Shown: positions 1 to 64,000 of the stretch, piece after piece
Numbering within the stretch: position 1 is the stretch's first letter
Layout of the letters: every line of letters starts with the position of its first letter
From: Escherichia coli
Lineage (GTDB): Bacteria > Pseudomonadota > Gammaproteobacteria > Enterobacterales > Enterobacteriaceae
Strand: one strand, 5' to 3'
DNA length: 64,000 bases
NCBI GenBank assembly: GCA_025544715.1
Contig: GCA_025544715.1_4109.1
Translations under genes and position numbers: made by a program
The notes under the pieces: model-generated
What the model was told of the DNA's origin: nothing
What the model saw: only the letters and a program-made list of their open reading frames with translations
Database searches by the model: none

Positions 1-909
1 TTGTAATGCGATTTGCATTGAACGTGTGTCTAATGATTTATCTAAGTTTTGTGTTTTATTTAATAGTGCATCAACTGACTCACCCATACTTTTACTGAAC
101 TTAGTCATGCTCATGATAAACTGTTCAGTACTTTTTGCTTGATCCATACTACGTAACATTTCTCTTCCACCAAATTGCTTTTGGAATTTAATATTACGTG
201 CAGTTAAATCAGTTAATGTTTTTTGTGAAACACCATATAAACCTAATTGATTTTGTGCTTGTTGCACAGTACCCAATAATTTACCAAATGTAGAAACACC
301 ATCACCATATGCACCATCTAATTGTGCAACAACGGCACTATGAGTTTGTAATGCTTCACCAAATGCATCAATACTCATCATTGATGCACCAGCACCTTTT
401 AATATGGAGCCGTAACCTTCAGATAGAGCGACACCAGCACTGTTTATTCTATTATAAACTTCAAGCTGTGCATTTAACACATTATAAACTGCTAAACCAG
501 CGTCAGCAACCAATTTGAAGGCAGATGCTGCTGCACCAACTGGACCTGGGATCATTGCTAATGAACCAGCAAATGAAGATGCACTCATTCCTAGTGAGTT
601 TACAACATTGCTAACGTTTGCAGACGTACTCATCATAGTTTTGCCGACATTCGATACTTCAGATGATAATGATTTAAATATTTTTCCAAATTCTTTACCA
701 TCATCAGCTTTGTTATTTGTTCGAGAGCCACGGTTTCCAGTACTTGATGAATTACTTCCATTACGTTTTCCACTTTTAGAACCGGATTTCTTTCTATCAT
801 TTTTTATATTTTCAGCCAATAACTCACGTATAGCACTCAAACTATCGTTGTTATCTTTAGTTTGATTAACCAACTGCTGGAGTAGGTAATCACTTGTATT
901 TCCAGCCAT
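1..909 (-). CDS. Partial ORF (N-terminal 303 codons; gene continues beyond window start); Gly/Ala/Ser-rich virion-type protein, possibly tape-measure or internal tail protein
   Basis: Reverse-strand frame starting at ATG (complement of 907-909) is open for all 303 codons to position 1, checked codon by codon (MAGNTSDYLLQQLVNQ...). RBS-like AAGGGAA lies upstream. Absent from the ORF track because the window edge truncates it. Product guess is weak. Confidence 0.5.
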   Translation of the reverse strand, partial: MAGNTSDYLLQQLVNQTKDNNDSLSAIRELLAENIKNDRKKSGSKSGKRNGSNSSSTGNRGSRTNNKADDGKEFGKIFKSLSSEVSNVGKTMMSTSANVSNVVNSLGMSASSFAGSLAMIPGPVGAAASAFKLVADAGLAVYNVLNAQLEVYNRINSAGVALSEGYGSILKGAGASMMSIDAFGEALQTHSAVVAQLDGAYGDGVSTFGKLLGTVQQAQNQLGLYGVSQKTLTDLTARNIKFQKQFGGREMLRSMDQAKSTEQFIMSMTKFSKSMGESVDALLNKTQNLDKSLDTRSMQIALQ

Positions 910-997
910 AACATTCCCTTTTAATAGATGTATTATAGAAATATTTATGAAACTATAGAGAATATAAAAATTAGTTTAATTTAATCTTTTTTGGTCT

Positions 998-1005
998 TAT
1001 AAATA
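998..1005 (+). promoter_or_regulatory. T4-type late promoter box TATAAATA
   Basis: Exact TATAAATA 35 nt upstream of ATG 1040, followed by GGAG RBS; the window encodes a gp55-like late sigma factor. Confidence 0.5.
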
Positions 1006-1039
1006 CTAAAACACATTTATTACATGGAGATTTAATAAA

Positions 1040-1876
1040 ATGGCTATGAATCCACTTGCTAAGTACACTAAAATTGAAGAGATCAGTACTAAGTTAGTTA
1101 CAAACGGCGTTATTCCTTATAAAGAAGGAGTTCTAGGTCCAAAAGGTGTCAAATGTGGAGTTTGTGCACGTAGTGCACGTGATGAAATGACACTTAATAC
1201 CCCCGATATGTTACTAAACGGAGATGCAGTATCCCGTGTTATTGAAAACTGTGTTCCTAATGTAATTGACGCTGATGAGTTGTATGTAAATGACGTTGAA
1301 ATGCTTCTTATTGCTATTAAAGTTGCTTCTAAAGAAGAAACATATGATATTAACGTTGTATGTCCTGAATGTGAAAAAGAAGGTCGATTTGAACGTAATC
1401 TATCATATCTTCTTGAAACTGCACAAGCATTTGAAGAAATCCCATCAATTGATTTAGATAATGGGCTACGTTTGGAATTTAGACCACTGACATGGAAAGA
1501 ATATTCATCGTTTGCTGAACGCATGTTCAGTGAGCAGCAGAAGACTAAGTTTCTTGAAACTGCTGATATTGATAAAGATGAAAAAGTAAAAATATTTTCT
1601 GAAGTATTTGAAAACATGGCTCAACTTAACTTCGATATGATTGGTGGAGTTATTGCAAAAATTATAACACCAGATGGTGATGAAGTAGTTGAAAAAGAAT
1701 TTATTAATGAATGGCTTGGACAACAATCGAAGGGAGTACTTAAACTAATTCGTGAAAAAATGGATGAAGTACTTGAAATTGGAGTATCACATAGTATGGA
1801 AGTAGAATGTGATGGATGTAATCATCAATGGGAAATTGATGGACTAAAATATGATCCTAGTCATTTTTTCGAGTAA
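1040..1876 (+). CDS. Zinc-ribbon protein with three CxxC pairs (CGVC, CPEC, CDGC); possible baseplate hub or assembly factor
   Basis: 278-aa ORF with GGAG RBS and late promoter upstream; cysteine pairs seen in translation; function by context only. Confidence 0.6.
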   Translation: MAMNPLAKYTKIEEISTKLVTNGVIPYKEGVLGPKGVKCGVCARSARDEMTLNTPDMLLNGDAVSRVIENCVPNVIDADELYVNDVEMLLIAIKVASKEETYDINVVCPECEKEGRFERNLSYLLETAQAFEEIPSIDLDNGLRLEFRPLTWKEYSSFAERMFSEQQKTKFLETADIDKDEKVKIFSEVFENMAQLNFDMIGGVIAKIITPDGDEVVEKEFINEWLGQQSKGVLKLIREKMDEVLEIGVSHSMEVECDGCNHQWEIDGLKYDPSHFFE

Positions 1877-2085
1877 TGCTTCTCCAGTCATCTCCTGAAG
1901 AAATACAAGAAGTACTGAAGGAGATAGAACTGAATAAGTCAGAAATCAAAAATGCACTAATGGAATGTTCTGTATATATGGATAACATTGACTATGGAAC
2001 ACTCCTTAATATGCCATTAATAGATAGAGACTTATTAGTTAAGTCTTTTAATAAAAAAATTAAAAAACAAAACGAGAAGCACTAA
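1876..2085 (+). CDS. Small hypothetical protein (69 aa)
   Basis: Start overlaps upstream stop (TAATG coupling); followed by an intrinsic terminator. Confidence 0.4.
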   Translation: MLLQSSPEEIQEVLKEIELNKSEIKNALMECSVYMDNIDYGTLLNMPLIDRDLLVKSFNKKIKKQNEKH

Positions 2086-2093
2086 TTTTCATA

Positions 2094-2122
2094 TAGCCAG
2101 CACATTGTTGCTGGTTTTTTTT
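2094..2122 (+). terminator. Rho-independent terminator
   Basis: CCAGCA-cattgt-TGCTGG stem-loop followed by TTTTTTTT. Confidence 0.6.
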
Positions 2123-2311
2123 GGTTTTAAACTACAGAATTATTTGAATTGAATTATGAAAGGATTAATTTTAATATTATTGGATTCATCTAACTCATTT
2201 CATTCGTTAGCTGAAGAATATTCGTTACTACGTAACTCATATTCATTTAATTAAATTAATTATAAAGAACTTTAAAAGATTTAATACTTGACGGGATTTG
2301 TTGAGGACATT

Positions 2312-2371
2312 TTCATCCCCCCGCAGGGGAATGAAGACAATAAAAAAGAGACAATGAAGTCTCTATTTCTT
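2312..2371. terminator. Two adjacent hairpins; second is terminator-like in both directions
   Basis: TTCATCCCC-ccgca-GGGGAATGAA, then AGAGAC-aatgaa-GTCTCT flanked by an A-run upstream and ATTTCTT downstream. Confidence 0.4.
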
Positions 2372-2398
2372 GACGCTGATGGTTTCAGCATTTATTGT
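2370..2398 (+). promoter_or_regulatory. Candidate sigma70-like promoter TTGACG-N17-TATTGT
   Basis: Hexamers and 17-nt spacing seen directly; would transcribe into the ORF-free GC-richer region. Confidence 0.3.
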
Positions 2399-2399
2399 A

Positions 2400-2760
2400 T
2401 TGCGAATTTCTTAAAAATATATTAAGAACGAAAGCGGGTTGCTCTGTTTCTCTCTATCGCAGTCATGTGCAACGGTCGTCAGTCTTAATCATCCTGACAC
2501 TCACCTGAAAGTCTATACAATCAAACTTCAGGCTGTTTATTAAAATCACTTAATAAACTCCCTTAGCAAATCTGGTAAGGTGCGATCCTTATATGTCTAT
2601 CGAGGAACTCTCTGTATGCTTATCGGAGTTCTTTATTGAGCCGCATTGCCGTGAGGGGTTCAAACTATGCCCACATCTAACGGGTTTCTTTTGCTCATCG
2701 CACTGTTGAACTGCTCATCTGCCATCTACATTTTCGATAGGATCAGGTTCTAATTTATAT
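2400..2760 (+). ncRNA. Candidate structured non-coding RNA or decayed insert (ORF-free, GC-richer than surroundings)
   Basis: No ORF of 60 aa or more in any frame between 2086 and 2921; local composition visibly richer in G/C; several hairpins (e.g. GAACTC-15nt-GAGTTC followed by TTTATT at about 2625-2660). Class not identified; no tRNA cloverleaf found. Confidence 0.25.
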
Positions 2761-2921
2761 GCATTTCTGCATTCAACAGGATTGTCATTACTACAACAAA
2801 CATTATAGCACAAACTTTAAAGTTGTCTCACTATTTTTATAAAAATATTCATTAAGTACTTAAAATATTGCAAATAACTAATCCATAAATATTTTGATAA
2901 CAAATAGTTTGGTGAGGAATT

Positions 2922-3413
2922 ATGAAAAAAAGATTAAAAGATAGTAAGGATGCTGCAAACTATCGAAACGAATTGCTAAAGAAACAAAATGGAATAGATC
3001 CTATAATTAACGAACCAATAACTAAACCAGTACTGGATCACTACCACTATGGTAACCAACATTGTAGACAAGTTCTTCAAAATGAAGTCAATGCTTGGGA
3101 AGGAAAGGTGCAAAACAGCTTCAATCGATATATGAAGCACTTAACTGATAAACCATTATATGAGGTACTCAGAAATCTTGCTGATTACCTAGAGCGTAAT
3201 AACAGCATTCCTGACGATGAACAAGTTATACATCACACTGCACTAACTGTTGATGTTAATAAGTTTAAAAGGCTCCCAGCAACACAGCAAAACGCGATTC
3301 TGGAAGGGTTAGGAGTTGTCCCTGGTAGCAACACTACTGCTCGTGTAAAGCAAGCTAGAAAGCTGATTAAAGACGGTAAATTAAATATGGTTGATATAAA
3401 AAAAGGGAGCTAA
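2922..3413 (+). CDS. Endonuclease VII-like (His-Me finger) nuclease, possibly a free-standing homing-type endonuclease
   Basis: Motif LDHYHYGNQH...LQNEVNAWEG parallels the T4 endonuclease VII core HLDHDHELNG...CNLCNAAEG (recalled), with D/H/H/N/E retained but the zinc-binding cysteines absent. GGTGAGGAA RBS; CATAAATA 31 nt upstream. Confidence 0.6.
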   Translation: MKKRLKDSKDAANYRNELLKKQNGIDPIINEPITKPVLDHYHYGNQHCRQVLQNEVNAWEGKVQNSFNRYMKHLTDKPLYEVLRNLADYLERNNSIPDDEQVIHHTALTVDVNKFKRLPATQQNAILEGLGVVPGSNTTARVKQARKLIKDGKLNMVDIKKGS

Positions 3414-3430
3414 GGCTCCCTTTATCTTTA
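3397..3430. terminator. Bidirectional rho-independent terminator between convergent genes
   Basis: A-run, GGGAGC-taag-GCTCCC, T-rich tail; sits between the stops of the 2922 gene and the gp46-like gene. Confidence 0.7.
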
Positions 3431-3431
3431 A

Positions 3432-5579
3432 TTAGAAAACATCATCAAGAGTTGCATATTCAACAGTACTGAAACCGTCTTCTTTAACAACTTTGAGGAT
3501 TTTTTCAGTCTTAGAAAGTAACTCTTCTCTATGGGAAATAGCATAAACGTTCTTACCACGTACAGCAGCCATATCTTGGAAGATAGACCACACACGTAGA
3601 ACACCACTTGAGTCAAGACCTTGGTCAATCATCTCATCAATGATAAGAATATTAATACTTTGGTATAATGACTCATATGTATCACGGAAAGCACAAGATA
3701 ATGCGATGTTTACCCTTGTACGCTCACCTCTACTAAGCTGTTTATAGTCAAAGTACTGCCCACTCTTCTCAATTTCAACACTCAAATCATTCAAAAACAC
3801 AACATTATGCTCAGAACCGCACATATCGATATAGTACTGAAGTCGTGTATTCAAATATGAGATATTTTGCTCAATAATACGTTTACGGACATAAGAATCC
3901 TTGTTTAAAAGTAATTTAACCAAGAAATCTTGGTGATTTGACATTTTATCAAGATTATTATAGTCGCTATAATCGATTGGTACTAAAGAATCAGTCTTCA
4001 GAGTATTAATTTGGCTAATAAATGTGTTAGTAGTCTTCAATTCACGATCTAATTGCTGTGATAATGAATTTACAGTCATTTCTAACTCTTTAACTTCATA
4101 TTTGTTTAATGTATCTGGAACTTCCATTAGTTCATATGAGTTAAGTTCATCATATGATGACATAAGTTCATTTGCATAGATGTTTATTGGTTCTTCTTCA
4201 CTCTTTCTGACCAATTCTTGAAGCTTATGTTCATGCATTTGTGCTTCCGAAAGTGTATTATAATATGTCACAGGTTTAGGTGGCATATCAAAAATCTCAA
4301 TACTATCAATTTCTTGAAGTAATGTTTCAATTTCAGAAGAAGAACTATCAATTTTAGCTTGAAGATCATTAATAGTACTTTGGATTTTGTCTTTAATTGA
4401 AGAAGTATGTTCGTTATGTTCCAATTCAGACATACAAAGTGGACATTTGCTGTTTTCAACTGTTGATAATTTGTCAATTTCAGCATTAATTGAACATTCA
4501 TATCCTTTTAAAGCTATTTTTAGTGAGTTTAGTTTTTGTTCTTTGAAACGTTTTTGGTTATTATTCTCTTTTAGAATACCCTCTAACTGTTTCCATATCT
4601 CCAACTCATTATGATTTTCCAATTCTGCACTAATATCAATAGTTTTTAGCTTATCAATGCTTAGATTTAATGCTCTTTTAGATCTTTCAAGTTCACGGTC
4701 ATATGCATCAAATTTTAAAGCCAACTCTTGTACACGGCGTTCAATTTCACCACGCTTTGCGTTATGAATAAGAGCTTTCTCTTTTATGTCAGCAGCTTCA
4801 TAGAGGTCATTAAAGTCTAAAGTTTTATATATATTCAACTCTTCATTTAACTTAGATACTCTATTATTTTTATCAATTTCAAACTGGTTTGCCTGTTCTT
4901 GTAGTGCCTCAATACTTTTTTGAATACGTTCATTACTTGCAGCTACAGTTTCATTTTTGAACTTTTCTTGTTCGGCTAAACGTTTAGTATCCTTATACAT
5001 CTCCTTTAGCATTTCAGCTTTTTCCGTCAACTGTGTTATTCCAAGAAGTTCTTCTATCATATCACGTTGTTTTTGTGTGGATAAAGCTAAGAAAGGTTCA
5101 ACGTTAGCATTCAGTACTACAATATGTTCAAATAATAATTGAGATATACCAAGAATTTCATTCAAATCTTCTTGTGTGTCTTTCTTTTCTCCCCTTGATT
5201 CATCTTCAATTTTATTATCTTTCCCTAAAGTAACAAAATTGAAATACGTGGGACTTCTCCCACGTTCAACCAAATATTGTACACCATCTTTTTCAAACTC
5301 TACAACTACTTCACAATTTTTTCCATTAGTTTTATTGACTAGGTTAGGAATTTTAATATCGTTACCAATACTTTTACCAAATAATCCAAAAACTAATCCT
5401 TGAATAATAGCACTTTTCCCTACACCATTTCGACGTCCGGTACTGTCACCACCTTCAATAACTGCATCATTATTTTGACCCAGTACTAATGAAATGTCGG
5501 AACCATTCAAGTCAATTGATTGTGGTGCATTACCAAATGAAAAGAAGTTCCTCATAGATATACGTGTAATGTTTAGCAT
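3432..5579 (-). CDS. Rad50/SbcC-like recombination nuclease ATPase subunit (T4 gp46-like)
   Basis: Walker A GRRNGVGKS, long coiled-coil middle with CPLC zinc-hook motif, ABC signature LSRGERTRV, Walker B ILIIDEM, H-loop; AGGGA RBS. Confidence 0.9.
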   Translation of the reverse strand: MLNITRISMRNFFSFGNAPQSIDLNGSDISLVLGQNNDAVIEGGDSTGRRNGVGKSAIIQGLVFGLFGKSIGNDIKIPNLVNKTNGKNCEVVVEFEKDGVQYLVERGRSPTYFNFVTLGKDNKIEDESRGEKKDTQEDLNEILGISQLLFEHIVVLNANVEPFLALSTQKQRDMIEELLGITQLTEKAEMLKEMYKDTKRLAEQEKFKNETVAASNERIQKSIEALQEQANQFEIDKNNRVSKLNEELNIYKTLDFNDLYEAADIKEKALIHNAKRGEIERRVQELALKFDAYDRELERSKRALNLSIDKLKTIDISAELENHNELEIWKQLEGILKENNNQKRFKEQKLNSLKIALKGYECSINAEIDKLSTVENSKCPLCMSELEHNEHTSSIKDKIQSTINDLQAKIDSSSSEIETLLQEIDSIEIFDMPPKPVTYYNTLSEAQMHEHKLQELVRKSEEEPINIYANELMSSYDELNSYELMEVPDTLNKYEVKELEMTVNSLSQQLDRELKTTNTFISQINTLKTDSLVPIDYSDYNNLDKMSNHQDFLVKLLLNKDSYVRKRIIEQNISYLNTRLQYYIDMCGSEHNVVFLNDLSVEIEKSGQYFDYKQLSRGERTRVNIALSCAFRDTYESLYQSINILIIDEMIDQGLDSSGVLRVWSIFQDMAAVRGKNVYAISHREELLSKTEKILKVVKEDGFSTVEYATLDDVF

Positions 5580-5587
5580 ATAGTCCC

Positions 5588-6619
5588 TTATAACGATCTG
5601 TAAATTTGGATTAGAAGATTTTTATCAAACATTGGTGAATCAATTTCCATAATTTGCTGCAAAACTATCTCATCAACTGATTCAGTACTTTCAAAACTAA
5701 CACCATCTTCGATTAATTCTGAAATACTTTGCTTGCTTGTCACAACATTAAACTCTCTAATGTTATAAAGTTTAGTAAATGTATCACGAATAAAACTAAT
5801 CTCATCAGTTGTTATTGATATATCAACTTGAACTTTTGATATTGTGTTATCTTGTAGATAATAGCTTGGATCAGTCAACAATTCAGAAAGTGTGAATGTT
5901 CTATATTTTGGTGCATTATCCCATGACTTGAAAATAGGTTCTTTGCCATGTTCAAGAATCATCACACCTCTTGCATCATCCCATGTATCGGAAAAATTAT
6001 GTGGAAAACAATTACCAGTATAAACTACACGAGTTCCTTTTGAAGTTGTTTTTGACTGTCGTTTATGAAAATGTCCACTAAAAACATACTCACATCCACC
6101 AAAAGAACCTTCTGTTTCTTTTCCATGATCAGGCATTTCTACCATCTTGTTAAGTAAGTAACCTGGTAACTCTAAGTGACCAAAAACATACTTACTTTTT
6201 AGTTGAGGTAACAACTTATATTCATCTTCAATCATAAATGGAATGAAAGTACAATCATCAAAGGTTGTAATTTCATTAATGAATTCTATATTTTCATAAA
6301 CTTGAGCCATATTGATACTTGTTATATCACGTTTGTTTTTATGATACATATCATGGTTGCCTACTAAAAAATATACTTTTTCAAAATTATCATTTAATAA
6401 TTGAAGAATTTGTAAACCATAGTTTAGTGTTTGAATATTGATATTACTTCTATTATGAAAATAATCTCCCATAAAAACACAAACTTTGATATTATTTTTT
6501 TTAGCTACATCAATCATGAATTTAATGAAGTTTAAACAATCTTCATTGTGTTGCTTGCTGTTATTCTTTAAACCTAAGTGAATATCAGTGAATGTAATTG
6601 CTTTATCAAACAGAGCCAT
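5588..6619 (-). CDS. Mre11/SbcD-like nuclease subunit (T4 gp47-like)
   Basis: Calcineurin-like phosphoesterase motifs DIHLG, GDYFH, GNHD, GHFH. Start placed at the third in-frame ATG (MALFDK...) because AAAGGAAAA RBS precedes it; the track start 6637 is an alternative. Confidence 0.9.
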   Translation of the reverse strand: MALFDKAITFTDIHLGLKNNSKQHNEDCLNFIKFMIDVAKKNNIKVCVFMGDYFHNRSNINIQTLNYGLQILQLLNDNFEKVYFLVGNHDMYHKNKRDITSINMAQVYENIEFINEITTFDDCTFIPFMIEDEYKLLPQLKSKYVFGHLELPGYLLNKMVEMPDHGKETEGSFGGCEYVFSGHFHKRQSKTTSKGTRVVYTGNCFPHNFSDTWDDARGVMILEHGKEPIFKSWDNAPKYRTFTLSELLTDPSYYLQDNTISKVQVDISITTDEISFIRDTFTKLYNIREFNVVTSKQSISELIEDGVSFESTESVDEIVLQQIMEIDSPMFDKNLLIQIYRSL

Positions 6620-7445
6620 CTTCATTTTTCCTTTCAATCATGTTCAATTCAATTTCAATTTGACGTGTATGTGATGGCGTAAAGCCATGCATTTCAAGTA
6701 AATCATCACGTATATTTCGAACATTTTTCTCACTATTCAATATAGAACGAAAACTATTGTTTACGAATGATGTATAGTAAGAGAAAGGATTTAGCTGAAC
6801 TGCTGGTTTATCTTTTTTATAAAGAATGCTCTCTTTAAAGAGAAGTGCGTTTTTAACTAATTGTATTCTTGCATCACCCATCATTTCATCTAAGTATGTA
6901 TAGTTTCTGTAATTAGATTTATGAGAGATTTCCTCAGCAAGTTTAATGAACATCTTCCCTAGTTCATTTGTAATTTTACCATGAACAGTACTGAATTCAC
7001 CAGTTTCAAGATCTCCTTTCCAATGAGAACGACATACTTCATAGAGAATTCCTTCATTATCTACAATGTAATGCTTGAATGGTTCAAAGTTAACTCTAGT
7101 GTCGGGTGGAATATGTTCATCAGTGATAACACGAATAACAACTTCATCGATTGGAACATCAGTGATAACTAAATTATTTTCATCTGCATATTCTTTAGCT
7201 TTTTTAGCACTCATACTTTCCTTTTCACGAATACTATCAAGCATTTCATTGTTTAGTCGTTTGATTCGTGCTGCTTTGGCTTTTTCAAGTAACTCAGCAG
7301 TAATTTCTGACTCATGAAAAACAATATAATCATACATACTATATGATTTGTCTAATAACCAGCAGTATGAAATCTTACTTTTTTGTATTTCACGAAGTAA
7401 ATCAGCATTATTGAGATACTTTTTACGCTTTGGCCTATTTGTCAT
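6606..7445 (-). CDS. Late-transcription sigma factor (T4 gp55-like) with a roughly 95-aa insertion
   Basis: N-terminus KYLNNADLLREIQKSK and C-terminal NPFSYYTSFVNNSFRSILNSEK resemble T4 gp55 segments (recalled); 279 aa versus 185 aa in T4; TATAAATA boxes occur upstream of late genes in the window. Confidence 0.7.
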   Translation of the reverse strand: MTNRPKRKKYLNNADLLREIQKSKISYCWLLDKSYSMYDYIVFHESEITAELLEKAKAARIKRLNNEMLDSIREKESMSAKKAKEYADENNLVITDVPIDEVVIRVITDEHIPPDTRVNFEPFKHYIVDNEGILYEVCRSHWKGDLETGEFSTVHGKITNELGKMFIKLAEEISHKSNYRNYTYLDEMMGDARIQLVKNALLFKESILYKKDKPAVQLNPFSYYTSFVNNSFRSILNSEKNVRNIRDDLLEMHGFTPSHTRQIEIELNMIERKNEDGSV

Positions 7446-7533
7446 TGTATTTTACTCTCCATGTTTAAATCCAATAGGTACAATCCTTGTACCATCAATG
7501 TTATTATAGCACCAAAAAGCATTTTGTCCCACG

Positions 7534-7541
7534 TATAAATA
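7534..7541 (+). promoter_or_regulatory. T4-type late promoter box TATAAATA
   Basis: Exact TATAAATA 36 nt upstream of ATG 7577 and inside the 5-prime extension of track ORF 7487..8308, which argues for the downstream start. Confidence 0.55.
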
Positions 7542-7576
7542 CATCAAATGTTCCCTTATTATGGAGAATCAAAAAG

Positions 7577-8308
7577 ATGATTGATCGTAGAATTCGATTA
7601 CGACCTAAAGCCGCAGGTGCTAACTATGTATATGGTGATTTCGGAGATAGCTCCGAACCAACACTACTTTCGTTTCTGCGTCCAACTAATGGGTTGGTTT
7701 GGACTGTAACACCAACAATTACTGAACAAAGGTCAATTCAGTATGAAACACAGTCTCCTATACATACCAACAGTAACTATAACAACTATAAGAACACTAC
7801 TAATACAGTTTTCACGATTCAGGGTGAATTTTATGCAAATACAGCAGCAGAAGCTATGTATGCATTGGCATGTGTTCATTTTATACGTTCTGTTTCATTG
7901 ATGGATTTTGGTAGACAAGCTGCTTCGGCTAATAACCCCGAACTCGCAATTGCGGGTGCACCACCACCAATCTTACTTCTAAGTGGATATGGTCGTTATA
8001 CATATAATGATATTCCTGTTATTTTAAAATCTTATAATTTTACTTACCCAAATGATGTTTCTTATATTCAAGTTCCGTTGAATAGTAGCGATAGTACTTT
8101 TAATTTATCCGACATGGATAGTAGAAAATTCTTCGAACAACTTAGAAGTACTGGGTACATGAATCCACAAGATGAAGTTTGGGTTCCACAAAAAATTTCA
8201 GTTATGTTACAACTTGAAGAACAACCTACATCTGATTATATGACTAAAACGTTCAACCTAAATGCATTTAAACGTGGTGAACTATTACGTAAAGGAGGAT
8301 TTATTTAA
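7577..8308 (+). CDS. Baseplate or tail structural protein (first gene of late baseplate operon)
   Basis: ORF with GGAGAA RBS 10 nt upstream of ATG 7577; late promoter upstream; function by position only. Confidence 0.6.
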   Translation: MIDRRIRLRPKAAGANYVYGDFGDSSEPTLLSFLRPTNGLVWTVTPTITEQRSIQYETQSPIHTNSNYNNYKNTTNTVFTIQGEFYANTAAEAMYALACVHFIRSVSLMDFGRQAASANNPELAIAGAPPPILLLSGYGRYTYNDIPVILKSYNFTYPNDVSYIQVPLNSSDSTFNLSDMDSRKFFEQLRSTGYMNPQDEVWVPQKISVMLQLEEQPTSDYMTKTFNLNAFKRGELLRKGGFI

Positions 8309-8622
8309 TGTCCAACTATAGTCAATACTCACCTTACGCTAAGGTGAAACAAACATGGTATCTTGGGTATAATTTACCACGTGATATTGTTCCGGCTGAT
8401 ACTGATGATTTTTATGAGATCCCATTGAAATATGAATATCAACCTTGGCGTTTAGCATACGAAATGTATGGTAATGAACGCTTATATTATATTTTCGCAT
8501 TGTTAAATCCAGACATACTAGGAGAAGATCCTATATATAATTTTAAAAGTGGAGTAACAATTAGAATACCAGCAAATCAAAGAGTACAAAATTATCTTAA
8601 TGGTACTCGAAACATAGGCTAA
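8308..8622 (+). CDS. Small LysM-like tail protein (P2 gpX-like fold candidate)
   Basis: 104 aa, start overlaps upstream stop; segment RLAYEMYGNERLYYIFALLNP...GVTIRIP resembles LysM-type baseplate proteins (recalled pattern). Confidence 0.45.
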   Translation: MSNYSQYSPYAKVKQTWYLGYNLPRDIVPADTDDFYEIPLKYEYQPWRLAYEMYGNERLYYIFALLNPDILGEDPIYNFKSGVTIRIPANQRVQNYLNGTRNIG

Positions 8623-8633
8623 TGGAGTAACGT

Positions 8634-10883
8634 ATGGCAGATTTACGAAGTACAGTTGATAATTTTCAAAATGATATTACAAGTATTACTGGTAAGGCTA
8701 AAACCACCACATCTAATGCACTTGATAGTTTGAAAGCTACAGCAAATACATTACAAAATGATGTAAAAACTATTACAAAAAATAATTACAAAGCAAATGT
8801 AAGTAATGTAGTATCATTACCAAAACAAAGTGCTAGTGTCGATCAAGTTTATGAAGATCTAGATTTAAGTCAGTTTGTAATACCGTATGACAATAAATTA
8901 TTGAAATATGATAATCCAACATGGCACTTTTGTTTATTTGCCTTAGATAAAGATGATTTTAAAAACTTTTGGCTTTACCCAGATGCAGAAGTGCAACGAC
9001 ATGTAATATCAGAAAGTGGTGTTACTGGCAAATATAATATCACTAGTGTACAAATGACACAAGCTGGCCCGTCAACACCAGGAATGACAACAAACTATTG
9101 CTTTAATACAGCAGTACTTAATATGTCTGAAAATAATAGTATGAGTCTATATGACGAATTAATTTCGTTAAGTAACAAACTTAGATATCATAAATTCATG
9201 GACTTGCCATTGATCTTGGAATTAAAGTTTATTGGCTTTAATAAAAATGGAATACCTGAAATTATCCCAGAAACAACAAGACGCTGGTCAGTTAAAATTA
9301 ATAGTGTTACTGCAAGTGCTTCACAAAGTGGTAGTACTATGATGTATACTATGAACTTAGTTCATAATAGAGCAGCTTTAGTTGATAACATTGAATGGAC
9401 ATTAAAAGAACCATTCAATTGTACTGCTGAAAACTTTGGTGACTTCTGTTTTGATTTAGAAGATAAATTAAATCAGATGGCTGACCAACAATATGGTTAT
9501 CTTAGATATAAATTTGGTGAATTATCCGAAGGTAAATTTTTCGAATTTAAAGTAGCTCCTGATTTGCAAGATTTGTTTATAAACTATGATTCTAAACAAA
9601 TGGCAGAGGCTGGAACAACTAAAAGTGGTGCACAAGGTTCTAAAAACTTTTCATGGAACCCAAGTACTCCTATATCTCGAATTATTGATGACGTTATTGA
9701 TACATGTACTGTACAAGCAGATGATAGTACTAGTGTGCGTCAATTTGTAAACATTATACCAGTTAAACAATACGTTGGTTTTGATAATTATCGTAATACT
9801 TCTGTTTATAAAGTAATTTTTTACATTGTTAGATTTAAAATAGGTGATATTGTTCATGAATCTGATTTACAACCTGAAAATTTCACATTTGAGTACTTTT
9901 TTGAGAACGCAGAAAAATACGTAGATCCTAATGATCAAAAACCAAAAATAAACATGAAAACTTATAATTATCAATTTAGTGGGCTTAATAGTGAGATACT
10001 TGATTTGGATTTGAAATTTGATCAGCAATTTTTCGTAGCCACTACACGTAACCCTGGTCCGATACAAGATGTAGCGAACCATGCAGGTACACATACATCC
10101 CAAGAACTCAATATTCAAGGTGTACAATACAATAGTATACCAGACGCATGGGCAAAAACAAGTGATTTACGTGTAACTCGTGATTTAGGAGGGATGTTAA
10201 CACAAGCCCAACAACAATTGTTAACTGAAGTTGAAACTTTAGCAAAAAATCAAATGCAGGTTGGTAACGCAGAAGAACAAGACCGTTATAATAACTATCA
10301 AGTCAATGTTTTACCTCAATATATTGAAGATTATGTAACCACTTATGAAGAAAACGATGGCGGTACTGATGGTGTTGGTCACCGTTATGGTGAAGTGTTC
10401 ACAATGCCAACCGAAGCAACTAACAATGAAACAACGTTATCCGCTTCGTTAAACGATAACAGCAGCACATATGAAATGGATAGACGTAAAATACGTGACA
10501 ACTATTACAATAGACCTTTTTTGTGTAAACTCGATATGCGTGTAGTAGGCGACCCGTACTGGTTAGGGTGGAGTGATTACTCTTACTTACAATATCTAGA
10601 ACAAGTAATTAATGGTGAAGATATGGAAATTAACCCAGATGATTATCATGTAGCAAATTATATAACATCTGAAGCGTATCTATTACTAAAATTACAACCA
10701 GTAATATCAATAAATGATAACACTGGTGTTTTGGATATTAATACACCAACTACATTTAACCAAACAATTTATCGTGTTAATAAAATTGTTCATGATTTTG
10801 GTGCAGGTGGTTCTTTTACACAACAAATTCAAGCTGCAATTGTAATTCGTGCACTCAAACGTCACGATAGTATAGTTGATTAA
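8634..10883 (+). CDS. Putative baseplate hub protein (gp27/gpD position)
   Basis: 749-aa ORF immediately upstream of the spike gene; TGGAG RBS; assignment is positional. Confidence 0.55.
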   Translation: MADLRSTVDNFQNDITSITGKAKTTTSNALDSLKATANTLQNDVKTITKNNYKANVSNVVSLPKQSASVDQVYEDLDLSQFVIPYDNKLLKYDNPTWHFCLFALDKDDFKNFWLYPDAEVQRHVISESGVTGKYNITSVQMTQAGPSTPGMTTNYCFNTAVLNMSENNSMSLYDELISLSNKLRYHKFMDLPLILELKFIGFNKNGIPEIIPETTRRWSVKINSVTASASQSGSTMMYTMNLVHNRAALVDNIEWTLKEPFNCTAENFGDFCFDLEDKLNQMADQQYGYLRYKFGELSEGKFFEFKVAPDLQDLFINYDSKQMAEAGTTKSGAQGSKNFSWNPSTPISRIIDDVIDTCTVQADDSTSVRQFVNIIPVKQYVGFDNYRNTSVYKVIFYIVRFKIGDIVHESDLQPENFTFEYFFENAEKYVDPNDQKPKINMKTYNYQFSGLNSEILDLDLKFDQQFFVATTRNPGPIQDVANHAGTHTSQELNIQGVQYNSIPDAWAKTSDLRVTRDLGGMLTQAQQQLLTEVETLAKNQMQVGNAEEQDRYNNYQVNVLPQYIEDYVTTYEENDGGTDGVGHRYGEVFTMPTEATNNETTLSASLNDNSSTYEMDRRKIRDNYYNRPFLCKLDMRVVGDPYWLGWSDYSYLQYLEQVINGEDMEINPDDYHVANYITSEAYLLLKLQPVISINDNTGVLDINTPTTFNQTIYRVNKIVHDFGAGGSFTQQIQAAIVIRALKRHDSIVD

Positions 10884-10896
10884 GGAATAAAATATT

Positions 10897-13560
10897 ATGG
10901 CAGATACAAGTAAAAAGTATGCACAACAGCAGTTGGGTCGTTTTGACCCATCTTATCCGCAGTTAGCAACTGTTATGGATAACAGAGATCCAACTAAATC
11001 AGGAAAACTGAAAGTTTGGATACAAGGTTCACAGAGTGATAAAAACTCAAAAGAATCATGGATAGAAGCATCTTACATGTCTCCTTTTGCTGGCAAAACA
11101 CCAGGCATTCCAAGTGCTGATGCATATGGTCAATATCCAAAAGGATACGGTTTTTGGGCAGTACCACCAGATGTAGGGTGTACAGTTGTTGTAATTTTTG
11201 CACAAGCCCGTACATTCCAAGCATATTGGATTGGTTGTGTATATGACCAGCGTATGAATACTATGGTTCCAGGTATGGCAACTGAAGTAAGTAATTATGG
11301 TGGAACTGATATGCCACTTCCTGTTACTGACTATGATCGTAACACTATCACTACCGATATGCAAGACAAATATGCTAACGTTCCAATCATCGCAGGTCTT
11401 AAAAAGCAAAACCTTTTATATGACGAAGAAGCTGGGTTGGCGAATCGTAGTAGTACTCGACAAACCACAAGTACTGTATATGGGATGTCATCACCGCGTG
11501 GAAATAGTTTCATTATTGATGATGGATATACTGAAGAGGAATTAACTGCACCCACATGGGATCAAGACCCAGATGGATATCAAGATACGCAATTTAATAA
11601 CCCAGTAAACGATACCCGTGTTGGTTCTCGTAAAAATGAAGGTGTTGTAATAAAAACACGTAGTGGTGCACAACTTCTTTTATCAGAAGCAACTGGTGAT
11701 GTTCTTTTAATTAACCGTGACGGTACTGCACGTATTAAATTCACTGGTGAAGGTGATATTGACATGCATTGTGACAAGAATATCAATATTCGTGCAGGAC
11801 AAGATATTAATATTACGGCTGGACGTTCATACAACATTGAAACCGGACAAGATTTCAATGCACGCGTTGGTGCAAATACTAAATTAGATCTAATTGGTGC
11901 TCTTGATGCAAAAGTTGGTGGACAAGTGGTGGTTAATTCAGGTGCTGACCTTCGTTTAGTTACGGCTGCATCATTGCGTATGCAAAGTGGTAGCAGTACT
12001 GATATTACTGCTGGTTCAAATGCGTCTATTTCTGCTTCTACATCTGCAAACTTAATTGGTTCATCTTCAGCAATTGTTAGTGGTGGAGGTCAAACATTAA
12101 CAGTTAATAGTGGTGGTAATAGCGGTACTGCTGAATTTACTGCACCAAATTTCAGAACACCATCTGCTGGTCTTAATGAACACATTCATGATATTGCCGC
12201 TTGGGTTAATGCTGAAAATCATGGTAGTTATGTTGAACCACCAAGACAAGGTGGGGGGAGTGGCTCAAGTGAATCACCAGTTCAACCCCAGCCAGCAAAC
12301 GATGTATCACCAGAACTACCAGTTGCACAAGATACAGAAGCTGTTCAGTTTGTAAACTATACATCAGAAACTGAACAAGTGCAATCTCAAGATTTAATGA
12401 CATCTGACCCTGGAATGACTGGATATAGTATTACATATGAAGGTTTACATATGTTCATGCCATGTAGTGGTACTATTCGCCAATATGGTTATTGGGGGAA
12501 AGGTGTTCCAACACAAAGTGGTGGGAAGTCAGATCGTTCTGGATGGGAAATACAATGTAAAGGTGACATAGTTGCACCCGATGGTGGTGTAATAGTAATT
12601 ACTAATGGTGCACTGTTAATACAACATAAGTCAGGATATAAATCTGTATTTTATAATATTCAATCTGATTTATTAAACAAAGATGTTGTTCAAAAAGGAC
12701 AAGTTGTTGGTAAAGCAAATGGTGTTATACAGTTTGAAATACGTGTTACATCAGCTAACGTGCTTGGTTTTAGCGGTTCAGTTGATCCTGGTCTATTTTA
12801 TGCATCTCAAACTGGTACTGGTTCTGACGCAGCCAATAAAACATTAATTGCAGGAAAAGCAACCAATCAATCTGCACCTCAAGCAGTAGTGCAACCTTCT
12901 GTTGATAGTGATGAATTAGTAGTTACTACAAAAATTAAAACAATTGGTACAGGTTATTCACAACGTGGTTCACGACATGTTCCTCGTCGAAGAAGAACAC
13001 AAAGAAGTGGTGTTTCAACTACGCCAGTTGAGCAACCAACTTATAATATAGGTAATGTTGATAAAACAGCCATAGATTGGAAAGTTGTTCCAGGTGATGC
13101 TCAGTTTATTTCTGAATTAAAAGAATATGAGGGTACATTACAATATCAACAAGCAAAGGGATATTATCGTAATGGTAAGTTCTGGCGTTATTTAGACAGT
13201 CGTGGATATCCAACTATTGGTTACGGTCACTTAATTGTTAGCGGTGAAAACTTCTCTGATGGAATAACTGAACAACAAGCAAATGATATGTTAGTTCGTG
13301 ATAGTAGTAAAGCAATTTATGATGCCAAATCAATTTATGCTTCATATAACATGAAAACTCCTTATCTTGCTCAACAAGTACTATGCCAAATGGTATTTCA
13401 GATGGGTAAAGGTGGTGTATTGAAATTTAAAACTATGTTATCAGAAATGGCAAAAGGTAATTATAAACAAGCAGCGGCACAAATTCGTAATTCTGCTTGG
13501 TATCGCCAAACCACACGCCGTGCGGAGTTAATGGCTCGTCGTTTGGAGGCATGTCAATAA
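10897..13560 (+). CDS. Baseplate central spike (gp5-like): OB-fold, beta-helix, M23-like module, C-terminal T4-lysozyme-like domain
   Basis: N-terminal LATVMDNRDPTKSGKLKVWIQG resembles the gp5/VgrG OB-fold; repetitive NINIRAGQDINITAG... beta-helix; EHIHD after the helix; C-terminal MVFQMGKGGVLKF...WYRQTTRRAELMARRLE closely parallels T4 lysozyme (recalled). Confidence 0.85.
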   Translation: MADTSKKYAQQQLGRFDPSYPQLATVMDNRDPTKSGKLKVWIQGSQSDKNSKESWIEASYMSPFAGKTPGIPSADAYGQYPKGYGFWAVPPDVGCTVVVIFAQARTFQAYWIGCVYDQRMNTMVPGMATEVSNYGGTDMPLPVTDYDRNTITTDMQDKYANVPIIAGLKKQNLLYDEEAGLANRSSTRQTTSTVYGMSSPRGNSFIIDDGYTEEELTAPTWDQDPDGYQDTQFNNPVNDTRVGSRKNEGVVIKTRSGAQLLLSEATGDVLLINRDGTARIKFTGEGDIDMHCDKNINIRAGQDINITAGRSYNIETGQDFNARVGANTKLDLIGALDAKVGGQVVVNSGADLRLVTAASLRMQSGSSTDITAGSNASISASTSANLIGSSSAIVSGGGQTLTVNSGGNSGTAEFTAPNFRTPSAGLNEHIHDIAAWVNAENHGSYVEPPRQGGGSGSSESPVQPQPANDVSPELPVAQDTEAVQFVNYTSETEQVQSQDLMTSDPGMTGYSITYEGLHMFMPCSGTIRQYGYWGKGVPTQSGGKSDRSGWEIQCKGDIVAPDGGVIVITNGALLIQHKSGYKSVFYNIQSDLLNKDVVQKGQVVGKANGVIQFEIRVTSANVLGFSGSVDPGLFYASQTGTGSDAANKTLIAGKATNQSAPQAVVQPSVDSDELVVTTKIKTIGTGYSQRGSRHVPRRRRTQRSGVSTTPVEQPTYNIGNVDKTAIDWKVVPGDAQFISELKEYEGTLQYQQAKGYYRNGKFWRYLDSRGYPTIGYGHLIVSGENFSDGITEQQANDMLVRDSSKAIYDAKSIYASYNMKTPYLAQQVLCQMVFQMGKGGVLKFKTMLSEMAKGNYKQAAAQIRNSAWYRQTTRRAELMARRLEACQ

Positions 13561-13572
13561 ATATTTTAGCAC

Positions 13573-13580
13573 TATAAATA
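13573..13580 (+). promoter_or_regulatory. T4-type late promoter box TATAAATA
   Basis: Exact TATAAATA 17 nt upstream of ATG 13597 (lysozyme gene). Confidence 0.55.
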
Positions 13581-13596
13581 AAACGAGGATATCTTT

Positions 13597-14085
13597 ATGA
13601 GTAAATGGGAAATTAAAAATACAGATGAGCAATTTTTTAAGGAAATTAAAGAATTTGAAGGAACTATTGCTTATCAGAAAAAACTTGGTTATTTTAAAAA
13701 TGATAAGTTTTGGGTATATAAAGACAGTTTAGGTCTTGATACTATTGGTTATGGTCATCTAGTTCTTCCTGGTGAAAATTTCAAGAATGGTTTGACCGAA
13801 GCTCAAGCTGACCAACTTCTTCTCAAAGATGCTCAAACTGCGTACAATGATGCAAAATCAATTTATGAACAATTCGGTATGACCGCACCAGTACAGGTAC
13901 AACGTGTATTATGGTTAATGGTATTCCAAATGGGAAAAACCAAAGTTTTGAAATTTAAAAAAGCAATGACCGCATTAGGTAAAGCTGATTACAAAACTGC
14001 TGGTAAAGAATTGCGTGATAGTACATGGTATAAACAAACCACTTCACGAGCGGAAAAGATGGCACGTATCGTTGAATCCGTATAA
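13597..14085 (+). CDS. T4 lysozyme-like endolysin (GH24 muramidase), paralog of the spike C-terminal domain
   Basis: EFEG catalytic Glu context, DTIGYGHL, MVFQMGKTKVLKFKK, WYKQTTSRAEKMARIVE; alignable by eye to the spike C-terminus across about 150 aa. Confidence 0.9.
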   Translation: MSKWEIKNTDEQFFKEIKEFEGTIAYQKKLGYFKNDKFWVYKDSLGLDTIGYGHLVLPGENFKNGLTEAQADQLLLKDAQTAYNDAKSIYEQFGMTAPVQVQRVLWLMVFQMGKTKVLKFKKAMTALGKADYKTAGKELRDSTWYKQTTSRAEKMARIVESV

Positions 14086-14100
14086 TAAAGGAAATAGACA

Positions 14101-14496
14101 ATGGCAGTTGTTTTTAAAGGGTTTTCTACCCCTGTAGTTGGTAGAACTGAAACATTGTATGATAGTGAATTGGTTCGCCAAGATTTAATGAATCATTTCA
14201 ATACAAAAAAAGGTGAACGAGCATTTGATGCTGACTATGGGTTTATTGCATGGGATTTGCTATTTGAATTGGAAGGTTATAATACTATCAACCTTTTAGA
14301 AGCAGATGCCCGTAGAATAATTAGCTTAGACCCACGTTTAAATCTTAAAAAATTACAAATTTCAAGAATAGAATATGGATACCAAATGAATATTGTATTA
14401 CAGTACGTAGTATTGGACACATTAGAAGAACTTACTATAGTATTTGATGCAAGAAGTAATAATCGAATGGCAACATATTCAGTTTCGTCTTTATAA
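14101..14496 (+). CDS. Baseplate wedge protein gp25/gpW-like
   Basis: 131 aa; KGERAFDADYG resembles the gp25 GSRPFDPEFG region (recalled); position between spike and gp6-like gene. Confidence 0.8.
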   Translation: MAVVFKGFSTPVVGRTETLYDSELVRQDLMNHFNTKKGERAFDADYGFIAWDLLFELEGYNTINLLEADARRIISLDPRLNLKKLQISRIEYGYQMNIVLQYVVLDTLEELTIVFDARSNNRMATYSVSSL

Positions 14497-14501
14497 TTAT
14501 A

Positions 14502-14530
14502 AAAGCACTCTTCGGAGTGCTTTTCTTTTT
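14502..14530 (+). terminator. Rho-independent terminator
   Basis: GCACTC-ttcg-GAGTGC followed by TTTTCTTTTT. Confidence 0.7.
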
Positions 14531-14597
14531 GAATAAATATTTCTATATATAATTCCCAGTACTGAACTAGTACTTTACTGATTTAAAGGAATAAATT

Positions 14598-17500
14598 ATG
14601 TCACAACAAAAAAGGCAATCAAATTTATACGCTGGTGAGGATTGGACTCAAGTATATGAAAGTTTTTATAAAATCAATCTAACAGCTTATGATTTCGATA
14701 CTATCCGTCAGAGTATGATTGATTATCTACGTGCAACTTACCCAGACTCATTCAACGACTGGATCGAAAACGACCAGTTTATTTTTATTTTAGATACGAT
14801 TTCTATGCTAGGTCAGAACTTGGCATTTCGTATGGATTTGAACACACGTGAAAACTTTTTAGATACTGCAACTCGTCGTGCATCAGTACTAAAACTAGCT
14901 AAAATGATTTCTTACTCACCACGCCGCTCATATCCAGGTCGTGCAGTTGCTAAATTAACCGAAATTAAAACAAACCAAGATGTTCGTAATAGTTTTAATG
15001 AATCATTAAAAGATAAAATCATTCGTTGGAATGACCCGATGGATGCTAACTGGTATGAAAACTTTATTCTAGTAATGAACAGTTCATTTGTCAGTACTAA
15101 CCAATTTGGTAATCCAGTCAAGCGTATTGATGTTAATGGTGTCTCCCGTCAACTATATCGAATGAACACCATCCCAATGACAGCACCCAGTATTCCATTT
15201 ATTGCAACTGTCAATGGTGAATCTATGACATTTGAAGTAGTGAATCCTGACATTACGTCTGTTGGTGTTGAAGAACGACATCCAGAACCACAAGAGCAAA
15301 AATATATTGTTTATCAAAATGATGGTAATGGATTTAGCTCACCAAATACTGGGTTTTTTGTATATTTCGTACAAGGTACATTAACATATCAAGATTATCA
15401 ATATGCTATCCGTGAAGAGAACCGTATACAAGATATTAACGTTGATAATATCAACGAAACTGATGTATGGGTTCAAGAAATAAATGAAGATGGTATTGTT
15501 CGTACCAAATGGACAAAAGTTCCATCAATGGAAAGTATTGCATATAACACTGTTAATCGTCAATTAAAAACAATTTTTGCTGTTACTACTCGTGATAAAG
15601 ACCAAATAACAATTAAGTACCCAGACTCAAGAAGTGGTGTTGTTCCCCGTGGGACGTTCCGTGTATGGTATCGTGTTAGTAATGGTAAAACATATAACAT
15701 TAAAACTTCTGAAATTCAAAACAAAAGCGTAAAATATACATATCGCACAAAAACACAGTCAAGTTATGAATCTAGTACATTGGATATACGTTTTTCATTA
15801 CAATATGAGTCTGACCGTGCACAAAGTGCCGAAACTATTGAGCAAATTAAAGCACGTGCACCACAAATGTACTATACCCAAAACCGTTTTGTCAATGGTG
15901 AAGATTATAATATAGCACCACTTAGTTTAGGAAATACTGTACTTAAATCTAAAGCTATTAATAGAATTTATAGTGGTCAATCAAGGTTCATTGATATCAA
16001 TGATCCTACGGGTAAGTATCAGAATACCGACGTTTTTAGTGATGATGGTGCATTATATCAAGAAAACACGCAATTTAATAGATCGTTATTGCTCCCAACT
16101 ACAAAAACAAATGCTAGTATTGTTATTGACAATATTCAACCATTGATTGGGGAAAATGCAGTAATACAACGTTACCAAGCGTATCCATCCAATACAATTG
16201 GTATTGAAATACAACAAGCATGGACTCCTGTGTACAATTCAAATTACACAACCAATACATATGGCAGAATTTTGGGTTCGTCTGGAACAGTGTATGGTTC
16301 GTATCAGGTAGGTACTCTTATTAAATTTTCTAATTCTGGTACTACGATATGGGCAAGTGTTGTAAGTGTGTTAGATAATGGTTTTTATGTACTAAGCACA
16401 TCTGTTCCTAGTGGAATGCAAGCAATAGAGTACATATTACCATATAGAACTAGATTTAACACAGTTGAAGTTCAGTCTATTTCTGCTATGTTGGATAAAA
16501 AAACCGATTTTGTAATTGTACATGATAAAGAAACAACTTCATGGGTTCCAATCGAAGCAAGTACTAATGACGATACTATTGTGTATAATGGTAATGAAGT
16601 TTTAATTATAATAAATGTAAAATATACTGCTGAAACTTGGGAATTTGATGCTAATGGTATTGAATATATATTTGTGGGTGGGGATAAAGTAAGATTTTAT
16701 TTTGTATCATCTAAAAAAATCACTGATATAAGTACTGGTACAGTTCAAAGTGATAAGATTGAAATTTTATCATCTAACACTACTAGTAGTAGTAATTCAG
16801 GATTGACAAGTAATATAGATTTTCAAATTTATGACACAATTCAACAAGAGAATGGCTATCTAGATGGTTCTCGTGTTATTGTTACATCTAGAAAAGTAGA
16901 TAGTAATGGTATACCGTTGGAACCAAACCAATTTAAAGAAATTGTTCCTACCTGGACAGGAACTGATGCATTAAAATATGGTGGTATTTTGGTATTTCAG
17001 GAAAATAGTGATTTCACTATATCAGTACTGTCTTTACCAAATGATACCTTCACACTTCTTGATTCATCGTGGTCTTATACAATGGAACAAGCCTTGGCAG
17101 AGCCGAATGCATATAAAAGAACTGAATTTGTTAGAAATAACGCAATTCGTTCAACCACATTGAGTGGATTATATAGTAAAGGTTCTGGATTTTTAGTTGG
17201 TTTTAACTATGATGGTAAATATTATTTTATTGAACAAACAGTTGGCAATAACAATGATCGTTTGGGACAACTAATTAGTAATTTAACTTATTCCGATGAT
17301 ACTGGCACTGTTAGTCCTGAATTGGCTTTTTATCGTGCAATTAATAACATGGGAACTAATGCTGACGAGAATCAGAAGCTAGATTATTATGGATACAAAG
17401 ATGTTACTTCACAGTACACTGTTAAAACTAATGCACGTACTAGTATAGACTTCCATTGGAAACACTATGCACCTGACGACAATAGAATTGATCCTAGTAG

Positions 17501-18059
17501 AACAAACTTAATTGATATGTATGTATTAACCAATTCATATAAAACTGAAGTTGACGTTTGGTTGAAAAATAATGCTGTTGGTAGTATTCCTAAACCACCA
17601 ACATCGGTTGAATTGAAAGATATGTTCAAAGATGTTGAACAAAAAATAGTCATTAGTGATAGTATCATTTGGCATAGTGCTGAGTACTTACCTTTATTTG
17701 GAAACAGTGCTGCTGAAGATTACAAAGCTGATTTTAAAGTAGTGAAATTACCAAACAGCACAATGAGTGATGATGAAATTCGTCAAAATGTCATAGCATT
17801 AACTAATGAATACTTCAATGTTGATAACTGGGATTTCGGTGAAAGTTTCTATTATACTGATTTGTGTACTTACATACACTCACAGTTAGGTAGACATATT
17901 AGTACTATTGTTATAGTTGCACAAAATCCAAATTCAAAATTTGGCTCTCTATTTGAAATCCCTTCACGTTCAGACCAAATATTCTTGAGTACTGCATCTG
18001 TTGAAAATGTTCAAATTGTTAACTCACTAGCTAAAAGTAATATTAATATCGGTTCTTAA
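14598..18059 (+). CDS. Baseplate wedge protein gp6/gpJ-like (Baseplate_J family candidate), 1153 aa
   Basis: N-terminal region (YDFDTIRQSMIDYLRATYP...FLDTATRRASVLKLAKMISYSP) fits the recalled Baseplate_J N-terminal pattern; follows gp25-like gene; AAGGAA RBS. Confidence 0.7.
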   Translation: MSQQKRQSNLYAGEDWTQVYESFYKINLTAYDFDTIRQSMIDYLRATYPDSFNDWIENDQFIFILDTISMLGQNLAFRMDLNTRENFLDTATRRASVLKLAKMISYSPRRSYPGRAVAKLTEIKTNQDVRNSFNESLKDKIIRWNDPMDANWYENFILVMNSSFVSTNQFGNPVKRIDVNGVSRQLYRMNTIPMTAPSIPFIATVNGESMTFEVVNPDITSVGVEERHPEPQEQKYIVYQNDGNGFSSPNTGFFVYFVQGTLTYQDYQYAIREENRIQDINVDNINETDVWVQEINEDGIVRTKWTKVPSMESIAYNTVNRQLKTIFAVTTRDKDQITIKYPDSRSGVVPRGTFRVWYRVSNGKTYNIKTSEIQNKSVKYTYRTKTQSSYESSTLDIRFSLQYESDRAQSAETIEQIKARAPQMYYTQNRFVNGEDYNIAPLSLGNTVLKSKAINRIYSGQSRFIDINDPTGKYQNTDVFSDDGALYQENTQFNRSLLLPTTKTNASIVIDNIQPLIGENAVIQRYQAYPSNTIGIEIQQAWTPVYNSNYTTNTYGRILGSSGTVYGSYQVGTLIKFSNSGTTIWASVVSVLDNGFYVLSTSVPSGMQAIEYILPYRTRFNTVEVQSISAMLDKKTDFVIVHDKETTSWVPIEASTNDDTIVYNGNEVLIIINVKYTAETWEFDANGIEYIFVGGDKVRFYFVSSKKITDISTGTVQSDKIEILSSNTTSSSNSGLTSNIDFQIYDTIQQENGYLDGSRVIVTSRKVDSNGIPLEPNQFKEIVPTWTGTDALKYGGILVFQENSDFTISVLSLPNDTFTLLDSSWSYTMEQALAEPNAYKRTEFVRNNAIRSTTLSGLYSKGSGFLVGFNYDGKYYFIEQTVGNNNDRLGQLISNLTYSDDTGTVSPELAFYRAINNMGTNADENQKLDYYGYKDVTSQYTVKTNARTSIDFHWKHYAPDDNRIDPSRTNLIDMYVLTNSYKTEVDVWLKNNAVGSIPKPPTSVELKDMFKDVEQKIVISDSIIWHSAEYLPLFGNSAAEDYKADFKVVKLPNSTMSDDEIRQNVIALTNEYFNVDNWDFGESFYYTDLCTYIHSQLGRHISTIVIVAQNPNSKFGSLFEIPSRSDQIFLSTASVENVQIVNSLAKSNINIGS

Positions 18060-18065
18060 TATAAC

Positions 18066-18090
18066 GGGCGTTCTTCGGAACGCCTTTTTT
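18066..18090 (+). terminator. Rho-independent terminator
   Basis: GGCGTTC-ttcg-GAACGCC followed by TTTTTT. Confidence 0.7.
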
Positions 18091-18138
18091 ATATCATAAA
18101 TAAATCAAATGAATGAACGAATTATATGGAGTCCAAAA

Positions 18139-21100
18139 ATGACTAATAATTTTAAGTTTCAACCTACACAGATGGCTGAAGCAGTACAGAAGAAGCTTTT
18201 TATTAAAAGATTGCCTGAGTGGATGCAAGGCTTAGAAGATATTCAAAAAGTCAGTGATGATGTTATTCAACAATGGTTTAATCCGGCTGAAAACGAATTA
18301 GTTGACGGCTATATTGGTGATATGGGTTCTCCTGCCGCTGCTGGTAATATCTTCTTACATGAAAGTACTGTAGCACGTCAACTTTATCAGTTGTCCACTG
18401 CTTACGTCTCAAAAAATGATGATTCGACAATTCGTTCAATTCAATTTTATGATGATCTAGTTGGATACATGAATCATTATGGAGCACTAACCGATAATGA
18501 AAGCCGTTTGTTCAACGGTAAGTTTTATGCATGGACTCCAGCTATTAACCCAAATAAAATGAACAATTTTAGCTCATATCTTTGGGACACTAAAAACTCT
18601 TATAATATTACTTCACCTGATTACATTGTAATGGAACGTGGAGCACTTAATGGTAATACATGGTCACTACAAAACTTTTGGTATACTTTAGGTGAAACTT
18701 TAGAAGATGGTTCAATTTTAACTGAAGAATTAATGCAAGATTCTCGCTTTATTCGTGCCCGTGCTCCAATTATCGAATATAATAAAAATATTGAACTAAT
18801 TAACTACGGTACAAAATTCCGTGGAACTGTCGATCTATTCTCAGATATAATCAAACCTGAAGATATCGTACAAAAAGATATTAATAGTGGCATCCGTATT
18901 GATGGTATTATTCCACAAGATGGTATGCGTATTCTATTCACCAGTATTGGTAACAATGGTGAAAATAATAGAATTTATAATGTATATGTCAAAAAAATGC
19001 AGGATGGTACTCGTGTTTATGGTTTGGCATTAGATCCAGAAGAAGAAACCGAATCACGCCCAAGTGGTGAACCTCAAGATGGTGATGTTGTTCTAATCAC
19101 CAAAGGTAATGAGTATGGTAACAGTTCTATGTACTGGAATGGTTCTTTGTGGGTTCGTGCACAATCAAAAACTAGTGTTAACGTATTCCCTAAATTCCAA
19201 CTTTATGATCGTAATGGTATCAAACTTGACAACAGTACTACATATCCATCCAGTAACTTCAACGGTTCACAATTGTTTGGATTTAAAATAAATTACAACT
19301 ATGCAACTGATAGTGTATATGGATATAACATCGAACTTGGTGATTACAATTATTACATGTATGAAAACTTTTTACAATCACAACGTTATACCTATGACCA
19401 TCTTGGAATTGAAGTTGAAATTGATGGTTTATACTATTATAATATTATTGATGAAAATAATGAAATGAATCTCCAAACTGATTGGGTTCGTTCAGAAGAG
19501 TACTCTAAACAATATGTAAAACAAACACCACAAGTACAACGTACTGACATGTATCGTGTGTTCAGCACTGTTTATGATATGGAAGTTTTTAAAGAACCTG
19601 TTGATGGTATGTATGCATATGTTGTTGAAGTTGATAGAACCTATCAGTACTATAAAGCAGACCGCGAAACTTATCTAGACTGGCATCCAATCACTGGTGA
19701 TGGTGTTCAGATTGTAAAATATGACCACACATTCGAATTAGCACAAAAAGTTTTAGATAATGATTCTGACATAATTGAAGTTGTTGTTGATGGTGTTGAT
19801 GTATCAAAATATACCAAAAATGTATCAAAAGGTCAAGTTCAAAGTATCACCTTAGATAGCACTGTAGATTTGGATGAAGATTCAGTTATTCAAATTAGAA
19901 CTTATAGCAGTACTGTAACTCCTAATAAAGAATTAGGTGCATATGAAGTTCCAATTAACTTACAAAATAACCCATACAATTCCAATATTATATACATTAA
20001 CCAAGGAGACTACACTCTACATTTTCAGGATATTATTCAAAAGAACATTACAAGTGGTTCATCTGACGATTTTAATGATTATGAAGAACGTTTAGCGAAA
20101 GGATTGGTTAATAATGGTGTTGGCACTAAAATTATCCAAAATGAAGCATCTATGCTTCCATTGATGGCACATACTGCAAATGAAGACATTGATTTGTTTG
20201 AAGCAACTATGTTTATGCAATCTGAATATTTTAGATTTATTAATAAGTTTAATACTCAAATGCTTCGTATGTATGATGAAAATCCATCAGATTTTTTGCA
20301 AAATAGTGCTGCAAATATTGTTGATTCTATTTTAACTACTATCAATATGGGGCGTGATAGTTCATTCCCATTCTATTATGATAATGTTGGGAGTACTTCT
20401 GGATTTATTCGTGCATTTATACCACCAACACCACAGTTCTTGGGTATTCTACAAGCATATGTTCCAGAAAAAGCGACATTCCTTACTGCTGGTAGTAAAC
20501 CAAGCTGTTATAACATCAGTCATACTGGTATTATTTCGAAAGCATATCGTGTCATCAATGGTGTTGATAAAATGGATGATGTTGTATATGAATTAGAAAA
20601 TAGAATTTTTAATAGTATCGATAATAAATTCAAAGATGTTGATTATGTTCCAGTTTTGAACAGTGATGATCTTTTTCCTACACCATATTTCACAAAAACC
20701 GAATATAGTGCAGAAGAGAAACAAACGCTATTGTTACGTGGTTATATTAACTTTACTGCATCTAATGGTATCAGTAATAGTACACATGATTATGATCCTA
20801 ATAATTGGAGAACTTGGAACTATACCGGAACCTATTATGTAGTTAATGGTCAAAGTACTGAAATTCCTGCTCGTGGTTCATGGCGTGCAATTTATACTGA
20901 CCAATATGGTACATATCGCCCTGCAACACATCCGTGGGAAATGTTTGGCTTTTCACAGCGTCCAACTTGGTGGAACCAAGAATATGAACCAACTGCTGTT
21001 CAAGTTGGTGAGCGTGATAGTGATGTGGTATATGTATATGAAGCACTTGTTATGAATGAACAAGGAGATTTAGTTCCTAGTGGTCTATGGGATATCGACG

Positions 21101-24100
21101 GCACTATCGGAGATAGTAGTACTGGTACTATTTTGTCTGGTGATCGCCGTGGACAGTATGACAAATATAAAAGATTTGGTGTACAGCCATTTAAAATCAC
21201 AAAAACTGGTAATAAAACATCTTCCGGTATTGATATTTGTGTTGTTGAATATATTGCACCTGAAATTTTAGGTTTAGTGTCTGGTTCTTTAAATCATAGA
21301 GCAGAACCTTGGGCATATGGTGACATGGGTGACATGGAATTTACATACATGAACACTACATTGTTTGCATATGACCAAATGCTACTTTTGTATAAAGCTA
21401 AACCTGCACAATTTGCTAACTATTTTTGGGATACCCGAAATGACAATTTAAAAGAAGTATTCACTGATGGTTCACAATTCCTTTATGGTGATACACGTAA
21501 GCGTATTAATTTTGATAAAAACACTGTAGTTCATGGTGAAAATAACACAAGAACAATTGGTTATCAAATGTTTGTTAGTGATTATTTGATGTATCAAAAT
21601 AAAAACATTACAACCAAATATGGGGATGTAGTTCGTTCTTCTTATATAAATGTTGGTCATAAAATTGGTGGTTTTACTAAAGCAGATCAGCTAACATTCA
21701 ATGCTAAATCATTTGGTCTTATTTCACAAGAAAACCAAACTATTGGTCTTGTTCGCTCGAATAATATTCGTGATGAACAAATGAGTGCTATCAAAATTAC
21801 TTGGAATGGTAGTGCATATCAGATTGATGGATATGATTTAGTTGGTGCTAAATTCAAATATAAACTGCCAGTGAAAAATGGTAGAAAAGTAACTCTTAAA
21901 TTAGAAAACCGCAATGTTGTTCATTATAACGAATGGAAATCTGAAGCTTCCATTGAATATGGTAAAGTTTTTAATAGTTACCAAGAAGTTTATACTTTTA
22001 TTTGTGGTTATGGTGAATATCTTAAAGAACATGGCTGGATTTTTGAAGATGTAAATGATAGTGGTGCTCAACAAGATTGGAACACTATTGCTAAAGATTT
22101 TGTGATCTGGAGTCAGAATTCTCTGGTAACGGGTGAATTTATTTCTTGTACACCAAGTGCAGCAAATGCTAAATTTGGTGCAGACTTTGGTTCAGTTCAA
22201 TCTATTACACAAAATAACGGTGGTGTGTGGTCATTACTTGATGATAACAACCAAGGTATACGTCAATATGAAATTGAAACTTCTCGTATTGGTAATATCT
22301 TTACTGTTAGAACTTTAGAATCCAATAAACGTATAGCATTAATTCGTTTAAGTTTGTGTTCATATGAACATGCTGTTATTTTTGATGATAAGACTATTTT
22401 TGGTGATTATATCTATCAGCCAACTTATGGTTCTATTCAAGAATTAATTAAAATGTATGGCTACATTACTGGTTCATGGACTGGTCGTCTACAAGCTCCT
22501 GGATTTATTATCTTGGAAGCTGGAACACTACCATCATTTGAAAAATTAGTGTCGGATTTCCAACATTATTATGATAGTGAAACTCCAGTAAGTGATGTAC
22601 AATTACAAGAGTTGTCAAACCATTTGATTGGTTATCAATCTCGTGATTATCTACAGCGTATGATTAGTAGTGATGTTAGTCGTGTTGATTTCTATAAAGG
22701 ATTCATTCATGATAAAGGTACTAACCAAGTTTTAGAACGTGTACTTCGTGTTTCTAAATCATATGACACTGATGAATATAAAGCATTACAAGAATGGGCA
22801 TTTAAAATTGGTACATATGGTAATATTGATGGTAAGAAAAATCTTCAATTTAAATTGATTAATGACCAATTTAAACAACAACCTCAAATGGTTTCTTTTG
22901 ATGTAAATGCAACTTCAAATGGTAATGGTAATCATATTGTATACTTTGGTGAGCAGGGTAAAGATCCTCGTTGGATTACACGTCCAAATGGTAAGTTCTC
23001 ATTCCCAATGCGTAGTGGAAGAAGTGAAAATATCCAACTTCCAGATATTGGTCCAGTAACATTGGATGAAGTATCGTACACAACAAAAGATTTCAGTACT
23101 GCATATAATGACCGCATAACTTATACTAATGGTAAAGGTGAAAATCCTGAATCTGTGTGGATGTTTAAAGACGGTAATGGCTTGTGGAACATTTTTGAAT
23201 TGGTTGATACTAATGTGCAAATGGTTTCTATAACACCTATTGAAAATACCGATGTGTATGCTGAACAATTTTGTAAAGTAACTTTAACTGATAATGTACC
23301 ACTTGAAGATGGTGATTATTATTATTTTGTTGATGAAACTAACTTTATGCCAGATACTTTAACAGTAGAAAGTCAATATTATACTGCTGGTTCTGATCCT
23401 AAAGTTATGGTAGTTCCATTTGACACTTCTATTGATATTGAATTTACTGATCCAGATACACGCCCACGTTTGTATCGTTATGTATCACGTTTTGTCAGTA
23501 CTGATGAACGTCAAGCTTACATTGACAAGAAATATAGTTTTAAAGCACCACAAAGTACTTTATTTGATCGTCCAACAACATATGACGAACGTACTAACAT
23601 TACTGAGCTATATCTAAACGTTTATGACCCAATTAATGGTGTTATTCCAGGTGCGGCTATGCAAAACGTAACATATACTTCACCAGTTGATCCTGCACAG
23701 TATAATAGTAATGGAGAGTTAATCCAAGCTTGGGGTGCTGATAAAGTTGGTCAAGTATGGTGGAACACTAGCACTGCATTTTATTTGGATTATACTCGTG
23801 CAATTTATGACGCAGACGGTAATGTTGACATTGATGCAACAAATGAATACAAACGTTACAACTGGGGTCGTTTATTACCACATAGTACAATTGATGTGTT
23901 AGAGTGGGTTTGTTCACCAGTTGAGCCATATAACTGGGACAAATACTGTAAAGATGTTGCTAAGAAAAACAAAAATAATACTATGTATCTACCAAGTGGA
24001 ACTGCACTTGAAGATAATTATAGTACATTTTTGGAATATGATAGTTCAACTGATAGTTATGTGACAAAATACTATTTCTGGGTACGTGATACAATTTATG

Positions 24101-27100
24101 TACCACCACTACATACCAGAACAAAATCATGTACTGACATTGCTCGTATTATTAAAGATCCAACACAGCTAAACATTCCTTGGTTCGCTCCAATCAATGA
24201 AAACTCGTTTATTCTTAGTAATATGCAATTTAAAGTTAATGATGATACCAGTATTTTAACTGTTTCTTATTACATGGATAGTACTGAAGTTGTTAAACAT
24301 GACCAGTATCAACTATGTAAAGAAGGTGACAGCTATAACTTTAACCCACTAATTTGGGATTCAATGTGGAACTCACTAATTGGTCAAGAAACAACTGAAT
24401 CAGGTTCTGTGATTAATTTATTATATCCAGATGTTGATAACGGTTTAGGATCAAACAAAACTTGGTTCCAAAATGTTATAGAAGCTCGTAGAAACTTTGT
24501 AGAAAGTGCTAATAATTATTATAGGTCACAAAACATAACCACTAATAGTGTTGTTATGGAAGATGTGTTTAATGTTAAAACCACTGAAGTTAACCCGAAT
24601 GAAGTTTCTTTCCGTGTATTGTCTTACAATAATGAATTAGTTATTGCAGTTGAAAGTGATAAATTTAAAGAAAATGACGCTGTTATTTTAAGTACTAGTG
24701 GATATCTACCAAATCCATTAACTTCTAGTGCTGTTTATTTTATTCACTTCGACGAAAATGGATATATTCAGTTAATGAATAGTCCAGCAAACGCGGGTAG
24801 TGTTGTTACTATAACGTTAGAGAACAAAGGTGAGGGTCAACATAAAATGATTAAACAATCTGATTATGTTGAATCACTAGGAACTTCATTGGACATGACT
24901 CAGTACTGGTCATATGCTGATTGGTATGATGTTGGGTATGATAGTAACACGACTTATACTCAAGAGTCAAGCTTAGAAGATGCTAATACTAAAAACTACC
25001 AAGTTGGTGATATTATCAGAGTTACCGATAGTGAAAACATTTGGACATTGTATATTAAATCACAATCACGCGATTCAATTTATTGGAAAGCGATTGGTCG
25101 TGAAAACAGTACAGTTGAACTCAATGATATGCTTTACGCAGATTATAGTGTTCATAATGATAATGGTTCACTAAGCAATCGTGAAATCAACGTTCGTAAA
25201 GCACTCGCTTTACTCAAAAATTCTTTCGATTTACATCAAAGCGAAATTGTTTTTGATATGGTCAAATATGTACATGTTGAACAAAGTGTTGTGGATTGGG
25301 TATTTAAAACATCATATATCTATATTGTTGGTTTGGAACAATCATTAGTTCAAAACTATTCAAACGATAATTTGATTAATCAAATTGTTGAATATTTTGA
25401 AGAAGTTAAACCTTATAGAACTAAAATTCGTTCACAAATAGAGCAAAAGACATCTGATGATGATTTAATAAAAGGTCTGTGTAATGATTTAGATCCTAAT
25501 GGATATATTTTCGTTGACGGTTCTTGGGTCAAAACTGAAAAAGATATTTGGGATTATGAGTACGCTCAATTTAATGAAATTACCCAAAAATGGGAACAGG
25601 TAGGTTCACTACCAAGCGATTTCATTACACCAAATAGAAGATTCCAAGAAATTGATATTATTATGCATTACGATAACATTCAATGTAAACCAAATGCAGA
25701 TTTGGCAAGCATAAATGAATTAGTAAGTGTTAATAACAAATATCAATCCAATGAAAAGGATGCTGTTAGTAACTATGAATTACAACGTTATATATATTCT
25801 TTCCCAGAATATAGTGAAGAAACTTTCGATCTTCTTATTGCTTATCAAATGCAAATCTACTATCCAGAATTGGATGTAACACTAGGAACAGCATATGGCG
25901 TTAACCAGTGGTATAAAGACCATGCGGAAGATTTAGAAGCAACTGATGAATTTACTGCTACATTGGAGCGTGTTTATAAAGAATCAACGCAGAACGATAT
26001 GTTTACTGACCTTAGACAATATGTTCAGTATAACACATTGGCAAACCGTTTGAAACTTTATAAAGATATAAGTGATGAGAAAATTCACGATGAAGTTGGT
26101 TGTGGATTTAGTGGACTTACTTATAATGACAATCCTAGTACTAGACTTCCATTAGGCTTTTCTTCTAGTAATGATTATAACTATGGATATTTTGAAATAA
26201 GCAGTGAACTGTATCAAAAATATATTTCATTAATTAAAGATAAAAATCCTGACGCATCAGACTATGAAGTAAAAGTTAAACTTGAAGTTGAGTATGGTGT
26301 ATATGTTTATCGTTATGATGAAGTCGGTGGTGATACCCGTTTCTATACTGATGCTATTCACGTATTAGCAGGTATGAGAGGGTTATTCGACAAAGACGCT
26401 ACTGATAAGTACGAAAAAGCTGAAGAGATTCTTAGTAAAACCCCAATTGATATCTATGCAATTACAATGATTCCAAGAAAATATGTTTACTTAAATGTTA
26501 ACGGTGTATATCAAAGTATACCTGATGAACAAAGTATTGATGATTTCATGGAAGATTATTTTATCACAAATGGTGAAATGATTGAACTAGCTGAAATAAA
26601 TCTAGATGATTTACCACTAGATCAAAATAACCCAATGTATTCAGATTATCAATATATACTTGATAGTATTACTGAAGCTAAGTACTTCAATGATATGAAT
26701 GCATTTGATAACCTAGCATTAGAATCTCAAACTTCTTCAATAAAATGGGAAGTTAAAGATGATGAAGTTGATCCTTATATTGTGGATATATCTGATATAA
26801 ACCCTTCTGGGCGTGATGTTGGTCAAATTAGATTTACAGTTGATGGATATGGGTTTGACAATGTATCTCTTGTACAACTACGTGATAACAGCAGATATCA
26901 AACTGAAGGTATGGCAATTATCAATCCATATAAACATACAGAAGCAATTGTTAGTATTCCTTCATATGCTAAGATTGAAAATGATATTAATAAAACAACA
27001 TCGAAGTTTGATGAAAAATATTTCTATCGTGTGAGATCTATTAATAGCTTAACTGAAGCAGAAATAGTTGACAATGACCTATCTGATGGTGATAAGGTGA

Positions 27101-28110
27101 TGATTTTCACTCCTGATGGTGAAGATTTTGTGAGATATCAAAATCACACATGGGAAACAATCTTGCGTGTATCTAATATCAAAAACAATACAACTCCGAT
27201 CCTATTCACTGTAAGAAATACAGGTAAAGAAACGATTGAATTGATTGATGAGAGTACTGGTGCAGTTCTCCGTTATGATAATATCACTCTTGCACAACAA
27301 AATGAGCCAGTACAGCCTCTTGCATTGAACATTGTTCGTGTTAGAACATTTGCTGACCCAGAATTTGTGAAGAATGGTATCAAATTGTACGAACAAAATA
27401 GAAATTACACAATTGATGTAATTAATTATGATGTTTTCTACGATACTACTTTAAATGGTGGTAAGTACAATGACGGAATAACACCAGATGACGTTGACGT
27501 TTGGGTAATCTCTAACGAAATATTTGATGTTGATGGAATTACTATCGACAACGGTTATAACCTACCAATTACTGGTGCGGGAGTTCTTAGTGAATTAGCA
27601 AGAACTAAAATGACTGATAGTTTAGAAATCAACGTTATTGAATATGATTCAAGTGTTATTCAACCGTTTAGAAATAATGAAGGTATATGGGTTTATGGAT
27701 ATCCAATGGTTGACGGTATGTACATCGGTGTTGTTGGTGGTACGGTTACTAACATCACAACCATTAGTGAAGAAAATACAACCTATGTTTCTCAACCTAA
27801 ATCAATAAGTCCTTATAGTATTAGAAATAATGTTTTATCCGGTTCAGCCGCGAACATGAATGATATTATATCGATTGGATATGAAAAAGTTGAAGTTAGA
27901 AATGCAAATAATTTACTTCGTGGAGTAATGTATAGTGCAGAACATGATTTTAAACTTAATACTACATATTCATTCAATGGAATTAATTTAGGTAATTATG
28001 ATATGTTAAAACGTTACACACAAAATAGTTACACTATAGATCTTTCAGTATACACTGATAGTCTACAAGTTAGTGGTAATGATATTAAAAATATATTATT
28101 AGTTAAGTAA
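18139..28110 (+). CDS. Giant virion protein (about 3320 aa), presumably baseplate or fibre-associated
   Basis: Uninterrupted 10 kb ORF in the baseplate operon. Start moved to ATG 18139 (GGAG RBS; CATAAATA box overlaps track start 18109). Non-repetitive; no catalytic motif recognised by eye. Confidence 0.85.
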   Translation: MTNNFKFQPTQMAEAVQKKLFIKRLPEWMQGLEDIQKVSDDVIQQWFNPAENELVDGYIGDMGSPAAAGNIFLHESTVARQLYQLSTAYVSKNDDSTIRSIQFYDDLVGYMNHYGALTDNESRLFNGKFYAWTPAINPNKMNNFSSYLWDTKNSYNITSPDYIVMERGALNGNTWSLQNFWYTLGETLEDGSILTEELMQDSRFIRARAPIIEYNKNIELINYGTKFRGTVDLFSDIIKPEDIVQKDINSGIRIDGIIPQDGMRILFTSIGNNGENNRIYNVYVKKMQDGTRVYGLALDPEEETESRPSGEPQDGDVVLITKGNEYGNSSMYWNGSLWVRAQSKTSVNVFPKFQLYDRNGIKLDNSTTYPSSNFNGSQLFGFKINYNYATDSVYGYNIELGDYNYYMYENFLQSQRYTYDHLGIEVEIDGLYYYNIIDENNEMNLQTDWVRSEEYSKQYVKQTPQVQRTDMYRVFSTVYDMEVFKEPVDGMYAYVVEVDRTYQYYKADRETYLDWHPITGDGVQIVKYDHTFELAQKVLDNDSDIIEVVVDGVDVSKYTKNVSKGQVQSITLDSTVDLDEDSVIQIRTYSSTVTPNKELGAYEVPINLQNNPYNSNIIYINQGDYTLHFQDIIQKNITSGSSDDFNDYEERLAKGLVNNGVGTKIIQNEASMLPLMAHTANEDIDLFEATMFMQSEYFRFINKFNTQMLRMYDENPSDFLQNSAANIVDSILTTINMGRDSSFPFYYDNVGSTSGFIRAFIPPTPQFLGILQAYVPEKATFLTAGSKPSCYNISHTGIISKAYRVINGVDKMDDVVYELENRIFNSIDNKFKDVDYVPVLNSDDLFPTPYFTKTEYSAEEKQTLLLRGYINFTASNGISNSTHDYDPNNWRTWNYTGTYYVVNGQSTEIPARGSWRAIYTDQYGTYRPATHPWEMFGFSQRPTWWNQEYEPTAVQVGERDSDVVYVYEALVMNEQGDLVPSGLWDIDGTIGDSSTGTILSGDRRGQYDKYKRFGVQPFKITKTGNKTSSGIDICVVEYIAPEILGLVSGSLNHRAEPWAYGDMGDMEFTYMNTTLFAYDQMLLLYKAKPAQFANYFWDTRNDNLKEVFTDGSQFLYGDTRKRINFDKNTVVHGENNTRTIGYQMFVSDYLMYQNKNITTKYGDVVRSSYINVGHKIGGFTKADQLTFNAKSFGLISQENQTIGLVRSNNIRDEQMSAIKITWNGSAYQIDGYDLVGAKFKYKLPVKNGRKVTLKLENRNVVHYNEWKSEASIEYGKVFNSYQEVYTFICGYGEYLKEHGWIFEDVNDSGAQQDWNTIAKDFVIWSQNSLVTGEFISCTPSAANAKFGADFGSVQSITQNNGGVWSLLDDNNQGIRQYEIETSRIGNIFTVRTLESNKRIALIRLSLCSYEHAVIFDDKTIFGDYIYQPTYGSIQELIKMYGYITGSWTGRLQAPGFIILEAGTLPSFEKLVSDFQHYYDSETPVSDVQLQELSNHLIGYQSRDYLQRMISSDVSRVDFYKGFIHDKGTNQVLERVLRVSKSYDTDEYKALQEWAFKIGTYGNIDGKKNLQFKLINDQFKQQPQMVSFDVNATSNGNGNHIVYFGEQGKDPRWITRPNGKFSFPMRSGRSENIQLPDIGPVTLDEVSYTTKDFSTAYNDRITYTNGKGENPESVWMFKDGNGLWNIFELVDTNVQMVSITPIENTDVYAEQFCKVTLTDNVPLEDGDYYYFVDETNFMPDTLTVESQYYTAGSDPKVMVVPFDTSIDIEFTDPDTRPRLYRYVSRFVSTDERQAYIDKKYSFKAPQSTLFDRPTTYDERTNITELYLNVYDPINGVIPGAAMQNVTYTSPVDPAQYNSNGELIQAWGADKVGQVWWNTSTAFYLDYTRAIYDADGNVDIDATNEYKRYNWGRLLPHSTIDVLEWVCSPVEPYNWDKYCKDVAKKNKNNTMYLPSGTALEDNYSTFLEYDSSTDSYVTKYYFWVRDTIYVPPLHTRTKSCTDIARIIKDPTQLNIPWFAPINENSFILSNMQFKVNDDTSILTVSYYMDSTEVVKHDQYQLCKEGDSYNFNPLIWDSMWNSLIGQETTESGSVINLLYPDVDNGLGSNKTWFQNVIEARRNFVESANNYYRSQNITTNSVVMEDVFNVKTTEVNPNEVSFRVLSYNNELVIAVESDKFKENDAVILSTSGYLPNPLTSSAVYFIHFDENGYIQLMNSPANAGSVVTITLENKGEGQHKMIKQSDYVESLGTSLDMTQYWSYADWYDVGYDSNTTYTQESSLEDANTKNYQVGDIIRVTDSENIWTLYIKSQSRDSIYWKAIGRENSTVELNDMLYADYSVHNDNGSLSNREINVRKALALLKNSFDLHQSEIVFDMVKYVHVEQSVVDWVFKTSYIYIVGLEQSLVQNYSNDNLINQIVEYFEEVKPYRTKIRSQIEQKTSDDDLIKGLCNDLDPNGYIFVDGSWVKTEKDIWDYEYAQFNEITQKWEQVGSLPSDFITPNRRFQEIDIIMHYDNIQCKPNADLASINELVSVNNKYQSNEKDAVSNYELQRYIYSFPEYSEETFDLLIAYQMQIYYPELDVTLGTAYGVNQWYKDHAEDLEATDEFTATLERVYKESTQNDMFTDLRQYVQYNTLANRLKLYKDISDEKIHDEVGCGFSGLTYNDNPSTRLPLGFSSSNDYNYGYFEISSELYQKYISLIKDKNPDASDYEVKVKLEVEYGVYVYRYDEVGGDTRFYTDAIHVLAGMRGLFDKDATDKYEKAEEILSKTPIDIYAITMIPRKYVYLNVNGVYQSIPDEQSIDDFMEDYFITNGEMIELAEINLDDLPLDQNNPMYSDYQYILDSITEAKYFNDMNAFDNLALESQTSSIKWEVKDDEVDPYIVDISDINPSGRDVGQIRFTVDGYGFDNVSLVQLRDNSRYQTEGMAIINPYKHTEAIVSIPSYAKIENDINKTTSKFDEKYFYRVRSINSLTEAEIVDNDLSDGDKVMIFTPDGEDFVRYQNHTWETILRVSNIKNNTTPILFTVRNTGKETIELIDESTGAVLRYDNITLAQQNEPVQPLALNIVRVRTFADPEFVKNGIKLYEQNRNYTIDVINYDVFYDTTLNGGKYNDGITPDDVDVWVISNEIFDVDGITIDNGYNLPITGAGVLSELARTKMTDSLEINVIEYDSSVIQPFRNNEGIWVYGYPMVDGMYIGVVGGTVTNITTISEENTTYVSQPKSISPYSIRNNVLSGSAANMNDIISIGYEKVEVRNANNLLRGVMYSAEHDFKLNTTYSFNGINLGNYDMLKRYTQNSYTIDLSVYTDSLQVSGNDIKNILLVK

Positions 28111-28112
28111 TA

Positions 28113-28146
28113 AAAAAGGAGAGCATATTGCTCTCCTTTTCTTTTT
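28113..28146. terminator. Bidirectional rho-independent terminator
   Basis: A-run, GGAGAGC-atatt-GCTCTCC, T-run; between convergent stops of the giant gene and clpA. Confidence 0.7.
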
Positions 28147-30435
28147 TTATGCCAGTGCTTTATCTACAGCTTTGGAACGTTTCGGTTTAATACCGATTTT
28201 ACCATCAATAACATCAAATGTAATGTTACCACCATTCACAAGTGAACCACACAACATTTCTTTAGCTAGTGGTACACGAATGTTTTGTTCAATGGTACGT
28301 TTCATTGGACGTGCACCCATGCCAACTTTTACCCCATTTTTCGCAAGCCATTCACGTGCAGCTTTTGTCAATGTAACTTTAACATTGCGGTCTTTGACTT
28401 GTTCATTCAAACTGCCCATGAACTTATCAATGATGCTGTCAATAGCTTCACTGCTTAGGTCTTTAAACGTAACGATACTATCAATACGGTTAATGAACTC
28501 TGGTGGCAAGAATGCTTTAATTGCCTTGTCTTGTGCAGTATCACTACCGCTCATACCAATGCTACGCTTCGTTGAATCTGCCGCACCAAGGTTTGTAGTC
28601 ATAATAACAGTTACGTTATTAAAATATACAGTTTTACCTTGTGAACCAGTCAGGCGACCTTCATCCAAAACCTGTAGGAAGGTTAGTAGTACTTTACGAT
28701 CTGCTTTTTCAATTTCATCAAGTAACAGTACTGCATTAGGGAACTGCTCAATTTTATCCAACAGTAAACCGTTACCAGAATCATGACCAACATAACCTGG
28801 AGGTGAACCAATTAGTTTAGAAACAGTATGTTCTTGAGAAAATTCTGACATATCAAAGCGAATCAGTTCCGCACCAGTTGCATCTGCTAATGCTTTGGTA
28901 ATTTCTGTTTTACCAGTACCAGATGGTCCAACAAACATAAATGCACCCTGAACACTAGATTTGTCACGCAGTCCTGCACGAGCTACCATCACGTTATCAA
29001 CTAATTTTTGAATAGCTTCCTCTTGACCGTATACACGTGAGCGTAGTGCATCTGGTAGATTACGCATACGATCACTTTCAGTACATGCAACCACGTTGAT
29101 ATCCAAATTGGCAATGCCAGCAACAACTTCTTGAATCAAATTGGCAGTAATAAGCTTACTATTGTTGTCACGTGAACGAACTTTAGCAGCAGCAGCGTCC
29201 ATTAGATCAATCGCTTTATCTGGGAAGTGCTTATTCTTCAGGAATTTATCACTGAGAGAAATTACAGCATCCATTGCATCAGTTGTGAACTCAACATTAT
29301 GGAATTTTTCATAAGTTGGTTTCAAACCATTAACAATTGCACGAGTTTCATCAATTGTCGGCTCAACTACATCAATTTTCATAAAACGACGAGTTAATGC
29401 ACTATCTTTCTCGATATTTTTACGATATTCATCATATGTTGTTGCACCAATTACACGAATCTCACCACGTGAAAGTGCTGGCTTAAGCATATTGCTCATG
29501 TCCATAGAACCATTACTTGCGGAACCAGCCCCAACCATAATATGAATTTCATCAATGAAAACAATAGTATTTTCACGTTTCTTTAGTTCTTTTAGCAAAT
29601 TGTCGATACGTTCTTCAAACTCACCACGATACTTAGTACCAGCAGTCAATGCACCAACATTTAGTGAAAGAATTTCAACGTCTTTCAGGTGTTCAGGTAC
29701 GTTGCCGTCAGCAATAGCTTGTGCAAGACCGTCGATGATTTGTGTTTTACCTACACCAGCTTCACCAGTGAGAATAGCATTCTTTTTGGTCTTGCGAGCA
29801 AGAGTCTCAATCAATGCAGACAATTCTTTCTGGCGACCAATCATAGGATCTAGTTTGCCTTCTTTTGCAAGAGCAGTTAGATTCGTTGTATAGTCTTCCA
29901 AACCTTTTTGTTTAGATGATTGCTGCTGTTGGGCCACTTTTTTATCTCCAATCGGTTCGTCATTAATGCTTTGTAAGTTGATACCCTTATCAAGTGACTC
30001 AACGTGTTTTTGTAATGCACGTGCAGCTTCAGTACAGCTAACACCTTCTTCTTTTAACGCAGCTTCTAGTGCTGTGTTAGGGAAAGACAGACATTCGAAT
30101 AGAACAAAATATGCATCAATCGAAAAATCATCACTTTTTAGTTGTTCAATAACTGATTTTTTAGAAAGCTCATGTACAACGCGATTCACTAGAAGTGAAG
30201 TACGATTCGCGTCTTCATCTTTAACACTTTTTGGTGCATGTGGAACTGTTGTATTTTTAAGATAGTTCATCAGGCGGTTGTGCAGTTTGTCTGCATCAAT
30301 GTTCATATCTTCAAATACGTTCTTGATGCTATCAATAGTCAGTACTGTGGCACTTACGTGGTCAATAGTCAAGAATGTATGACCTAGAGATGTTGCCAGT
30401 TCGTCGCTTTTTTTGAACAATTGAGTAAGATTCAT
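28147..30435 (-). CDS. clpA: ClpA-type AAA+ unfoldase (Clp protease ATP-binding subunit)
   Basis: Clp N-domain; AAA-1 Walker A GEAGVGKT and Walker B IVFIDEIH; AAA-2 Walker A GPSGTGKT and Walker [10 protein letters not shown]; SIGMSGSD aligns to the ClpA IGL loop; [11 protein letters not shown] sensor; no ClpB-type middle domain. Start placed at ATG with AGGAG RBS (track start 30456 is an upstream GTG). Confidence 0.9.
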
Positions 30436-30475
30436 GTATTCTCCTATGTGATTCACGTCACTCTAATTAATAAAC

Positions 30476-30503
30476 ATTATATCACATTCTTACGGTTTGT
30501 CTA
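30476..30503 (-). promoter_or_regulatory. Early sigma70-type promoter for clpA (TAGACA-N16-TGATATAAT)
   Basis: Minus-strand reading TAGACA, 16-nt spacer, extended -10 TGATATAAT; same GATGTGATATAAT core as the two promoters near 56700. Confidence 0.55.
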
Positions 30504-30545
30504 CAAGGTAAATAAAGATATACCCGATTTATTTTGGAGACAAAC

Positions 30546-32039
30546 ATGACATATAGAATGTGGAAAAAAGGTAGAACCAATGATTACAAGTTCATTGATT
30601 CTGCCATTGCTGAACAATACAACATTGGTGGAGTTGACATGTGGCTTTATGCATATGTCGGTCCAAAACAAGTTGCTGACAACACTGACTTATCCTATGG
30701 AGGTGATTATACATCTTCAGGATCAGTTGTGTCAAGTATTGGCGATTTAATTTTTGGTGACACACCAAACAGAAACTACAACCTTGAAGCTATCACACTT
30801 AGTTGTGTCTATCAAGTTCAAGAAGCAACTCCAGACTTGAAAATCCCAGGATTGTTCTTTAATTTCAACACTATGGACATCACAATCCATTATAATACAA
30901 TGATGCAGCGTTTAGGTAGAAAAATCATGCCAGGGGATGTGATAGAACTACCAAATTTACGTGATTTTGATGTATTGGGTAAAGATACAGGTCTAAACCG
31001 CTTCTATGTCGTCCAAGATGCATTTCGTACATCTGAGGGATACTCGGTTACGTGGCAACATCACATTTATAAACTTAGAGTTAAACCGCTAACCGACTCA
31101 CCTGAGTACTCCGATTTACTCGGTAACAATAATTATCCTGATAATCCAGATGACCCTAATAATGGTAATGGAAATACCGATGATGGTTCGTCGGAAAACA
31201 GTAACTATGACAATGAAATGGATATCATGAACCGTATCATCATGCAAGCTGATGATGAAGTACCCTACATTCATTTTACAAATGAACATTTGTATGATGA
31301 TCGACCTGATACTGTAGATTTATCAAAATATATGCTTAATGGTTATGATTTCCCAGAAGAACCTGCCGATGGAATGTATTTTTTGAAAAAAACATACCCA
31401 GTACTCAAAGAGTTTGTTAATGATACATGGATTTCTGTGGAAGTCAAGCGTGGAACTATCTTTCCCAGAAAACCAATGGATGGTGACTTCTTCTTTAAAG
31501 AAAATGACGCAGATGTGACAGGTTATACGTTGTATCAATATGATAAAAGTGCTAAAAAATGGTTAAATTGTGATGTAGAATATACTACCAGTGATGTTCC
31601 ACCAGAAGATGTGGAAGATTTTTGTATTTTTTATAAAGAACCACACATTTATCAGTATAATGATGACAAGTGGGGGGAACCAAAGGTAACTTATGTCAAT
31701 GAACCATTCACGTCCAATTGTGTATATGGTAATATTGATTCCCAACAAGATTATCGTCCTAAAATTCCACCAGCACGAGGTACTGTCCCTGAAGGAAATA
31801 TGTTCCCGACTGATGCAGTAGATGGTGACTATTTCTATCGTACCGATTATACCCCAGTTACGTTATGGGAATTCAATGCAACTAAGAATTCATGGGTTAT
31901 TTTTGATTATGGTGGAAGAAAACCGTGGGAAGGTGCAGACCTAGCACTTACACAGTTTGTAAATAGTGATAACAAAGTTCCATTACATGACGCAGTTAAA
32001 CCTAATACTGTTTATCGCATACATAAGGACACAGAATGA
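30546..32039 (+). CDS. Virion structural protein, possibly baseplate wedge gp8-like
   Basis: Start placed at ATG 30546 (GGAG RBS). GGVDMWLYAY and three P-x-DG-x-YF repeats resemble T4 gp8 segments (weak recall). Confidence 0.55.
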   Translation: MTYRMWKKGRTNDYKFIDSAIAEQYNIGGVDMWLYAYVGPKQVADNTDLSYGGDYTSSGSVVSSIGDLIFGDTPNRNYNLEAITLSCVYQVQEATPDLKIPGLFFNFNTMDITIHYNTMMQRLGRKIMPGDVIELPNLRDFDVLGKDTGLNRFYVVQDAFRTSEGYSVTWQHHIYKLRVKPLTDSPEYSDLLGNNNYPDNPDDPNNGNGNTDDGSSENSNYDNEMDIMNRIIMQADDEVPYIHFTNEHLYDDRPDTVDLSKYMLNGYDFPEEPADGMYFLKKTYPVLKEFVNDTWISVEVKRGTIFPRKPMDGDFFFKENDADVTGYTLYQYDKSAKKWLNCDVEYTTSDVPPEDVEDFCIFYKEPHIYQYNDDKWGEPKVTYVNEPFTSNCVYGNIDSQQDYRPKIPPARGTVPEGNMFPTDAVDGDYFYRTDYTPVTLWEFNATKNSWVIFDYGGRKPWEGADLALTQFVNSDNKVPLHDAVKPNTVYRIHKDTE

Positions 32040-33379
32040 AAATAGATTATTATTATGACGGTCAATTTCGCAGAGTACTGAAACATCTTATCAGAGTTTT
32101 TGGTGAATTTCAAGTACAAAATGGTGTTGATGCTAATGGAAACCCAAAATACAAAAAGGTTCCATGTCGCTATGCCGATATTTCAAGAATGGCAGCAGCA
32201 ATTATAAATGGGAATAGTGAAAATGTTCTCCCATCAGCACCTATAATGACCATAAGTGTTAATCAACTAAAGTTGGATCGTAAAAATATTCGTTCTAATG
32301 CCAACGAAACTATAGTAATGGGGTCTAACAAGACCCCTGCTATTAATGAGTACACAAAAGAACTTGACACACAATACAAAATTGTAAGACATAACCCAGT
32401 ACCTTGGACTTTTACGTTTGATTTGAATATTTGGGTAACTCAAACTCAAACTAAAATGGAATTATTCGAACAAATCTCAACTTTGTTTGCACCTAGTATA
32501 CAACTTCAATTATCTGATAACCCGTTAGATTGGACATCGCTTAGTGATGTTGAACTAATAGATTGTCAGTTTTCTACTCGTGGTTTTCCACAAGGAACTG
32601 ACCCAGATTTGGATATAATGGTTTTAACATTTGAAACGACAATATGGTTTTCTTTACCAGCTATTGTTGAAAAACCAAAATTAATTCAACAGATTACTAC
32701 AAATATTAAAGGTGCTCGTGACGAATTTGATTTTGAAATGGGAAATTATTCAGATATAATAACAGATGTTTTTACACCAAAGAACTTATGTATTAAAGTT
32801 GAAGAAATTACTAATTCCAAGTATAATTTACCTGATACATACCAACTTACCTTGGTTAGCCAATCGCTATCTGCGGTTTCTCCCAACGGTGGAATATATT
32901 CATGGGAAAAATATCTTAAATATCTAGAACCAAATTTTGATGATAAAAAAGTAGGGATTAAATTTCAACAATCTATTGAAGAAGACAACCCACTAAAAGG
33001 TCATATAGCGTCGTATGGTGAAAATGAAGATGCCAACAAAATTATAGTACAGCTTGATAATACAAATTATACTGTTGATTATACTATACATGGGTTTGTG
33101 CAGAAAGATTCAGTACTTTCAAATGCATTACCTGAACAATATTATGTAAATAACAGTATACATAACATCATTTATAAAGAAACCGAAATCCCATCAAATT
33201 ATTTGTTTAAAATTACAAATGATGGTGCACAATTAATTGAACCATCTACTGTACGAAATTACATTTATAATAAAGAAGACAATGGTTATTATAGATATAA
33301 TGACAAATTTAAATGGCATAAAAGTATAATGCCTGTGTATCGTCAGGGATATTGGAAAATAACTTTCACTGACAAATAA
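32036..33379 (+). CDS. Virion structural protein (hypothetical)
   Basis: 447-aa ORF translationally coupled (ATGA overlap) to the upstream gene. Confidence 0.55.
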   Translation: MKIDYYYDGQFRRVLKHLIRVFGEFQVQNGVDANGNPKYKKVPCRYADISRMAAAIINGNSENVLPSAPIMTISVNQLKLDRKNIRSNANETIVMGSNKTPAINEYTKELDTQYKIVRHNPVPWTFTFDLNIWVTQTQTKMELFEQISTLFAPSIQLQLSDNPLDWTSLSDVELIDCQFSTRGFPQGTDPDLDIMVLTFETTIWFSLPAIVEKPKLIQQITTNIKGARDEFDFEMGNYSDIITDVFTPKNLCIKVEEITNSKYNLPDTYQLTLVSQSLSAVSPNGGIYSWEKYLKYLEPNFDDKKVGIKFQQSIEEDNPLKGHIASYGENEDANKIIVQLDNTNYTVDYTIHGFVQKDSVLSNALPEQYYVNNSIHNIIYKETEIPSNYLFKITNDGAQLIEPSTVRNYIYNKEDNGYYRYNDKFKWHKSIMPVYRQGYWKITFTDK

Positions 33380-33392
33380 AGGAGGTGTTGTT

Positions 33393-33857
33393 ATGAATGA
33401 AGCGGTTGGTGCTATATTTTTATCAAAAAGTACTGGACATATGATGTTAAACTTGCGTTCTGAAAGAAGTACCTATTCTAACAACTGGGCATTTGTTGGT
33501 GGAAAGCTTGAACATAACGAAACACCATTACAAGGTCTGATGAGAGAAATTAAAGAAGAGTTGGGCAACTCAATACCTAACATTATTGATATTATACCGT
33601 TTGATGTATTTTGTACAAAAAATGGTAAATTTAAATATTATTCATTTGTTATTGTAGTTGAGAATGAATTTGTACCGACTTTAAATCATGAAAGCTCTGG
33701 TTATGCTTGGGTTAGAATTGGTTCTTGGCCTAAACCATTACACCCTGGTGCTAAAAATACTTTACTTAACACAAACTTAATGAAAGATTTTTACTCACTA
33801 TGGGAAAGTATACGTGAAGGTACACAGTTTGTCAACAGTTTACCATATAGATATTAA
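33393..33857 (+). CDS. NUDIX hydrolase
   Basis: Nudix box GGKLEHNETPLQGLMREIKEELG (G-x5-E-x7-REUxEExGU); AGGAGG RBS; own terminator. Confidence 0.85.
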   Translation: MNEAVGAIFLSKSTGHMMLNLRSERSTYSNNWAFVGGKLEHNETPLQGLMREIKEELGNSIPNIIDIIPFDVFCTKNGKFKYYSFVIVVENEFVPTLNHESSGYAWVRIGSWPKPLHPGAKNTLLNTNLMKDFYSLWESIREGTQFVNSLPYRY

Positions 33858-33861
33858 AACA

Positions 33862-33888
33862 AAAAGGAGCCGTGTGGCTCCTTTTTTT
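33862..33888. terminator. Bidirectional rho-independent terminator
   Basis: GGAGCC-gtgt-GGCTCC flanked by A-run and T-run. Confidence 0.7.
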
Positions 33889-34987
33889 ATACTCCAATAA
33901 TCGGAATACCTGTAATATTTAACAACACGGATGCTTGTAGTTTAACGGATTCACCAGCAGTTAGATTACTAATGCTACCATCAACTCGAAAACCTAAATT
34001 TTTATTTGAGTTTAGAGAATTGATAACCCAATTTTCATAATCAGCTTTAGATGTTCCATTAGGATTTGGAATAGATGGATCTACACCATTAATAACAATA
34101 TTTACGTCCCAGTTTGGGCGACTACTGGTAATAACATCTTTTATGGATTCTAATTGTGTAATCCTACGTGGGTCTGGCATTTGACTTGCCCCAACCGAAC
34201 CAGGAACAAAAGTTCCTTGATTATCTACATAGAATTGCCCTTTTATAAAAAAGGTTTTTGAATTATAGGGAAGAGAAACTATCTCACCAGAAGAATCATT
34301 TACTTCTCTAATCATAATTTTTAATTCATAGAAATAGTTGCTACCAAATTCAAATACACCAGTACCATTAGTTAATGTTGTCCAGTTATTTGTATCTACT
34401 TGTGAAGTACCACCTAAGTTAAAATACGCAATTGGTTTAGTACTGTTACTTTGTGTGAACTCTATATATTTTTTACCATTATCATAGTTAATATCTAATA
34501 ATGATGAATACTCTTTGTTTTCTGGTCTAGATGTTTGAATTTCACGCCATTCTTTGTTTTTCATTAACACACGAAGAGAATCACCGTTACTAGTTAATAC
34601 CATACGACCCATAACACTATTTTCACCATCAGGTACTGTGTTAAAAACAGTAATCATAGGTATAGACGCCCATTCAGCTTCAGTTACAATATCAGCAGGT
34701 TGTCTAGCATTATCAACTAATGATATCAATAACTCACCAGTACTACCAGTGTTTCTATACCAAAGTTGACCATTGACGTTACCACGTGGTGCAGATGCTG
34801 AACTGAAATTTTCAACTAAATGTAAAAAGTTTTCGTTCCATGCTTGACCATAACTTACTTTGTTTCTACCAACTAAATTTAACGGAACTGGGTTACTTCC
34901 TGGCTGGTTTGGTCCTAAAATAACATTATTTGGAATGGTAGCATAAACACTACCATTACTTCTATAAATTGTATAATTAACACTCAT
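33887..34987 (-). CDS. Hypothetical structural protein (366 aa), tail fibre or baseplate related by context
   Basis: Third gene of a minus-strand trio embedded among fibre genes. Confidence 0.6.
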   Translation of the reverse strand: MSVNYTIYRSNGSVYATIPNNVILGPNQPGSNPVPLNLVGRNKVSYGQAWNENFLHLVENFSSASAPRGNVNGQLWYRNTGSTGELLISLVDNARQPADIVTEAEWASIPMITVFNTVPDGENSVMGRMVLTSNGDSLRVLMKNKEWREIQTSRPENKEYSSLLDINYDNGKKYIEFTQSNSTKPIAYFNLGGTSQVDTNNWTTLTNGTGVFEFGSNYFYELKIMIREVNDSSGEIVSLPYNSKTFFIKGQFYVDNQGTFVPGSVGASQMPDPRRITQLESIKDVITSSRPNWDVNIVINGVDPSIPNPNGTSKADYENWVINSLNSNKNLGFRVDGSISNLTAGESVKLQASVLLNITGIPIIGV

Positions 34988-34999
34988 TATATGTCCCCA

Positions 35000-35608
35000 T
35001 TATTGTAATTGTACACGAACTGTGTATTTAATTTGTAAGACACGGTTTGCACTTTTCTCAACTGGGTGAAAAATGATATGGGTTAAAGGAATACCACTAT
35101 CTCCATCCGTGTACAATCCCAATTCATCAAATACATAAGTTCCATCCATGCTTGTCCCTGAGCTTACACCTTGGTCGGATGGTTCACCTAACCCTAGAGT
35201 ACAAATACATACAATATCAGTATAGGACTGACCTGGTATATGTACAGTTGTAATATTATTGTATTGTGAATCAATACCTGCCGTAATTCGTGGGTTGATT
35301 TTTTTCAAATATGTTTGTGAATACAAACCACCAAATGATGTAACACGTGGTTTTTTATAAGTAACACGCCCAGTACTTAAAACTACTGTACCACCATTAC
35401 CAAAACGCATCTCGCTAATAGAACCAATAGGAATACCAGTACTGTCTTGATTATATGCTAACGCATTAGCAATGGCAGTACTCATATTTTCAGGGTGAAT
35501 AGCGTTAGATTTATCTAAAACGATTTTTTGATTTGATGGATCAGTAACGTCAGTAATTAGGACATGACCTTTAACAAATAGTTTTGGTTGTTCTGTTTCT
35601 AATTTCAT
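35000..35608 (-). CDS. Hypothetical structural protein (202 aa)
   Basis: ORF tightly packed between neighbours on the minus strand. Confidence 0.6.
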   Translation of the reverse strand: MKLETEQPKLFVKGHVLITDVTDPSNQKIVLDKSNAIHPENMSTAIANALAYNQDSTGIPIGSISEMRFGNGGTVVLSTGRVTYKKPRVTSFGGLYSQTYLKKINPRITAGIDSQYNNITTVHIPGQSYTDIVCICTLGLGEPSDQGVSSGTSMDGTYVFDELGLYTDGDSGIPLTHIIFHPVEKSANRVLQIKYTVRVQLQ

Positions 35609-35617
35609 TTCTAATCC

Positions 35618-36115
35618 TTAGTAGTTAATTAAAATTTGTTCTAACTTCCCAGCTAAACTTTTTTGGACATCTGATGGATACTTACTAATATAATCACGGT
35701 CTATACCAACTTTAAGGTAAGTAAAATTACCAGTTACTGTTTCAGCAAATGTTCCGGTAGTTCCTTGTTGTCTAATTAAATCCCCACCATTTGGATTTAA
35801 AATAACCATATCAGTAAATTCAAGATAATAATTACAACTTTCAGTGAATTTAATTGGAAACCAATCATCATCAGTAGGATTACTAGCTAATGTAGCTAAC
35901 ACATAAATTCTACCAATAAAATTACGTAGTGTAAATGAAATCGTATGTAAACCTGTAGTACAGCCATAGTAGCCACCACTAGCAAGTGGTAACGTTTGTT
36001 CATTCCAGTGATAATCCAAGTTAGCTGGATACCAGCTATCAGATTCAGGAAAATCTTGCCATGAACCATCTTTTGTTTTTCTTCTGAAGAGAAAGTCTTT
36101 TGATCTTAATGCCAT
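35618..36115 (-). CDS. Hypothetical structural protein (165 aa)
   Basis: First gene of the minus-strand trio; AAAGGG RBS; AATAAATA late-like box on the minus strand about 33 nt upstream. Confidence 0.6.
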   Translation of the reverse strand: MALRSKDFLFRRKTKDGSWQDFPESDSWYPANLDYHWNEQTLPLASGGYYGCTTGLHTISFTLRNFIGRIYVLATLASNPTDDDWFPIKFTESCNYYLEFTDMVILNPNGGDLIRQQGTTGTFAETVTGNFTYLKVGIDRDYISKYPSDVQKSLAGKLEQILINY

Positions 36116-36225
36116 TGTTTAAGCCCTTTTAGTAGTGAACTTTCATTTATTTATTAATGATAACGAAATGTATTTTGTACTGATAAATATTGGTATATGA
36201 CATTAACTCATACAAGGGAAATATT

Positions 36226-37341
36226 ATGACAATTTCATTTAATGGTTCATGTAATAACTCCGGCATCAAAAGTCTAGTTATTAATGGTGCTGGGCATTTA
36301 ATTGTAACCTATGCAGATAACACAATTCAAGATTTAGGTCTTGTTGTAGGACAGAATGGCGAGAATGGTAAAAACTTTTATCCTAATGAGATTGGTTTTG
36401 AAATTCCTTCCGAACAATTTAAAGTTGGTGAACCACTTGGGTGGTGCTACTTAAGCTTGGCTAACAACACCAGTACTCTATACTTTAAATCAAACGATGC
36501 ACAAGATCCGACAAGTACATGGATTAGTGTTGAGTTTGGTAAAGGTGATACTGGTGAAGCGGGTAAGCCGTTCCACATTGATAGTGCTGGGACTTCTTTC
36601 CCAACAACTGGTCTTTTTAATAACTATACATTTTATAATACTCAAGATGGTAAGCTTTATTTCTATCAAAGTGTAACTGCCACTTGGAGTGATGGTATCC
36701 CTTTCCGTGGTGAACAAGGTCCGCGTGGTCGTTTCCATATTGATAGCAGTGGTGATCAATTTCCAAGTATTGAAAATCTTCCAGTTGATTATTGTTTTTA
36801 TAACAACACTGATGGAAAACTATATTATGTTGATGAAGTAACTACAACTACCCCTCCTTCAAAAGAGTGGAGTGATGGTATTCTATTCCGTGGTAAAGAA
36901 GGTCAGCAAGGTATTCAAGGTATACAAGGCGAACCAGGTGCACCAGGTAAAGATACAATTTCTATTAGAAATACCATAGATAGCTCATGGACTAACGCAC
37001 TATTAGTTATTGGTACATGTCCTGCTGGATATGTAGTTTCTAATATTGATGTAAACGTTATACAACCTTATTCTCTTCCTGTAACTGATATGTTTGTACG
37101 TTTTGGTGGTGAAGCACAAGAAGATATTGGCGGGACGGTAATTGCACCAACTTCCTACTTTGATATCAATCGTCAGATGCGTTTTATTGTTAATGAAACT
37201 AATCATGCAGCATCCGATGTTGATGAAATTATTTCATGTGTATTCAACGATTCTGTTAACAACAGTCCTTATGGAAAAATGGAAATTATTTGTACTCTTT
37301 CATGGCAAGCTCCTATCCAACCGATTCAAGATAATATTTAA
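36226..37341 (+). CDS. Tail fibre-like protein with short collagen-like Gly-X-Y stretches and an internal duplication
   Basis: GEQGPRGRF and GKEGQQGIQGIQGEPGAPGKD triplets; duplicated HIDS-G-x-FP...DGKLY...WSDGI-FRG unit. Start at ATG 36226 (AGGGAA RBS); GATAAATA box overlaps the track start 36190. Confidence 0.7.
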   Translation: MTISFNGSCNNSGIKSLVINGAGHLIVTYADNTIQDLGLVVGQNGENGKNFYPNEIGFEIPSEQFKVGEPLGWCYLSLANNTSTLYFKSNDAQDPTSTWISVEFGKGDTGEAGKPFHIDSAGTSFPTTGLFNNYTFYNTQDGKLYFYQSVTATWSDGIPFRGEQGPRGRFHIDSSGDQFPSIENLPVDYCFYNNTDGKLYYVDEVTTTTPPSKEWSDGILFRGKEGQQGIQGIQGEPGAPGKDTISIRNTIDSSWTNALLVIGTCPAGYVVSNIDVNVIQPYSLPVTDMFVRFGGEAQEDIGGTVIAPTSYFDINRQMRFIVNETNHAASDVDEIISCVFNDSVNNSPYGKMEIICTLSWQAPIQPIQDNI

Positions 37342-37355
37342 GGGAGGATGTCATA

Positions 37356-39497
37356 ATGGCAGTATTTTCTAATTTTGAAGGAACTATGCAGCCCAAATTC
37401 ATATTGGGGAAAAAAGGTGCTTCAATAAATTTTATCAATGATTCAGTTTCTATAAAAGATTATCTAGGAGAACAGTTCCTGCCACTTAAGGTAGGAACTT
37501 CATCTGATCCTAATTCAGCAGTTAACGTAAAATATCTTGAAGATAATCCTAATGCATTATTTGGTGTTGTACCACCTACCGATGATATAGGAAAGAACAA
37601 TAATACGTATTTTCAAATTGATGAAGATGGTATTGTTGATATTTTTGCAAAAAGCAATGGTACATGGGTAAAATCATTATACATTAATAAAAAAGTTCTA
37701 TCCAGTAAAAATGGTGGAGATTTCATCGGACTTATTACTGGAGGTACAGTTCAACAGGCACAGTTTTATATAACACCAGAAGAATTTGGTGCTAAAGGTG
37801 ATGGTGAAACTGATGACACTGCTGCTGTAAATTTATGTGCTGCTTATGCTAAAGAAAATAAAATCCAAATTCAGGCTGGTGGTAATTACCGTATCAAAAC
37901 TGCAATATATCTGGAAGATGTAACTTGGTTTGGGGGAACTATTACTGGTAACGGTGGTACTATGGTATCCGTTATTAATTCCCAAATACAATTTGCAACA
38001 CTTACTGGATGTTATTTAAAATTCTTCGGTGGCGATGGTAAGTTTTATTTTAATAAATTTATAAACATCACAAGTACTGCTGCATTTTTAATGCAAGGCA
38101 TGACACAACCAGGTACAATAGATTTTTGCTTTAATGAAATGACCCAATGTAAGTATGGTGTTCTTCAACAAGGTACTGGTGAGAAAATGAAGGTTGGTAG
38201 ATATTCATATAACCACATACATGATATATATGGTGATGCAATTGAACTAAACGTAATTAACTCACACTATCCTGATGGTTTTGTTATTGAAGGGAACATA
38301 ATTGAAAACGTTGATGGTTCTAACGCTCCAATCCCACTTTCAAACTGGGGTATTGGTATTGGTGTTGCTGGTTCTGGTCCTTATGGTTTAGATGCACCAG
38401 ATACACAATATGTCAGAAACTTTGTTATTAAAAATAACAGACTATATAATGTTAGACAATGTATCCACGTTGAATTAGGCATGGACTTTAAAATACTTAA
38501 TAATGAAGTTTATCCATCATCTTTAGTTTCTGTTGGTACTGGATTAACCACTGCTGGTGTTATAACTTATGGTTCAAAGGAATTCATTATTGATGGATTG
38601 ACTGGTCATTTGCTTAATGATCCTTCTATCACAAATAGAATGGTTTCAATAAACTGGGGTGTAACTTCTGGTCGTTTTGCTGGACCACCTAGAAACTTTA
38701 AAATTTCTAATCTCTATATTCCAGAGTCTTCTATACTTGTTTATACTTCCGGTTCTGACAATTGGTTAAATAATACAGAATTGAGCAATATCACCTGTTC
38801 TAAAATTCTTTGGCGTGGTTTACCATCATCATCTAAATTTAGTGATATTAGAACTAAAGAATTAGATGTAATTGGTCAACATCTCTCTACAGAAGGCGAA
38901 GGTGGTGGTATCTATACTCGCTCTAAATATACTTATACTAATTGGACTAACTGTGTTGTTCAAGATGATTGTAATGTTTCAAAATATAGTTTTTCTAAAA
39001 TGTATGTAGACAGAATAGACCAATCATCTAATAACTTTAAAGTTACAACTGCAATCGATGGTACAGGTCACCGTGGCCCAGTACTGATACCTGTAGTTGA
39101 GCAATATTATATTCCATACGATACTTTTCCTGGGGGACGCTATTTCTCTGAAGGTACGATTATTCATAAACAATCGGGTGGAAAATATATTGTAACTGTT
39201 GGTGGTTCTTTTTTCGGAAAATATGACACAATTAGACAAACGGTAGCAGGACAAACATACATAGAAGCATTGGGTGTGTCATGGGGTGAAAACCAATATG
39301 CAAAAGCTGCTGGTACTGAGATTATTATATCTGGTGCTGGTGAAAATGGTGGTGATTTGAGAACGTATATAACTCGTGCAGTGTATGTTGTAAACAACGT
39401 ATATAGAATTGATATTGCAGATCCTATCATAACAGCAACTGCCGCTGGTGCAGCATTAAAAGCCGCCCAACCCGTAACTTACATAACCCTACCATAA
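37356..39497 (+). CDS. Tailspike or tail fibre with predicted right-handed beta-helix (possible depolymerase-type receptor-binding protein)
   Basis: N-terminal 60 aa shared with the next gene (MAVFSNFEGTM...FILGK); central region has the glycine/asparagine-rich repetitive pattern typical of beta-helix folds; AGGGAGGA RBS. Confidence 0.7.
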   Translation: MAVFSNFEGTMQPKFILGKKGASINFINDSVSIKDYLGEQFLPLKVGTSSDPNSAVNVKYLEDNPNALFGVVPPTDDIGKNNNTYFQIDEDGIVDIFAKSNGTWVKSLYINKKVLSSKNGGDFIGLITGGTVQQAQFYITPEEFGAKGDGETDDTAAVNLCAAYAKENKIQIQAGGNYRIKTAIYLEDVTWFGGTITGNGGTMVSVINSQIQFATLTGCYLKFFGGDGKFYFNKFINITSTAAFLMQGMTQPGTIDFCFNEMTQCKYGVLQQGTGEKMKVGRYSYNHIHDIYGDAIELNVINSHYPDGFVIEGNIIENVDGSNAPIPLSNWGIGIGVAGSGPYGLDAPDTQYVRNFVIKNNRLYNVRQCIHVELGMDFKILNNEVYPSSLVSVGTGLTTAGVITYGSKEFIIDGLTGHLLNDPSITNRMVSINWGVTSGRFAGPPRNFKISNLYIPESSILVYTSGSDNWLNNTELSNITCSKILWRGLPSSSKFSDIRTKELDVIGQHLSTEGEGGGIYTRSKYTYTNWTNCVVQDDCNVSKYSFSKMYVDRIDQSSNNFKVTTAIDGTGHRGPVLIPVVEQYYIPYDTFPGGRYFSEGTIIHKQSGGKYIVTVGGSFFGKYDTIRQTVAGQTYIEALGVSWGENQYAKAAGTEIIISGAGENGGDLRTYITRAVYVVNNVYRIDIADPIITATAAGAALKAAQPVTYITLP

Positions 39498-39513
39498 AGG
39501 AGATTATATTAAA

Positions 39514-40410
39514 ATGGCAGTTTTTTCTAATTTAGAAGGAACCATGAAGAAGTCCTTCATTCTTGGGAAGAATGGTGCACAGATTACCACAAATGGTAGT
39601 GTTGTGCAAATTCAAAACTACTCAGGAACACAACTTCTTCCAATTTCAGCAGGTGAACCAACTGCAAACACACACTTGGTTACATTGGGATATTTAAACG
39701 CACACAGTGGTGGTGGTAGTTCTGGTATCTTACGTGGAACAACAGCACCATCCGATTCTATTGGCCTAGATGGTGACGTTTACTTTTTGGTTGATAGTAC
39801 TAATGTTCTTCAAATTTATATTAAAGATCTTGGTATTTGGAAACCATTTAAAGGTAGCTCACCTGGAACTGATAGCTCATATGTAACTACTGAAATAGTT
39901 CCTGTTTCTGCATTTACATTAGTACCAGATACTACTGATCATTATACTTACACACTACCAGAATCAGTTCATGGTAGAGGTTCTGATATTATGATTCAAC
40001 TACAAGGTGACCCAGGTAATGTTGCATTGGAATCAGTATTCCAAACCACAGTAACAGTTAGTGGTATTGGGGATATAACAATTGATGTGATTGGTCAAAT
40101 CACAGATTATGCAAGTGTTAAAGTAAACATTATAGGAGCAACCACAATGACAGTACCTTATAGTAAATTAGTAAACCAAGCAGATTGGGTTTCTAGTGCT
40201 GGTGATTTCACAATCACTATTCCAGCATCCGAACACAATCAAACCCCAGATAATTTGTATATTTCAATTTATGCAAATAAAACACCTGGAAGTGTTGCGT
40301 CATCTCCATTCGAGTTGGTAGTGACTGATACACAAATTAGTAGTACTGGTGATGTAATCTTCACTTCTGATATTTCTTTCAGTGGTAAGATTGTCATCTC
40401 CGGTAAGTAA
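39514..40410 (+). CDS. Tail fibre or receptor-binding protein paralog (shared N-terminal anchor, different C-terminus)
   Basis: MAVFSNLEGTMKKSFILGKNGA... is homologous to the N-terminus of the 37356 gene; AAGGAG RBS. Confidence 0.65.
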   Translation: MAVFSNLEGTMKKSFILGKNGAQITTNGSVVQIQNYSGTQLLPISAGEPTANTHLVTLGYLNAHSGGGSSGILRGTTAPSDSIGLDGDVYFLVDSTNVLQIYIKDLGIWKPFKGSSPGTDSSYVTTEIVPVSAFTLVPDTTDHYTYTLPESVHGRGSDIMIQLQGDPGNVALESVFQTTVTVSGIGDITIDVIGQITDYASVKVNIIGATTMTVPYSKLVNQADWVSSAGDFTITIPASEHNQTPDNLYISIYANKTPGSVASSPFELVVTDTQISSTGDVIFTSDISFSGKIVISGK

Positions 40411-40416
40411 AAAATT

Positions 40417-40450
40417 AACCAGACTTGTTCTAAATAAGTCTGGTTTTTTA
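40417..40450 (+). terminator. Rho-independent terminator
   Basis: AACCAGACTT-9nt-AAGTCTGGTT followed by TTTTTT. Confidence 0.65.
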
Positions 40451-40547
40451 TTATATTTGCTTTTGTCAAATAATGTATTAATTGTTGGATAACAGCATAA
40501 TAAAACTAAATATATACATATTAACAAGGTTATAATGGAGGGTATAA

Positions 40548-43500
40548 ATGTACTCAATAAAAACTGACTTAGATATTACTGGTGCTGGTACGGTTGGTAA
40601 GGATCTTTTAGTCAAAGGAAATGCTGTTTTCAATAATAACCTAACTGTAAATGGTACTGTAACTTTTGCAAATGCAACTTTTACTGCCATTGAATCATCA
40701 ACTGCCAACATTACATCTACTTTAGATGTTGGTGGCAAAGCAACACTTTCTGGTGGTCTTGGTGTTGAGGGTAATACTACAATCGGTAGTGCAGTTGTCG
40801 GGTCTGATACAGCAACAATTAATTCAAACGCTACCTTTAACGGTACTGTATCAGTTGGTTCTGATTTTACACAAACTGCTGGTACAACCACTCTACAAGC
40901 AACTAAAGTTAAAAACTTAGAAGTTGCTGAAACAACAGCATTTAAAGGTAATATTACTGCTGATGTTGGCACTACTGCTGCATTTGATAAAATTACTGCT
41001 AATACCGCAGAAATTACTAATGTAAGTACAACCGATATTAGTAGTACTGGAACTGCTACTTTTAAAGATGTAACCATTAGTGGTACATTAGGTGGTCAGT
41101 TTAATCTTTCTGACTTAAATGCAGTAACATTGAACGTTTCTGGTGCATCTAACCAACAAGGTGCAGTAACTTTCGGTGCTAACGTAACTGGTATTAACAG
41201 TACTGCTACTTTTAAAGACATTCGTATTGGTTCTAACTCTGAATCACAAACCTTCAGATTAAGCTTCCCTTACACTGCTCCTGGTAAACGCCCAACTGTT
41301 ATTCTACAAAACGAAATTCAGTCCGAGCTAATGTCACCTGCAAACTTGACAGTATTGACCTCTGCTTCTTTTGGTAATGCGTCATTATCTTCTTATGGTA
41401 TTACTGGTAATGGTCTAAACAAATTGGATTATCTAACAGTTTCTGGTAACAACACACAATCTCCAGACACACCACTATTAGAAGTTCAAAAAGGCAAAAC
41501 CAAAGTTGCTGACTTTGAAGTAACCGGAACTGCAACTATTCCAAATATTGAAAGTACTGGGACTGCTAATTTTAATAACATTAATGTTTCTGGTCTTCTT
41601 GGTGGATCATTCCAACTAGACGATATTAATGCAGTATCATTGAACGTTACTGGTGCAACTTCATTAGTTGGTGGTGTTACTCTTGGTTCTAATATTACTG
41701 GTTATAACAGTACTGCATCCTTTAAATCTATCAGCTTAGGCCAAAATAGTCAAGATGCGGCAGTGAAACTAGGTTTTGGATATACTGCACCTGGTCAACG
41801 TCCAACAGTTATTCTACCTAACGAAGTTCAATCAGAAGTCGTTTCTCCTTCTACATTGAACGTTCTTAAAACAGCAACTTTCGGTAACGCTTCGCTTTCC
41901 ACTTATGGTATTACTGGTAACGGTCTAAACAAACTAGATTATCTAACTATTACTGGTAACGAAACACAAGCTCCAGGTACACCATTCCTACAAGTTGGTG
42001 GTAAAGCAATTCTTAATGATGTTGATTTTACTGGTACAGTAACTGGACTAACTGTTGATGTTAGTGGTCAGGATCTAACACCTAATTCTGTTGTCGCGGC
42101 AGCAAATATTAAAGGTGCAACACTTGAAAGTACTGGTAACACTACTGTGGGTGCTAAACTAACTGTTACTGGTGATATTGCTGGTACAACTGCAACTCTT
42201 TCTGGTGCATTATCTGCTGGTTCAGTAAGTTCTGGTACTATTACTGGTACAACTTCAGTTTCAGCACCAACAATTAGTGCATCTACTGAAGTAACTGCTC
42301 CTACTATCACTGCTAGTGGAACTTTAAGTGGTCAAACCATTAACGGAACTAATATTAGTGCAACAACTCTTACTGCACCAACTATTAGTGGTAATACAAA
42401 CTTTACAGAAAATGTTGATATTACTGGAAATCTAACAGTTACTGGTACAGTAACCCCAGGTACAATTGATTTGAGTACTACTGATGTTAGTGCTAAATCA
42501 ATCACTACTACCGCTGGTGCAAATATTGGTGGCGATCTTGTGGTTCAAGGTTCTTTTGATTTATCAGCAGCAGACATTAACGTTAAATCACTAACTTCTT
42601 CTGGTATTGTTAAAAGTAATGACCTTGTTAATGCTAACGTACTTCCAGTACTTAATAGTACAACAGTCACATCAACAACTGTTAATGCTGATGATATAAC
42701 TGTTACTGGTTCTGCAACTCTTGGAACTGTATATGCAAGTACATCTGTTCTAGTTGGGTCAACTTTAACTGTAACTGGTGAAACTACAACTGCATCTTTG
42801 GTTACCCCAACCATTTCAAATGCAAGTGGTGTCACTATTTCCAATAATACAAATGTAACTGGTGATCTAACCGTTACTGGTGCAGTTATTCCAGGCTCTA
42901 TCGATCTAGCAACAACTGATGTAAGTGCGAAATCTATTACTACTACTGCTGGTGCGACTATTGGTGGTAACCTAACTGTTAATGGTACAGTAGATCTTAC
43001 TACTGCTGATGTTACTGTCAAATCTTTAACTAGTACTGGTGCAATTGTTAGTAATGAATCCACAATTAGTAGTGTTCTACCTAAACTTCAAAGTACTGAT
43101 GCAACTATTGCAACCCTTGGTTCAACAACTGCAAATATTACTAATTTGAATGTTACTGGTGCATCTACCGTAGCTGACGTAACTTCTTCAGGTAAAGTTA
43201 AAGCAGTTTCTGTAGAAACCCCAACAATTAGTAACGTTGATGGTGTATCTATTTCCAATAATACATCTATTACTGGTGACCTAACAGTTTCTGGTACAGT
43301 AACCCCAGGTGCGATTGATTTGAGCACAACTGATGTAAGTGCGAAATCTATTACTACTACCGCTGGTGCAAATATTGGTGGTGATCTTGTTGTTTCTGGT
43401 ACAGTTGATTTAAGTGGTGCTGATGTATCTGTTAAATCTCTAACAAGTACTGGTATTATTACAGTTAGTAGTGCAGAAGGTATTAACGTTCTACCTAAAG

Positions 43501-46500
43501 TTCAAAGTACTGAAGTTACAGTGTCTGCTCTAAATGCAACAAATGCAGTAGTTTCTGGTGATGTTTCAGCAGCAACAGCTTCAATCTCAGGTGCAATTAC
43601 TGGTGGTTCAGCAACACTATCTGGTGCTGGAACTGCTCTAAATGTAACTAATAATGCAACTGTCGGTGGTACACTTACTGTTGGTTCTATTACTTCAGCG
43701 GCAGAAAATGTATCCATTACTAAAAATACCGCTGTCACTGGTAATTTAGCAGTATCTGGAACTCTAACTGCTGGTGTTATTGATTTGAGCACAACTGATG
43801 TTTCTGTGAAAACTTTAACTTCTCTTGGTGACGCAACAGTTCGTGGTAACTTAACTGTTGATGGTTCTATTGACCTAAGTTCCGCAAACATCGTTGGTGT
43901 AACACTAGAAAGTACTGGCTCCACTACCGTAGGTACTGATTTGATACTAACTACTGGTAACATTACAGGTAGTCCATCTATTTCTGGTAACTTAGGTGTA
44001 ACTGGAACTACAACTTTAACTGGTGCAACAACAGTTTCAAACACATTGAATACTGCTGGTAAACTAACAGTTAATGCTGGGGGAATTCAGGTTGTTGCAG
44101 GTGATATACAAGTTGATTCTGGAACTATTAATGCTCCTAGTGCTAATATTTCTGGTAGTTCAACACTTAATAGTGCTACTGTAACCACTACACTCGGTGT
44201 TACTGGGGCAGCAAGTATGAATGGTGGTTTAACTGCTTCTACTTTGGATGTAACAGGTGATAGTACAGTACAAAAACTAACTGTTAAAGGTGTATTTGTT
44301 CCTGAAGGTGGTTTGGACCTTTCCGGTGCTGATCTTAACGTGAATAGCGTAACTGCTGCAACCACATTAAGTGTTACTGGTGCTAGTACTCTGACTGGTG
44401 GTGTTTCCACTTCAACAGTATCTGCATCCGGTAAGGTAACCGCACAAGAACTAAGTACTGGTACATTGGATGTAACCACAAATGGAACTGTTGGTGGAAC
44501 TTTAGGTGTAACTGGTAAAGCAACTGTTGGCTCACTAGATTCAGGTGCAATATCTGCTACATCTGGTACATTTAGTACTACACTGGATGTAACTGGAGCA
44601 GCAACATTTGGTAATAATGTTAATATTACTGGCACATTAACACCAGGTGCATTGGATTTAACTAGTACTGATGTAGTTGCTAACAGTCTTTCTGTTGCAT
44701 CAACCCTACATTCAGATGGCAATGCAACAATTGGTGGTACATTAGGTGTAACTAGTGCAGTAACTGCTCCATCAATCGCTCTTAATGGTGAAGGTACTGC
44801 GTTGGCAGTTACTAATAACGCAACCATTGGTGGTACATTAGGCGTAACTGGTAAAGCAACTGTTGGATCACTAGATACAGGTGCAATCTCTGCAACATCT
44901 GGTACATTTAGTACTACATTAGATGTGACTGGTGCAGCAACCTTTGGTAATAATGTTAATATTACTGGCACATTAACACCAGGTGCATTGGATTTAACTN
45001 NNNNNNNNNNNNNNNNNNNNNNNNNNNNNNNNNNNNNNNNNNNNNNNNNNNNNNNNNNNNNNNNNNNNNNNNNNNNNNNNNNNNNNNNNNNNNNNAACTA
45101 GTACTGATGTAGTTGCTAACAGTCTTTCTGTAGCTACAACTCTACATTCAAATGGTAACGCAACCATTGGTGGAACATTAGGCGTAACTGGTGCAGTAAC
45201 TGCTCCATCAATCGCTCTTAATGGTGAAGGTACTGCATTAGCAGTTACTAATGACACAACGATTGGTGGTACATTAGGCGTAACTGGTGCTACAACTTTA
45301 GGTTCTCTAACAACCTCTGGTGCAGTTAAAACTGGTGCTAATGTTATTATCGGTACTAAAATTGGTGAACAACCAGAGACAGTTCAGATTTTCCCTAATA
45401 CTTACATTGCAGGCTCCTTGCGTGTAGATGGTGGTATCAACGCTGATATTGACGTTAGTGGTCAAACAATTGAACCTTATGCAGTTGTTGCGGCTGACAC
45501 TATTAGTGCAGCGGGTAATATTACTTCTGGTGCAGAGTTGATTTCCAAATCAGCAACTATTGGTGATGTTGGTTCACAAAACAACAACTTAACAATCAAT
45601 GGTAACGTAGTTAACAACGGTAACTTTACAGTAACTGGTCTACTAAACGCAACACTAAACCAAGCAAACTCTGACGTGGCTGTTAAATCATTAACTGCAA
45701 CCAACAGTGTTGCTGCTGGTACTAGTATTACCGCAGGTACAAGTATTACTGCAACTGGTCTACTAAAAGGGAACACCCTTGAAGTAACTACTACTGGTTC
45801 ATTTGGTGGTGCAGTAACAATGTCAAGTGGTGCTAACATTACTGGAACCGTTGGAATTACTTCTGGTAACCTAACTGTTGGTGGTGATATTTCTGCAACA
45901 GGTACTGCAACCCTAGCAGCAACTTCAGTAACTACCATTACTACTTCTGGTGCAGCAACACTTGCTAGTGCATCTGTTACTGGAGCAGCAACAATCGGTG
46001 GTACTTTAACTGTTACTGGTTTAATGACTGCAAATGGTAGTGTTGTTTTAGGTGACGCTGCTGCTGATACATTAACTGTCAATGCAACATCTTCTTTCAA
46101 AGAAAATGCAGTATTTGATAAAGATGTAACTGTAACTGGTCAATTAACAACTACTAATGCTGACCTAACTACTACAACAGTAACTACTAAAAAATATGAT
46201 GTTATTCCTAATCAAGTAACTTCTTCTGTTATCGCACCAACTGGTACTTGGACCCCAGACGGTACTAGCAACGTATACTTTATCACTCTAGATCAAGATA
46301 CCACTCTAGCACCAATCACTGGTCTAATCGGTGGTGGTAAAGCATCTTCAGTATACATTTATGTGAAACAAGATGCAACAGGTAATAGAAACTTTACTAC
46401 TGATGGTACTTATGCGGTTGTTGATGGCACACTGAACAAAACTGCAAACTCTGTAACTATCTACCAAGTCATTTATGACGGTGTGAGTCCAGTAACAGAT

Positions 46501-46527
46501 ATGTTTATTGCACAACGTACTGCTTAA
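40548..46527 (+). CDS. Very large repetitive fibrous protein (long tail fibre-like), interrupted by an assembly gap
   Basis: Thr/Gly/Val-rich beta-type repeats of several periods; the frame before the gap (40548..44999) and after it (45096..46527) encode the same repeat family, so the two track ORFs 40548..45101 and 45418..46527 are one gene; GGAGGG RBS. Confidence 0.75.
44508..45290 (+). repeat. Near-identical 336-bp (112-aa) in-frame tandem repeats inside the fibre gene
   Basis: Unit GVTGKATVGSLD(S/T)GAISATSGTFSTTLDVTGAATFGNNVNITGTLTPGALDLTSTDVVANSLSVA... recurs at 44508 and 44844 and resumes after the N-run. Confidence 0.8.
45000..45095. other. Assembly gap (96 N)
   Basis: Run of N; falls exactly inside the 336-bp tandem repeat, so copy number and true gene length are unknown. 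Confidence 0.95.
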
Positions 46528-46591
46528 TAATTATAATAATAAAGGTGTCACTCATTTTGGGTGACACCATCATAACAAGTGAGGTAGTTAT

Positions 46592-47371
46592 ATGTTCACA
46601 TATGTGAAAGGAAATTCAAAAGAAAATTATGAATTGGGAAACATTATTTCCAATCCAATTGGTGTAAAAGGACTCAAAGAACGTCCTGGTGCAACACCAG
46701 AAGATCCACAAACCTATCGTTATCTTTATAGTGATATTAGAACTCTTTATGGTATTTCAAGTAAAGATGGTTCACCAGTAGAACCAAATGATGCTGTTAG
46801 AAAAGAAGAAGGTTTTTGGTGGTTAGTGTATAAAAATGTTGGAAATGTTAATGCTATTGAACAACCGTTGGAGTTTATTAAATTAAAAGATGAAAATCAA
46901 CCTATTGTTGAATTTTTTGAAGATGCCACAGAAGAATATAAAGCACTAACTGTTCTTAAAACATATCATTATATTGATATACCAATAGCAGATGTTAAAG
47001 CTGATTTAAAAGCAAGAACTATTTCAGAACGTACAAATCGTATGAATTCTGGTTATATGTTCAATGGTCATCGTTACAGTACTGATATGTCTGGTCGTCA
47101 AATGCTTCTTAATTATTATACACAAGTCACTTCAGGTTCTGAAAGTGTTTCTATTTTTCTTGATGACGCAATTGTAAAATTATCTGCTGCTGAAATGACA
47201 CAACTATACACTGAAGCCTTTGCTATGATTGAGCAATTGTTTACAGAATGTGACAATCAGTGTGCTGCAATTGACGCAGTTGATGATTTAGATCCTGATG
47301 CAATTTATAAGGCACAACAAGCTGCAACTTGGGTATATGAAGGTGTTGATATTCCTGAACGTATACGTTAA
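46592..47371 (+). CDS. Hypothetical protein, possibly tail fibre assembly or chaperone (by position)
   Basis: 259-aa ORF between two fibre genes, preceded by a GGTGTCAC...GTGACACC hairpin; no motif recognised. Confidence 0.55.
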   Translation: MFTYVKGNSKENYELGNIISNPIGVKGLKERPGATPEDPQTYRYLYSDIRTLYGISSKDGSPVEPNDAVRKEEGFWWLVYKNVGNVNAIEQPLEFIKLKDENQPIVEFFEDATEEYKALTVLKTYHYIDIPIADVKADLKARTISERTNRMNSGYMFNGHRYSTDMSGRQMLLNYYTQVTSGSESVSIFLDDAIVKLSAAEMTQLYTEAFAMIEQLFTECDNQCAAIDAVDDLDPDAIYKAQQAATWVYEGVDIPERIR

Positions 47372-47381
47372 TTAATAATAA

Positions 47382-47410
47382 AGGTCAACTATGGTTGGCC
47401 TTTATTTGTT
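47382..47410 (+). terminator. Rho-independent terminator
   Basis: AGGTCAAC-tatg-GTTGGCCT followed by TTATTTGTTT; near-identical in sequence to the terminator at 49053. Confidence 0.6.
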
Positions 47411-47428
47411 TCAATATAAGGAAAATAT

Positions 47429-49042
47429 ATGTATAATATAAGAACAGATATTATTGTAAATGGTGATATCAGCTATGACGGTGATCTAATAGGTAAGATT
47501 CCAGTACCTGATATTAGTTCTAAAAATAAAAATATTTTAATTCATGAAAGTGATGGTTTATATGTTCCAGATAACACTATTAACTATCAAGGTGGTACTG
47601 GTATATCAATATCCTCTAATTTAATATCTACAAAAATCAGTTCAACTGAAGGTAATATCCTTAGTAATGATTCTAACGGGTTGTATGTTCCTGATAATAC
47701 GGCAAGCTACATAGCTGGAAATGGTATCAATGTTAATACAAATGTTATATCTGCTAAAGTGAGTTTAAATTCTGGAAACATTCTGATTTCTGATACTAAT
47801 GGTCTGTATGTTCCTAATACATCAATTGTGTATTCTGAGGGAACTGGTGTAGAAATAAGTAATAATACTATTTCAGCTAAAATAAGTACATCTCCTAATA
47901 ACATAGTTACTATTGCAGAAGGTGGTTTATATGTCCCTGATAATACAGTAACATATACAGGTAGTGACAGTATTAAAATAGATAATAATATTATATCATC
48001 AAAAGTAAGCACATCTTTAGGAAATATCCTTACAACTGATAGTACGGGTCTATTCGTACCTGATAATTCGATAACGTACAATGCGGGTAATGGGATTGTA
48101 ATTAGTGATGAAGTGATTAGTGTTGAGGTTGACCCTACGCCAGAAAATATATTATCTTCTACTAGCAATGGTTTATTTGTTCCTAACAATACTGTAACTT
48201 ATAATGCTGGCAACGGAATTTCAATTAACTCTGATATAATAAGTGCTAAAATTAGTTCTACTTCTGGTAATATACTATCTACTGACAGTACTGGATTGTT
48301 TGTGCCTAATACAAGAATAAATTACGTTGGTGGTACTGGTATATCAATTAGTTCAGAAACAATTTCAACCAAAATAAGCACAACACCAGGAAATACTTTA
48401 ACAACTGACGTAAATGGGTTATATGTACCGACTGGTCCATCCTCATATACTGCTGGAAATGGTATAACTATTGACAGTAATGTTATTTCGTCTAAAATAA
48501 GTAATACCTCTGGTAATATATTAACATCAGATAGTTCTGGATTATTTGTTAATGGTAATAATACTACTAACCTAGTTCGTAGAAAAAGAGAATTATATTA
48601 TTCAAACTTAAATATACAATTCACAGATGGAATTGAACAGAATTTAATTCAAATACTTAAATCATTGACCCCCACTAGTGGAACACTAGATAGTTTCTTC
48701 AATACAACAAGTAATAAGCTAAATGTTTATAATTTCAATTCATCTCTAAATTTCAAATTAAATATATACGGTACATGGACTACTAGTTCATCTAATATGA
48801 GTTTTGCTATTAATTTTACAAATACTCAATTTAATAATATTAACCAAGTTAGAACACCAACAATCACAGTTGATACTATTTCATTTAATACATTTTTAAG
48901 TGTTGATGAAAATGGTAACCTAGTAACTAATGGAACACCTATTACGTTAATGTCACATGGTGGCAAGTTTACAGTCACTAATTTATTATTAATTGCTGAG
49001 CAAATCGTTCCACCTTCAATGAGTGGGGTTTCTGTAGTGTAA
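47429..49042 (+). CDS. Tail fibre protein with about nine 41-aa tandem repeats and a distinct C-terminal domain
   Basis: Repeat unit GLYVPDNT-x-Y-x-G-x-GI-x-I...IS-x-KIS...GNIL; N-terminus MYNIRTDI resembles that of the 40548 fibre (MYSIKTDL). Confidence 0.75.
   Translation: MYNIRTDIIVNGDISYDGDLIGKIPVPDISSKNKNILIHESDGLYVPDNTINYQGGTGISISSNLISTKISSTEGNILSNDSNGLYVPDNTASYIAGNGINVNTNVISAKVSLNSGNILISDTNGLYVPNTSIVYSEGTGVEISNNTISAKISTSPNNIVTIAEGGLYVPDNTVTYTGSDSIKIDNNIISSKVSTSLGNILTTDSTGLFVPDNSITYNAGNGIVISDEVISVEVDPTPENILSSTSNGLFVPNNTVTYNAGNGISINSDIISAKISSTSGNILSTDSTGLFVPNTRINYVGGTGISISSETISTKISTTPGNTLTTDVNGLYVPTGPSSYTAGNGITIDSNVISSKISNTSGNILTSDSSGLFVNGNNTTNLVRRKRELYYSNLNIQFTDGIEQNLIQILKSLTPTSGTLDSFFNTTSNKLNVYNFNSSLNFKLNIYGTWTTSSSNMSFAINFTNTQFNNINQVRTPTITVDTISFNTFLSVDENGNLVTNGTPITLMSHGGKFTVTNLLLIAEQIVPPSMSGVSVV
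47549..48560 (+). repeat. In-frame 123-bp (41-aa) tandem repeat array in fibre gene
   Basis: Repeated GLYVP/GLFVP-containing units seen in translation. Confidence 0.6.
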
Positions 49043-49052
49043 TAACATATTA

Positions 49053-49082
49053 AGGTCAAGCCTATGCTTGGCCTTTTCTTTT
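49053..49082 (+). terminator. Rho-independent terminator
   Basis: AGGTCAAGC-ctat-GCTTGGCCT followed by TTTTCTTTT. Confidence 0.6.
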
Positions 49083-49129
49083 AACTAAAATAAATACATC
49101 ATATAAATCTATTCTGAGGAAATATTTAA

Positions 49130-51094
49130 ATGAGTATAAATCGAATTAGAGGTGATGGTGGTGTAATTATCGATAGTAAATCTTTTTTAGAGTTACCGAA
49201 AGCACCATCAAAAGAAACCGCTGATGTAATAAGATCAGGGATGATTAGATACAATAAGGAATGGAAATCATTTGAAGGTGTTCTGGATTTTGAAGATGGT
49301 ACTATGGCATATCGCCGCTTTGCAAACTTAGATGCAAATGGTAAACTTCTTACTTCCCAATTACCAGATTCAGTAACTAGTGGTTTACAGTTTGTTGGTA
49401 CATACAATCCTATCCCAGATGATATTGATCCACCTTTAGCACAAACACCACTACCAGCACCAGCAGCATCACTAAATGGTGATTATTATGTTGTTCGTGG
49501 TATTATGGATGCAGCACAAGCACACTTTGAAGCAAATAACCCACAAACAAGTCCGGTTACATTTACACCTACGAACCCAACTGGTCAAGGTAATTGGATT
49601 GAAATTTTATATTATATTGACTCCAATCCAAATATATCTGGTGCTAAACTTGTAACATACGCTTTTGCAAGAATTATTACTGCATCTATTCCTAGTACTG
49701 GTCATGAAGGTCTTGAAAATTTAGCAACTGATGCTGACTTAACTAAACCATTTGCTTCTGGCGTTCCAATGAACCAGACCGCACTATCAGATGGTGATTG
49801 GATCATTATAACTGAAGATAAAAACATACGTCTACGCCAGTCAAGAACAAGCATTTCTGCTGCTTCTGTATTATATGACAATACAGTAATGATTGCAAAC
49901 CATCGTCAATTTAGAACGAACGCAGGAACCGTACAAACATCCATAGATAACGTTGTGATTGAATGTTTGCGTAGAACTGGCGATTCCATGTATAATGATG
50001 GAACAAGCGGCTCAGGGCGTTTTGGTGTGGTCTATGGTAGTGCAGCAGCACCAGCATTGACATTTAATAACAATCCATTTGATCCAACCAATAACCCAGG
50101 TAATGATCCTACCAAATGGTCAGACGCTAATACTGGTATATTTCATCCAGCAGATGATGCAATTGGTTTCAGTACTGCTGGAACTGAACGTATTAGAATT
50201 AATAATTCAACATTAACATTATACCAAACAACTTCAACCCCAGCATCAACCCCAGTACTAAGATTTGATAATGCAACCAATACTAATGTTGGACTAAGTG
50301 CTAGTAGTAATATTATTTCATTTAGTTCAATGAATAAAGTACAAGTTGAATTTAAAAATGGTGAAAGTGCGTTTCATGGTAATATTGTGGTTGATGGTAC
50401 AAGCACATTGACTGGTGATACATCAGCTAGTAATATCACTGCTAGTGGTAATTTGAACATTCAAGGTAATACCATATTAGGCGATGCTGCATCAGATACA
50501 ATTACAGTTAATGGAGTTAGTACGTTTACAGCAAACACCAATTTCAATGGAACAACTAATAAATTTAAAAATATAAATCTATTAGCTAATGGTATAATTA
50601 CATTAGAAAGTACTACTAACCAAAGTACAATCCAATTAGTTAGTTCTGATTTAAAACTATCAATGGGTAATTATGCTGATGTAAGTATCTATGATAATGG
50701 AACTATAAGAGCACGTTTTAATAGATATGGTATCCAATTACCAGTACTAGCTACTATTGATAACTCTGTTGGCGTTGATGGTATGATTGCATACTCCAAT
50801 ACCGAGCGTACTTCAATGCAAAAAGTTCAAGGTCAATGGGTTCCAATTGGTTCAGGTTCAGTGAGAACCGATGCTTTTACCATTTCATCTTGGGTATTAA
50901 GTGGTAACTACTACACCCTTACTGTAACAGCCTCAAACATCGTCACAGCAGAGATACAGGAACAGGTTAGTCCTGGTGTCTATACTCGTGTTGAGGTCGA
51001 TAGCGTTACGTTTAACGGCACTAACGTAGTGTTTAGTATACCTTCAACTCCTGATGTACGTTTCGACGGAAGAACATTGGTAACAATTAGATAA
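49130..51094 (+). CDS. Tail fibre protein (IRYN-type N-terminus)
   Basis: GMIRYNKEWKSFEGVLDFEDG matches the recalled fibre N-terminal signature (IRYN...FEG); late-like TATAAATC/AATAAATA boxes upstream. Confidence 0.7.
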   Translation: MSINRIRGDGGVIIDSKSFLELPKAPSKETADVIRSGMIRYNKEWKSFEGVLDFEDGTMAYRRFANLDANGKLLTSQLPDSVTSGLQFVGTYNPIPDDIDPPLAQTPLPAPAASLNGDYYVVRGIMDAAQAHFEANNPQTSPVTFTPTNPTGQGNWIEILYYIDSNPNISGAKLVTYAFARIITASIPSTGHEGLENLATDADLTKPFASGVPMNQTALSDGDWIIITEDKNIRLRQSRTSISAASVLYDNTVMIANHRQFRTNAGTVQTSIDNVVIECLRRTGDSMYNDGTSGSGRFGVVYGSAAAPALTFNNNPFDPTNNPGNDPTKWSDANTGIFHPADDAIGFSTAGTERIRINNSTLTLYQTTSTPASTPVLRFDNATNTNVGLSASSNIISFSSMNKVQVEFKNGESAFHGNIVVDGTSTLTGDTSASNITASGNLNIQGNTILGDAASDTITVNGVSTFTANTNFNGTTNKFKNINLLANGIITLESTTNQSTIQLVSSDLKLSMGNYADVSIYDNGTIRARFNRYGIQLPVLATIDNSVGVDGMIAYSNTERTSMQKVQGQWVPIGSGSVRTDAFTISSWVLSGNYYTLTVTASNIVTAEIQEQVSPGVYTRVEVDSVTFNGTNVVFSIPSTPDVRFDGRTLVTIR

Positions 51095-51125
51095 TAAAAA
51101 AGGGAGAACATTAGTTCTCCCTTTT
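51095..51125. terminator. Bidirectional rho-independent terminator
   Basis: A-run, GGGAGAAC-atta-GTTCTCCC, TTTT; between convergent stops of the fibre gene and thyA. Confidence 0.7.
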
Positions 51126-51128
51126 CGT

Positions 51129-52058
51129 TTATACAGCCATAGGTGCTTTAATTGTTGGCATTGGGTTGTAATTCACTAATTTGAAAGAATCCATTGTGAA
51201 ATCTTCAATATTAGTAATTGTAGGATCAAGCCACAATTCAGGTAATTCACGAGGTTTTCGCTGTAGTTGTTCTTTTACTTGTTCAACGTGGTTTTTATAA
51301 ATGTGACAATCACCACCATTCCAAATAAATTCACCAACATCTAAACCAGTAATTTGTGCAATCATATGAGTTAGTAGTGAGTAACTACTGATATTAAATG
51401 GAACTCCCAAAAATAGATCAGCGGAGCGTTGATGTAGAATGCAGCTTAGTTTCCCTTGTACTACACAAAATTGCACAAAGCTATGACAAGGTGGCAACGT
51501 CATATCATCAAGCTCACCAACGTTCCAGGCACTTAGAATGTGGCGACGACCATATGGATCGGAATGTATACCTTTGATTAGTTCTTGTAATTGGTCAGTT
51601 GTACGTTTCATAACAACACCATGTGAACCAGTATAATCGATAACTTTGTATCCTTTATCTTTTAATTCTTGAATTTCTTCAGTACTGGAACTAAATTTAT
51701 AATCTTCCCATTCACGCCATTGCTTACCATACACTGGACCCAATTCACCATCAGTATAACCAAGAGCAACGCCTTGATTTAGGTAATTATCTGTCCAAAT
51801 TGTTTTCTTTTCAGTATCACGAGTTCCATGCAAAATTTCACAAAGGCGACGCTCATCATGGGAACCTTCAATAAACCATAGTAATTCTGAAGTCATTGCT
51901 TTCCAAGCTAGACGTTTTGTCGTCACTGCTGGGAAACCATCGTTAAGGTCGAAACGCATTTGTTGACCGATAAGTTTGATTGTCCCAACACCAGTACGGT
52001 CAACGCTTTCTACGCCTTCATCTAGAATTTTTTGATATAGTTCTTGTAGTTGTTTCAT
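51129..52058 (-). CDS. thyA: Thymidylate synthase, ThyA type (T4 td-like); a dUMP hydroxymethylase is not excluded
   Basis: LPPCHSFVQF (catalytic Cys), RSADLFLGVPFNISSY (Asn predicts dUMP specificity), GDCHIYKNH; uninterrupted 309-aa ORF, no intron. Confidence 0.9.
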   Translation of the reverse strand: MKQLQELYQKILDEGVESVDRTGVGTIKLIGQQMRFDLNDGFPAVTTKRLAWKAMTSELLWFIEGSHDERRLCEILHGTRDTEKKTIWTDNYLNQGVALGYTDGELGPVYGKQWREWEDYKFSSSTEEIQELKDKGYKVIDYTGSHGVVMKRTTDQLQELIKGIHSDPYGRRHILSAWNVGELDDMTLPPCHSFVQFCVVQGKLSCILHQRSADLFLGVPFNISSYSLLTHMIAQITGLDVGEFIWNGGDCHIYKNHVEQVKEQLQRKPRELPELWLDPTITNIEDFTMDSFKLVNYNPMPTIKAPMAV

Positions 52059-52651
52059 TATACTTCCTTGAAAAATGTAATAAAATGTTCCATATGTTTT
52101 TCTGTGGCATTGCGTGAACCAATACCAGTCCAGTTTCCATGTGGAGGTGGAACCACGAATGATTGTTGGAACTCTTTCAGTACTGTATCGAAATAAAATA
52201 CTGAACGTGAATTCATATCATAACAATAAATTTCAGGATTTTCAACTGAATCCATATACATCTGTACTGCCCATGCAGTACCACCACTTACCTTAGTTGG
52301 TGATGTGATATTTGCAATACAATATATTCTTTCTGTATTAAGTATCTGATAACTATTCCTTGCAAGTAAGTTGTAAACATAAGAACCAGGCTTCGGTACT
52401 TTTCGCTGTAACGAGTAACATGCAATGTTTAGTTGATTTAATATAGAAATATCAGATAGAATATTGGATGGTATTTCTAATATAGTACTTTCATCTACAC
52501 TATGCTCATGACCTTTGAATGAAAAATTAATAACTTCAAATCCATTATTTTTTGCATAGATAGAAAAAAGGCGGTCAGCACCTGCTGCCCCGCCACTAAA
52601 ACATACATTAGATAAACCTTTTATTGCTTCATCTAATTCATTCTTTTTCAT
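52058..52651 (-). CDS. SLOG-fold (DprA/LOG/YpsA-like Rossmann) protein, predicted nucleotide-ligand binding
   Basis: N-terminal glycine loop FSGGAAGAD and later VSGGTAW motif; stop/start coupled to thyA. Confidence 0.55.
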   Translation of the reverse strand: MKKNELDEAIKGLSNVCFSGGAAGADRLFSIYAKNNGFEVINFSFKGHEHSVDESTILEIPSNILSDISILNQLNIACYSLQRKVPKPGSYVYNLLARNSYQILNTERIYCIANITSPTKVSGGTAWAVQMYMDSVENPEIYCYDMNSRSVFYFDTVLKEFQQSFVVPPPHGNWTGIGSRNATEKHMEHFITFFKEV

Positions 52652-52654
52652 ATT

Positions 52655-53311
52655 TTATTTTGCTTTACGTTCTGCAAATAGTTGTTTTACTTTCTCAATA
52701 GCTTTAGTCTGTGAAATACCTTCTGGAATTTCTAGATAAATTGTTTTACTATCTTTCGGTTGTTCAACAACTTGTGTTTGTGGACGCAAACTTGGCTCTA
52801 AATTATATGCACGTTCATAATGTTCTTTAGCCAGTTTTTCATATTTTTGTGCATCAGTGAGAAGTTGTTCTACAATAGTAGCTTCTTCTACTTTAGTGTC
52901 AGCTTCTTGTGGATTGAATGGGTTAAAGTCTTTTACTTTACCATCTTCTTGTACTTTTGCTTGATTTTCATCTAATGCTTTGTTTAGAACATCAAGAGAA
53001 ATTTTATTATTACCACCAGTGTGCATATCAATGTCACAAGTACGAACGCGACGTAGATGCTGCATATTGTGTAGAACATCTAGCATTTTGCGTCCATCGA
53101 GATAACCAATTTTATGCATTACTTCCCACAAATCAATATTAGATTGACCATGACCCATAACAATATCAGTTACTGCGTGAACATATGCTTCTGGTAGTGA
53201 ATCACGATAAACAATAAGGCAGTGTTCAGGATCATCTGGTAGTGAACGCCAAACAACAAAAACACGAGAACCTGTATTACGCATTACACCAACATGACGA
53301 ATAGCTGCCAT
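52655..53311 (-). CDS. Hypothetical protein (218 aa)
   Basis: ORF in the early minus-strand operon; no motif recognised. Confidence 0.6.
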   Translation of the reverse strand: MAAIRHVGVMRNTGSRVFVVWRSLPDDPEHCLIVYRDSLPEAYVHAVTDIVMGHGQSNIDLWEVMHKIGYLDGRKMLDVLHNMQHLRRVRTCDIDMHTGGNNKISLDVLNKALDENQAKVQEDGKVKDFNPFNPQEADTKVEEATIVEQLLTDAQKYEKLAKEHYERAYNLEPSLRPQTQVVEQPKDSKTIYLEIPEGISQTKAIEKVKQLFAERKAK

Positions 53312-53313
53312 AA

Positions 53314-53559
53314 TTATTCTCCTTTATCTTCTTGAGTTTCACTATCTTGTGATTCAGCTTCTTCTTTAGCTGCATCTTCTTGTGCTTTAATATCTTCAAG
53401 AGCTACATTTGCAAAAGAAACAAATTTAGATACAACTGGAGCAACCTCAACAAGTTCTTCAACTTTAAAGGTGTTTCGTGCAACAGCAGCTTCCATAATT
53501 TTTGCAGCATTGATTAGGTCTAGAAGGGTTAGTTGAATTTGATTATTTTCTTGTTCCAT
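53314..53559 (-). CDS. Small acidic protein (about 81 aa)
   Basis: Start placed at second ATG (MEQENN...) with GGAGAG RBS; C-terminus rich in E/D. Confidence 0.5.
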   Translation of the reverse strand: MEQENNQIQLTLLDLINAAKIMEAAVARNTFKVEELVEVAPVVSKFVSFANVALEDIKAQEDAAKEEAESQDSETQEDKGE

Positions 53560-53593
53560 TTTAATACTCTCCATGTATATTGGTACATTAACT

Positions 53594-53621
53594 ATTATAT
53601 CATATTTTTATAAGTTGTCCC
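53594..53621 (-). promoter_or_regulatory. Candidate early promoter (GGGACA-N16-TGATATAAT)
   Basis: Extended -10 TGATATAAT identical to the strong promoters; weaker -35. Confidence 0.35.
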
Positions 53622-53625
53622 ACTT

Positions 53626-53657
53626 ATAAAAAGAAGAGAACGGAAAATTCCGTTCTC
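53626..53657 (-). terminator. Rho-independent terminator ending the MoxR-vWA operon
   Basis: Minus-strand GAGAACGG-aatttt-CCGTTCTC followed by TTCTTTTTAT. Confidence 0.65.
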
Positions 53658-53669
53658 ATTATTTAGTAC

Positions 53670-55094
53670 TTAACTACGTTGACGCTTTTTATCAGCTTCA
53701 TATTCGTAGTGTACAGTCTCACCAAATGGTGCAACTTTATTTGGGTTACTGTGAATCACGAACAGTGTTTTACAGTAGTTTGGATCACCCCACGACTGCC
53801 ACGGTTCACCATCTGTAAACATTACAAGCTGTTTAGGCTTGTAGTTGTCGTTCTTCATATGAACCCATACTGCTTCAAAGTCAGTACCACCACCACCTTT
53901 TACTGGATATTCCAGAATCTTACGTTCTTCGCCAGTTTTGTAATCCTTTACAGTATAAACTTCAGTATCAAAAGTCATGATACGAATCTTAAACTGTTTG
54001 AATTGTTTAGTGATACCTAGAACTTCACTAATGAAATCACGAAGCATATCTTCAGAAATAGATCCAGAAGCATCTAGTGCAATCGCAATATCAATGTCAT
54101 CATCTGGTTTCATCCCTGGGTAAATTGGATTACCATAGAATGAACCATTAGAACCAAAACCTGCACCCCAAGAACGACGATTCGGATTTTGATATGTTGC
54201 ATCAGACTTCAACCAACTACGAAGTGTGCGTTGAAGTTTTGAACGCCAGTCAATCTTTGGTTCTTTAAAGTTGTTAATCATACGAGCGATTTCTGCTGGT
54301 GTACCACCTGCACGAGCAGCATTCATCATTGCTGTTTTGAAATCATCCATGTAATCACGTTTTTGTTTCTCACTTGAACCACCCTCTTGACCTTCTTGTG
54401 GAACGTCATGCTGGTCAATTGTAGTACCTTTTGGTTTACCCTTACCATCTTTAATATCGCCAAAAGTACCGCGATTTTTACCTTCACCTTCGCTACCACC
54501 ACTTTGTGGTTGACCTTCACCTTCACCATCTTCTTTTTGTTCTTCTTCTTCAAGAAGAATGTAAATCTCTTCTGCGGTCATACCTTCATATTTTTTATCA
54601 TACAACCATGAACTTTGGATTTTTCCAATTTTCTCACGAACGATGATTTGGTTAATGGCATAATCCGCTGCACGGTTATAACGTTGTGGATCACGCATAC
54701 CACGACGAAGGAAGTGATCGTAAGCACAGTGTAGAATTTCATGACAAATTACAGCAATAAGGTTTTCATCAGTCAAACCTTCAGTCATTTCTTTTAATTG
54801 TTCGTCTGTAACTTCAGGGTGCTTTTCACGAATAGCTTCTTCATATTCTTTCTTTTTAGATGGGTCTTGAATGCCCATTACAAATTCTACGTTGTAGAAT
54901 AGATGTTTACCATCCACTGCTAGAGTACGACACCATGTATTATTAGGAACTGGACGTAAACGTGAAGCGAGTACGCCAAAGAATGGTGCAGTTAACATCA
55001 AAGATGTACGAGCCAGAACCAGACGATCTTGACATTCTTTCTGAAGTGCAGGAGATACTTCATTGAATATGGAAGTAGATTTGTTATCTGACAT
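53670..55094 (-). CDS. vWA-domain protein with N-terminal HExxH metallopeptidase-like module (CobT-like partner of the MoxR ATPase)
   Basis: HEILH motif; acidic low-complexity linker EEEEQKEDGEGEGQPQSGGSEGEG; C-terminal vWA with MIDAS-like DASGS and a Gly-rich GGGGTD segment. Confidence 0.85.
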   Translation of the reverse strand: MSDNKSTSIFNEVSPALQKECQDRLVLARTSLMLTAPFFGVLASRLRPVPNNTWCRTLAVDGKHLFYNVEFVMGIQDPSKKKEYEEAIREKHPEVTDEQLKEMTEGLTDENLIAVICHEILHCAYDHFLRRGMRDPQRYNRAADYAINQIIVREKIGKIQSSWLYDKKYEGMTAEEIYILLEEEEQKEDGEGEGQPQSGGSEGEGKNRGTFGDIKDGKGKPKGTTIDQHDVPQEGQEGGSSEKQKRDYMDDFKTAMMNAARAGGTPAEIARMINNFKEPKIDWRSKLQRTLRSWLKSDATYQNPNRRSWGAGFGSNGSFYGNPIYPGMKPDDDIDIAIALDASGSISEDMLRDFISEVLGITKQFKQFKIRIMTFDTEVYTVKDYKTGEERKILEYPVKGGGGTDFEAVWVHMKNDNYKPKQLVMFTDGEPWQSWGDPNYCKTLFVIHSNPNKVAPFGETVHYEYEADKKRQRS

Positions 55095-55168
55095 GTATAT
55101 TTCCTCGTTTAGTTAAGATAAAAGAAGGATACCATTAGGCATCCTTCTTGTCAACAACTCTTTGTTAA

Positions 55169-56494
55169 TTAGCCAAGAGAGCGTGCTTTACGTACAAGTT
55201 CAGAGTACTTAGCGATGAAATCTTTAAACGCTGGTACATCTTTAATGGAAATCGCAACCTTATGAAGCGTGATGGTACGAATTGCCAGTACTGCCAGTTC
55301 TGCTTGAGTTGCAGAGAAGTTATGGTCTAGGAAGGTGATGAAGTTGTTACACAGTTTACCCCATTCTTCCACTGGTAGACGTTGTTCTTGCTTCTCATTG
55401 AACAGGTCGATAATTTTATAAACCAAGTTCAGAGTGATAAAGTAGTTCGCAGAAATATCCAGCGTTGCGTCGATTTCTTTGATTTCACCAGACAGAATAG
55501 ACATAGTATCTGGTAGTTTAGCAACGTTCTCAACGTACTCAATGTATTCAGTCGCAACACCTTCACCAACACGACCAGCAATCATTGCACGGAACACTTC
55601 TTTATCAATTGTCTTATTTTTCTTGAGATCTTCGTAGCGTGCTACTGCTTCCCATGAACGTGGAGAAGTACCACCGCTGTGAGAAGGATCTTGTGGGCTA
55701 AGTGTGTTAAAGTACTTAGAACCAGTGTTGTTGATGAACGCAACAGTTGCTGGGTTCAAACGTTTTGCAATCGCATAATCGTTAATCCAATCTTGATGAT
55801 AAGGAATCATCTCAATGTGAGTCATACGGTCACGCAGTGGTGTAGCAAGAGAGAACGTTACACCGCCATCAGTTTCACGGTTACCTGCTGCAAGAATCAG
55901 TGCAGTCTTAGGTAGCTTCATCTCACCAACACAACGGTCGAGGATTAGCTGATAAGACGCTGCCTGAACAATAGGCATTGCAGAGTTAATTTCGTCAAAC
56001 AGAATAACACCTTTCCAATCTTCGGACAATTTCAGTACTTTAGGTGCAGCCCATACTACCGCTGTTTCAGCTACATAATCTTTTGCTTCGGCAAGCTCAG
56101 ATTCTTTCAGAAGAGAACCGTCAGTTTTACGGAAAAGCTTCTCTGGAACTGGAATACCGCGAAGGTCACTTGGTTCAATTTGAGACAAACGGAAATCGAT
56201 AAAGTTAGTATCTTGGTCGATTAGTTTTGCTTCAAATGCAGCCAGTTCACGGCGTAGCTGATCAGCATTTTCAGGGTCAGCTTCGATTTGTTGTTTCATG
56301 AACTCGATTTTAGCTACGTTATCTTTACGCAGTGGGTAATTTTCATCAGCATATTGACGAGCGATAGCAGACTTACCGATACCTGGGCTACCCCAAATCA
56401 TCAGGCTATCTTGAATCATGTCAGCCAGTGCCATTGCTTCTTTAGCTTTCTTTGGAGTCAGTTTAACGTTCAGGATATCGTTTTGAGTAGTCAT
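55169..56494 (-). CDS. MoxR/CobS-type AAA+ ATPase (AAA_5-like)
   Basis: Walker A GSPGIGKS, Walker B ILFDEIN, single AAA module. Confidence 0.85.
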   Translation of the reverse strand: MTTQNDILNVKLTPKKAKEAMALADMIQDSLMIWGSPGIGKSAIARQYADENYPLRKDNVAKIEFMKQQIEADPENADQLRRELAAFEAKLIDQDTNFIDFRLSQIEPSDLRGIPVPEKLFRKTDGSLLKESELAEAKDYVAETAVVWAAPKVLKLSEDWKGVILFDEINSAMPIVQAASYQLILDRCVGEMKLPKTALILAAGNRETDGGVTFSLATPLRDRMTHIEMIPYHQDWINDYAIAKRLNPATVAFINNTGSKYFNTLSPQDPSHSGGTSPRSWEAVARYEDLKKNKTIDKEVFRAMIAGRVGEGVATEYIEYVENVAKLPDTMSILSGEIKEIDATLDISANYFITLNLVYKIIDLFNEKQEQRLPVEEWGKLCNNFITFLDHNFSATQAELAVLAIRTITLHKVAISIKDVPAFKDFIAKYSELVRKARSLG

Positions 56495-56561
56495 GTATAT
56501 ATTTCCTTTTGTTGGATAAAATCGTTTAAGTTTCTATTATAGCCAATCCGTGGGCAAAAGT

Positions 56562-56602
56562 AAAGGAACTGTGTTAAAATAATTTAACTTATCAGTTCCT
56601 TT
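56562..56602. promoter_or_regulatory. Perfect 10-bp inverted repeat with 21-nt spacer in the MoxR leader (operator or RNA hairpin)
   Basis: AAAGGAACTG ... CAGTTCCTTT, located between the tandem promoters and the MoxR start codon. Confidence 0.5.
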
Positions 56603-56663
56603 GTTACTTCATGAATCATCCGTGTGTTTAAAAGGTAAATCTCTTTGCTGTCTTGATGTGAAC

Positions 56664-56691
56664 ATTATATCACATCGTTTCAACTTGTCAA
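56664..56691 (-). promoter_or_regulatory. Strong sigma70-type early promoter (TTGACA-N16-TATAAT, TGn extended -10), proximal
   Basis: Minus-strand TTGACAAGTTGAAACGATGTGATATAAT; A-tract UP-like element upstream. Confidence 0.65.
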
Positions 56692-56758
56692 TCACTTTTT
56701 TTCTTTTTTTTTTCAAACTCACATCTTGTGACGCTTGAAAACTTTATGTATGATGCTT

Positions 56759-56786
56759 ATTATATCACATCATTCTATCTTGTCAA
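56759..56786 (-). promoter_or_regulatory. Strong sigma70-type early promoter (TTGACA-N16-TATAAT, TGn extended -10), distal
   Basis: Minus-strand TTGACAAGATAGAATGATGTGATATAAT, 95 bp upstream of the proximal copy. Confidence 0.65.
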
Positions 56787-56809
56787 CATTTATTTTTAAT
56801 TCATTTTTC

Positions 56810-57190
56810 TTACATATGAATAGAAAATAACTGTTTAAAATCATCACAACACAATGTTAATTCAGTTATTATCATTGCATCTGTCAGATATATGTACTGA
56901 CCTTCAACATAGTAAGGTGAAGTACATATTCTGTCAAGTGATGTAAACATTATAGAACTTTTAAATTCTCTTTGCAAGGGGATTTTTGTAAATTCATAAA
57001 GATTATTTTCTTTACAAATTCCATATCCAAACTTACTAAGACGTAAACCACCGCCAGTTCTGAAATTTTCAAAAATTGACATCAGAAGCATACGGTCTGT
57101 TATTTCTGAATCTGATTCATGTACTTCCCTAACTTTGGAAAGTACATTATTTTGATATTCAGTACTGTTATGTGATGGTTCTGGAAACAT
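56810..57190 (-). CDS. Hypothetical protein (126 aa), last gene of an eight-gene coupled operon
   Basis: ORF separated from the upstream gene by 3 nt. Confidence 0.6.
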   Translation of the reverse strand: MFPEPSHNSTEYQNNVLSKVREVHESDSEITDRMLLMSIFENFRTGGGLRLSKFGYGICKENNLYEFTKIPLQREFKSSIMFTSLDRICTSPYYVEGQYIYLTDAMIITELTLCCDDFKQLFSIHM

Positions 57191-57193
57191 ATA

Positions 57194-57589
57194 TTAGTCT
57201 CCAACAAAACCTTGACGTGCAGCATAAGATGGTGCACCAGGTTCATTATAGTGTTGTACACCTTCTTTGTCAATTGTTGGTCCCATACCTTCAGTACCAA
57301 AACAACCTGCAATGGCTTCCAACACTTCATCATCAGCAACTTCAGTACTTTCATCATTATATCGAATGTCAGACAAAATGTCACAGGCTTTTTGTAGTTT
57401 ATCTACAATTTCTTTTTGGTCTTCACCAGATTTAATCTTATCAACAATGTTAATAAGACATTTGGTAATATCCTTAAGAACATCAACTGCTACAACATCG
57501 GATTCAACTTCAACTGAAAAACTTTCGTCTTCATCTCTTCCGGTAATTTCGTCTAACGCTTCAACTAGTTCACGATAATTATATTGCAT
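57194..57589 (-). CDS. Acidic hypothetical protein (131 aa)
   Basis: Strongly D/E-rich; start 1 nt after the upstream stop. Confidence 0.6.
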   Translation of the reverse strand: MQYNYRELVEALDEITGRDEDESFSVEVESDVVAVDVLKDITKCLINIVDKIKSGEDQKEIVDKLQKACDILSDIRYNDESTEVADDEVLEAIAGCFGTEGMGPTIDKEGVQHYNEPGAPSYAARQGFVGD

Positions 57590-57590
57590 A

Positions 57591-58571
57591 TTATTTGTCT
57601 CCTAAAAATTTCTTGTATTTTTCTTGGAGACTTTCAAAAATATCTTCTACTTCTTCATCAGAATCATCTTCCAAGTCAATGTTACCTTCAGGTGAATCAT
57701 CTTCTTCACTTTCATTAACATTTAGTGGGTTATCTCCTAATGCAGTGCCTGGGAATTTTGGTTCAAATTTATGAACACGATTTTCGTTCCCTTCATTATC
57801 ATAATACTCAGGTTCTGGACGATTGTCAAGATCTTCATCTACAACACGTCTCCAATAAAACTGATTGCCTTTTGCAATTACAACAAAATGGTCACCTTCA
57901 ACACCATTAGTCTTTAGTTGACCATCACGAACTGCATCAGCTTCTGTTCCATATGGACCGTAATCAGTACTGTTAGATGGTTCTTCATCTTCAGAGATAC
58001 TTAGATCTGGTAGAAATTGGGTATCTTTCATTTCTTTATCGGTGGCAGGATTACCCTCTACGGAAAAATCTTCGTCTTCTTCTTCGTTAATACCAGCAAG
58101 GGATAGCATACGACTAAAATCGAATTCTTCTTCAATAATTTCTTCTTCTTCCTCATCGTCTTCTTCAACTGATTCTAGTTGAGGTTGACCACTAAGGTCA
58201 AGAGAAAAATCTTCTTCACCTTCTACACCTGGTTCTGAAAATTCAGCATCCATACTAACTTCATCTGAGTCAGCACCAAAATCACCAACATCAGCGGAAA
58301 GATCATCAACTGCCGCTGCTAGTGGGTCTTCAACTGAAGTTTCAATTCCACCAATTTCTTCTTCAGCACCAATAGAATCTAGATCTAGTGGAGCAATAGG
58401 TGGAAGAGATGGAGTCATAGACCCCATTGATGGTACTGGAGCAGCAACAACTGGGTCTTGACGTTCAGCTTGACCAGCAAGTGCTAACATACGTGATAGT
58501 GTTTCCAAATCATCAGATTCTAAACCTGCGATATCGATTTTAACTTGTGCTTCATTAATTTTTTTAGCCAT
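57591..58571 (-). CDS. Highly acidic protein (326 aa) with poly-D/E tracts and duplicated SRML(A/S)LAG motif
   Basis: Runs such as EEDDEEEEEIIEEEFDF and DLEDDSDEEVED; motif LSRMLALAGQAE repeated as FSRMLSLAGINEE; AAAGGA RBS. Confidence 0.7.
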   Translation of the reverse strand: MAKKINEAQVKIDIAGLESDDLETLSRMLALAGQAERQDPVVAAPVPSMGSMTPSLPPIAPLDLDSIGAEEEIGGIETSVEDPLAAAVDDLSADVGDFGADSDEVSMDAEFSEPGVEGEEDFSLDLSGQPQLESVEEDDEEEEEIIEEEFDFSRMLSLAGINEEEDEDFSVEGNPATDKEMKDTQFLPDLSISEDEEPSNSTDYGPYGTEADAVRDGQLKTNGVEGDHFVVIAKGNQFYWRRVVDEDLDNRPEPEYYDNEGNENRVHKFEPKFPGTALGDNPLNVNESEEDDSPEGNIDLEDDSDEEVEDIFESLQEKYKKFLGDK

Positions 58572-58593
58572 TTTAAATAAATCCTTTTAGTTA

Positions 58594-60099
58594 TCAATCA
58601 TTATTATTTAATGATTTTAAAATTTGCACTGTTTCATCCTTTTTACCTGAAAGTAAAATGTCAGCAGCAAGTAGAGAAACCTCATCACCACGAGTTAGAA
58701 GTACTGTGATTTTTTTAGCATAAGGTGACTCTTTAATTTTAGAAGCTAATGATTGTACGTCATCACCAGCAATTGTTTCAGATTTAGTTTCTGGTTCGGA
58801 AACTTCGTCTGGTTTTTCTTCAGACTCTGGTTCTTTCTTAGGTTCTTCTTTTGATTGAATTTGATCAGTACTAGAATCATCTGGTTTTACATCATCTTTA
58901 TCTTCTTCATACTTAGCAAGTAATTTAGCTGCGGTTGCTTTCGGAATAAATTTACCATCAGCACTAATGAATCGGTCACCACCAACATAAAAATATTCTT
59001 TGCCTTGTTTGGATTTAACTTTTGTTCCAATTTTCATAGCACCAGAATTGTTATGACGGAAAATGTCACGTTGGGCTGCTCTTTCAACACTTTTAGAAGC
59101 ACTCGTGTTAAGTTGCTTTTTACTTTCAATATCATACCACAAGTTATTTTTCTTAGTGTATGTTTTTCCTTTAGAAGAAGTCATTCTATAACCATCAGGT
59201 ACTGTAATACTTTCAAATTCTTCAATTTCTTCATCTGCTTCATTAATTGATTCTTTGGTTGCAAATACAGGCTGTTTAACAGGTTGTGTTGATTGTTGTG
59301 GCTTTTCACCTGATCCAAAACGCTGTTCACTGTGTTCTTGTTCACCAGTTAAGGTAGGAAAATCACTTGGGTTGTTCTTCACAAATTGCTGATATGCATT
59401 AATAATGGAATGTGCACTTTGTTCAGGAATTACAACGTTGCCATCATTATCACAAAATTCTTTACCATTCCACTCACAACGGGTATTGCCTTGAACTAAT
59501 GTTGATTTGATTGGAATTAATTTATTTTTTGAAGCCAACTGACGAGCAATACGCATACCTTCATCGGAAAGCTTACGAGTCATTGCTGGATCAACTGGTC
59601 GGCCTGATTTTATATCAACAAAACGATGATTCTTTGGAATAAATTTAAAACCACTAACTTCCATACCTGCTGGAATTGAAATATCATCAGCATATGGTGG
59701 AAGAATATAGAATTTTAGTGCATTCCATTCTTTTTGAAGTGTTTCTTTCGAAACATTATATACTCGATGGTCATCAGCCATTAATTCTGTGATGAATTCA
59801 CTTTCTGTTAATAGAATTCCATCTTTTGAGTTGAAACGGTTTTCACCAATAAATGTACACTCTTTACCTTCAACAATATATTTGTTACCAATTTTATATT
59901 CATTTGAAGCTAGATTGTGCTCGACAATCTGTTGTCGAGCACTTGCGTACATGGATGGGTATTTTCTAGGGTCTACCATTAACATATTACAGTCATTGAA
60001 CCAGAATCCTTCAAGAAATACATATTTTGCACCAGTATGTGACGTATATACATATCCATTAGGAACGGTGGTAGTTTCAGTACTGAAAAAATTATCCAT
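58594..60099 (-). CDS. Hypothetical protein (501 aa) with an internal two-module duplication and acidic/lysine-rich C-terminus
   Basis: VP-x-GY...TS...G-x-Y module and IG-x-K...KE...F-x-G-x-RF-x-S-x-DG module each occur twice; AAGGAG RBS. Confidence 0.7.
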   Translation of the reverse strand: MDNFFSTETTTVPNGYVYTSHTGAKYVFLEGFWFNDCNMLMVDPRKYPSMYASARQQIVEHNLASNEYKIGNKYIVEGKECTFIGENRFNSKDGILLTESEFITELMADDHRVYNVSKETLQKEWNALKFYILPPYADDISIPAGMEVSGFKFIPKNHRFVDIKSGRPVDPAMTRKLSDEGMRIARQLASKNKLIPIKSTLVQGNTRCEWNGKEFCDNDGNVVIPEQSAHSIINAYQQFVKNNPSDFPTLTGEQEHSEQRFGSGEKPQQSTQPVKQPVFATKESINEADEEIEEFESITVPDGYRMTSSKGKTYTKKNNLWYDIESKKQLNTSASKSVERAAQRDIFRHNNSGAMKIGTKVKSKQGKEYFYVGGDRFISADGKFIPKATAAKLLAKYEEDKDDVKPDDSSTDQIQSKEEPKKEPESEEKPDEVSEPETKSETIAGDDVQSLASKIKESPYAKKITVLLTRGDEVSLLAADILLSGKKDETVQILKSLNNND

Positions 60100-60112
60100 G
60101 TGTTGATTCTCC

Positions 60113-60655
60113 TTAAGAAAGCATACGTAACAGTTGGTCGCGTTGCTCTGGACTTAATTTTTGTAGAGCATCAGGGATACTGGAACCTTGTGCTTTTGGT
60201 TGTTCTTGTTGTGCTGGTTGCTCTGGTGCATTTGTTTGTGACTGTTGTGGTTCGGAACGTTCTTCTTCCCCTTGTTGGTCACGGTAATCATTCATTAAAT
60301 CACGAGCCGCATTTAATAGAGCACTACCTACATCTTTTGGTGTAAAAGAACGACGAGGATTGTTCCCTAAATGTTTAATATCAAGATTGTTACCTTTAAA
60401 AAACTGTGCAACATCAGCGTAAGGCACTGATGGTTGAGCTTTACCATATTTACGTCCAACATATCGTTTAAACTCGGCCCACAATCGGTTAGCTTCAGCA
60501 CCAACCTCTTGTGCACCTTGTTCTATCTGTCCACTACCAAAAAAGCCTTTTACTTTTCCTTTTGCACTATCAACTGCACTTTGTGAACGACTATAAGGAC
60601 GAGCTTCATTTAACTCATTGTCTTCATAATCTAACATTTCATTAAGTATACTCAT
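60113..60655 (-). CDS. Hypothetical protein (180 aa), Gln/Glu-rich C-terminus
   Basis: ORF starts 3 nt after the upstream stop. Confidence 0.6.
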   Translation of the reverse strand: MSILNEMLDYEDNELNEARPYSRSQSAVDSAKGKVKGFFGSGQIEQGAQEVGAEANRLWAEFKRYVGRKYGKAQPSVPYADVAQFFKGNNLDIKHLGNNPRRSFTPKDVGSALLNAARDLMNDYRDQQGEEERSEPQQSQTNAPEQPAQQEQPKAQGSSIPDALQKLSPEQRDQLLRMLS

Positions 60656-60658
60656 GTG

Positions 60659-61195
60659 TTAATCCTTTTTACCAAAACCAGCACTCATATATTGAGAGTA
60701 TTTATTGTCTTTTTTAGATGCTTCAATTGCATCATCAACTGCTGTTTCAGCACGTTGTTGACCAGCTAAATCATAACTGTCTTCTGGTTTACCAAAATCT
60801 ACACCAATAATTGGCTCATCAACATCATCAAAATCGATATCATCTTCTAGGTCAGTCATTTCAATTTGACGAGGTTCATCTTTACTGCGTACACGAATCA
60901 GTGCTTCGGTCATACTTAGTAAATTACCGATTTCATACATTAGTACGTTTGATTGAACACCACGATGACATTTAAAATCAAACATCCAAATTTCACCACA
61001 ATCTAATTCATAGAAATCTAATGGTTTTTCCATAAAAATTGTTTTCTTAAGTGCACCAATTTCAAATGCATCATAGCGGTCCATTAGTCGCTGTGTTACT
61101 TTACTAAGTTGTTCCGGTGATGGTTCAACTGCAAACTTAACTCGGTATTCATAAACTGGTTTTTTTTCAGTTAGGATTTGTTGTAATCTATTCAT
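60659..61195 (-). CDS. Hypothetical protein (178 aa), acidic C-terminal half
   Basis: ORF with GGAG RBS. Confidence 0.6.
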   Translation of the reverse strand: MNRLQQILTEKKPVYEYRVKFAVEPSPEQLSKVTQRLMDRYDAFEIGALKKTIFMEKPLDFYELDCGEIWMFDFKCHRGVQSNVLMYEIGNLLSMTEALIRVRSKDEPRQIEMTDLEDDIDFDDVDEPIIGVDFGKPEDSYDLAGQQRAETAVDDAIEASKKDNKYSQYMSAGFGKKD

Positions 61196-61222
61196 TTTAA
61201 TAACTCCATAAGGTCGTTTAAG

Positions 61223-63330
<2,108 letters not shown>

Positions 63331-63341
63331 TCATTATCTCC

Positions 63342-64000
63342 TTAAAATCCTACACTACCAAAAACACGATCAATGATATCTAAACCTTGATTGACATTTT
63401 CAGGTAAAAGTGAATTAATTCTGGTACTATACATTTCTTCAATGTTATCAAATTGTATACAATTATCTGGTTTGATAGTCACTACCATTTCAACTGGAGA
63501 ACTTGAACTATAGTCTAATGAATCGTATGATATGTTTTGAATAACACATCCGGTTAAAACAAAGTATTCCATAACACCAGCACTGTTATAAGAAGAACCA
63601 CCAATAAATTGATCTACTGCATTTACTAAGCCAGCATTATTTGTTGCAGCAGTTGCAGCATCTACTAGTGTATCTCTTCCTAGATTTTCTAGTGTATCAT
63701 CTGAGTTACGACCACTCAACATCTGTATAACTAAACCAAATTTATAAGAACCATAATCTTGGTCATTTCTTGAAGTTATTCTGCGTTGAAAGTCAAGTTG
63801 TTTTTGTAGTTGGCGTGATAATGCTTTTGCTGATGCATTTCCAACTGAATCACGTATAGATATAGTAATTGGTTCCCAATCATGACTACCTATATAGGAA
63901 GTATTAGTAGTAAATTGATATAGTTTATGAGTACTAAATGTTACCGTAGGTCTATCAATTTTATCAACATCTAATGCGATGTGATCACGTTCATCTATAT
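63342..64000 (-). CDS. Partial ORF (C-terminal 219 or more codons; gene starts beyond window end), tail-tube or baseplate family candidate
   Basis: Frame of track ORF 63342..63722 stays open upstream to position 64000 with no stop (checked), so the ATG at 63722 is internal. Confidence 0.55.
   Translation of the reverse strand, partial: IDERDHIALDVDKIDRPTVTFSTHKLYQFTTNTSYIGSHDWEPITISIRDSVGNASAKALSRQLQKQLDFQRRITSRNDQDYGSYKFGLVIQMLSGRNSDDTLENLGRDTLVDAATAATNNAGLVNAVDQFIGGSSYNSAGVMEYFVLTGCVIQNISYDSLDYSSSSPVEMVVTIKPDNCIQFDNIEEMYSTRINSLLPENVNQGLDIIDRVFGSVGF

Follow-up and report, generated by a model that had tools for sequence, protein, structure and literature searches.

We propose that positions 2283–2830 of the DNA analysed here, a 64,000-nucleotide window that is ~99.9% identical to the Escherichia coli jumbo phage 121Q, encode, as a stand-alone gene on the minus strand, a large structured non-coding RNA of a new family, which on balance probably acts in trans. 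The family appears to be a previously undescribed one of large, structured RNAs of ~460–500 nt. Neither the window nor 10 homologue loci gave a match in Rfam 15, and the literature on RaK2, CBB, UE-S1, PA5oct and viral structured-RNA screens did not yield a description of the RNA. The initial annotation had marked 2125–2920 as an ORF-free locus that could hold either a small structured RNA or the decayed remnant of a mobile insertion associated with the adjacent endonuclease. The first suggestion holds as far as structure is concerned, given the covariation described below, but not as to size, since the RNA, at ~460–500 nt, counts no fewer than 18 helices and includes two pseudoknots.

The longest open reading frame in 2125–2920, with all frames scanned, is 45 aa, in agreement with the earlier statement that none reaches 60 aa. 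The core had also been described correctly as richer in G/C: in 200-nt windows its GC content is 0.375–0.42 at ~2300–2800, against 0.24–0.275 in the immediate flanks (2001–2300 and 2701–3000). Neighbouring genes lie at 0.33–0.40, with the core just slightly higher, so that it stands out chiefly against the AT-rich flanks. The terminator placed at 2094–2122 was located at 2095–2116 plus a T-run on the plus strand, and the adjoining gene at 2922–3413, taken to be endonuclease VII-like, is assigned to endonuclease VII in PHROGs (phrog_423, E=1.9e-35).

A search with the family profile (nhmmer) matched the window at 2828–2283 on the minus strand with E=1.2e-127, and no further copy was found within the 64-kb window besides the 2125–2920 locus. 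The 121Q genome holds four paralogous copies, at 70–80% identity and every one in a gene-free gap; in its annotation tables, four of the five longest gene-free gaps are those that hold the copies. Rak2/121Q-like jumbo phages carry 4–5 copies per genome in 11 jumbo-size contigs, all those examined, and the family is present in 70–71 GenBank phage records with hosts from nine genera, including the culturable E. coli phages 121Q, PBECO4, phAPEC6 and G17. Identity of the region across phage genera is 62–80%, with structure-preserving substitutions. All copies within a genome are co-oriented, including the window copy, which is antisense to its own neighbours, and their orientation matches the bulk of transcription. 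A looser scan of bacterial genomes with the pattern GATAGAYATATN{16,32}AAGGGA was discarded as too permissive, returning at least 120 loci; the matches listed were all chance hits as judged by nhmmer, and the scan has no bearing on absence from such genomes.

The fold was modelled from 40 distinct copies, aligned with MAFFT by sequence alone, and comprises 80 pairs in 18 helices, two pseudoknots included. Across the alignment 96.8% of cells are paired, compared with 77.0% in column shuffles and 38–42% when the partners are slid by 1–3 columns. Changes on both sides of a pair were observed at 59 of the 80 pairs (583 cells) as against 17–30 pairs (67–105 cells) for slid partners, and the covariation score was 0.535 versus 0.07–0.10 slid and 0.18 shuffled. 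None of 500 shuffles reached the observed values; shuffle controls overstate significance because the sequences are related by descent, and the slid-partner control is the fairer one. Pairs are thus kept by compensatory substitutions well beyond the controls. The minimum free energy z-score is modest and its margin slight, −2.94 on the minus strand versus −2.28 on the opposite strand. A lack of covariation in homologues had been named at the outset as an outcome that would count against an RNA; the comparison with related genomes, proposed at the same time, found covariation in abundance. The helices of the RNA are as follows.

2703–2779, minus strand: 5′ domain with P1 (2779–2772 / 2709–2703); compensatory changes at 7 of 8 pairs
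2771–2767 / 2763–2759, minus strand: P1a hairpin within P1; compensatory at 5 of 5 pairs
2741–2736 / 2726–2722, minus strand: P1b hairpin within P1; compensatory at 5 of 5 pairs
2697–2693 / 2641–2637, minus strand: P2 (domain 2637–2697); 100% of cells paired, compensatory at 3 of 5
2683–2680 / 2652–2649, minus strand: P2a; 100% of cells paired, compensatory at 1 of 4
2631–2626 / 2610–2605, minus strand: P3 hairpin; compensatory at 6 of 6, up to four Watson-Crick types per pair
2591–2588 / 2579–2576, minus strand: P4 hairpin, in the P3–P4 segment 2576–2631
2394–2534, minus strand: 3′ doubly pseudoknotted domain made up of P5, PK1, P6, PK2, P7, P8 and P9
2534–2531, 2526–2523 / 2514–2511, 2506–2503, minus strand: P5 hairpin
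2521–2515 with 2400–2394, minus strand: PK1, formed by the P5 loop; 7 bp, 95% paired, 5 pairs compensatory
2499–2489 / 2480–2477, minus strand: P6
2473–2469 with 2442–2438, minus strand: PK2, formed with the P8 loop; 5 bp, 100% paired, 3 pairs compensatory
2461–2457 / 2405–2401, minus strand: P7; 4 pairs compensatory
2454–2450 / 2434–2430, minus strand: P8; 4 pairs compensatory
2427–2424 / 2412–2409, minus strand: P9; 4 pairs compensatory

The P2/P2a domain combines the invariant internal strands AAGAAACCCGUUAG and CACGGCAAUGCGGC with a variable insert that takes two alternative forms, and the junction GAUAGACAUAU of the P3–P4 segment is likewise invariant. Together with AAGGGAG, CGACCGUUG and ACCCGC, GAUAGACAUAU and CACGGCAAUGCGGC make up the invariant single-stranded joiners between helices. 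Both fold and joining segments are kept across jumbo-phage genera and in copies from bacterial integrative islands, where the covariation of PK1 is seen too.

Within the modelled pairs, the minus strand has 216 G·U against 18 A·C, and the RNA is placed on the minus strand because G·U outnumbers A·C. An RNAalifold reading in favour of the plus strand, with G·U pairs at helix ends, was overturned by a strand-neutral test in which the plus orientation gave 19 internal A·C and no G·U. The element TTGACG-N17-TATTGT (2370–2398), which the initial annotation had described as promoter-like, is indeed present. It is however not the promoter of the RNA, for which the minus-strand TGCTATAAT and GAGACA are predicted, and a plus-strand RNA starting from it is ruled out by the strand tests. 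Its ‘TTGACG’ corresponds, in reverse complement, to the invariant CGUCAA/G box of the RNA strand, while the supposed −10, ‘TATTGT’, overlaps the 3′ strand of PK1 and is not conserved as a −10 because that strand covaries. The terminator-like hairpin at 2347–2364 is similarly real, but belongs to the minus strand as the RNA's own predicted terminator: there it precedes TTTTTATTGT, which makes it a better terminator than on the plus strand.

It is exceedingly improbable that the locus specifies no functional RNA and represents a decayed or frameshifted gene, or DNA signals with chance hairpins, possibly transcribed from the plus strand. Promoter-like and terminator-like matches do occur on both strands of the region, ORFs of 118 and 133 aa are found in two homologues, and the plus strand folds somewhat better than shuffles (z = −2.28). 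These points are set against compensatory change at most pairs, a paired fraction more than twice the ~40% of slid partners, the G·U excess on the minus strand, and conservation over nine phage host genera and into bacterial islands. A frameshifted ordinary gene had been put forward as one way in which the RNA might fail; the alignment has no 3-nt periodicity, 84% of its gap runs break the frame, their lengths not being divisible by three, and the longest ORFs in homologues are non-conserved and mostly antisense. We therefore reject a hidden or frameshifted protein gene.

Both ends of the transcript are placed from sequence signals, with the start predicted at ~2794–2797.

2824–2829, minus strand: −35-like box GAGACA; position and sequence conserved in 49 of 49 copies
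2802–2810, minus strand: extended −10 TGCTATAAT, conserved across copies (promoter scan, minus strand 2831–2802)
2340–2796, minus strand: predicted primary transcript of ~456 nt that runs from the start site through the terminator U-run, based on promoter and intrinsic terminator
2337–2364, minus strand: Rho-independent terminator AGAGACUUCAUUGUCUCU followed by UUUUUAUUGU (terminator scan, minus strand 2364–2347)

Promoter-like matches in the region as a whole number 6, with 6.5 expected by chance. The minus-strand promoter, a GAAAC(G/A)-like box with TGnTATAAT, is common to all 49 copies that reach that far. The family consensus of its −35-like box is G(A/G)AAC(G/A); TATAAT is invariant in 40 phage copies and becomes TATACT in a few island copies, and the TG is found in 46 of 49. 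In sequence the family promoter matches the ‘TGAAACG’ class of Rak2-like phages, a divergent RpoD-like class described for phages CBB and GAP32 that sits mostly upstream of DNA-synthesis genes (PMC5259590). A hairpin and U-run of differing sequence occupy the terminator position in about half of the copies, while about half have no canonical terminator, and in some copies a hairpin and U-run lie between the −10 box and P1. With a predicted promoter (2829–2802) and terminator (2364–2337) of its own and no coding signal, the locus has the appearance of an independent bacterial-type ncRNA gene.

Comparison with described RNA classes gave no assignment. The covariance-model scan that had been suggested, covering Rfam and the group I intron, yielded no family match: cmscan at E<=1 over 1800–3200 of the window gave just weak matches on an unrelated plus-strand terminator (2045–2129), and over 10 homologue loci (28.9 kb) only sub-threshold matches to short-sRNA families, well below the gathering score. 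ARAGORN reported 0 tRNA or tmRNA genes in the whole 64-kb window, consistent with the earlier failure to recognise such features by eye. A group I intron remnant was rejected on several grounds: the copies are intergenic at four of four 121Q loci and lack an Intron_gpI match, the helices run P5-PK1/P6/PK2/P7/P8/P9, which is not how group I introns are arranged, and the neighbouring endonuclease VII is a resolvase rather than a homing enzyme and is absent at other copies. IscB/TnpB guide/omega RNA (HEARO) and IS110 bridge RNA were also rejected, as no such gene lies beside any phage copy. The idea of a decayed mobile-insertion remnant tied to the endonuclease was not borne out; purifying selection is clear, an endonuclease gene adjoins only one of the four 121Q copies, and endonuclease VII belongs to the core genes of T4-type phages as a resolvase. 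In neither phages nor islands does any one protein family recur beside the copies, and a dedicated neighbouring partner protein was accordingly dismissed, island neighbours being variable.

Intact, covarying copies also reside, as single copies, in integrase-bearing islands of bacterial chromosomes; among complete E. coli genomes they occur in 2 of 5,426, beside defence-type genes. Island copies keep 90–98% of the pairs, with 14–24 double changes, at 62–69% identity, and the nearest known phage copy is merely 80.6% identical to that of the E. coli island. They retain the phage-type promoter, and it is the whole 0.8 kb non-coding module, beyond the RNA core alone, that is conserved and has moved to islands. 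The island recombinases differ in type (tyrosine integrase or large serine recombinase) and lie at varying distances. The defence genes are PDC-M45 components and Kiwa KwaB, some island copies adjoin ParB/RepB-like genes or iteron-like repeats, and in islands L217 and L276 the RNA and a CI-like repressor gene point towards each other. No homologue was found among 72,556 plasmids with two island-type queries.

This distribution raises the question of a selfish or conflict element, either a mobile parasite or a phage–island interface in the form of an anti-jumbo-phage decoy or a helper-hijacking satellite device. We regard this as quite improbable as an explanation in its own right. Multiple copies per phage, transfer to integrase-bearing islands with only distant phage relatives, the company of defence genes and the retained phage-type promoter would all be in keeping with it, as would the shuffling of sub-modules (the P2 insert forms and a 28-nt cassette) between copies. 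The cassette itself was considered as a genome-wide promoter or mobile motif and rejected, being confined to the RNA copies. The paralogue groups are ancient, copies from different genera clustering by group, and synteny is plain to see in the group next to endonuclease VII; mobility is therefore low, which argues against such an element. Neither terminal repeats, target duplications nor an associated transposase were found, nor any recombinase beside the phage copies. Furthermore, such an account is a statement of evolutionary role that overlaps with the trans-acting RNA we propose and supplies no mechanism.

The conserved module continues past the pseudoknotted domain.

2369–2389, minus strand: Box 1, a small hairpin ending in invariant CGUCAA/G (RNA sense GCUGAAACCAUCAGCGUCAAG)
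2312–2335, minus strand: 3′ C-hairpin UUCAUUCCCCUGCGGGGGGAUGAA with invariant G-run; 97.5% of cells paired
2287–2305, minus strand: Box 2 CUCAACAAAUCCCGUCAAG, where the invariant CGUCAA/G motif recurs; conserved throughout the phage and island copies
2125–2286, minus strand: AT-rich 3′ extension with GC ~0.24, defined by composition and the motifs of homologues

The CGTCA of Box 1 is invariant in all aligned copies and retained in island copies. Within the C-hairpin, positions of the C-run have changed to U and pair as U·G with the invariant G-run, so that five of five pairs vary on one side only; this variation is valid only in a minus-strand RNA and agrees with that strand. After Box 2 most homologues have a TATAAAT-like sequence, and the CBB late-promoter consensus is ATAAATA (PMC5259590). 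The AT-rich extension carries degenerate versions of motifs, such as a hairpin CUAAC-GAAUGAAAUGA-GUUAG at ~2222–2196, and homologues have downstream a conserved UGAAUUGAGUU motif, a hairpin with a ACGAAGUGA-type loop and a TTGAC-hairpin-GGCAAAT element. The C-hairpin with its RNA-type (U·G) variation, Box 2 and the further 3′ extension are all beyond the terminator. These conserved post-terminator elements, the hairpins before P1 and the strict co-orientation are more than a simple trans-acting RNA gene accounts for, and hint at a role in cis.

The main rival to the trans-acting structured RNA that we favour is such a role, namely that of a replication origin primed by a structured RNA like ColE1 RNA II or the T4 oriF/oriG R-loops, which we consider unlikely. 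Made from the promoter, a ~500-nt RNA would fold in such a way that its invariant 3′ G-run stays hybridised to the template C-run beside the AT-rich 2125–2286 and primes the leading strand; the 4–5 co-oriented copies would be multiple phage origins, and an island copy would be replicated by the replisome of the infecting phage. ColE1 RNA II is ~555 nt long and makes a G-run/C-run contact, reportedly that of Masukata and Tomizawa in 1990, and T4-type phages have several promoter-dependent origins, which are said in a review by Kreuzer and Brister to use middle-mode promoter transcripts. The module resembles both in being a promoter-driven, protein-independent non-coding unit of ~0.5–0.8 kb in which a defined fold is followed by a G-run and an AT-rich stretch: an invariant G5–6 run lies ~480 nt from the predicted start site and leads into a stretch of 24% GC. 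The promoter class, being associated with DNA synthesis (PMC5259590), also suits an origin, as do the dispersal of strictly co-oriented copies round the genome, the transfer of the entire 0.8 kb module to islands and the ParB/RepB-like genes or iteron-like repeats beside some island copies. In the comparison with T4 R-loop origins, an AT-rich stretch is present, ~500 nt downstream and past the terminator. Against an origin, an intrinsic terminator intervenes between RNA core and G-run in roughly half of the copies, and the G-run is itself paired inside an RNA hairpin. The elaborate, sequence-invariant pseudoknotted fold far exceeds the needs of known primer RNAs and is far more conserved and complex than the ColE1 RNA II or T4 oriF/oriG transcripts. 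Unlike ColE1, the family has no plasmid homologues (0 of 72,556) and no RNA I-like antisense gene, the plus-strand promoter-like site not being conserved as a promoter, and membership in the ColE1-type replicons was rejected despite the G-run. A GC-skew origin signature in 121Q was rejected as well, as the skew merely follows gene orientation.

A further role in cis would be that of a transcriptional element, a long leader that decides whether transcription passes its terminator, either as a riboswitch-like attenuator or as a processive antiterminator of the HK022 put or EAR kind. It would act on downstream units and, in islands, send transcription through the convergent CI-like repressor gene in antisense. 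The order of promoter, structured RNA, terminator and further conserved elements implies regulated read-through, and most copies have a co-oriented gene 20–150 nt past the module; the match with the direction of bulk transcription and the convergence on the repressor gene in L217 and L276 point the same way. We nevertheless give this explanation little credence. The window copy and all endonuclease VII-adjacent orthologues have no co-oriented downstream gene before the bidirectional terminator. The lack of a co-oriented gene immediately downstream of the window copy and of the island copies in L217 and L276 supports a stand-alone module. Where downstream genes occur they share no functional theme, an ADP-ribosylglycohydrolase in one gene being the sole recognisable domain, and the roughly half of copies with no canonical terminator have none to regulate. 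Like HK022 put and EAR, the RNA lies right after a promoter and ahead of terminators in a phage transcription unit, but those RNAs measure 70–120 nt and lack pseudoknotted multi-domain cores, and the window copy has no downstream operon. At ~430 nt with two pseudoknots it is several-fold larger than any leader or antiterminator RNA known to us.

We tentatively propose the following account of how the trans-acting RNA might work. It would be transcribed by host RNA polymerase from the ‘TGAAACG’ (middle-type) promoter class, alongside DNA-metabolism genes, and fold into a compact tertiary structure that works in trans as a ribonucleoprotein scaffold, a decoy or a ribozyme-like molecule. The partner would be supplied by host or phage and encoded away from the RNA gene, while the 4–5 anciently diverged paralogues could provide dosage or distinct specificities. 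Island copies, because they have the same phage-type promoter, are probably active during jumbo-phage infection, competing with or exploiting the function of the phage RNA. A bolder and rather doubtful extension, though one worth stating, is that the RNA represents a new large catalytic or architectural class at the heart of a conflict that sets jumbo phages against small chromosomal islands. Its paralogues would then be needed by the phage in the replication phase, for instance in priming or organising replication or in disabling a host factor, and islands would use one copy with its phage-type promoter, located beside defence genes, as an infection-triggered decoy or hijacking device. Were the hijacking device true, these islands would be the first known satellites of jumbo phages.

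Large RNAs of complex fold are rare, bacteria and phages together having yielded only a few dozen known classes; to our knowledge nearly all of those with a solved function act as ribozymes, as cores of ribonucleoproteins or as sophisticated sensors. The present family shares their hallmarks in its length of ~450 nt, its covarying helices (18 or more), its two pseudoknots and its invariant joiners. It bears directly on how T4-like jumbo phages start replication and on RNA-based phage–host and phage–satellite conflict, because 4–5 ancient paralogues have been kept in every Rak2-like jumbo phage examined and islands with defence genes have captured the RNA along with its phage-type promoter. It would also follow that genes occupy the largest ‘empty’ gaps of phage genomes much studied as therapeutic candidates.

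Among phage RNAs, phi29 pRNA is comparable as a phage-encoded structured RNA with covarying loop-to-strand complementarity, and a PK1-type pairing could in principle be intermolecular. The pRNA is ~170 nt, single-copy and located at the genome end beside the packaging genes; it has no sequence or fold similarity to our RNA, and T4-type terminases, as far as we know, need no RNA. PA5oct, a jumbo phage of the same broad clade, likewise has ORF-free ncRNA loci; RNA-seq identified four, transcribed and 236–619 nt long, of which two are very abundant and homologue-less (PMC7318152). Homology was rejected in a comparison that covered ncRNA001 and ncRNA002: nhmmer gave no match (--max, E<=10, PA5oct 7500–23500) and every invariant motif was absent.

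There is a likeness, too, to the large ‘ornate’ ncRNAs of bacteria and phages, the ROOL, GOLLD, OLE and raiA-type motifs (PMC12286853), which also extend over hundreds of nucleotides with covarying helices, pseudoknots and invariant joiners, and which also lie in phage or prophage DNA with no dedicated adjacent protein gene. The RNA described here has no sequence or structure match to them in Rfam 15 and is smaller than GOLLD. While ROOL/GOLLD-type RNAs belong to Firmicutes or rumen prophages, it belongs to Enterobacterales jumbo phages, with 4–5 diverged paralogues per genome that are not beside tRNA genes. In contrast to ROOL, GOLLD and OLE, it is found in culturable E. coli phages and in an E. 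coli chromosome, and is therefore accessible to experiment.

The minus strand of 2125-2920 encodes a structured RNA, and what the initial annotation observed there is confirmed. The window sequence derives from an Asteriusvirus jumbo phage: by BLAST, both 1800-3500 and 2125-2920 are 99.2-99.9% identical to the E. coli phages 121Q, PBECO4, G17, phAPEC6 and others, with window 2125-2920 corresponding, in reverse orientation, to 121Q 327305-326510, a gap that is unannotated in most GenBank records. As had been described from the sequence, the region is free of sizeable ORFs (the longest has 45 aa), its core is richer in GC (0.375-0.42 against 0.24-0.275 in the immediate flanks), a plus-strand terminator (2095-2116 and a T-run) closes the upstream genes, a hairpin is present at 2347-2364, and the neighbouring gene at 2922-3413 encodes an endonuclease VII (phrog_423). 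The latter has a PHROGs match at E=1.9e-35 and no Pfam match at E<=0.01; by eye, most of what we take to be the zinc-binding cysteines of T4 endonuclease VII appear to be missing from its product. Sequence comparison shows a conserved non-coding unit between a putative promoter and a putative terminator, with an elaborate RNA fold maintained by selection, and its parts are as follows.

Features of the RNA locus (window coordinates; P1-P9, helices; PK1 and PK2, pseudoknots)
2829-2824, minus: -35-like promoter box GAGACA
2810-2802, minus: extended -10 element TGCTATAAT, with a predicted start site at about 2795
2779-2703, minus: 5' domain, P1 around P1a and P1b
2697-2637, minus: P2/P2a, with invariant strands AAGAAACCCGUUAG and CACGGCAAUGCGGC
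2631-2605, minus: P3
Between P3 and P4, minus: invariant junction GAUAGACAUAU
2591-2576, minus: P4, then invariant AAGGGAG
Between AAGGGAG and the 3' domain, minus: variable linker
2534-2394, minus: doubly pseudoknotted 3' domain (P5, PK1, P6, PK2, P7, P8, P9)
PK1, minus: P5 hairpin loop with a strand about 115 nt downstream, replaced en bloc from one paralogue group to the next (AUUGUAU/AUACAAU, UUCAUGU/ACAUGAA, GUCGAAU/AUUCGAC)
PK2, minus: GUUGC with GCAAC in the P8 loop (variants GUUAC/GUAAC, GUCAU/AUGAC, GUUGA/UCAAC)
2389-2369, minus: box 1, a hairpin with CGUCAAG at its end
2364-2337, minus: intrinsic terminator
2335-2312, minus: C-hairpin
2305-2287, minus: box 2
Down to 2125, minus: AT-rich 3' extension

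The fold was derived from a MAFFT alignment of 40 distinct copies, built from sequence alone without fitting to structure. RNAalifold gave 68 pairs, with compensatory changes in 45, and the final model of 80 pairs combines these helices with further helices and two pseudoknots that were spotted by eye and verified column by column. In this model 96.8% of cells are paired, compared with 77.0 ± 0.4% after column shuffles and 38-42% when the 3' partners are slid by 1-3 columns, and the covariation score is 0.535 against 0.07-0.10 in the slid controls. Shared ancestry of the sequences makes the slid control the fairer comparison, and it still lies fivefold below the observed value. Covariation in homologues, by which the initial annotation had proposed to judge its RNA, was found, with changes on both sides in 59 of the 80 modelled pairs (583 cells) compared with 17-30 pairs (67-105 cells) in the slid controls. 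Folding of the single sequence gives a modest gain in stability over shuffles (z = -2.94 on the minus and -2.28 on the plus strand). A hidden protein gene, including a frameshifted ordinary one, is excluded by the lack of 3-nt substitution periodicity, by gap runs of which 84% are not multiples of three, and by ORFs that are not conserved, the longest in the homologues being mostly antisense. A non-RNA explanation is effectively excluded.

A plus-strand RNA was seemingly favoured by the first RNAalifold pass and was overturned by a strand-neutral test, in which the strongly covarying stacks read in the plus orientation hold 19 internal A·C and no internal G·U; the final minus-strand model has 216 G·U against 18 A·C. 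In the 3' C-hairpin the G-run is invariant and the C-run shifts towards U, a change compatible with pairing only if the RNA is minus-strand. The small structured RNA proposed initially was right in kind but not in strand, size or promoter: a TTGACG-N17-TATTGT match does exist, but TTGACG is box 1 in reverse complement, and TATTGT is the 3' strand of PK1, which covaries and is therefore no conserved -10. The read-through implied by RNA-type variation in the C-hairpin would suit a leader or antiterminator, a role that we nevertheless consider improbable given copies, such as that in the window, with no gene downstream.

The locus is matched by BLAST in about four places per phage genome. A search of the whole 121Q genome gave four copies and no more, which share 70-80% identity over 450-600 nt and lie at 90.3, 192.8, 247.5 and 326.6 kb, all in the same orientation and each in one of the longest gene-free gaps; sharply conserved blocks alternate with variable or inserted segments, and none of the other three copies has its counterpart within the window. 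The longest gap in the 121Q annotation (135194-137161; 1,967 nt) is not a family member. Pattern scans of IMG/VR followed by nhmmer yielded 53 hits, 44 of them full-length and 40 distinct at 97% identity. They stem from about 11 contigs as large as jumbo phages, in which each genome has 4-5 copies pointing the same way, and occurrence in IMG/VR is restricted to jumbo-size contigs or fragments of them. The family is carried by 70-71 phage records in GenBank, with Escherichia, Klebsiella, Salmonella, Erwinia, Yersinia, Cronobacter, Pectobacterium, Serratia and Xanthomonas as hosts. Copies from non-Escherichia phages form about five groups with one member of each per genome, and the endonuclease VII-adjacent group is syntenic across genera, so the paralogues are old. 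As to neighbours, the 121Q paralogue at 90270-90786 lies directly downstream of an RpoD-like sigma factor gene (89267-90232, gp167), and the window copy is about 4 kb away from a gp55-like late sigma factor gene. An ADP-ribosylglycohydrolase gene (Pfam E=2.9e-70) is directly downstream of one group's member in a Serratia phage BF-like contig (L028 6819-7811); no domain could be recognised in the genes that follow members of the other groups.

Several elements are optional or oddly placed. In several paralogue groups (L026, L047, L064, L066, L070, L076 and others; alignment columns 36-75) a strong hairpin and U-run follow the invariant TATAAT by 3-10 nt and precede P1, which puts a terminator-like structure at the extreme 5' end of the predicted transcript. 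Conserved transcribed elements also lie beyond the terminator. There are two invariant AUCnCGUCAR boxes, and a related motif recurs in an optional 28-nt cassette (RNA sense UUGUACAAUAUAGAUCCGUCCAAAAUUU) inserted in either of two variable loops (columns ~380-420 and 555-592); this cassette is found in 121Q at 90533, 193059, 247741 and 247893, nowhere else in the 348-kb genome, and is absent from the window copy. The P2 insert (columns 197-242) is either short or, in an unrelated long form, about 38 nt, and the way in which the two forms are spread over genera and paralogue groups points to gene conversion or recombination among the copies. Past box 2, the 3' extension of most homologues (L016, L028, L012 and others) holds a late-promoter-like TATAAAT, UGAAUUGAGUU, a hairpin with a ACGAAGUGA-type loop and, immediately before the next gene, a TTGAC-(covarying hairpin)-GGCAAAT element; it is degenerate in window 2125-2286.

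When 5,426 complete E. coli genomes were searched with the RNA by BLAST, two chromosomes, those of LR-29-1 and EEC_W5 (NZ_CM130020.1), proved to carry a homologue, at about 70% identity over 90% of the query. The LR-29-1 copy (11896-12547 in L207, the reverse complement of NZ_AP027515.1 3466997-3491514) is a full-length member (nhmmer E=5.5e-132) with promoter, both optional cassettes, box 1, terminator, C-hairpin and box 2, and its closest known phage copy is only 80.6% identical. A specific two-block pattern retrieved 73 metagenomic loci, 73/73 being true members by nhmmer; many lie in jumbo-phage contigs, and a subset in contigs with bacterial housekeeping genes (rlmI-like, tilS, POT transporter, type IV pilus genes).

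Islands carrying the RNA
L207 7958-18302: LR-29-1 island, about 10.7 kb, between ffs and ybaA
L217 3733-14033: metagenomic, single copy
L209 3551-7749: metagenomic, single copy
L218 629-2897: metagenomic, single copy
L276 2629-8672: metagenomic, single copy

The LR-29-1 island contains hypothetical genes and encodes a resolvase, a tyrosine integrase interrupted by an IS3, mSLOG-DUF4326, DUF488 and DuOB, the last two matching the PADLOC candidate defence system PDC-M45. The small metagenomic islands carry at least one of a large serine recombinase or tyrosine integrase, ParB/RepB-like genes, a divergent CI-like/Cro-like pair and Kiwa KwaB. Neighbours of the RNA across the four metagenomic integrative islands listed are large serine recombinases or a tyrosine integrase, along with two ParB_N+RepB genes, Kiwa KwaB, a small resolvase and LprI, and with a divergent CI-like (S24) and Cro-like repressor pair, a layout that resembles a satellite or defence island. 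The 700 nt past the LR-29-1 copy (L207 ~12560-13258) are also ORF-free, with TTATCGATCG repeats (…acgatcggtaatatgattatcgatcgttattatcgatcgttttt…) at close spacing, which resemble iterons or operators. The 121Q protein gp497 (231088-231405) is a DUF4326 homologue, 41% identical over 109 aa to the island mSLOG-DUF4326 protein (L207 14996-15589).

At 62-69% identity to the window copy, the island copies still form 90-98% of the 80 pairs and differ from it by 14-24 double substitutions; covariation of PK1 extends to them, and the phage-type promoter and 3' extension are retained. The module moves and persists on its own. A selfish or conflict role, to which we give little credence, would be an evolutionary gloss compatible with any other reading.

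No protein neighbour is conserved next to the RNA in phages or islands. We lean towards an RNA that acts in trans and would be expressed together with DNA-metabolism genes, its invariant unpaired strands forming a tertiary core or a binding site for a partner from host or phage. The main rival, an origin with primer RNA akin to ColE1 RNA II or T4 oriF, draws on a promoter of the replication class, an invariant G-run followed by an AT-rich stretch, dispersed copies that strictly share one orientation, and the passage of the 0.8 kb module in full to islands; it is rather unlikely, however, considering a terminator that precedes the G-run, the absence of the module from 72,556 plasmids and the sheer complexity of the structure. 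The family lends itself to experiments in E. coli.

Rfam 15 at E<=1 gave no match in the window locus or ten homologue loci, and ARAGORN found no tRNA or tmRNA in the window. Searches of the full-text literature, with papers on RaK2, CBB, UE-S1 and PA5oct and a viral structured-RNA screen, whose 10,006 candidates are at most 151 nt long, gave no account of the family. For the distant relative PA5oct, four RNA-seq-defined ncRNAs are reported (PMC7318152), two of which (ncRNA001 and ncRNA002) have neither a match to the family profile nor any invariant motif. The window locus belongs to a new ncRNA family, large and pseudoknotted, that occurs in jumbo phages and bacterial islands. The promoter of the RNA, G(A/G)AAC(G/A), 13 A/T-rich bases and TGnTATA(A/C)T, is kept in 49/49 copies that reach it, and matches the 'TGAAACG -35 plus classic -10' class of phages CBB and GAP32, which is located mainly upstream of DNA-synthesis genes (PMC5259590).

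Follow-up and report, generated by a model that had tools for sequence, protein, structure and literature searches.

How a contractile phage tail can carry bulky enzymes beyond the tip of its needle is the question raised by two adjacent genes in a 64,000-nucleotide stretch of Escherichia coli DNA (hereafter, the window, to which all positions refer). In the current view, the spikes of contractile tails need a narrow and rigid tip, whereas here about 450 residues per chain follow a histidine-cage motif. Both ORFs were recovered exactly as the first-pass annotation had delimited them:

10897..13560, + strand: central spike ORF, 887 aa
13597..14085, + strand: free-standing lysozyme ORF, 162 aa, a GH24 enzyme (PF00959) and ancient paralog of the C-terminal domain of the spike

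The two genes are 97.6% identical at the DNA level to genes 587 and 586 of Escherichia phage 121Q (Asteriusvirus), with equal gene lengths and the same gene order, and the 887-aa product is the cell-puncturing central tail spike of a 121Q-like giant (jumbo) coliphage. Synteny corresponds to a baseplate block, in which genes for a gp53-like protein, a 749-aa virion protein, the spike, the lysozyme, a gp25-like and a gp6-like protein follow one another. The 749-aa protein encoded upstream of the spike gave no match in either PDB or Pfam, and its identification as the hub is not supported; among the 17 neighbouring proteins scanned there was no PAAR-like tip protein, and the window contains no tRNAs. 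Regarding the virion, the phAPEC6 proteome lists the spike ortholog gp241, at a mass of 95.9 kDa that is the calculated one of the full predicted protein and not a gel mass, and does not list the free lysozyme (PMC7247149). In this line, the spike ortholog CBB_240 appears as a confirmed structural protein and the free lysozyme CBB_239 does not in the CBB data, which record the presence or absence of proteins only (PMC5259590). Altogether, the explanation that we favour, and that we regard as probable, is a trimeric central spike of a contractile tail that delivers tethered lysozymes. The spike can be divided as follows:

10951..11244, + strand, residues 19-116: OB-fold of the gp5/VgrG type, seating the spike on the hub/tube
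11245..11643, + strand, residues 117-249: most conserved segment of the spike, without a family match
11644..12141, + strand, residues 250-415: triple-stranded beta-helix needle of the VgrG/gp5C type
12142..12243, + strand, residues 416-449: apex-like element, internal rather than C-terminal, where the HxH may form an Fe histidine cage
12244..12429, + strand, residues 450-511: linker 1, probably flexible and Gly/Ser/Pro-rich, with a conserved P-ANDV island
12430..12861, + strand, residues 512-655: degenerate, catalytically dead LytM/M23-fold domain
12862..13071, + strand, residues 656-725: linker 2, with an ELVV...GYSQRGS...P island (673-696) and a basic PRRRR stretch (696-700)
13072..13560, + strand, residues 726-887: GH24 T4-type lysozyme domain and stop codon

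The order OB-fold, beta-helix and then enzymatic modules, already proposed in the first-pass annotation, is backed by Pfam, profile and Foldseek matches. The OB-fold is recognized by Phage_base_V (PF04717) at residues 23-116 (29.8 bits for a cutoff of 23.8, E 7.8e-7), and it matches the OB region of VgrG at E 0.009 in phmmer searches. For the beta-helix, modelled by AF2 with a pLDDT of 75-84, DUF2345 (PF10106) covers residues 278-329 (34.9 bits for a cutoff of 30.7), and a profile of the beta-helix and apex (A3) run against the PDB finds VgrG spikes at 1e-5 to 2e-3, together with a phage 'central spike' and gp5C/phiKZ gp164 chimeras. The segment between both elements reaches the highest mean identity to the window protein of all spike regions (0.69 for residues 117-249), and AF2 gives a pLDDT below 50 to residues 116-198; we infer that this segment probably needs the trimer or contact with the hub in order to fold. 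The full-length AF2 monomer has a pTM of 0.30 and no usable inter-domain geometry.

The EHIHD motif that had been noticed after the beta-helix, and read as a possible metal-binding apex, lies at residues 428-432, with the codons of H429 and H431 at 12181-12189, and this pair of histidines is invariant in 43/43 homologs (37-93% identity). The HxH comes directly after the last strands of the beta-helix, and within about 20 residues the chain enters a Gly/Ser/Pro segment with predicted disorder. Such a motif is the signature of the spike apex domains that hold a Fe histidine cage, which are normally C-terminal, and unfolding of the P2 apex halves plating efficiency (10.1101/2023.02.25.529910). 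In the window spike 456 residues follow the HxH, which is thus far from the near-C-terminal place that defines an apex domain. The apex segment has no Pfam match and a pLDDT of about 50-58 in the AF2 monomer; the A3 profile found neither gpV nor phi92 gp138 in the PDB, and its top match to VgrG1 was partly an artefact, the His-tag of VgrG1 being aligned to the HxH. P2 gpV and phi92 gp138 share with the window spike the succession of OB-fold, beta-helix and HxH histidine-cage motif, but their apex ends the protein about 12 residues past the HxH. A metal-binding apex, putatively of the Fe type, is plausible given the invariance of the HxH and its agreement with the published signature.

Beyond the needle, the Gly/Ser/Pro linker and the basic RRRR stretch of the first-pass annotation could both be located, the former as GGGSGSS at residues 452-458 and the latter within the PRRRR of linker 2. 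The pLDDT of the two linkers is below 50, with a single predicted strand in linker 2 (675-682). Linker 1 has the lowest conservation, with the exception of the A467/D469 island, and three positions of linker 2 (V675, G691 and P696) are invariant among the 43 homologs. That linker 2 works as a docking strand or as a cleavage site are both guesses.

The module between the linkers had been described as having the topology of an M23 peptidase without its HxxxD and HxH residues, a reading that holds for both fold and residues. A search with Peptidase_M23, which had been suggested as a check, gave a divided answer: residues 495-650 alone scored 21.2 bits (E 3.4e-4), under the Pfam cutoff of 28.7 bits, and a profile of residues 500-645 built with 25 sequences did match M23/LytM proteins of the PDB, namely LasA (6e-7), SpoIIQ (1e-6) and DipM (4e-5). 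The AF2 model of the domain (pLDDT 88) retrieved many M23/LytM structures with Foldseek (probability 1.00, TM 0.6-0.7), the best ones being the LytM domains of EnvC and DipM, both non-catalytic (E 2e-6), although active M23 enzymes score nearly the same E-values. When the catalytic positions of M23 are mapped through the alignments with LasA and SpoIIQ, the HxxxD positions are occupied by R547 and E551, the catalytic His by N587, and the HxH positions by V610 and Q612. Among the 43 homologs, a His is found at the first HxxxD position in 4 and an Asp at the second in 2, and none has a His at the catalytic His or at the M23 HxH positions. An active M23 ancestor was considered and discarded, the catalytic set being kept in 0/43 homologs. 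Other residues of the domain, such as W550, H577, G580 and R616, are conserved despite the loss of the catalytic ones. Moreover, this LytM subfamily is confined to such spikes: in an exhaustive profile search of 1.84 billion representatives it accounts for 7 clusters at E<=1e-30, and nothing falls between E 1e-31 and 1e-17, beyond which generic M23 proteins appear. EnvC, NlpD, DipM and SpoIIQ likewise keep an M23 fold without Zn ligands or catalytic histidines, and EnvC with DipM in the structural searches, and SpoIIQ with DipM in the sequence-profile ones, are among the top matches of the spike domain; they are, however, periplasmic or septal regulators of bacteria, whereas the domain in the window sits in a phage spike between linkers.

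The C-terminal domain was confirmed as a T4-type lysozyme by Phage_lysozyme (PF00959), which covers residues 765-882 with 44.5 bits, well above the cutoff of 22.3 (E 2.3e-11), and by a pLDDT of 82-91. Its catalytic positions are E745 (the candidate Glu), D767 and T773, conserved in 42, 42 and 29 of the 43 homologs, respectively. In the PDB it matches T4 lysozyme (T4L) and the lysozyme of a gp5-type spike, and these matches align D767 and T773 with D20 and T26 of T4L, and similarly the Y18-K-D20...T26 of T4L aligns with D767/T773 in the spike and with D43/T49 in the free copy; PDB chains were used in one of these alignments. The candidate equivalents of the catalytic E11 of T4L are E745-G746 in the spike and E20-G21 in the free copy, both in agreement with the E-G motif, which the profile alignments do not reach owing to a family-specific insertion of about 13 residues. 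With these positions retained, the lysozyme of the spike looks like a working enzyme.

The same Pfam family covers residues 40-147 of the free lysozyme (37 bits for a cutoff of 22.3), which has the catalytic positions E20 (the candidate Glu), D43 and T49 and neither a signal nor a transmembrane segment. An alignment of both copies, the check proposed for their paralogy, confirms it: the free lysozyme and spike residues 728-885 share 52% identity over 158 aa without gaps (BLASTP, E 7e-57). The duplication and fusion that had been proposed are supported too, as an old event: the free copy of the window is the closer one for all 72 free homologs, and the fused copy for 82 of the 87 fused domains. 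A recent tandem duplication is rejected, the distance between the paralogs being larger than that among the orthologs of either copy, and as judged from these sequences the duplication is ancient. In neighbour-joining trees, fused and free copies form one clade with respect to the nearest bacterial and prophage relatives (95-100/100 bootstraps), within which a single fused clade obtains only 45-47/100 bootstraps and the free copies form a grade, so that either copy may be the ancestral one. At least one distant relative (L002) also has the lysozyme next to the spike, and another one (L001) has no free lysozyme at this position.

Two motifs reminiscent of late promoters precede the free lysozyme:

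13557..13563, + strand: late-promoter-like ATAAATA that overlaps the stop codon of the spike gene and lies 40 nt from the ATG of the lysozyme
13573..13580, + strand: exact TATAAATA box, 16 nt ahead of the ATG of the same gene

The first-pass annotation had credited the gene with its own exact TATAAATA box. The box is indeed there, but the spacing typical of the family belongs to the ATAAATA motif, since the box has an atypically short one (motif start 23 nt upstream of the ATG). The window contains 3 copies of TATAAATA versus 10.6 expected by chance. As for ATAAATA, 11 of its 13 copies in the window precede a gene of the same strand by at most 60 nt, with a distance of 35-43 nt to the ATG in most cases, and the motif is depleted elsewhere. 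Both ATAAATA sites before the free lysozyme are conserved in 6 Asteriusviruses, and the site equivalent to the one overlapping the stop codon figures as promoter Porf_239 in the CBB report (PMC5259590); the same late-promoter motif has been reported for CBB and GAP32. Moreover, the 121Q ortholog of the gene at 6606..7445 is annotated as a late sigma factor (gp55-like). Upstream of the free lysozyme there is thus a candidate promoter element of the T4 late type.

[quoted passage not shown] Each of the three chains would run on past the needle through a probably flexible linker of about 60 residues to the dead LytM domain, and through a second linker of similar length to an intact GH24 lysozyme. 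Contraction of the sheath would drive the needle through the outer membrane, so that three tethered lysozymes may enter the periplasm and open the peptidoglycan for the tail tube, while the dead LytM domain would bind or regulate without catalysis of its own. The free lysozyme would be transcribed from its own late promoter as a soluble and active muramidase and not be a detectable virion component, most probably with a part in lysis, in the way that T4 lysozyme e relates to gp5. What we infer in this model is iron binding, the geometry of tethered delivery, what the LytM domain does and that the free copy acts in lysis. The P2 spike is delivered to the periplasm, which supports the delivery part (PMC12407873), and LysUE1, the UE-S1 ortholog of the free lysozyme, was purified and found to be muralytic (PMC12805682). 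On the other hand, the phage group has a second predicted endolysin, a TM-LysM-lysozyme protein (CBB_187 / 121Q gp532) described in the CBB text (PMC5259590), which weighs against assigning the lysis role to the free copy.

A conflict with this explanation is posed by three appendages of about 450 residues at the tip of a needle for which a narrow and sharp apex is held to matter. The C-terminal half of the spike could be absent from mature particles, the published mass spectrometry of virions being at the level of proteins. T4 gp5 is cut between its lysozyme and beta-helix during assembly, and a comparable maturation cleavage in linker 1 or 2, for example near ELVV...QRGS...PRRRR, would give the needle a free and sharp HxH apex, with the LytM-lysozyme piece either remaining non-covalently bound or released on infection; the first-pass annotation had raised a proteolytic release of the enzymatic tail as possible. 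Conserved islands in two low-confidence linkers of about 60 residues are unusual for pure spacers, the invariant P696 is followed by basic residues, and HxH apex domains are normally C-terminal (10.1101/2023.02.25.529910). We nevertheless consider cleavage rather unlikely. Distant homologs do not conserve the dibasic run, and the phAPEC6 entry has the full predicted mass, a calculated value (PMC7247149). In another reading, the HxH would be no tip at all, and the trimer would continue beyond it: histidine cages are known inside fibers as well, away from the tip, where they act as register clamps (10.1101/2023.02.25.529910; PMC12407873). The long C-terminal extension and the missing homology to the gpV and phi92 gp138 apex domains would suit an internal clamp, whereas the position of the motif, right at the end of the beta-helix and shortly before a segment predicted to be disordered, speaks against it; we hold this reading to be unlikely.

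Other alternatives concern what hangs from the needle. The LytM domain might be a regulator like those of EnvC, NlpD and DipM, activating in the periplasm the adjacent lysozyme, the free paralog, or host amidases and lytic transglycosylases. EnvC and DipM, whose LytM domains are non-catalytic activators of autolysins, are its best structural matches; across the family the catalytic residues have been lost, but the fold and many surface-independent residues are still conserved, and the subfamily is exclusive to these spikes. The almost equal E-values of active M23 enzymes in Foldseek, however, and the existence of dead LytM domains that are plain protein-protein adaptors, as in SpoIIQ, leave this role improbable in our estimation. 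A more elaborate variant, which we deem quite improbable, takes the HxH as a true iron apex placed mid-chain, the LytM-lysozyme arms as cargo tethered to the tip like the effectors of evolved VgrGs, and the dead LytM domain as an EnvC/DipM-type switch that activates its own lysozyme, the free paralog or host autolysins only after delivery to the periplasm; if true, a phage would have hijacked a bacterial mechanism of LytM activation. Finally, the free lysozyme could be a virion or assembly component docked on the spike, with the LytM domain or one of the linker islands as a possible site, raising the dose of lysozyme per particle. Its gene lies inside the baseplate block, between the spike and gp25-like genes, with late-promoter motifs like those of structural genes and an adjacency kept in L002, and its absence from virion mass spectrometry is not decisive because small, low-copy proteins can escape this technique. 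The lack of the gene at this position in L001 argues against docking, which appears very unlikely.

Among known systems outside this phage group, T4 likewise has an OB-fold, GH24 lysozyme and beta-helix spike (gp5), a free paralogous lysozyme encoded elsewhere (e), and a baseplate with gp25, gp6 and gp53 partners like those of the window. T4 gp5, however, has its lysozyme between OB-fold and helix, and a separate PAAR-like protein (gp5.4) makes up the tip, whereas in the window spike the lysozyme is C-terminal, past the helix and the HxH, and a dead LytM domain is added. Evolved VgrGs of type VI secretion systems, such as VgrG-3 of Vibrio cholerae with its C-terminal peptidoglycan hydrolase, share the OB-fold and beta-helix spike and the delivery of C-terminal enzymatic cargo to the periplasm of the target, but they have a gp27-like N-terminal half and a PAAR cap, whereas the window spike is a phage virion protein that lacks the gp27-like part and has the HxH at the place of PAAR binding. 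The combination of lysozyme and M23 at a tail tip is also found in the tail-knob protein gp13 of phi29, with a lysozyme-type domain followed through a linker by an active M23 domain, although this order, the catalytic M23 and the absence of a beta-helical spike set it apart.

Almost all of these findings were already known from the 121Q annotation and the RaK2, CBB, phAPEC6 and UE-S1 literature, and the genes of the window show no material difference from those orthologs: the unusual domain order with the lysozyme after the helix was reported for RaK2 in 2013 (PMC3622015), a weak M23 match, the free lysozyme and the promoter for CBB in 2017 (PMC5259590), the presence of the spike in virions for phAPEC6 in 2020 (PMC7247149), and the activity of the free ortholog for UE-S1 in 2025 (PMC12805682). 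Our additions are the M23 domain being dead in every homolog examined and the invariant HxH closing the helix, neither of which is mentioned in the available portions of the RaK2, CBB, phAPEC6 and UE-S1 accounts. With a LytM domain kept across the whole family in a catalytically dead form, the remaining interest is mechanistic, and lies in how a phage needle carries bulky enzymes beyond its tip and in whether a viral dead LytM regulates hydrolases as in bacteria. As for the free lysozyme, it is already being explored, as LysUE1, for use as an enzybiotic.

The first-pass annotation of the spike and its neighbour was accurate in what it observed and largely correct in how it interpreted it, and the two genes lie exactly where it had placed them, as adjacent ORFs:

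10897..13560, plus strand, spike protein (887 aa)
13597..14085, plus strand, free-standing lysozyme (162 aa, 18.8 kDa)

This 3.2-kb stretch is 97.6% identical to genes 587/586 of Escherichia phage 121Q, and PHROG 13211 matches the spike from end to end (887/887). By orthology, the spike belongs to a protein family that had already been annotated and discussed. In the available text of the RaK2 report, gp078 (886 aa), in which the helix precedes a C-terminal lysozyme, is counted among the largest baseplate lysozymes and credited with 'a very unusual domain composition', and the mutual similarity of the RaK2 lysozymes is also remarked (PMC3622015). For phage CBB, the accessible part of the genome description presents CBB_240 as a gp5 OB-fold with a C-terminal lysozyme, unlike T4 gp5, and with what may be an M23 domain in its centre (E 6.5e-4), shared by other RaK2-like phages; CBB_239 is a T4-type lysozyme, a separate TM-LysM-lysozyme endolysin is predicted, and only a gp25-like protein and the spike are confirmed as structural (PMC5259590). 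Relative to those portions of the literature, the family-wide loss of the M23 catalytic residues and an internal invariant HxH are modest additions, which sharpen a structural question, namely how a needle carries ~450 residues per chain past its apex.

The proposed order of OB-fold, beta-helix and C-terminal lysozyme was recovered by Pfam matches above the curated cutoffs, here in spike residues:

23-116, Phage_base_V OB-fold
278-329, DUF2345 beta-helix repeat
765-882, Phage_lysozyme

The motifs named in the annotation were located at 428-432 (EHIHD), 452-458 (GGGSGSS) and 696-700 (PRRRR). An AF2 model of the full-length monomer (mean pLDDT 67.5, pTM 0.30) contained four confident blocks, namely the OB-fold, residues 250-410 (the helix), 512-655 and 720-887, with low-confidence stretches between them at 116-198, 450-511 and 660-718. 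The highest conservation of the family (mean identity 0.69, with many invariant residues) falls in residues 117-249 (window 11245-11643), at the position of the lysozyme domain in T4 gp5; this region had no family match, and its pLDDT was below 50 over 116-198. In the linkers, two conserved islands stand out amid variable, low-confidence sequence: P-ANDV at 465-469 (window 12289-12303) and ELVV..K..TIG.GYSQRGS...P at 673-696 (window 12913-12984), where V675, G691 and P696 are invariant. Either island may act as a short motif for docking or for processing.

In the PDB, a profile built from residues 236-452 matched VgrG spikes, the T4 gp5C and phiKZ gp164 helices, and one phage central spike, although the top VgrG1 score is inflated by a His-tag aligned to the HxH of the spike; the VgrG OB region aligned weakly with the spike N-terminus. 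The HxH itself (H429 and H431) is invariant in 43/43 homologs and sits just past the last helix strands, ~20 residues ahead of the Gly/Ser/Pro linker. Work on the P2 spike identifies this motif with the apex domain's Fe histidine cage and describes it as the sole universally conserved spike feature, normally near the C-terminus, with spikes devoid of it having a PAAR-type tip; it is also found within fibers, as a clamp (10.1101/2023.02.25.529910, PMC12407873). In contrast to P2-type spikes, the motif is internal here and followed by 456 residues. The PDB profile search found no sequence homology of the helix/apex region to gpV or phi92 gp138, and a putative apex role for this HxH is a reasonable reading.

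The module beyond the linker had been described as M23-like in topology but lacking the HxxxD and HxH residues. Searched alone, residues 495-650 did match Peptidase_M23 (E 3.4e-4), although at 21.2 bits the match stays below the 28.7 cutoff; precomputed PF01551 matches are present in several spike homologs. A 25-sequence profile of residues 500-645 reached the solved M23/LytM proteins LasA (6e-7), SpoIIQ (1.2e-6), zoocin A and DipM (both 4e-5) and EnvC (0.04). The model built from the same alignment (pLDDT 88, pTM 0.81) had as best Foldseek PDB matches EnvC (4bh5, E 2e-6, TM 0.62/0.69) and DipM (7qrl), with active M23 enzymes ranking close behind. The LytM domains of these two nearest structural matches are non-catalytic, and EnvC and DipM activate hydrolases. 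With alignments to LasA and SpoIIQ as the guide to the catalytic positions, the claimed losses became evident: R547/E551 replace HxxxD, N587 the catalytic His and V610/Q612 the HxH. Among the 43 homologs (37-93% identity) none has His at the positions of N587, V610 or Q612, and four have it at the first HxxxD position (R547). Since the catalytic-His and HxH histidines are absent from all of them, the whole family carries this module as a degenerate, catalytically dead LytM domain. Searched exhaustively as a profile against 1.84 billion representatives, this subfamily was found only in spike proteins of ~870-985 aa, with 7 clusters at E<=1e-30 followed by a gap down to 1e-17, where generic M23 proteins start.

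The C-terminal domain of the spike matches a gp5-type spike lysozyme and structures of T4 lysozyme (~1e-11 to 1e-8), with D767 and T773 aligned to D20 and T26 of the latter. E745-G746 fits the catalytic E-G motif, but profile alignments fall short of E745 because of a ~13-residue family-specific insertion that follows it. Conservation is high for E745 and D767 (42/43 each) and lower for T773 (29/43); the equivalents in the free lysozyme, which has no N-terminal hydrophobic segment, are E20, D43 and T49. The two copies are clear paralogs, as the annotation had held, being 52% identical over 158 ungapped residues (E 7e-57). Their nearest outside relatives are GH24 proteins of 145-150 aa from enterobacterial genomes (44-52% identity), probably prophage lysozymes, which also carry the insertion. 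Fused and free copies together split from this outgroup in 95-100/100 NJ bootstraps, which agrees with the suggested duplication and fusion, and the event predates the radiation of these phages, since free homologs are nearer to the free copy of the window in 72/72 cases and fused domains to the fused copy in 82/87. A single fused clade received 45-47/100 support in the NJ trees, so that either copy may be ancestral. Among distant relatives, the free gene follows the spike in one locus (L002) and is absent from that position in another (L001).

ATAAATA, a late motif reported for CBB (PMC5259590), has 13 copies in the window, 11 of them within 60 nt upstream of a same-strand gene and most spaced 35-43 nt from motif start to ATG:

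999, 2885, 7535, 13557, 13574, 18096, 36183 and 49090, plus strand, gene-proximal ATAAATA
36154, 60705 and 61230, minus strand, gene-proximal ATAAATA

Two copies precede the free lysozyme gene:

13557-13563, plus strand, ATAAATA overlapping the spike stop codon, 40 nt from the lysozyme ATG
13573-13580, plus strand, exact box TATAAATA, motif start 23 nt from the same ATG

The exact box assigned to the lysozyme by the annotation is present, but the late promoter listed for CBB, Porf_239, is instead the stop-codon-overlapping site, 39 nt from the ATG (PMC5259590). Both motifs are kept in 6 Asteriusviruses. The box TATAAATA is depleted in the window, with 3 copies versus 10.6 expected by chance from shuffled sequence. 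The minus-strand gene at 6606..7445, orthologous to 121Q gene 591, is on that basis assigned to a gp55-like late sigma factor, and the motif distribution is consistent with a T4-like late promoter recognised with such a factor. The spike gene has no ATAAATA of its own; the promoter at 7535 probably drives its transcription.

Altogether, the N-terminal half of the spike would be a standard trimeric needle, each chain of which would hold its dead LytM domain and its lysozyme by two flexible tethers, ~60 residues long each. Because the P2 spike gpV reaches the periplasm upon contraction (PMC12407873), the simplest model is that three tethered lysozymes would be brought in at that moment, opening the murein locally, while the LytM domain may have a binding or regulatory role, perhaps by activating a hydrolase in the manner of EnvC and DipM. 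As an alternative fate of the enzymatic tail, a linker might be cleaved during maturation, to which the basic run and the islands of conservation (465-469 and 673-696) may point. Beside the tethered lysozymes, the free paralog would act as a late, soluble and active muramidase absent from virion proteomes, in a parallel with T4, where lysozyme e stands to gp5 as the free copy does to the spike. The phAPEC6 virion proteome has an entry for gp241, the spike ortholog (95.9 kDa, 7 peptides), and none for the next two genes (PMC7247149). LysUE1, which is the counterpart of the free lysozyme in UE-S1, has been purified and is lytic to E. coli permeabilised with EDTA (PMC12805682); its forward primer matches the window from 13597.

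The pair belongs to a baseplate block ordered as gp53-like, 749-aa virion protein, spike, lysozyme, gp25-like, gp6-like and 3333-aa virion protein, in which the two named virion proteins lie at:

8634-10883, plus strand, 749-aa virion protein directly upstream of the spike, in a position that would suit a gp27-like hub
18109-28110, plus strand, single ORF of 3333 aa directly 3' of the gp6-like gene, with ATAAATA 13 nt from its ATG

The former had no Pfam or PDB sequence match. The latter is likely the ortholog of phAPEC6 gp245 (382 kDa), which follows gp244 by two genes in phAPEC6, agrees in predicted mass and is included in that virion proteome (PMC7247149). Between its gp25-like and gp6-like genes, 121Q carries a 765-nt HNH endonuclease gene noted as group I intron-associated (gene 584; region compared, L003 12601-13438), whereas the same site in the window (14497-14597) is just a ~100-nt intergenic gap, with an ATAAATA starting at 14533; the window and its closest relative hence differ here in the presence of a mobile element.

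Other genes were observed around the block. An SbcCD-like nuclease pair followed by the gp55-like sigma gene (3432-7445, minus strand) diverges from the baseplate genes, a NUDIX hydrolase gene (33393-33857, plus strand) lies among structural genes, and the left end of the window encodes a member of the T4_baseplate family (PF12322; 1040-1876, plus strand), its gene preceded by TATAAATA at 998. Finally, the ORF list opens the gene at 7487-8308 with a TTG at 7487, but three observations make 7577 the probable real start: the protein aligns to its PHROG from residue 29 onward, there is an ATAAATA at 7535, and in 121Q the gene is annotated from the ATG equivalent to 7577.

What the first reader, a model, noticed from the sequence alone, without database searches (positions are those of the whole stretch)
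18139..28110. Uninterrupted ORF of about 3320 codons in the baseplate operon
A single open frame of about 10 kb directly follows the gp6-like gene and ends at a bidirectional terminator. It is not low-complexity or tandemly repetitive, unlike the downstream fibre genes. Its length roughly equals the summed length of the T4 wedge and short-fibre proteins gp7 through gp12 (about 3000 aa), so it may be a fused baseplate periphery; this is speculation.
Basis: partly seen in the sequence, partly recalled or inferred. Interest (0 to 1): 0.55.

Follow-up and report, generated by a model that had tools for sequence, protein, structure and literature searches.

The report
Giant baseplate protein of jumbo phages
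This 10-kb gene is real and encodes a 3,323-residue virion protein of a 121Q/RaK2-type jumbo phage that sits where the baseplate wedge protein gp7 would be, but it is not a fusion of the T4 proteins gp7 to gp12; it belongs to a large, structurally uncharacterised family of giant phage proteins.

The parts
14101..14496 (+). gp25-like sheath-initiator gene (context, first gene of the conserved trio)
   Evidence: 131-aa ORF; Pfam GPW_gp25 E 1.2e-8, above the curated cut-off.
14598..18059 (+). gp6-like baseplate wedge gene, 1,153 aa (context, presumed partner)
   Evidence: PHROG 10646 full length and PHROG 219 'baseplate wedge subunit' E 1.2e-20; annotated as T4 gp6-like in 121Q; orthologues in distant loci carry PF27647.
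18066..18085 (+). Terminator-like hairpin between the gp6-like gene and the giant ORF
   Evidence: 8-bp stem with 5 GC pairs followed by a T-run; MFE -15.2 kcal/mol, z -5.1; RaK2 has a hairpin of different sequence at the same position.
18096..18102 (+). Late-promoter-like motif ATAAATA (CATAAATA), 43 nt before the start codon
   Evidence: 13 copies in the window, 9 of them in the 10.6% non-ORF sequence, and 10 lie 7-65 nt upstream of a same-strand start; ATAAATAAA is also present upstream of the RaK2 orthologue; a T4 gp55-like late sigma factor is annotated in 121Q. Function is inferred.
18128..18131 (+). Shine-Dalgarno-like GGAG, 7 nt before the ATG at 18139
   Evidence: Read directly from the sequence.
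18139..28110 (+). Giant ORF: 3,323 codons plus stop, about 382 kDa virion protein
   Evidence: 97.4% nt identity to 121Q gene 582; PHROG 10938 full length.
18139..18594 (+). aa 1-152: N-terminal module that defines the family (helices at about aa 21-47); proposed wedge-anchoring part
   Evidence: Conserved in all homologues; 1,336 clusters match it, always at their own N-terminus in the 150 listed; pLDDT below 50 for aa 1-19, 48-75 and 82-93. The anchoring role is inferred.
18595..21288 (+). aa 153-1050: confidently modelled multi-domain body (beta-rich aa 100-600, helical aa 600-950, beta aa 950-1050)
21289..25488 (+). aa 1051-2450: second half of the conserved backbone (blocks 1047-1260, 1270-1460, 1462-1700, 1805-2135, 2245-2450)
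22387..22833 (+). aa 1417-1565: lies within the most conserved part of the family, partly helical, poorly modelled as a monomer
   Evidence: Identity profile, invariant residues, pLDDT 35-48. Its role is unexplained; an interface is suspected.
25489..28107 (+). aa 2451-3323: faster-evolving C-terminal third specific to the Rak2-like group
   Evidence: 76-78% vs about 90% identity in the closest homologue, and absent from distant homologues; found once per genome, at the end of this gene, in 72 of 73 phage records (the 73rd, a Vibrio phage, matches only 11% of it). No structure model was made.
28114..28140 (.). Bidirectional terminator hairpin shared with the convergent ClpA-like gene
   Evidence: 12-bp stem flanked by an A-run and a T-run; the stem GGAGAGC/GCTCTCC is conserved in RaK2.

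Best explanation
The ORF encodes a giant, single-chain structural protein of the baseplate. It occupies the genetic slot, and most likely the architectural slot, of the peripheral wedge protein (T4 gp7, P2 gpI, XM1 gp17, Pam3 gp23). Proposed mechanism, with each step marked. (1) Shown: it is a real gene under strong purifying selection, its product is in virions, and it is always encoded right after the gp25-like and gp6-like genes. (2) Inferred: the universally conserved N-terminal module of about 150 residues, which is helical at its start and does not fold confidently alone, inserts into the wedge together with two copies of the 1,153-aa gp6-like protein. That would give one giant chain per wedge, six per virion, about 2.3 MDa. 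(3) Partly shown: the next 2,300 residues form a conserved multi-domain backbone. Homologues keep it collinear, and the fold of its first third is reproduced in independent predictions for relatives. (4) Inferred: this backbone forms the baseplate periphery, and so stands in for T4 gp7, gp8, gp10 and gp11 in function, not by descent. It offers docking sites for the separately encoded branched tail fibres. Its Ig/pilin-like domains, and in relatives its inserted CBM_5_12 and FG-GAP modules, face the host surface. (5) Inferred: fibre or surface engagement is passed through this chain to the gp6-like/gp25-like core to trigger sheath contraction, as in other contractile tails. The gene appears to be its own late transcription unit, bracketed by terminator hairpins.
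For: Reality and selection. Identity: 97.4% to 121Q gene 582 'virion structural protein'. Virion presence: phAPEC6 gp245, 381.88 kDa, 17 unique peptides, listed next to gp244 'baseplate wedge' (PMC7247149); CBB_236, 3,340 aa, 21 peptides (PMC5259590). Synteny hub-lysozyme / gp25 / gp6-like / giant / fibre genes: here, in RaK2, and in relatives 24-28% identical, where the giant's start abuts or overlaps the end of the gp6-like gene. [quoted passage not shown] The gp7-like part is described as an evolutionary hotspot for fibre attachment (PMC8894135). N-terminal module: always N-terminal in the 150 listed hits, 1,336 clusters, helices at aa 21-47, low pLDDT. Backbone: nine collinear blocks. Accessory CBM_5_12 and FG-GAP_2 modules sit at block junctions and in the C-terminal part of relatives. 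Domain-level resemblance to fibre/tailspike adaptor domains and to adhesin/pilin Ig-like domains. Among the T4 core proteins the CBB authors matched, gp7-gp12 do not appear in the passages shown.
Against: No sequence, profile or fold similarity to gp7 or any gp7-class protein was detected. The N-terminal module shows no profile similarity to the gp6-like N-terminus, although in XM1 the two are structural paralogues. The wedge-anchoring role rests on gene position and on a poorly modelled segment. Copy number and location within the baseplate are not known. The phAPEC6 tail map is only about 25 A. Residues 2240-3323 were never modelled. Only the 64-kb window and its annotation were inspected, so a small conventional gp7-like protein elsewhere in the 350-kb genome is not excluded.
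Confidence: 0.55

Rival explanations
1. One reading: the ORF is a head-to-tail fusion of homologues of the T4 wedge and short-fibre proteins gp7, gp8, gp9, gp10, gp11 and gp12.
Confidence: 0.04
2. It is mainly an extended adhesin or fibre: a monomeric chain of domains attached to the baseplate, for example the short (about 29 nm) baseplate fibres with terminal knobs seen on CBB. In this reading it acts as a receptor-binding protein and is not an integral wedge component.
Against: There are no repeats, so it is not a beads-on-a-string array of similar domains. The first 1,050 residues have a defined global arrangement that is reproduced in independently predicted relatives (TM 0.65-0.77 over about 1,100 columns; pTM 0.58). 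That points to a compact body. The C-terminal third is not mosaic: one place per genome, and identity follows phylogeny. That part is 99% identical in phages isolated on E. coli and on Salmonella, whereas the neighbouring fibre gene differs in length from its 121Q counterpart. This protein itself has no Pfam binding module. The strictly conserved position after the gp6-like gene and the invariant N-terminal module suggest a core assembly role.
Confidence: 0.22
3. It is a virion protein with a different role: material of the tail or capsid 'hairs' of phAPEC6 and CBB, a tape-measure-like or internal protein, or an ejected protein.
For: At about 3,300 residues, an extended chain could reach roughly 100 nm, comparable with the 119-nm tail hairs of CBB. 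Function is unassigned in every paper read. One GenBank record labels the orthologue 'D-alanyl-D-alanine carboxypeptidase'.
Against: The family occurs in every Rak2-like record found and in far more distant jumbo-phage contigs, always inside the baseplate gene trio. The RaK2 description I read does not mention tail hairs. Low peptide coverage fits a low-copy baseplate protein. The predicted structure is largely beta-rich and multi-domain, not a long helical tape measure. There are no enzyme family hits in Pfam, NCBIfam or PDB sequences.
Confidence: 0.1
4. The long frame is an artefact: an assembly error that masks frameshifts, or a chance ORF.
For: One record (Salmonella phage SD-1_S14) annotates three CDS under the match. 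One metagenome bin splits it into three ORFs.
Against: The other frames carry 158-582 stops. Ka/Ks is 0.026. At least 35 phage genomes hold the full-length match, and many independent assemblies from 99% to 24% identity encode full-length proteins. Peptides were detected in two phages. In the metagenome bin, the conserved residues lie in the gaps in shifted frames next to homopolymer runs, so that copy is the error-prone or decayed one.
Confidence: 0.01

Closest known systems
121Q gp582 / phAPEC6 gp245 / PBECO4 / RaK2 ORF070w / CBB_236 / GAP32_230 (PHROG 10938, 'virion structural protein')
   Same: Direct orthologues: 97% nt identity to the coliphage copies, 58-64% aa identity to the more distant Rak2-like members, full-length collinear, same neighbours (gp6-like upstream, ClpA-like downstream). 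Detected in virions by mass spectrometry.
   Different: Nothing of substance; this window's copy is one more allele. None of these records or papers assigns a role.
Peripheral wedge protein of contractile tails: T4 gp7 (1,032 aa), XM1 gp17 (242 aa), Pam3 gp23, P2 gpI, T6SS TssG (the last two from my own knowledge)
   Same: Same gene position, immediately after the gp25-like and gp6-like genes. Virion and baseplate association. A large, lineage-variable protein with a conserved N-terminal anchoring element followed by fibre-facing domains. This matches the description of the gp7-like part as a hotspot for re-engineering.
   Different: No detectable sequence, profile or fold similarity. It is 3 to 14 times longer. 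The N-terminal module is not recognisably related to the gp6-like N-terminus. Membership is therefore not established, only positional and presumed functional equivalence.
T4 baseplate periphery as a set (gp8, gp9, gp10, gp11, gp12)
   Same: Probably the same overall job: to build the periphery, hold the fibres and contact the cell.
   Different: T4 uses dimeric and trimeric subunits encoded by five genes. Here there is one non-repetitive chain with unrelated folds.
N-terminal adaptor domains of tail fibres and tailspikes (CBA120 TSP4 residues 1-250, T7 gp17 N-terminus, podophage fibre N-termini)
Multi-protein peripheral baseplates of phiKZ and Goslar
   Same: Jumbo myophages with greatly enlarged baseplate peripheries.

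Membership tests
Rak2-like giant virion protein family (PHROG 10938 and its wider metagenomic superfamily) | Full-length collinear homology | tested here: met
   PHROG 10938 E=0 over residues 1-3320. 204 homologues, collinear blocks. N-terminal module found in 1,336 clusters.
Rak2-like giant virion protein family (PHROG 10938 and its wider metagenomic superfamily) | Position directly after the gp25-like and gp6-like genes | tested here: met
   Window; 121Q; RaK2; L002, L003, L006.
gp7-class peripheral wedge protein (T4 gp7 / XM1 gp17 / Pam3 gp23 / P2 gpI / TssG) | Gene immediately downstream of the gp6-like wedge gene | tested here: met
   The reference gene order and wedge composition are from PMC9942802 and PMC10457771.
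gp7-class peripheral wedge protein (T4 gp7 / XM1 gp17 / Pam3 gp23 / P2 gpI / TssG) | Sequence or profile homology to a known gp7-class protein | tested here: not met
   hhalign of the full family against T4 gp7: probability 0.6%. N-terminal module against T4 gp7: 1.3%. HMMER: negative scores. Pfam, PHROG, NCBIfam and PDB sequences give no such hit. Only T4 gp7 was compared directly; P2 gpI, Mu gp48 and TssG only through the libraries.
gp7-class peripheral wedge protein (T4 gp7 / XM1 gp17 / Pam3 gp23 / P2 gpI / TssG) | Fold similarity to gp7-class chains in solved baseplates | tested here: not met
gp7-class peripheral wedge protein (T4 gp7 / XM1 gp17 / Pam3 gp23 / P2 gpI / TssG) | N-terminal helix-turn-helix that joins two gp6-like chains in the core bundle, paralogous to the gp6-like N-terminal domain | tested here: inconclusive
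   Helices are predicted at aa 21-24, 27-30 and 33-47, with pLDDT below 50 in the flanking segments, and the module is universally conserved. However, hhalign against the gp6-like N-termini gives probability 0.2%.
gp7-class peripheral wedge protein (T4 gp7 / XM1 gp17 / Pam3 gp23 / P2 gpI / TssG) | One copy per wedge, located at the wedge periphery and carrying the fibre docking sites | not testable with these tools
   Needs cryo-EM or quantitative proteomics. Published mass spectrometry shows only presence in virions.
Fusion of T4 gp8/gp9/gp10/gp11/gp12 homologues | Sequence similarity to any of these proteins | tested here: not met
   Negative HMMER scores for all. hhalign against gp10: probability 0.1%.
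Fusion of T4 gp8/gp9/gp10/gp11/gp12 homologues | Fold similarity to these proteins | tested here: not met
Tail fibre / receptor-binding protein | Repetitive or trimeric fibrous shaft | tested here: not met
   No internal repeats. The models show mixed globular domains.
Tail fibre / receptor-binding protein | Mosaic, horizontally exchanged C-terminal specificity domain | tested here: not met
   The C-terminal third occurs once per genome, only at the end of this gene, and its identity follows phylogeny.
Tail fibre / receptor-binding protein | Recognisable carbohydrate- or receptor-binding modules | tested here: inconclusive
   None in this protein. CBM_5_12, FG-GAP_2, LamG and TIG are present as inserts in distant family members. 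Ig/pilin-like domains appear only at low Z.

The most novel reading that the evidence does not exclude
The conserved 2,450-residue backbone could be a previously undescribed way to build a contractile-tail baseplate. In this reading, a single monomeric mega-chain per wedge, made largely of folds without solved analogues, forms the whole periphery that T4 builds from about 13 chains of six proteins. It would also act as a surface-sensing platform into which lineages insert carbohydrate-binding and adhesion modules. The family (at least 1,336 clusters at 50% identity) would then be the hallmark baseplate protein of a very large, mostly uncultured clade of jumbo phages. Its most conserved but unmodellable segment (aa 1417-1565) would be the contraction-trigger interface.
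Probability: 0.35. Interest if true: 0.6.

Novelty: new variant of a known kind. Interest (0 to 1): 0.4.

Why it matters
The gene itself is not new. It has been in GenBank since RaK2 and GAP32, and virion proteomics has detected its product, but it is still labelled 'hypothetical' or 'virion structural protein'. This analysis places it: it is the gp7-slot protein of the baseplate, it defines a very large family of 2-6 kaa proteins in jumbo-phage contigs, and it has no solved structural relative. If the single-chain periphery model is right, these phages solve the baseplate problem differently from T4, phiKZ or the minimal myophages. The protein would then be the obvious target for cryo-EM and for understanding how the branched fibre systems of therapeutic candidates such as RaK2, phiK64-1 and phAPEC6 are anchored and how they signal contraction. 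For annotation, the N-terminal module is a compact marker (153 profile positions) for this gene in metagenomes, including fragmented or frameshifted copies.

Tried and rejected
1. Direct family assignment failed. Pfam, NCBIfam and PDB sequence searches with the single protein and with family profiles gave nothing significant. The best hit was GCN5 at E 0.5, rejected as chance.

2. Homology to the T4 periphery was rejected. hhalign and HMMER against T4 gp53, gp5, gp6, gp7, gp8, gp9, gp10, gp11, gp12 and wac were all negative.

4. A test for paralogy between the giant's N-terminal module and the gp6-like N-terminus, as seen for XM1 gp17 DI and gp16 DI, was negative. I treat this as inconclusive, because such paralogy is often visible only in structure.

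5. A naturally split version of the gene looked possible in a metagenome bin (1575 + 574 + at least 1860 aa). I rejected it: the conserved residues lie in the inter-ORF gaps in shifted frames beside homopolymer runs.

6. A search for a canonical T4 late promoter, TATAAATA, upstream of the ORF found none there. The relaxed core ATAAATA is present and is strongly associated with gene starts.

7. The literature gave no functional assignment. I checked papers on RaK2, CBB, phAPEC6, PA5oct, Atu_ph07, Sharanji and phiKp24, the RaK2 adsorption-complex paper, and the 2026 jumbo-phage review. phAPEC6 peptide positions are not held as text.

22-row alignments were used instead, which probably limited the quality of the second model.

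Full report
OBSERVATION. The + strand frame from 18109 to 28110 is open. It is preceded by GGAG at 18128-18131. It is the annotated start of the orthologue in phage 121Q, and it is the start shared by the family alignment. The product is 3,323 residues. The other five frames of the same 9,972 nt contain 158-582 stop codons each, so an open frame of this length cannot be chance.

Comparison with 121Q (97.4% nt identity) gives 232 synonymous and 26 non-synonymous differences. Ka/Ks is 0.026 overall and no more than 0.13 in each of six segments. Self-BLASTP finds no internal repeat, amino-acid composition is even, and Tandem Repeats Finder reports only two trivial 11-nt arrays. The same stem occurs in RaK2.

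One correction is needed. The ORF does not simply abut the gp6-like gene. The 79-nt spacer contains a strong terminator-like hairpin at 18066-18085 (MFE -15.2 kcal/mol, z = -5.1). RaK2 has a hairpin of different sequence at the same position. After the hairpin comes ATAAATA at 18096-18102. That heptamer occurs 13 times in the window. Nine copies fall in the 10.6% of sequence outside long ORFs, and ten lie 7-65 nt upstream of a start codon on the same strand. It resembles the T4 late-promoter core, and a gp55-like late sigma factor is annotated nearby in 121Q. The giant gene therefore looks like its own late transcription unit.

WHAT THE WINDOW IS. The region is 96.7-97.4% identical to Escherichia jumbo phages 121Q, PBECO4, phAPEC6, SP27 and relatives (genus Asteriusvirus). 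At least 35 deposited genomes hold the full-length match. In 121Q the gene is number 582, 'virion structural protein', and it lies after genes for a gp53-like wedge subunit, a gp5-like hub lysozyme, a second lysozyme, a gp25-like protein and a T4 gp6-like wedge protein.

In this window I verified three of these neighbours. The gp25-like gene is at 14101-14496 (Pfam GPW_gp25). The gp6-like gene is at 14598-18059 (PHROG 219 'baseplate wedge subunit', E 1e-20). The gp5-like hub is confirmed by Phage_base_V and Phage_lysozyme domains. The convergent downstream gene, 28147-30456, is a full-length ClpA/ClpB-class AAA+ protein.

WHAT IS ALREADY KNOWN. The protein is a confirmed virion component. In phAPEC6, Table 1 of PMC7247149 lists gp245, 'hypothetical protein', 381.88 kDa, with 17 unique peptides and 7.6% coverage, directly after gp244, 'baseplate wedge', 131 kDa. 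In phage CBB, CBB_236 (3,340 aa, 379.94 kDa) gave 21 peptides. The authors equate it with GAP32_230 and RaK2 ORF070w, and they used 'the largest ORF' to align Rak2-like genomes. PA5oct gp128, one of its two largest proteins, is numbered next to gp129, a baseplate wedge protein. None of the papers I could read assigns a function.

FAMILY AND ARCHITECTURE. A search of 5.8 billion proteins returned 204 homologues. Every one of the 120 listed is a giant of 2,780-5,638 aa, with identities from 99% down to about 24%. Pairwise HMMER mapping shows nine collinear conserved blocks: aa 16-152, 158-465, 545-750, 757-952, 1047-1260, 1270-1460, 1462-1700, 1805-2135 and 2245-2450. Distant relatives carry lineage-specific insertions at the junctions, of 80-550 aa after the first block and up to about 1,700 aa between 1700 and 1805. 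In two relatives, these insertions and the C-terminal part contain FG-GAP_2 repeats and CBM_5_12 modules. Others carry LamG and TIG domains.

The C-terminal 870 residues are conserved only within the Rak2-like group, and they evolve faster than the backbone: 76-78% versus about 90% identity in the closest homologue, and 54-60% versus about 80% in the next. They are not mosaic. In the phage collection this part occurs once per genome, at the end of this gene in 72 of 73 records (the 73rd, a Vibrio phage, matches only 11% of it), and its identity follows phylogeny.

A profile of the first 152 residues, run against 1.84 billion cluster representatives, found 1,336 clusters at E<=1e-3 and 474 at E<=1e-30. 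In the 150 listed, the match is always at the very N-terminus of the target, and most targets are 2.2-6.3 kaa. One apparently shorter member (1,575 aa) turned out to be a frameshifted copy.

The gene order hub-lysozyme, gp25-like, gp6-like (about 1,130-1,190 aa, PF27647), giant, then fibre genes is kept in contigs whose giant is only 24-28% identical. In two of them the giant's start abuts or overlaps the end of the gp6-like gene.

T4 gp7 to gp12 do sum to 3,002 residues. However, the family HMM gives negative bit scores against T4 gp53, gp5, gp6, gp7, gp8, gp9, gp10, gp11, gp12 and wac. hhalign probabilities are 0.6% for gp7 and 0.1% for gp10. Pfam, NCBIfam and PDB sequence searches, with the single sequence and with profiles, are empty or insignificant.

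I modelled two thirds of the protein with AlphaFold2 on 22-row alignments. Residues 1-1050 gave mean pLDDT 83, low only in the first 100 residues. Residues 1040-2239 gave mean pLDDT 65, with confident parts at about aa 1209-1409, 1569-2039 and 2149-2239.

Foldseek against predicted viral structures found strong matches only to N-terminal fragments of family members. These include the 'Structural protein' of Agrobacterium jumbo phage Atu_ph07, with TM 0.65-0.77 over about 1,100 columns. This also shows that the domain arrangement of the first third is reproducible, and so compact rather than beads on a string. The fusion hypothesis is therefore not supported for residues 1-2239.

By established knowledge of the T4 baseplate (my recall), gp9-gp12 are trimers and gp8 is a dimer, which a single non-repetitive chain cannot reproduce. 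In RaK2, gp9-like and gp10-like modules were reported on the separate tail-fibre proteins (PMC10253068).

BEST EXPLANATION. In every contractile tail solved so far, each wedge is built on a heterotrimer of two gp6-like chains and one gp7-like chain. The genes follow the sheath-initiator (gp25-like) gene in that order. The gp7-like chain lies at the periphery and carries the fibre docking sites (Pam3, PMC9942802; XM1, PMC10457771). [quoted passage not shown] The gp7-like part has been described as an evolutionary hotspot for re-engineering (PMC8894135).

The giant ORF occupies exactly this slot. It has a universally conserved N-terminal module with helices at aa 21-47 that does not fold confidently on its own. 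It is followed in relatives by fibre genes. I therefore propose that it is the functional counterpart of gp7, expanded into a single-chain periphery. The N-terminal module would anchor in the wedge. The conserved backbone of about 2,300 residues would form the peripheral body and dock the branched fibres. The exposed Ig-like domains, and the inserted binding modules of relatives, would face the cell. Six copies would add about 2.3 MDa to the baseplate.

This is positional and architectural inference, not demonstrated homology. The defining molecular features of gp7 were tested and not found, and the N-terminal module shows no profile similarity to the gp6-like N-terminus. I put the confidence at 0.55. 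That it is a baseplate-associated structural protein is much more secure, about 0.85.

RIVALS. The protein could be mainly an extended adhesin or baseplate fibre (0.22). This is favoured by the adhesin-like domain matches and the binding-module inserts. It is disfavoured by the lack of repeats, the compact reproducible N-terminal third, the non-mosaic C-terminus, and the 99% identity of the C-terminal third between phages isolated on E. coli and on Salmonella. Other virion roles, such as tail hairs or an internal or ejected protein, get 0.10. The T4 gp7-gp12 fusion gets 0.04. An artefact gets 0.01 or less.

UNEXPLAINED. The most conserved stretch of the family, about aa 1401-1565, includes invariant R1403, E1410, H1411, D1416, W1447, R1450 and K1526. 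It is the part AF2 models worst. It may be an inter-subunit interface, but this is not resolved. Residues 2240-3323 were not modelled.

VERDICT. The gene is already annotated and its product has been detected by proteomics. The added value here is its placement in the gp7 slot, the definition of its module structure and of a very large family, and the finding that most of it has no solved structural relative. I rate it a new variant of a known kind, with interest 0.4.

Noticed in passing
window 998-1005, 2885, 7535, 13557, 13574, 14533, 18096, 36148(-), 36183, 49090, 60699(-), 61224(-): The heptamer ATAAATA (a relaxed T4 late-promoter core) occurs 13 times. Nine copies are in the 10.6% of sequence outside long ORFs, and ten lie 7-65 nt upstream of a same-strand start codon. 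This suggests the late-promoter consensus of this phage group is NATAAATA. The full T4 octamer TATAAATA occurs only 3 times.
   Followed up: partly
window 18066-18085; L005 (RaK2) about 4577-4597: The terminator-like hairpin between the gp6-like gene and the giant ORF is kept in RaK2 with a different stem sequence (GGCGTCCA-CTG-TGGACGCC). This is compensatory conservation. It could lower giant-gene transcription relative to the gp6-like gene, where the expected protein ratio is 1:2. In distant relatives the two genes abut or overlap instead.
   Followed up: partly
window 28147-30456 (- strand): A full-length ClpA/ClpB/ClpV-class double AAA+ protein (TIGR02639 ClpA, E 6e-227) is encoded convergently with the giant ORF. 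The adjacency is kept in 121Q, RaK2 (ORF069) and CBB, where a ClpA/B-family protein is listed directly before CBB_236. It is not kept in the distant relatives L002 and L003. It might act as a chaperone for the 382-kDa protein, but that is pure speculation.
   Followed up: no
window 14497-14597 vs L001 (121Q) 15622-16459: 121Q carries an HNH endonuclease gene (gene 584, noted as associated with a group I intron) between the gp25-like and gp6-like genes. This window has only a 101-nt spacer there, with a hairpin at 14501-14524 and ATAAATA at 14533. This is a presence/absence polymorphism of a homing-type element.
   Followed up: no
L006 6001-16728 (GCA_012033295.1, JAAURC010000028.1) and L007: A metagenome-assembled relative has the giant gene broken into ORFs of 1575, 574 and at least 1860 aa. 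The conserved residues, for example YYFW, lie in the inter-ORF gaps in shifted frames next to homopolymer runs. These are frameshift errors or decay, not a natural multi-gene version.
   Followed up: yes
GenBank OQ411014.1 (phage EJP2) 144889-147534; OR699183.1 (Salmonella phage SD-1_S14): The EJP2 orthologue is annotated 'D-alanyl-D-alanine carboxypeptidase', which no family or structure search here supports. The SD-1_S14 record has three hypothetical CDS under the match, which probably reflects frameshifts in that record.
   Followed up: no
window 22339-22833 (aa 1401-1565): The most conserved segment of the whole family, with invariant R1403, E1410, H1411, D1416, W1447, R1450 and K1526, is the segment AlphaFold models with the lowest confidence. 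It is either an interface or an unrecognised functional site.
   Followed up: partly
window 40548-45101 vs L001 42411-47936: The tail-fibre gene annotated 'long tail fiber proximal subunit' is 1,517 aa here but 1,841 aa in 121Q, although the giant ORF is 97.4% identical between the two phages. Host-range variation seems to reside in the fibre genes rather than in the giant protein.
   Followed up: no

Follow-up and report, generated by a model that had tools for sequence, protein, structure and literature searches.

By its sequence, clpA is a real and intact gene for a ClpA-type protein unfoldase of a RaK2-like jumbo coliphage. We give a little better than even chances to the reading that its product serves a phage-borne Clp protease, ClpAP(S), as hexameric double-ring AAA+ unfoldase. 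As near-identical phages carry their own ClpP and a ClpS-like adaptor, ClpA need not borrow ClpP from the host. The finding of the gene as stated adds nothing new: 121Q, slurp01, Sharanji and other records already label it ClpA, its product falls into a known phage protein family (phrog_4871), two papers mention it, and its conservation in RaK2-like phages was reported in a 2018 paper. In the following, the window denotes the whole stretch of 64,000 nucleotides that was analysed.

Gene extent and assignment to ClpA

The longest open reading frame over clpA (28147..30456, minus strand, 769 aa) would start with GTG at 30456. This start was rejected in favour of the ATG at 30435, which, as read from the sequence, is preceded by AGGAG at a distance of 5 nt, matches the 762-aa length annotated for phAPEC6 gp246c and Sharanji gp377, and agrees with the conserved upstream layout. 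Positions 30436-30510 then comprise the 5' UTR and promoter. All features are listed in Table 1.

Table 1 Features of the clpA region and of the promoters compared with it, with positions in the window.
Feature	Position	Strand	Detail or basis
clpA coding sequence, 762 aa + stop	28147..30435	-	ATG 30435..30433, stop 28147-28149
N-terminal domain, divergent Clp_N-type, aa 1-146, followed by linker	29998..30435	-	Clp_N match, ClpA models
D1 Walker A GEAGVGKT, aa 224-231	29743..29766	-	alignment
D1 pore loop KYRG, aa 268-271	29623..29634	-	alignment
D1 Walker B IVFIDEIH, aa 291-298	29542..29565	-	alignment
D2 Walker A GPSGTGKT, aa 503-510	28906..28929	-	alignment
D2 pore loop GYVG, aa 547-550	28786..28797	-	alignment
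D2 Walker B LLLDEIEKA, aa 570-578	28702..28728	-	alignment
IGM tripeptide, aa 626-628, aligned with the IGL of the ClpP-docking loop in ClpA	28552..28560	-	alignments
D2 sensor-2 GARPM, aa 707-711	28303..28317	-	alignment
Shine-Dalgarno AGGAG	30441..30445	-	5 nt upstream of ATG 30435
clpA promoter	30476..30503	-	-35 TAGACA 30503-30498, 16-nt spacer, TG 30484-30483, -10 TATAAT 30481-30476
Bidirectional intrinsic terminator, common to clpA and the convergent 3,333-aa gene	28114..28140	.	
Convergent 3,333-aa virion-protein gene	18109..28110	+	ORF list
Divergent 497-aa virion structural protein gene	30546-32039	+	phrog_11591
T4 gp15-like tail-sheath stabiliser gene, after the 497-aa gene	32036-33379	+	PF16724
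Two tandem promoters upstream of the AAA (MoxR-like) gene	56664..56786	-	TTGACA-16-TGaTATAAT

The protein aligned in a single stretch to residues 20-734 of E. coli ClpA (E 1e-180, 41% identity) and matched the ClpA model TIGR02639 end to end (residues 9-747 to positions 4-732 of 734). Among the Hsp100 models ClpA scored best (755 bits vs 634 for ClpB and 549 for ClpV), phrog_4871 was matched over its full length with 1036 bits, and Pfam returned AAA, AAA_lid_9, AAA_2, ClpB_D2-small and a marginal Clp_N. The scores stay under the NCBIfam equivalog cut-offs (TIGR02639, 755 vs 993 bits; NF008263, 655 vs 1350). ClpA is therefore the best-scoring family, but the protein classifies as a divergent relative and, by these cut-offs, as a non-equivalog. 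ClpB, ClpC and ClpV share the two AAA+ modules and the type of N-domain, but contain a coiled-coil middle domain, and alignments to them therefore split into two stretches, as seen with ClpB and ClpC; the ClpA alignment is uninterrupted and a middle domain is absent between D1 and D2. On the basis of lower model scores and split alignments ClpB, ClpC, ClpV, ClpK and ClpG were rejected as the identity of the protein. ClpB and ClpV are not known to have a ClpP-docking loop.

The protein has intact Walker A and B motifs in both modules, a pore-loop tyrosine in each, arginine fingers and sensor-2. Inspection of 25 clade members and near relatives showed an invariant D1 GxxGVGKT core and retention of all ATPase and pore motifs, which speaks for a phage ClpAP(S) protease. 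The Clp N-terminal domain was recognised only marginally (residues 18-66 of the 769-aa frame, 21.7 bits vs a cut-off of 20.7, one repeat detected), as it has diverged; TIGR02639 and NF008263 both span the N-terminus. The linker (aa 147-178) is Q/K-rich and poorly conserved (0.42 vs 0.73 overall). An earlier note on this DNA had described a full-length ClpA-type double-ring AAA+ protein, and this description holds: all catalytic motifs are present, among them those that it had quoted from both modules, and the Walker motifs, whose loss it had named as a refutation, are in place. The profile comparison that it had proposed places ClpA best among the Hsp100 models.

E. coli ClpA (ClpAP with ClpS; PDB 1KSF, 6W1Z, 6UQO) is similar in length (758 vs 762 aa) and in domain order (N-domain, D1, D2 with D2-small, no middle domain). 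The two proteins share the Walker A/B pairs, KYRG, GYVG, the RRF and NR(I/L)D arginine motifs and the GARPM sensor-2, and both have a hydrophobic-Gly-hydrophobic loop at the IGL position. Besides their 41% identity, they differ in the tripeptide itself (IGM, not IGL), in the docking loop, which is 2 residues shorter in the phage protein, in the strongly diverged N-domain and linker, and in that both the window clpA and its presumed partners are phage-encoded.

The GC content of clpA (38.8%) is slightly above that of its flanks (32.8% and 34.2%), which could point to contamination by host DNA, a chimeric assembly or a pseudogene in decay. We assign this explanation a negligible probability and regard it as excluded: the reading frame is intact with all motifs conserved, identity to E. 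coli ClpA is only 41%, at least 45 phage records and five lineages have the same gene at this location, and a megablast search against 5,426 complete E. coli genomes returned no match. The refutation by contamination or chimerism that the earlier note had considered was thus not borne out.

Gene neighbourhood and transcription signals

The window is 98.5-98.8% identical to the Asteriusvirus phages 121Q, PBECO4, phAPEC6 and Sharanji, and the ClpA protein is 99.5-99.7% identical to the Asteriusvirus copies and 60-76% identical to those of other genera. The RaK2-like orthologues (121Q gp581, phAPEC6 gp246c, Sharanji gp377, RaK2_00069, GAP32, CBB_235; phrog_4871) have the same layout of gene neighbourhood, promoter and terminator as the window, without substantial difference. 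As previously described, clpA lies on the opposite strand within the tail/baseplate block. It is convergent with the 3,333-aa gene and divergent from the 497-aa gene. Mass spectrometry found orthologues of the former (phAPEC6 gp245 and CBB_236) in virions, and the virions of CBB, GAP32 and RaK2 contained the orthologue of the latter (CBB_234). The position between two virion-protein genes is common to five RaK2-like lineages, down to approximately 60% protein identity, and is therefore ancestral; to call the gene 'inserted', as the earlier note did, is misleading. In the virion proteomes of phAPEC6, CBB, GAP32 and RaK2 both flanking products were detected but ClpA was missing, and this is in line with a ClpAP(S) protease.

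The claim that clpA has its own promoter was confirmed. A consensus scan revealed a sigma-70-type promoter, TAGACA-16-TGaTATAAT, which agrees with the consensus at 11 of 12 positions and carries the TG extension. This architecture is kept in fEgEco12, Muenster, Munch and CBB, with a diverged spacer, and the orthologous CBB promoter is already catalogued as Porf_235 (PMC5259590, Table S6). With TGnTATAAT, T-G-[GA]-[AG]-A-C-[AG] about 16 nt upstream and its location in an intergenic gap, the clpA promoter, the activity of which is predicted, fits the 'divergent RpoD-like' class of CBB. Promoters of that class are found mainly ahead of genes for DNA synthesis and of the late sigma factor gene, and the CBB class concentrated in the presumed early region is a different one from that of Porf_235, so that the label 'early' was not upheld. 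Our literature search found no transcriptome of a RaK2-like phage.

The extended -10 core was correctly reported to be common to the MoxR-like promoters. The 12-mer ATGTGATATAAT occurs exactly three times in the window, once in the clpA promoter and once in each of the two tandem promoters upstream of the AAA (MoxR-like) gene (55169-56494); 0.07 copies are expected from shuffling, and three copies were reached in none of 100 shuffles. Downstream of the promoter, the GGAG of the ribosome-binding site is retained in four of five aligned lineages, while Muenster carries AAGGAAAA instead. The terminator consists of a 12-bp stem with T-runs on both strands; it recurs in five lineages, where base changes in the stem compensate each other.

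These signals suggest that host RNA polymerase would recognise the sigma-70-type extended -10 promoter of clpA and transcribe the gene from it, and that clpA may be expressed before, or independently of, the surrounding late structural genes. The conserved position between virion-protein genes could also be explained by a ClpP-independent unfoldase or chaperone, which would remodel or disassemble phage proteins without proteolysis, for instance while the 3,333-aa neighbour or further giant proteins of tail and baseplate fold or assemble. Iyer et al. suggested that ClpA/ClpX of jumbo phages act in virion assembly or translocation (PMC7824862). We consider this alternative rather unlikely: clpA is set apart from the structural genes by its strand and its own sigma-70-type promoter, and some of the structural genes nearby carry the T4-late-type TATAAATA.

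Phage-encoded partners and the ClpP-docking loop

When the window was searched for clpP and clpS by tblastn, E. coli and phage queries returned nothing beyond chance matches with E values of at least 0.3, which is consistent with the earlier statement that clpP is missing from it. Docking onto host ClpP had been argued from this, and the argument needs correction, since a search beyond the window, as the earlier note had suggested, found both a ClpP and a ClpS-like protein in near-identical phage genomes. Gene 464 of 121Q encodes a full-length ClpP (PF00574, 141 bits; E 1e-36 to solved ClpPs), and the triad Ser97, His122 and Asp171 is kept in 121Q, RaK2, CBB, 7t3 and XaC1. The ClpS-like protein corresponds to 121Q gene 48 and Sharanji gp293; its gene and clpP each lie approximately 80 kb from clpA. 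Two further 121Q genes were rejected as Clp components, namely gene 473 ('ClpP-like'; sub-threshold CLP_protease score of 16.7 bits, no PDB sequence match) and gene 475 ('ClpYQ-like'; no Pfam match).

We found 72 RaK2-like records with a ClpS-domain protein, and the phage ClpS-like proteins score 24.7-54.6 bits with PF02617 (cut-off 23). In Asteriusvirus it was missed by tblastn with E. coli ClpS at E 0.01 and found only via the GAP32 homologue. The Asteriusvirus protein has an extra N-terminal region of about 70 aa, and its N-degron pocket shows N34D, D36P, M40A and H66N with D35 and T38 kept; in the three lineages aligned, E79 is kept and K84 is replaced by F. Counts by organism for ClpA, ClpP and the ClpS-like protein are nearly equal (Escherichia 33/34/34, Klebsiella 11/10/10 and Erwinia 8/8/8 are examples) and suggest that ClpP and the ClpS-like protein occur in essentially the same set of RaK2-like records. 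Compared with 121Q, ClpA is 76, 70, 62 and 54% identical in Muenster (RaK2-type), SE_PL (7t3-type), CBB and XaC1, and ClpP is 70, 66, 70 and 45% identical in the RaK2-type, 7t3-type, CBB and XaC1; this parallel divergence fits vertical co-inheritance. The gap upstream of 121Q clpP contains TGGACA-16-TGaTATAAT, the same promoter type as that of clpA, and TTGACA-17-TATAAT stands upstream of the infC-like gene that precedes the clpS-like gene.

In a ClpAP(S) protease, the N-domain of ClpA would probably bind the substrates, possibly helped by the phage ClpS-like adaptor, the KYRG and GYVG pore loops would thread them under ATP hydrolysis in both rings, and they would be handed to a ClpP tetradecamer docked via the IGM loop. 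The likeliest ClpP would be the phage's own, encoded about 80 kb away behind the same type of promoter. The physical assembly of ClpA, ClpP and ClpS, the timing of expression and the substrates are what we infer from the sequences, and the retargeting of proteolysis to host or defence proteins, as proposed earlier, is speculation. Several points count against a phage ClpAP(S): there is no linkage between the three genes, those for ClpP and ClpS are deduced from relatives with 98.5-98.8% identity and lie outside the window, and the literature searched held no biochemical or genetic data.

As the earlier note had stated, the IGM tripeptide stands where ClpA carries IGL: it aligns with I617-G618-L619 of E. 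coli ClpA. The canonical form of the ClpP-docking tripeptide is [LIV]-G-[FL], and the Met in third position falls outside this set. Among 114 phage-clade sequences (113 cluster representatives and the window's own protein) we found 25 variants, some of them with A, G, V or H in third position, and 19 sequences that have lost the glycine. Hydrophobic-x-hydrophobic is nevertheless kept at the loop tip in most of them, with Met as the commonest end. The tripeptide is the least conserved functional element, which would be odd for an obligatory partner of ClpP and argues against a phage ClpAP(S). The severe loss of binding to E. coli ClpP that small changes in the ClpX loop cause (PMC7112951) also counts against it. 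A chaperone acting without ClpP would accommodate this, as the IGL-type loop would drift because docking is unneeded; degenerate forms including MNM, MSM, IGA and IGG, together with the still strongly constrained ATPase and pore motifs, agree with it. The predominance of hydrophobic loop tips, most often ending in Met, does not, nor does the intact phage ClpP in the same lineages, including 7t3, the one MNM-clade genome inspected.

Docking of the phage ClpA onto E. coli ClpP, alone or in mixed complexes, would redirect host proteolysis. Host ClpP is abundant when infection begins, the promoter is of the type used by the host polymerase, and IGM retains Ile-Gly and a hydrophobic third residue. 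This explanation nevertheless seems improbable to us. The phage encodes its own ClpP, the pocket of which differs from that of E. coli ClpP (Y60T, F82S, L114G, A52S) and suggests a loop matched to a different pocket. Moreover, even the conservative ClpX changes I268L and F270L, or an altered loop length, severely weaken binding to E. coli ClpP (PMC7112951), and the phage loop is both shorter and Met-ending.

The variable tripeptide and the remodelled phage ClpP pocket hint that the interface is private, or that part of the role does not depend on ClpP. It may be speculated, although we hold it to be doubtful, that RaK2-like phages possess an orthogonal ClpA-ClpP-ClpS machine with rewired docking interface and adaptor pocket, insulated from host Clp. 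Its substrates would be others, such as targets in host takeover or defence, or the phage's own giant proteins. On the docking side, a variable Phi-G/S/N-Met loop would face a ClpP pocket that carries Y60T and L114G and varies at position 82; on the adaptor side, D36P, H66N and the extra N-terminal domain are observed. Covariation of tripeptide and pocket was inspected in five lineages, which are too few pairs for statistics.

Wider context and other jumbo phages

The wider picture is that of a group of 350-kb phages that keeps a complete, unlinked set of ClpA, ClpP and a ClpS-like protein with sigma-70-type promoters, in which the ATPase core is strictly conserved while docking tripeptide and ClpP pocket have departed from the bacterial rule. 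If viral proteolysis were indeed insulated, it would be a bacterial-virus counterpart to the seizure of host protein degradation by eukaryotic viruses, and a natural experiment on the tolerance of the interface between the IGL/IGF loop and its pocket.

Clp gene sets are also found in other jumbo phages. Agrobacterium phage Atu_ph07 encodes ClpA (gp292), ClpS (gp708), ClpP (gp676), ClpX and ClpB, and phages of the type of Pseudomonas phage PA5oct, as well as Phosso, encode ClpA plus ClpS; we counted these sets in favour of a phage ClpAP(S). The ClpA proteins of Atu_ph07 and PA5oct are 38-41% identical to the window ClpA and belong to other lineages and other gene contexts. For the Clp sets of Atu_ph07- and PA5oct-like jumbo phages, roles in assembly, replication or the clearance of aggregates have been proposed.

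The phage clpA gene and its structural neighbourhood

In a nucleotide search, the 2.36-kb clpA stretch matched 61 phage records, with 98.4-98.8% identity to Asteriusvirus jumbo coliphages and near relatives (121Q, PBECO4, phAPEC6, slurp01, Sharanji, Salmonella phages SD-*) and 85-90% to further Escherichia jumbo phages. Together with gene coordinates in Sharanji that nearly equal those of the window, these matches indicate that the window belongs to a RaK2-like jumbo myovirus of ~350 kb. An artefact or host contaminant can practically be discounted, as a megablast of clpA against 5,426 complete E. coli genomes gave zero matches and its product falls over its full length into the known phage protein family phrog_4871 (1036 bits). 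Several near-identical ClpA proteins carry the NCBI labels 'Escherichia coli' or 'Salmonella enterica'. Because their contigs span 350-378 kb, they probably represent genomes of jumbo phages submitted as part of bacterial assemblies; the search of complete E. coli genomes returned no such record.

Translation from ATG 30435 yields 762 aa, as annotated for phAPEC6 (gp246c) and Sharanji (gp377). The protein contains the Pfam domains AAA, AAA_lid_9, AAA_2 and ClpB_D2-small and a marginal Clp_N match. The best NCBIfam model was ClpA (TIGR02639; residues 9-747 on model positions 4-732 of 734), whose 755 bits fall short of the 993 set as curated equivalog cut-off; ClpB (634), ClpV (549), ClpK and ClpG scored lower. 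Among solved structures, E. coli ClpA (41% identity) aligned over positions 20-734 in one unbroken stretch (E 1e-180), whereas the alignments to ClpB and ClpC split in two pieces because those proteins have a middle domain. Walker A (GEAGVGKT in D1, GPSGTGKT in D2), pore loops (KYRG, GYVG), Walker B (IVFIDEIH in D1; also present in D2), arginine motifs (RRF, NRID) and sensor-2 (GARPM) are all in the right place, including every motif quoted in the earlier note. The ClpA-type gene which that note observed is thus confirmed, but was already known: a 2018 paper reports ClpA as conserved in RaK2-like phages, ClpA, ClpS, ClpP, ClpX and ClpB are listed in Agrobacterium phage Atu_ph07 (PMC6102473), and Iyer et al. 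2021 described ClpP, ClpS, ClpA and ClpX in subsets of jumbo phages, suggesting host-protein targeting or virion assembly as their roles (PMC7824862). A 2025 review describes phage ClpXP homologues as of unknown function (PMC12707154). The literature searched contained neither experimental work on these phage Clp proteins nor a paper on the co-occurring three-gene set or docking-loop variation in the RaK2-like group.

The same arrangement occurs in fEgEco12, Klebsiella phage Muenster (RaK2-like), Salmonella phage Munch and Pectobacterium phage CBB, with ClpA identities from 93% down to 62%. In each, one flank is a ~3,300-aa virion-protein gene convergent with clpA, and the other a divergent ~497-aa virion-protein gene followed by a T4 gp15-like tail-sheath stabiliser gene (domain evidence). 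The size of the 3,333-aa ORF and its adjacency to clpA are kept in all five lineages, counting the window's. This conservation indicates that placement within the tail/baseplate block is ancestral to the RaK2-like group; the opposite-strand position described earlier stands, and a recent insertion does not. Within this structural module, clpA codes for a protein that is not part of the virion. Virion mass spectrometry detected both flanking products with ClpA absent in CBB, GAP32 and RaK2 (PMC5259590, supplementary file 5), and likewise in phAPEC6.

The tail-fibre region (40548-46527, plus strand) differs from Sharanji, which has a single 1,841-aa gene in place of the two ORFs of the window, and coordinates beyond it are shifted by ~2 kb. 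It could represent a recombinant or interrupted receptor-binding gene.

Coordinates of features in the window and of the Clp partner genes in related genomes
Feature	Coordinates	Strand	Remarks
Same-class promoter	2802-2829	-	Sharanji without annotated gene downstream (gap 2085-2921)
Same-class promoter	7530-7503	-	precedes block with SbcD-like and Rad50-hook genes
Virion protein, 3,333 aa, single ORF	18109-28110	+	mass spectrometry in phAPEC6, CBB, GAP32, RaK2
Predicted hairpin, 12-bp, T-runs on both strands	28114-28140	both	between two converging stop codons, downstream of clpA
clpA ORF	30456 to 28147	-	GTG 30456 is the upstream end
AGGAG site	30445-30441	-	between GTG 30456 and ATG 30435; 5 nt to ATG
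clpA promoter (predicted)	30503-30476	-	TAGACA, 16-nt spacer, TGaTATAAT; in 110-bp upstream gap
NUDIX/MutT-family hydrolase gene	33393-33857	+	in tail gene block, directly after gp15-like gene
1,517-aa ORF	40548-45101	+	tail-fibre region
369-aa ORF	45418-46527	+	tail-fibre region, after 1,517-aa ORF
Same-class promoter	53621-53594	-	precedes thymidylate synthase block
DUF2201 VWA/metallopeptidase gene	53670-55094	-	after AAA ATPase gene
AAA ATPase gene (MoxR-like; phrog_1297), 441 aa	55169-56494	-
Two tandem perfect promoters	56664-56786	-	TTGACA-16-TGaTATAAT, 95 bp apart; upstream of AAA ATPase gene
121Q clpP (gene 464), 231 aa	KM507819.1 214364-215059 (L007:4944-5639)		outside window
Sharanji gp293, ClpS-like, 181 aa	OR545507.1 135529-136074 (L006:4989-5534)		counterpart of 121Q gene 48

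Phage-encoded ClpP and ClpS-like proteins

Neither clpP nor clpS lies within the 64-kb window, in agreement with the earlier note as regards clpP. A search beyond the window, which that note had proposed, found both clpP and a clpS-like gene in genomes 98.5-98.8% identical to it, and host ClpP is therefore an unneeded premise as obligatory partner of the phage ClpA. E. coli ClpP matched 121Q gene 464 with 35.6% identity over residues 17-203 (tblastn); the product has a PF00574 match of 141 bits and E 1e-36 to solved ClpPs. Its orthologues, present in ~70 RaK2-like records, are 96-100% identical in most other Asteriusvirus-type coliphages, 90.5% in phage A4, 66-75% in RaK2, GAP32, CBB, 7t3 and Erwinia, Serratia and Yersinia phages, and 45% in XaC1. 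The Ser-His-Asp triad (Ser97, His122, Asp171) is intact in each of the five lineages compared (121Q, RaK2, CBB, 7t3, XaC1). The RefSeq label of 121Q ClpP, 'head maturation protease', looks wrong, because the same phages also have a T4 gp21-type prohead protease, which is distinct. A C-terminal extension of ~22 aa (...KRRGGVEEWV) is conserved, and ClpP was found in virions of CBB only, with one peptide.

The ClpS-domain protein (177-181 aa), found via its GAP32 homologue, occurs in 72 RaK2-like records, and it has nearly equal counts by organism name with ClpA and ClpP. Among the N-degron pocket residues of the Asteriusvirus protein, D35 and T38 are kept, and the changes are N34D, D36P, M40A and H66N. 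Of E79 and K84, ClpS residues that contact ClpA, the former is kept and the latter is Phe in all three aligned lineages. The phage proteins also share a conserved additional N-terminal region of ~70 residues. The gene lies directly downstream of a phage IF3-like (infC-like) gene, itself behind a perfect TTGACA-17-TATAAT; RNase H, Dda/RecD-like helicase and DHFR genes are further neighbours.

On balance, we lean towards ClpA being the unfoldase of a phage-borne ClpAP protease that would probably be assisted by the ClpS-like adaptor and be expressed from host-polymerase promoters, ahead of late gene expression or independently of it.

Proteostasis-type genes were also seen near 121Q clpP (L007:1-227, 218-637, 9000-9608 and 9936-10532 of the 121Q stretch): a DnaJ-like chaperone (gene 457), a PTH2-type peptidyl-tRNA hydrolase (gene 458), gene 473, annotated 'ClpP-like', with only a sub-threshold CLP_protease/NfeD match and a hydrophobic N-terminus, and gene 475, annotated 'ClpYQ-like', with zero Pfam matches and an N-terminus (MTCII...) that would suit an Ntn-hydrolase.

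The putative ClpA-ClpP docking interface

In E. coli ClpAP, I617, G618, L619 and I620 of ClpA insert into a ClpP pocket formed by L23, L48, F49, A52, Y60, Y62, F82, I90, M92, F112, L114 and L189 (bioRxiv 10.1101/820209). The IGM tripeptide of the window's ClpA (aa 626-628) falls exactly under I617-G618-L619, as had been read from the sequence, in a loop 2 residues shorter than that of E. coli. Among 114 phage-clade sequences (113 cluster representatives at 90% identity and the window's protein) the ATPase core is well conserved (mean column conservation 0.77 in D1, 0.85 in the large D2 subdomain), and the tripeptide takes 25 forms: IGM and MGM (16 each), IGV (11), LGM and IGA (9 each), LGL and MSM (8 each), VGF (6), IGG and MNM (5 each), IGL itself (2) and 14 others (together 19). 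Its glycine is replaced in 19 sequences. In ClpX, I268L, F270L and loop-length changes cause severe ClpP-binding defects (PMC7112951).

The phage ClpP pocket is partly remodelled compared to E. coli. In all five lineages Y60 is T or V, L114 is G or T and A52 is S, position 82 varies (S, Y, N, C or M), and the remaining changes are conservative; 121Q has Y60T, F82S, L114G and A52S. Loop variation and remodelled pocket fit an interface that is private to the phage ClpA and ClpP and co-evolves, the five pairs of lineages being too few to test covariation, or alternatively a relaxed constraint on docking. A ClpP-independent chaperone or unfoldase handling the giant structural proteins of the phage appears unlikely to us, and docking of the phage ClpA onto host ClpP, as first proposed, slightly less likely still. 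A phage-borne ClpAP, our preferred reading, would gain in interest if it proved insulated from the Clp system of the host.

Promoters of clpA and related genes

The predicted clpA promoter scores 11/12 with an extended -10, and all five lineages share its layout but differ in the sequence between its elements; TGnTATAAT follows TTGACA in fEgEco12 and Muenster, GGGACA in Munch and GGAACG in CBB. The CBB promoter was previously catalogued as Porf_235 (TGGAACGACCTAAAAAAATGTGCTATAAT) in a 'divergent RpoD-like' class, 11 of whose 18 members precede DNA-synthesis genes and one the gene for a gp55-like late sigma factor; RpoD-like promoters that carry an UP element form a class apart, clustered in the presumed early region, and a third motif, ATAAATA, precedes structural genes (PMC5259590). 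The T4-late-type TATAAATA has only three copies on both strands of the window (998, 7534 and 13573, plus strand), all intergenic and 24-43 nt upstream of plus-strand structural genes. It looks depleted elsewhere, as a rough base-composition estimate gives ~18 chance copies. Promoter pattern, CBB class and TATAAATA distribution together argue for a host-polymerase-type promoter of clpA's own, outside the late class. An own promoter had been seen in the earlier note, which called it early; it may be early or middle. The five lineages also share the downstream hairpin, in which stem changes are compensatory, and 121Q clpP has TGGACA-16-TGaTATAAT within its 64-nt upstream gap.

The likeness to the MoxR promoters held as well: the window has three exact copies of the 12-mer ATGTGATATAAT (shuffle expectation 0.07), one at clpA and two in the tandem promoters upstream of the MoxR-like AAA ATPase gene, which has a 5' leader of ~170 nt. 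The three same-class promoters follow [TG]-G-[GA]-G-A-C-A, 16 nt, TGnTATAAT; those of the SbcD/Rad50 and thymidylate synthase blocks match the CBB/GAP32 'divergent RpoD-like' class, which is linked to DNA-metabolism genes. The phAPEC6 virion list includes a 49.5-kDa 'ATPase' (gp265c) that fits the 441-aa AAA protein by size alone.
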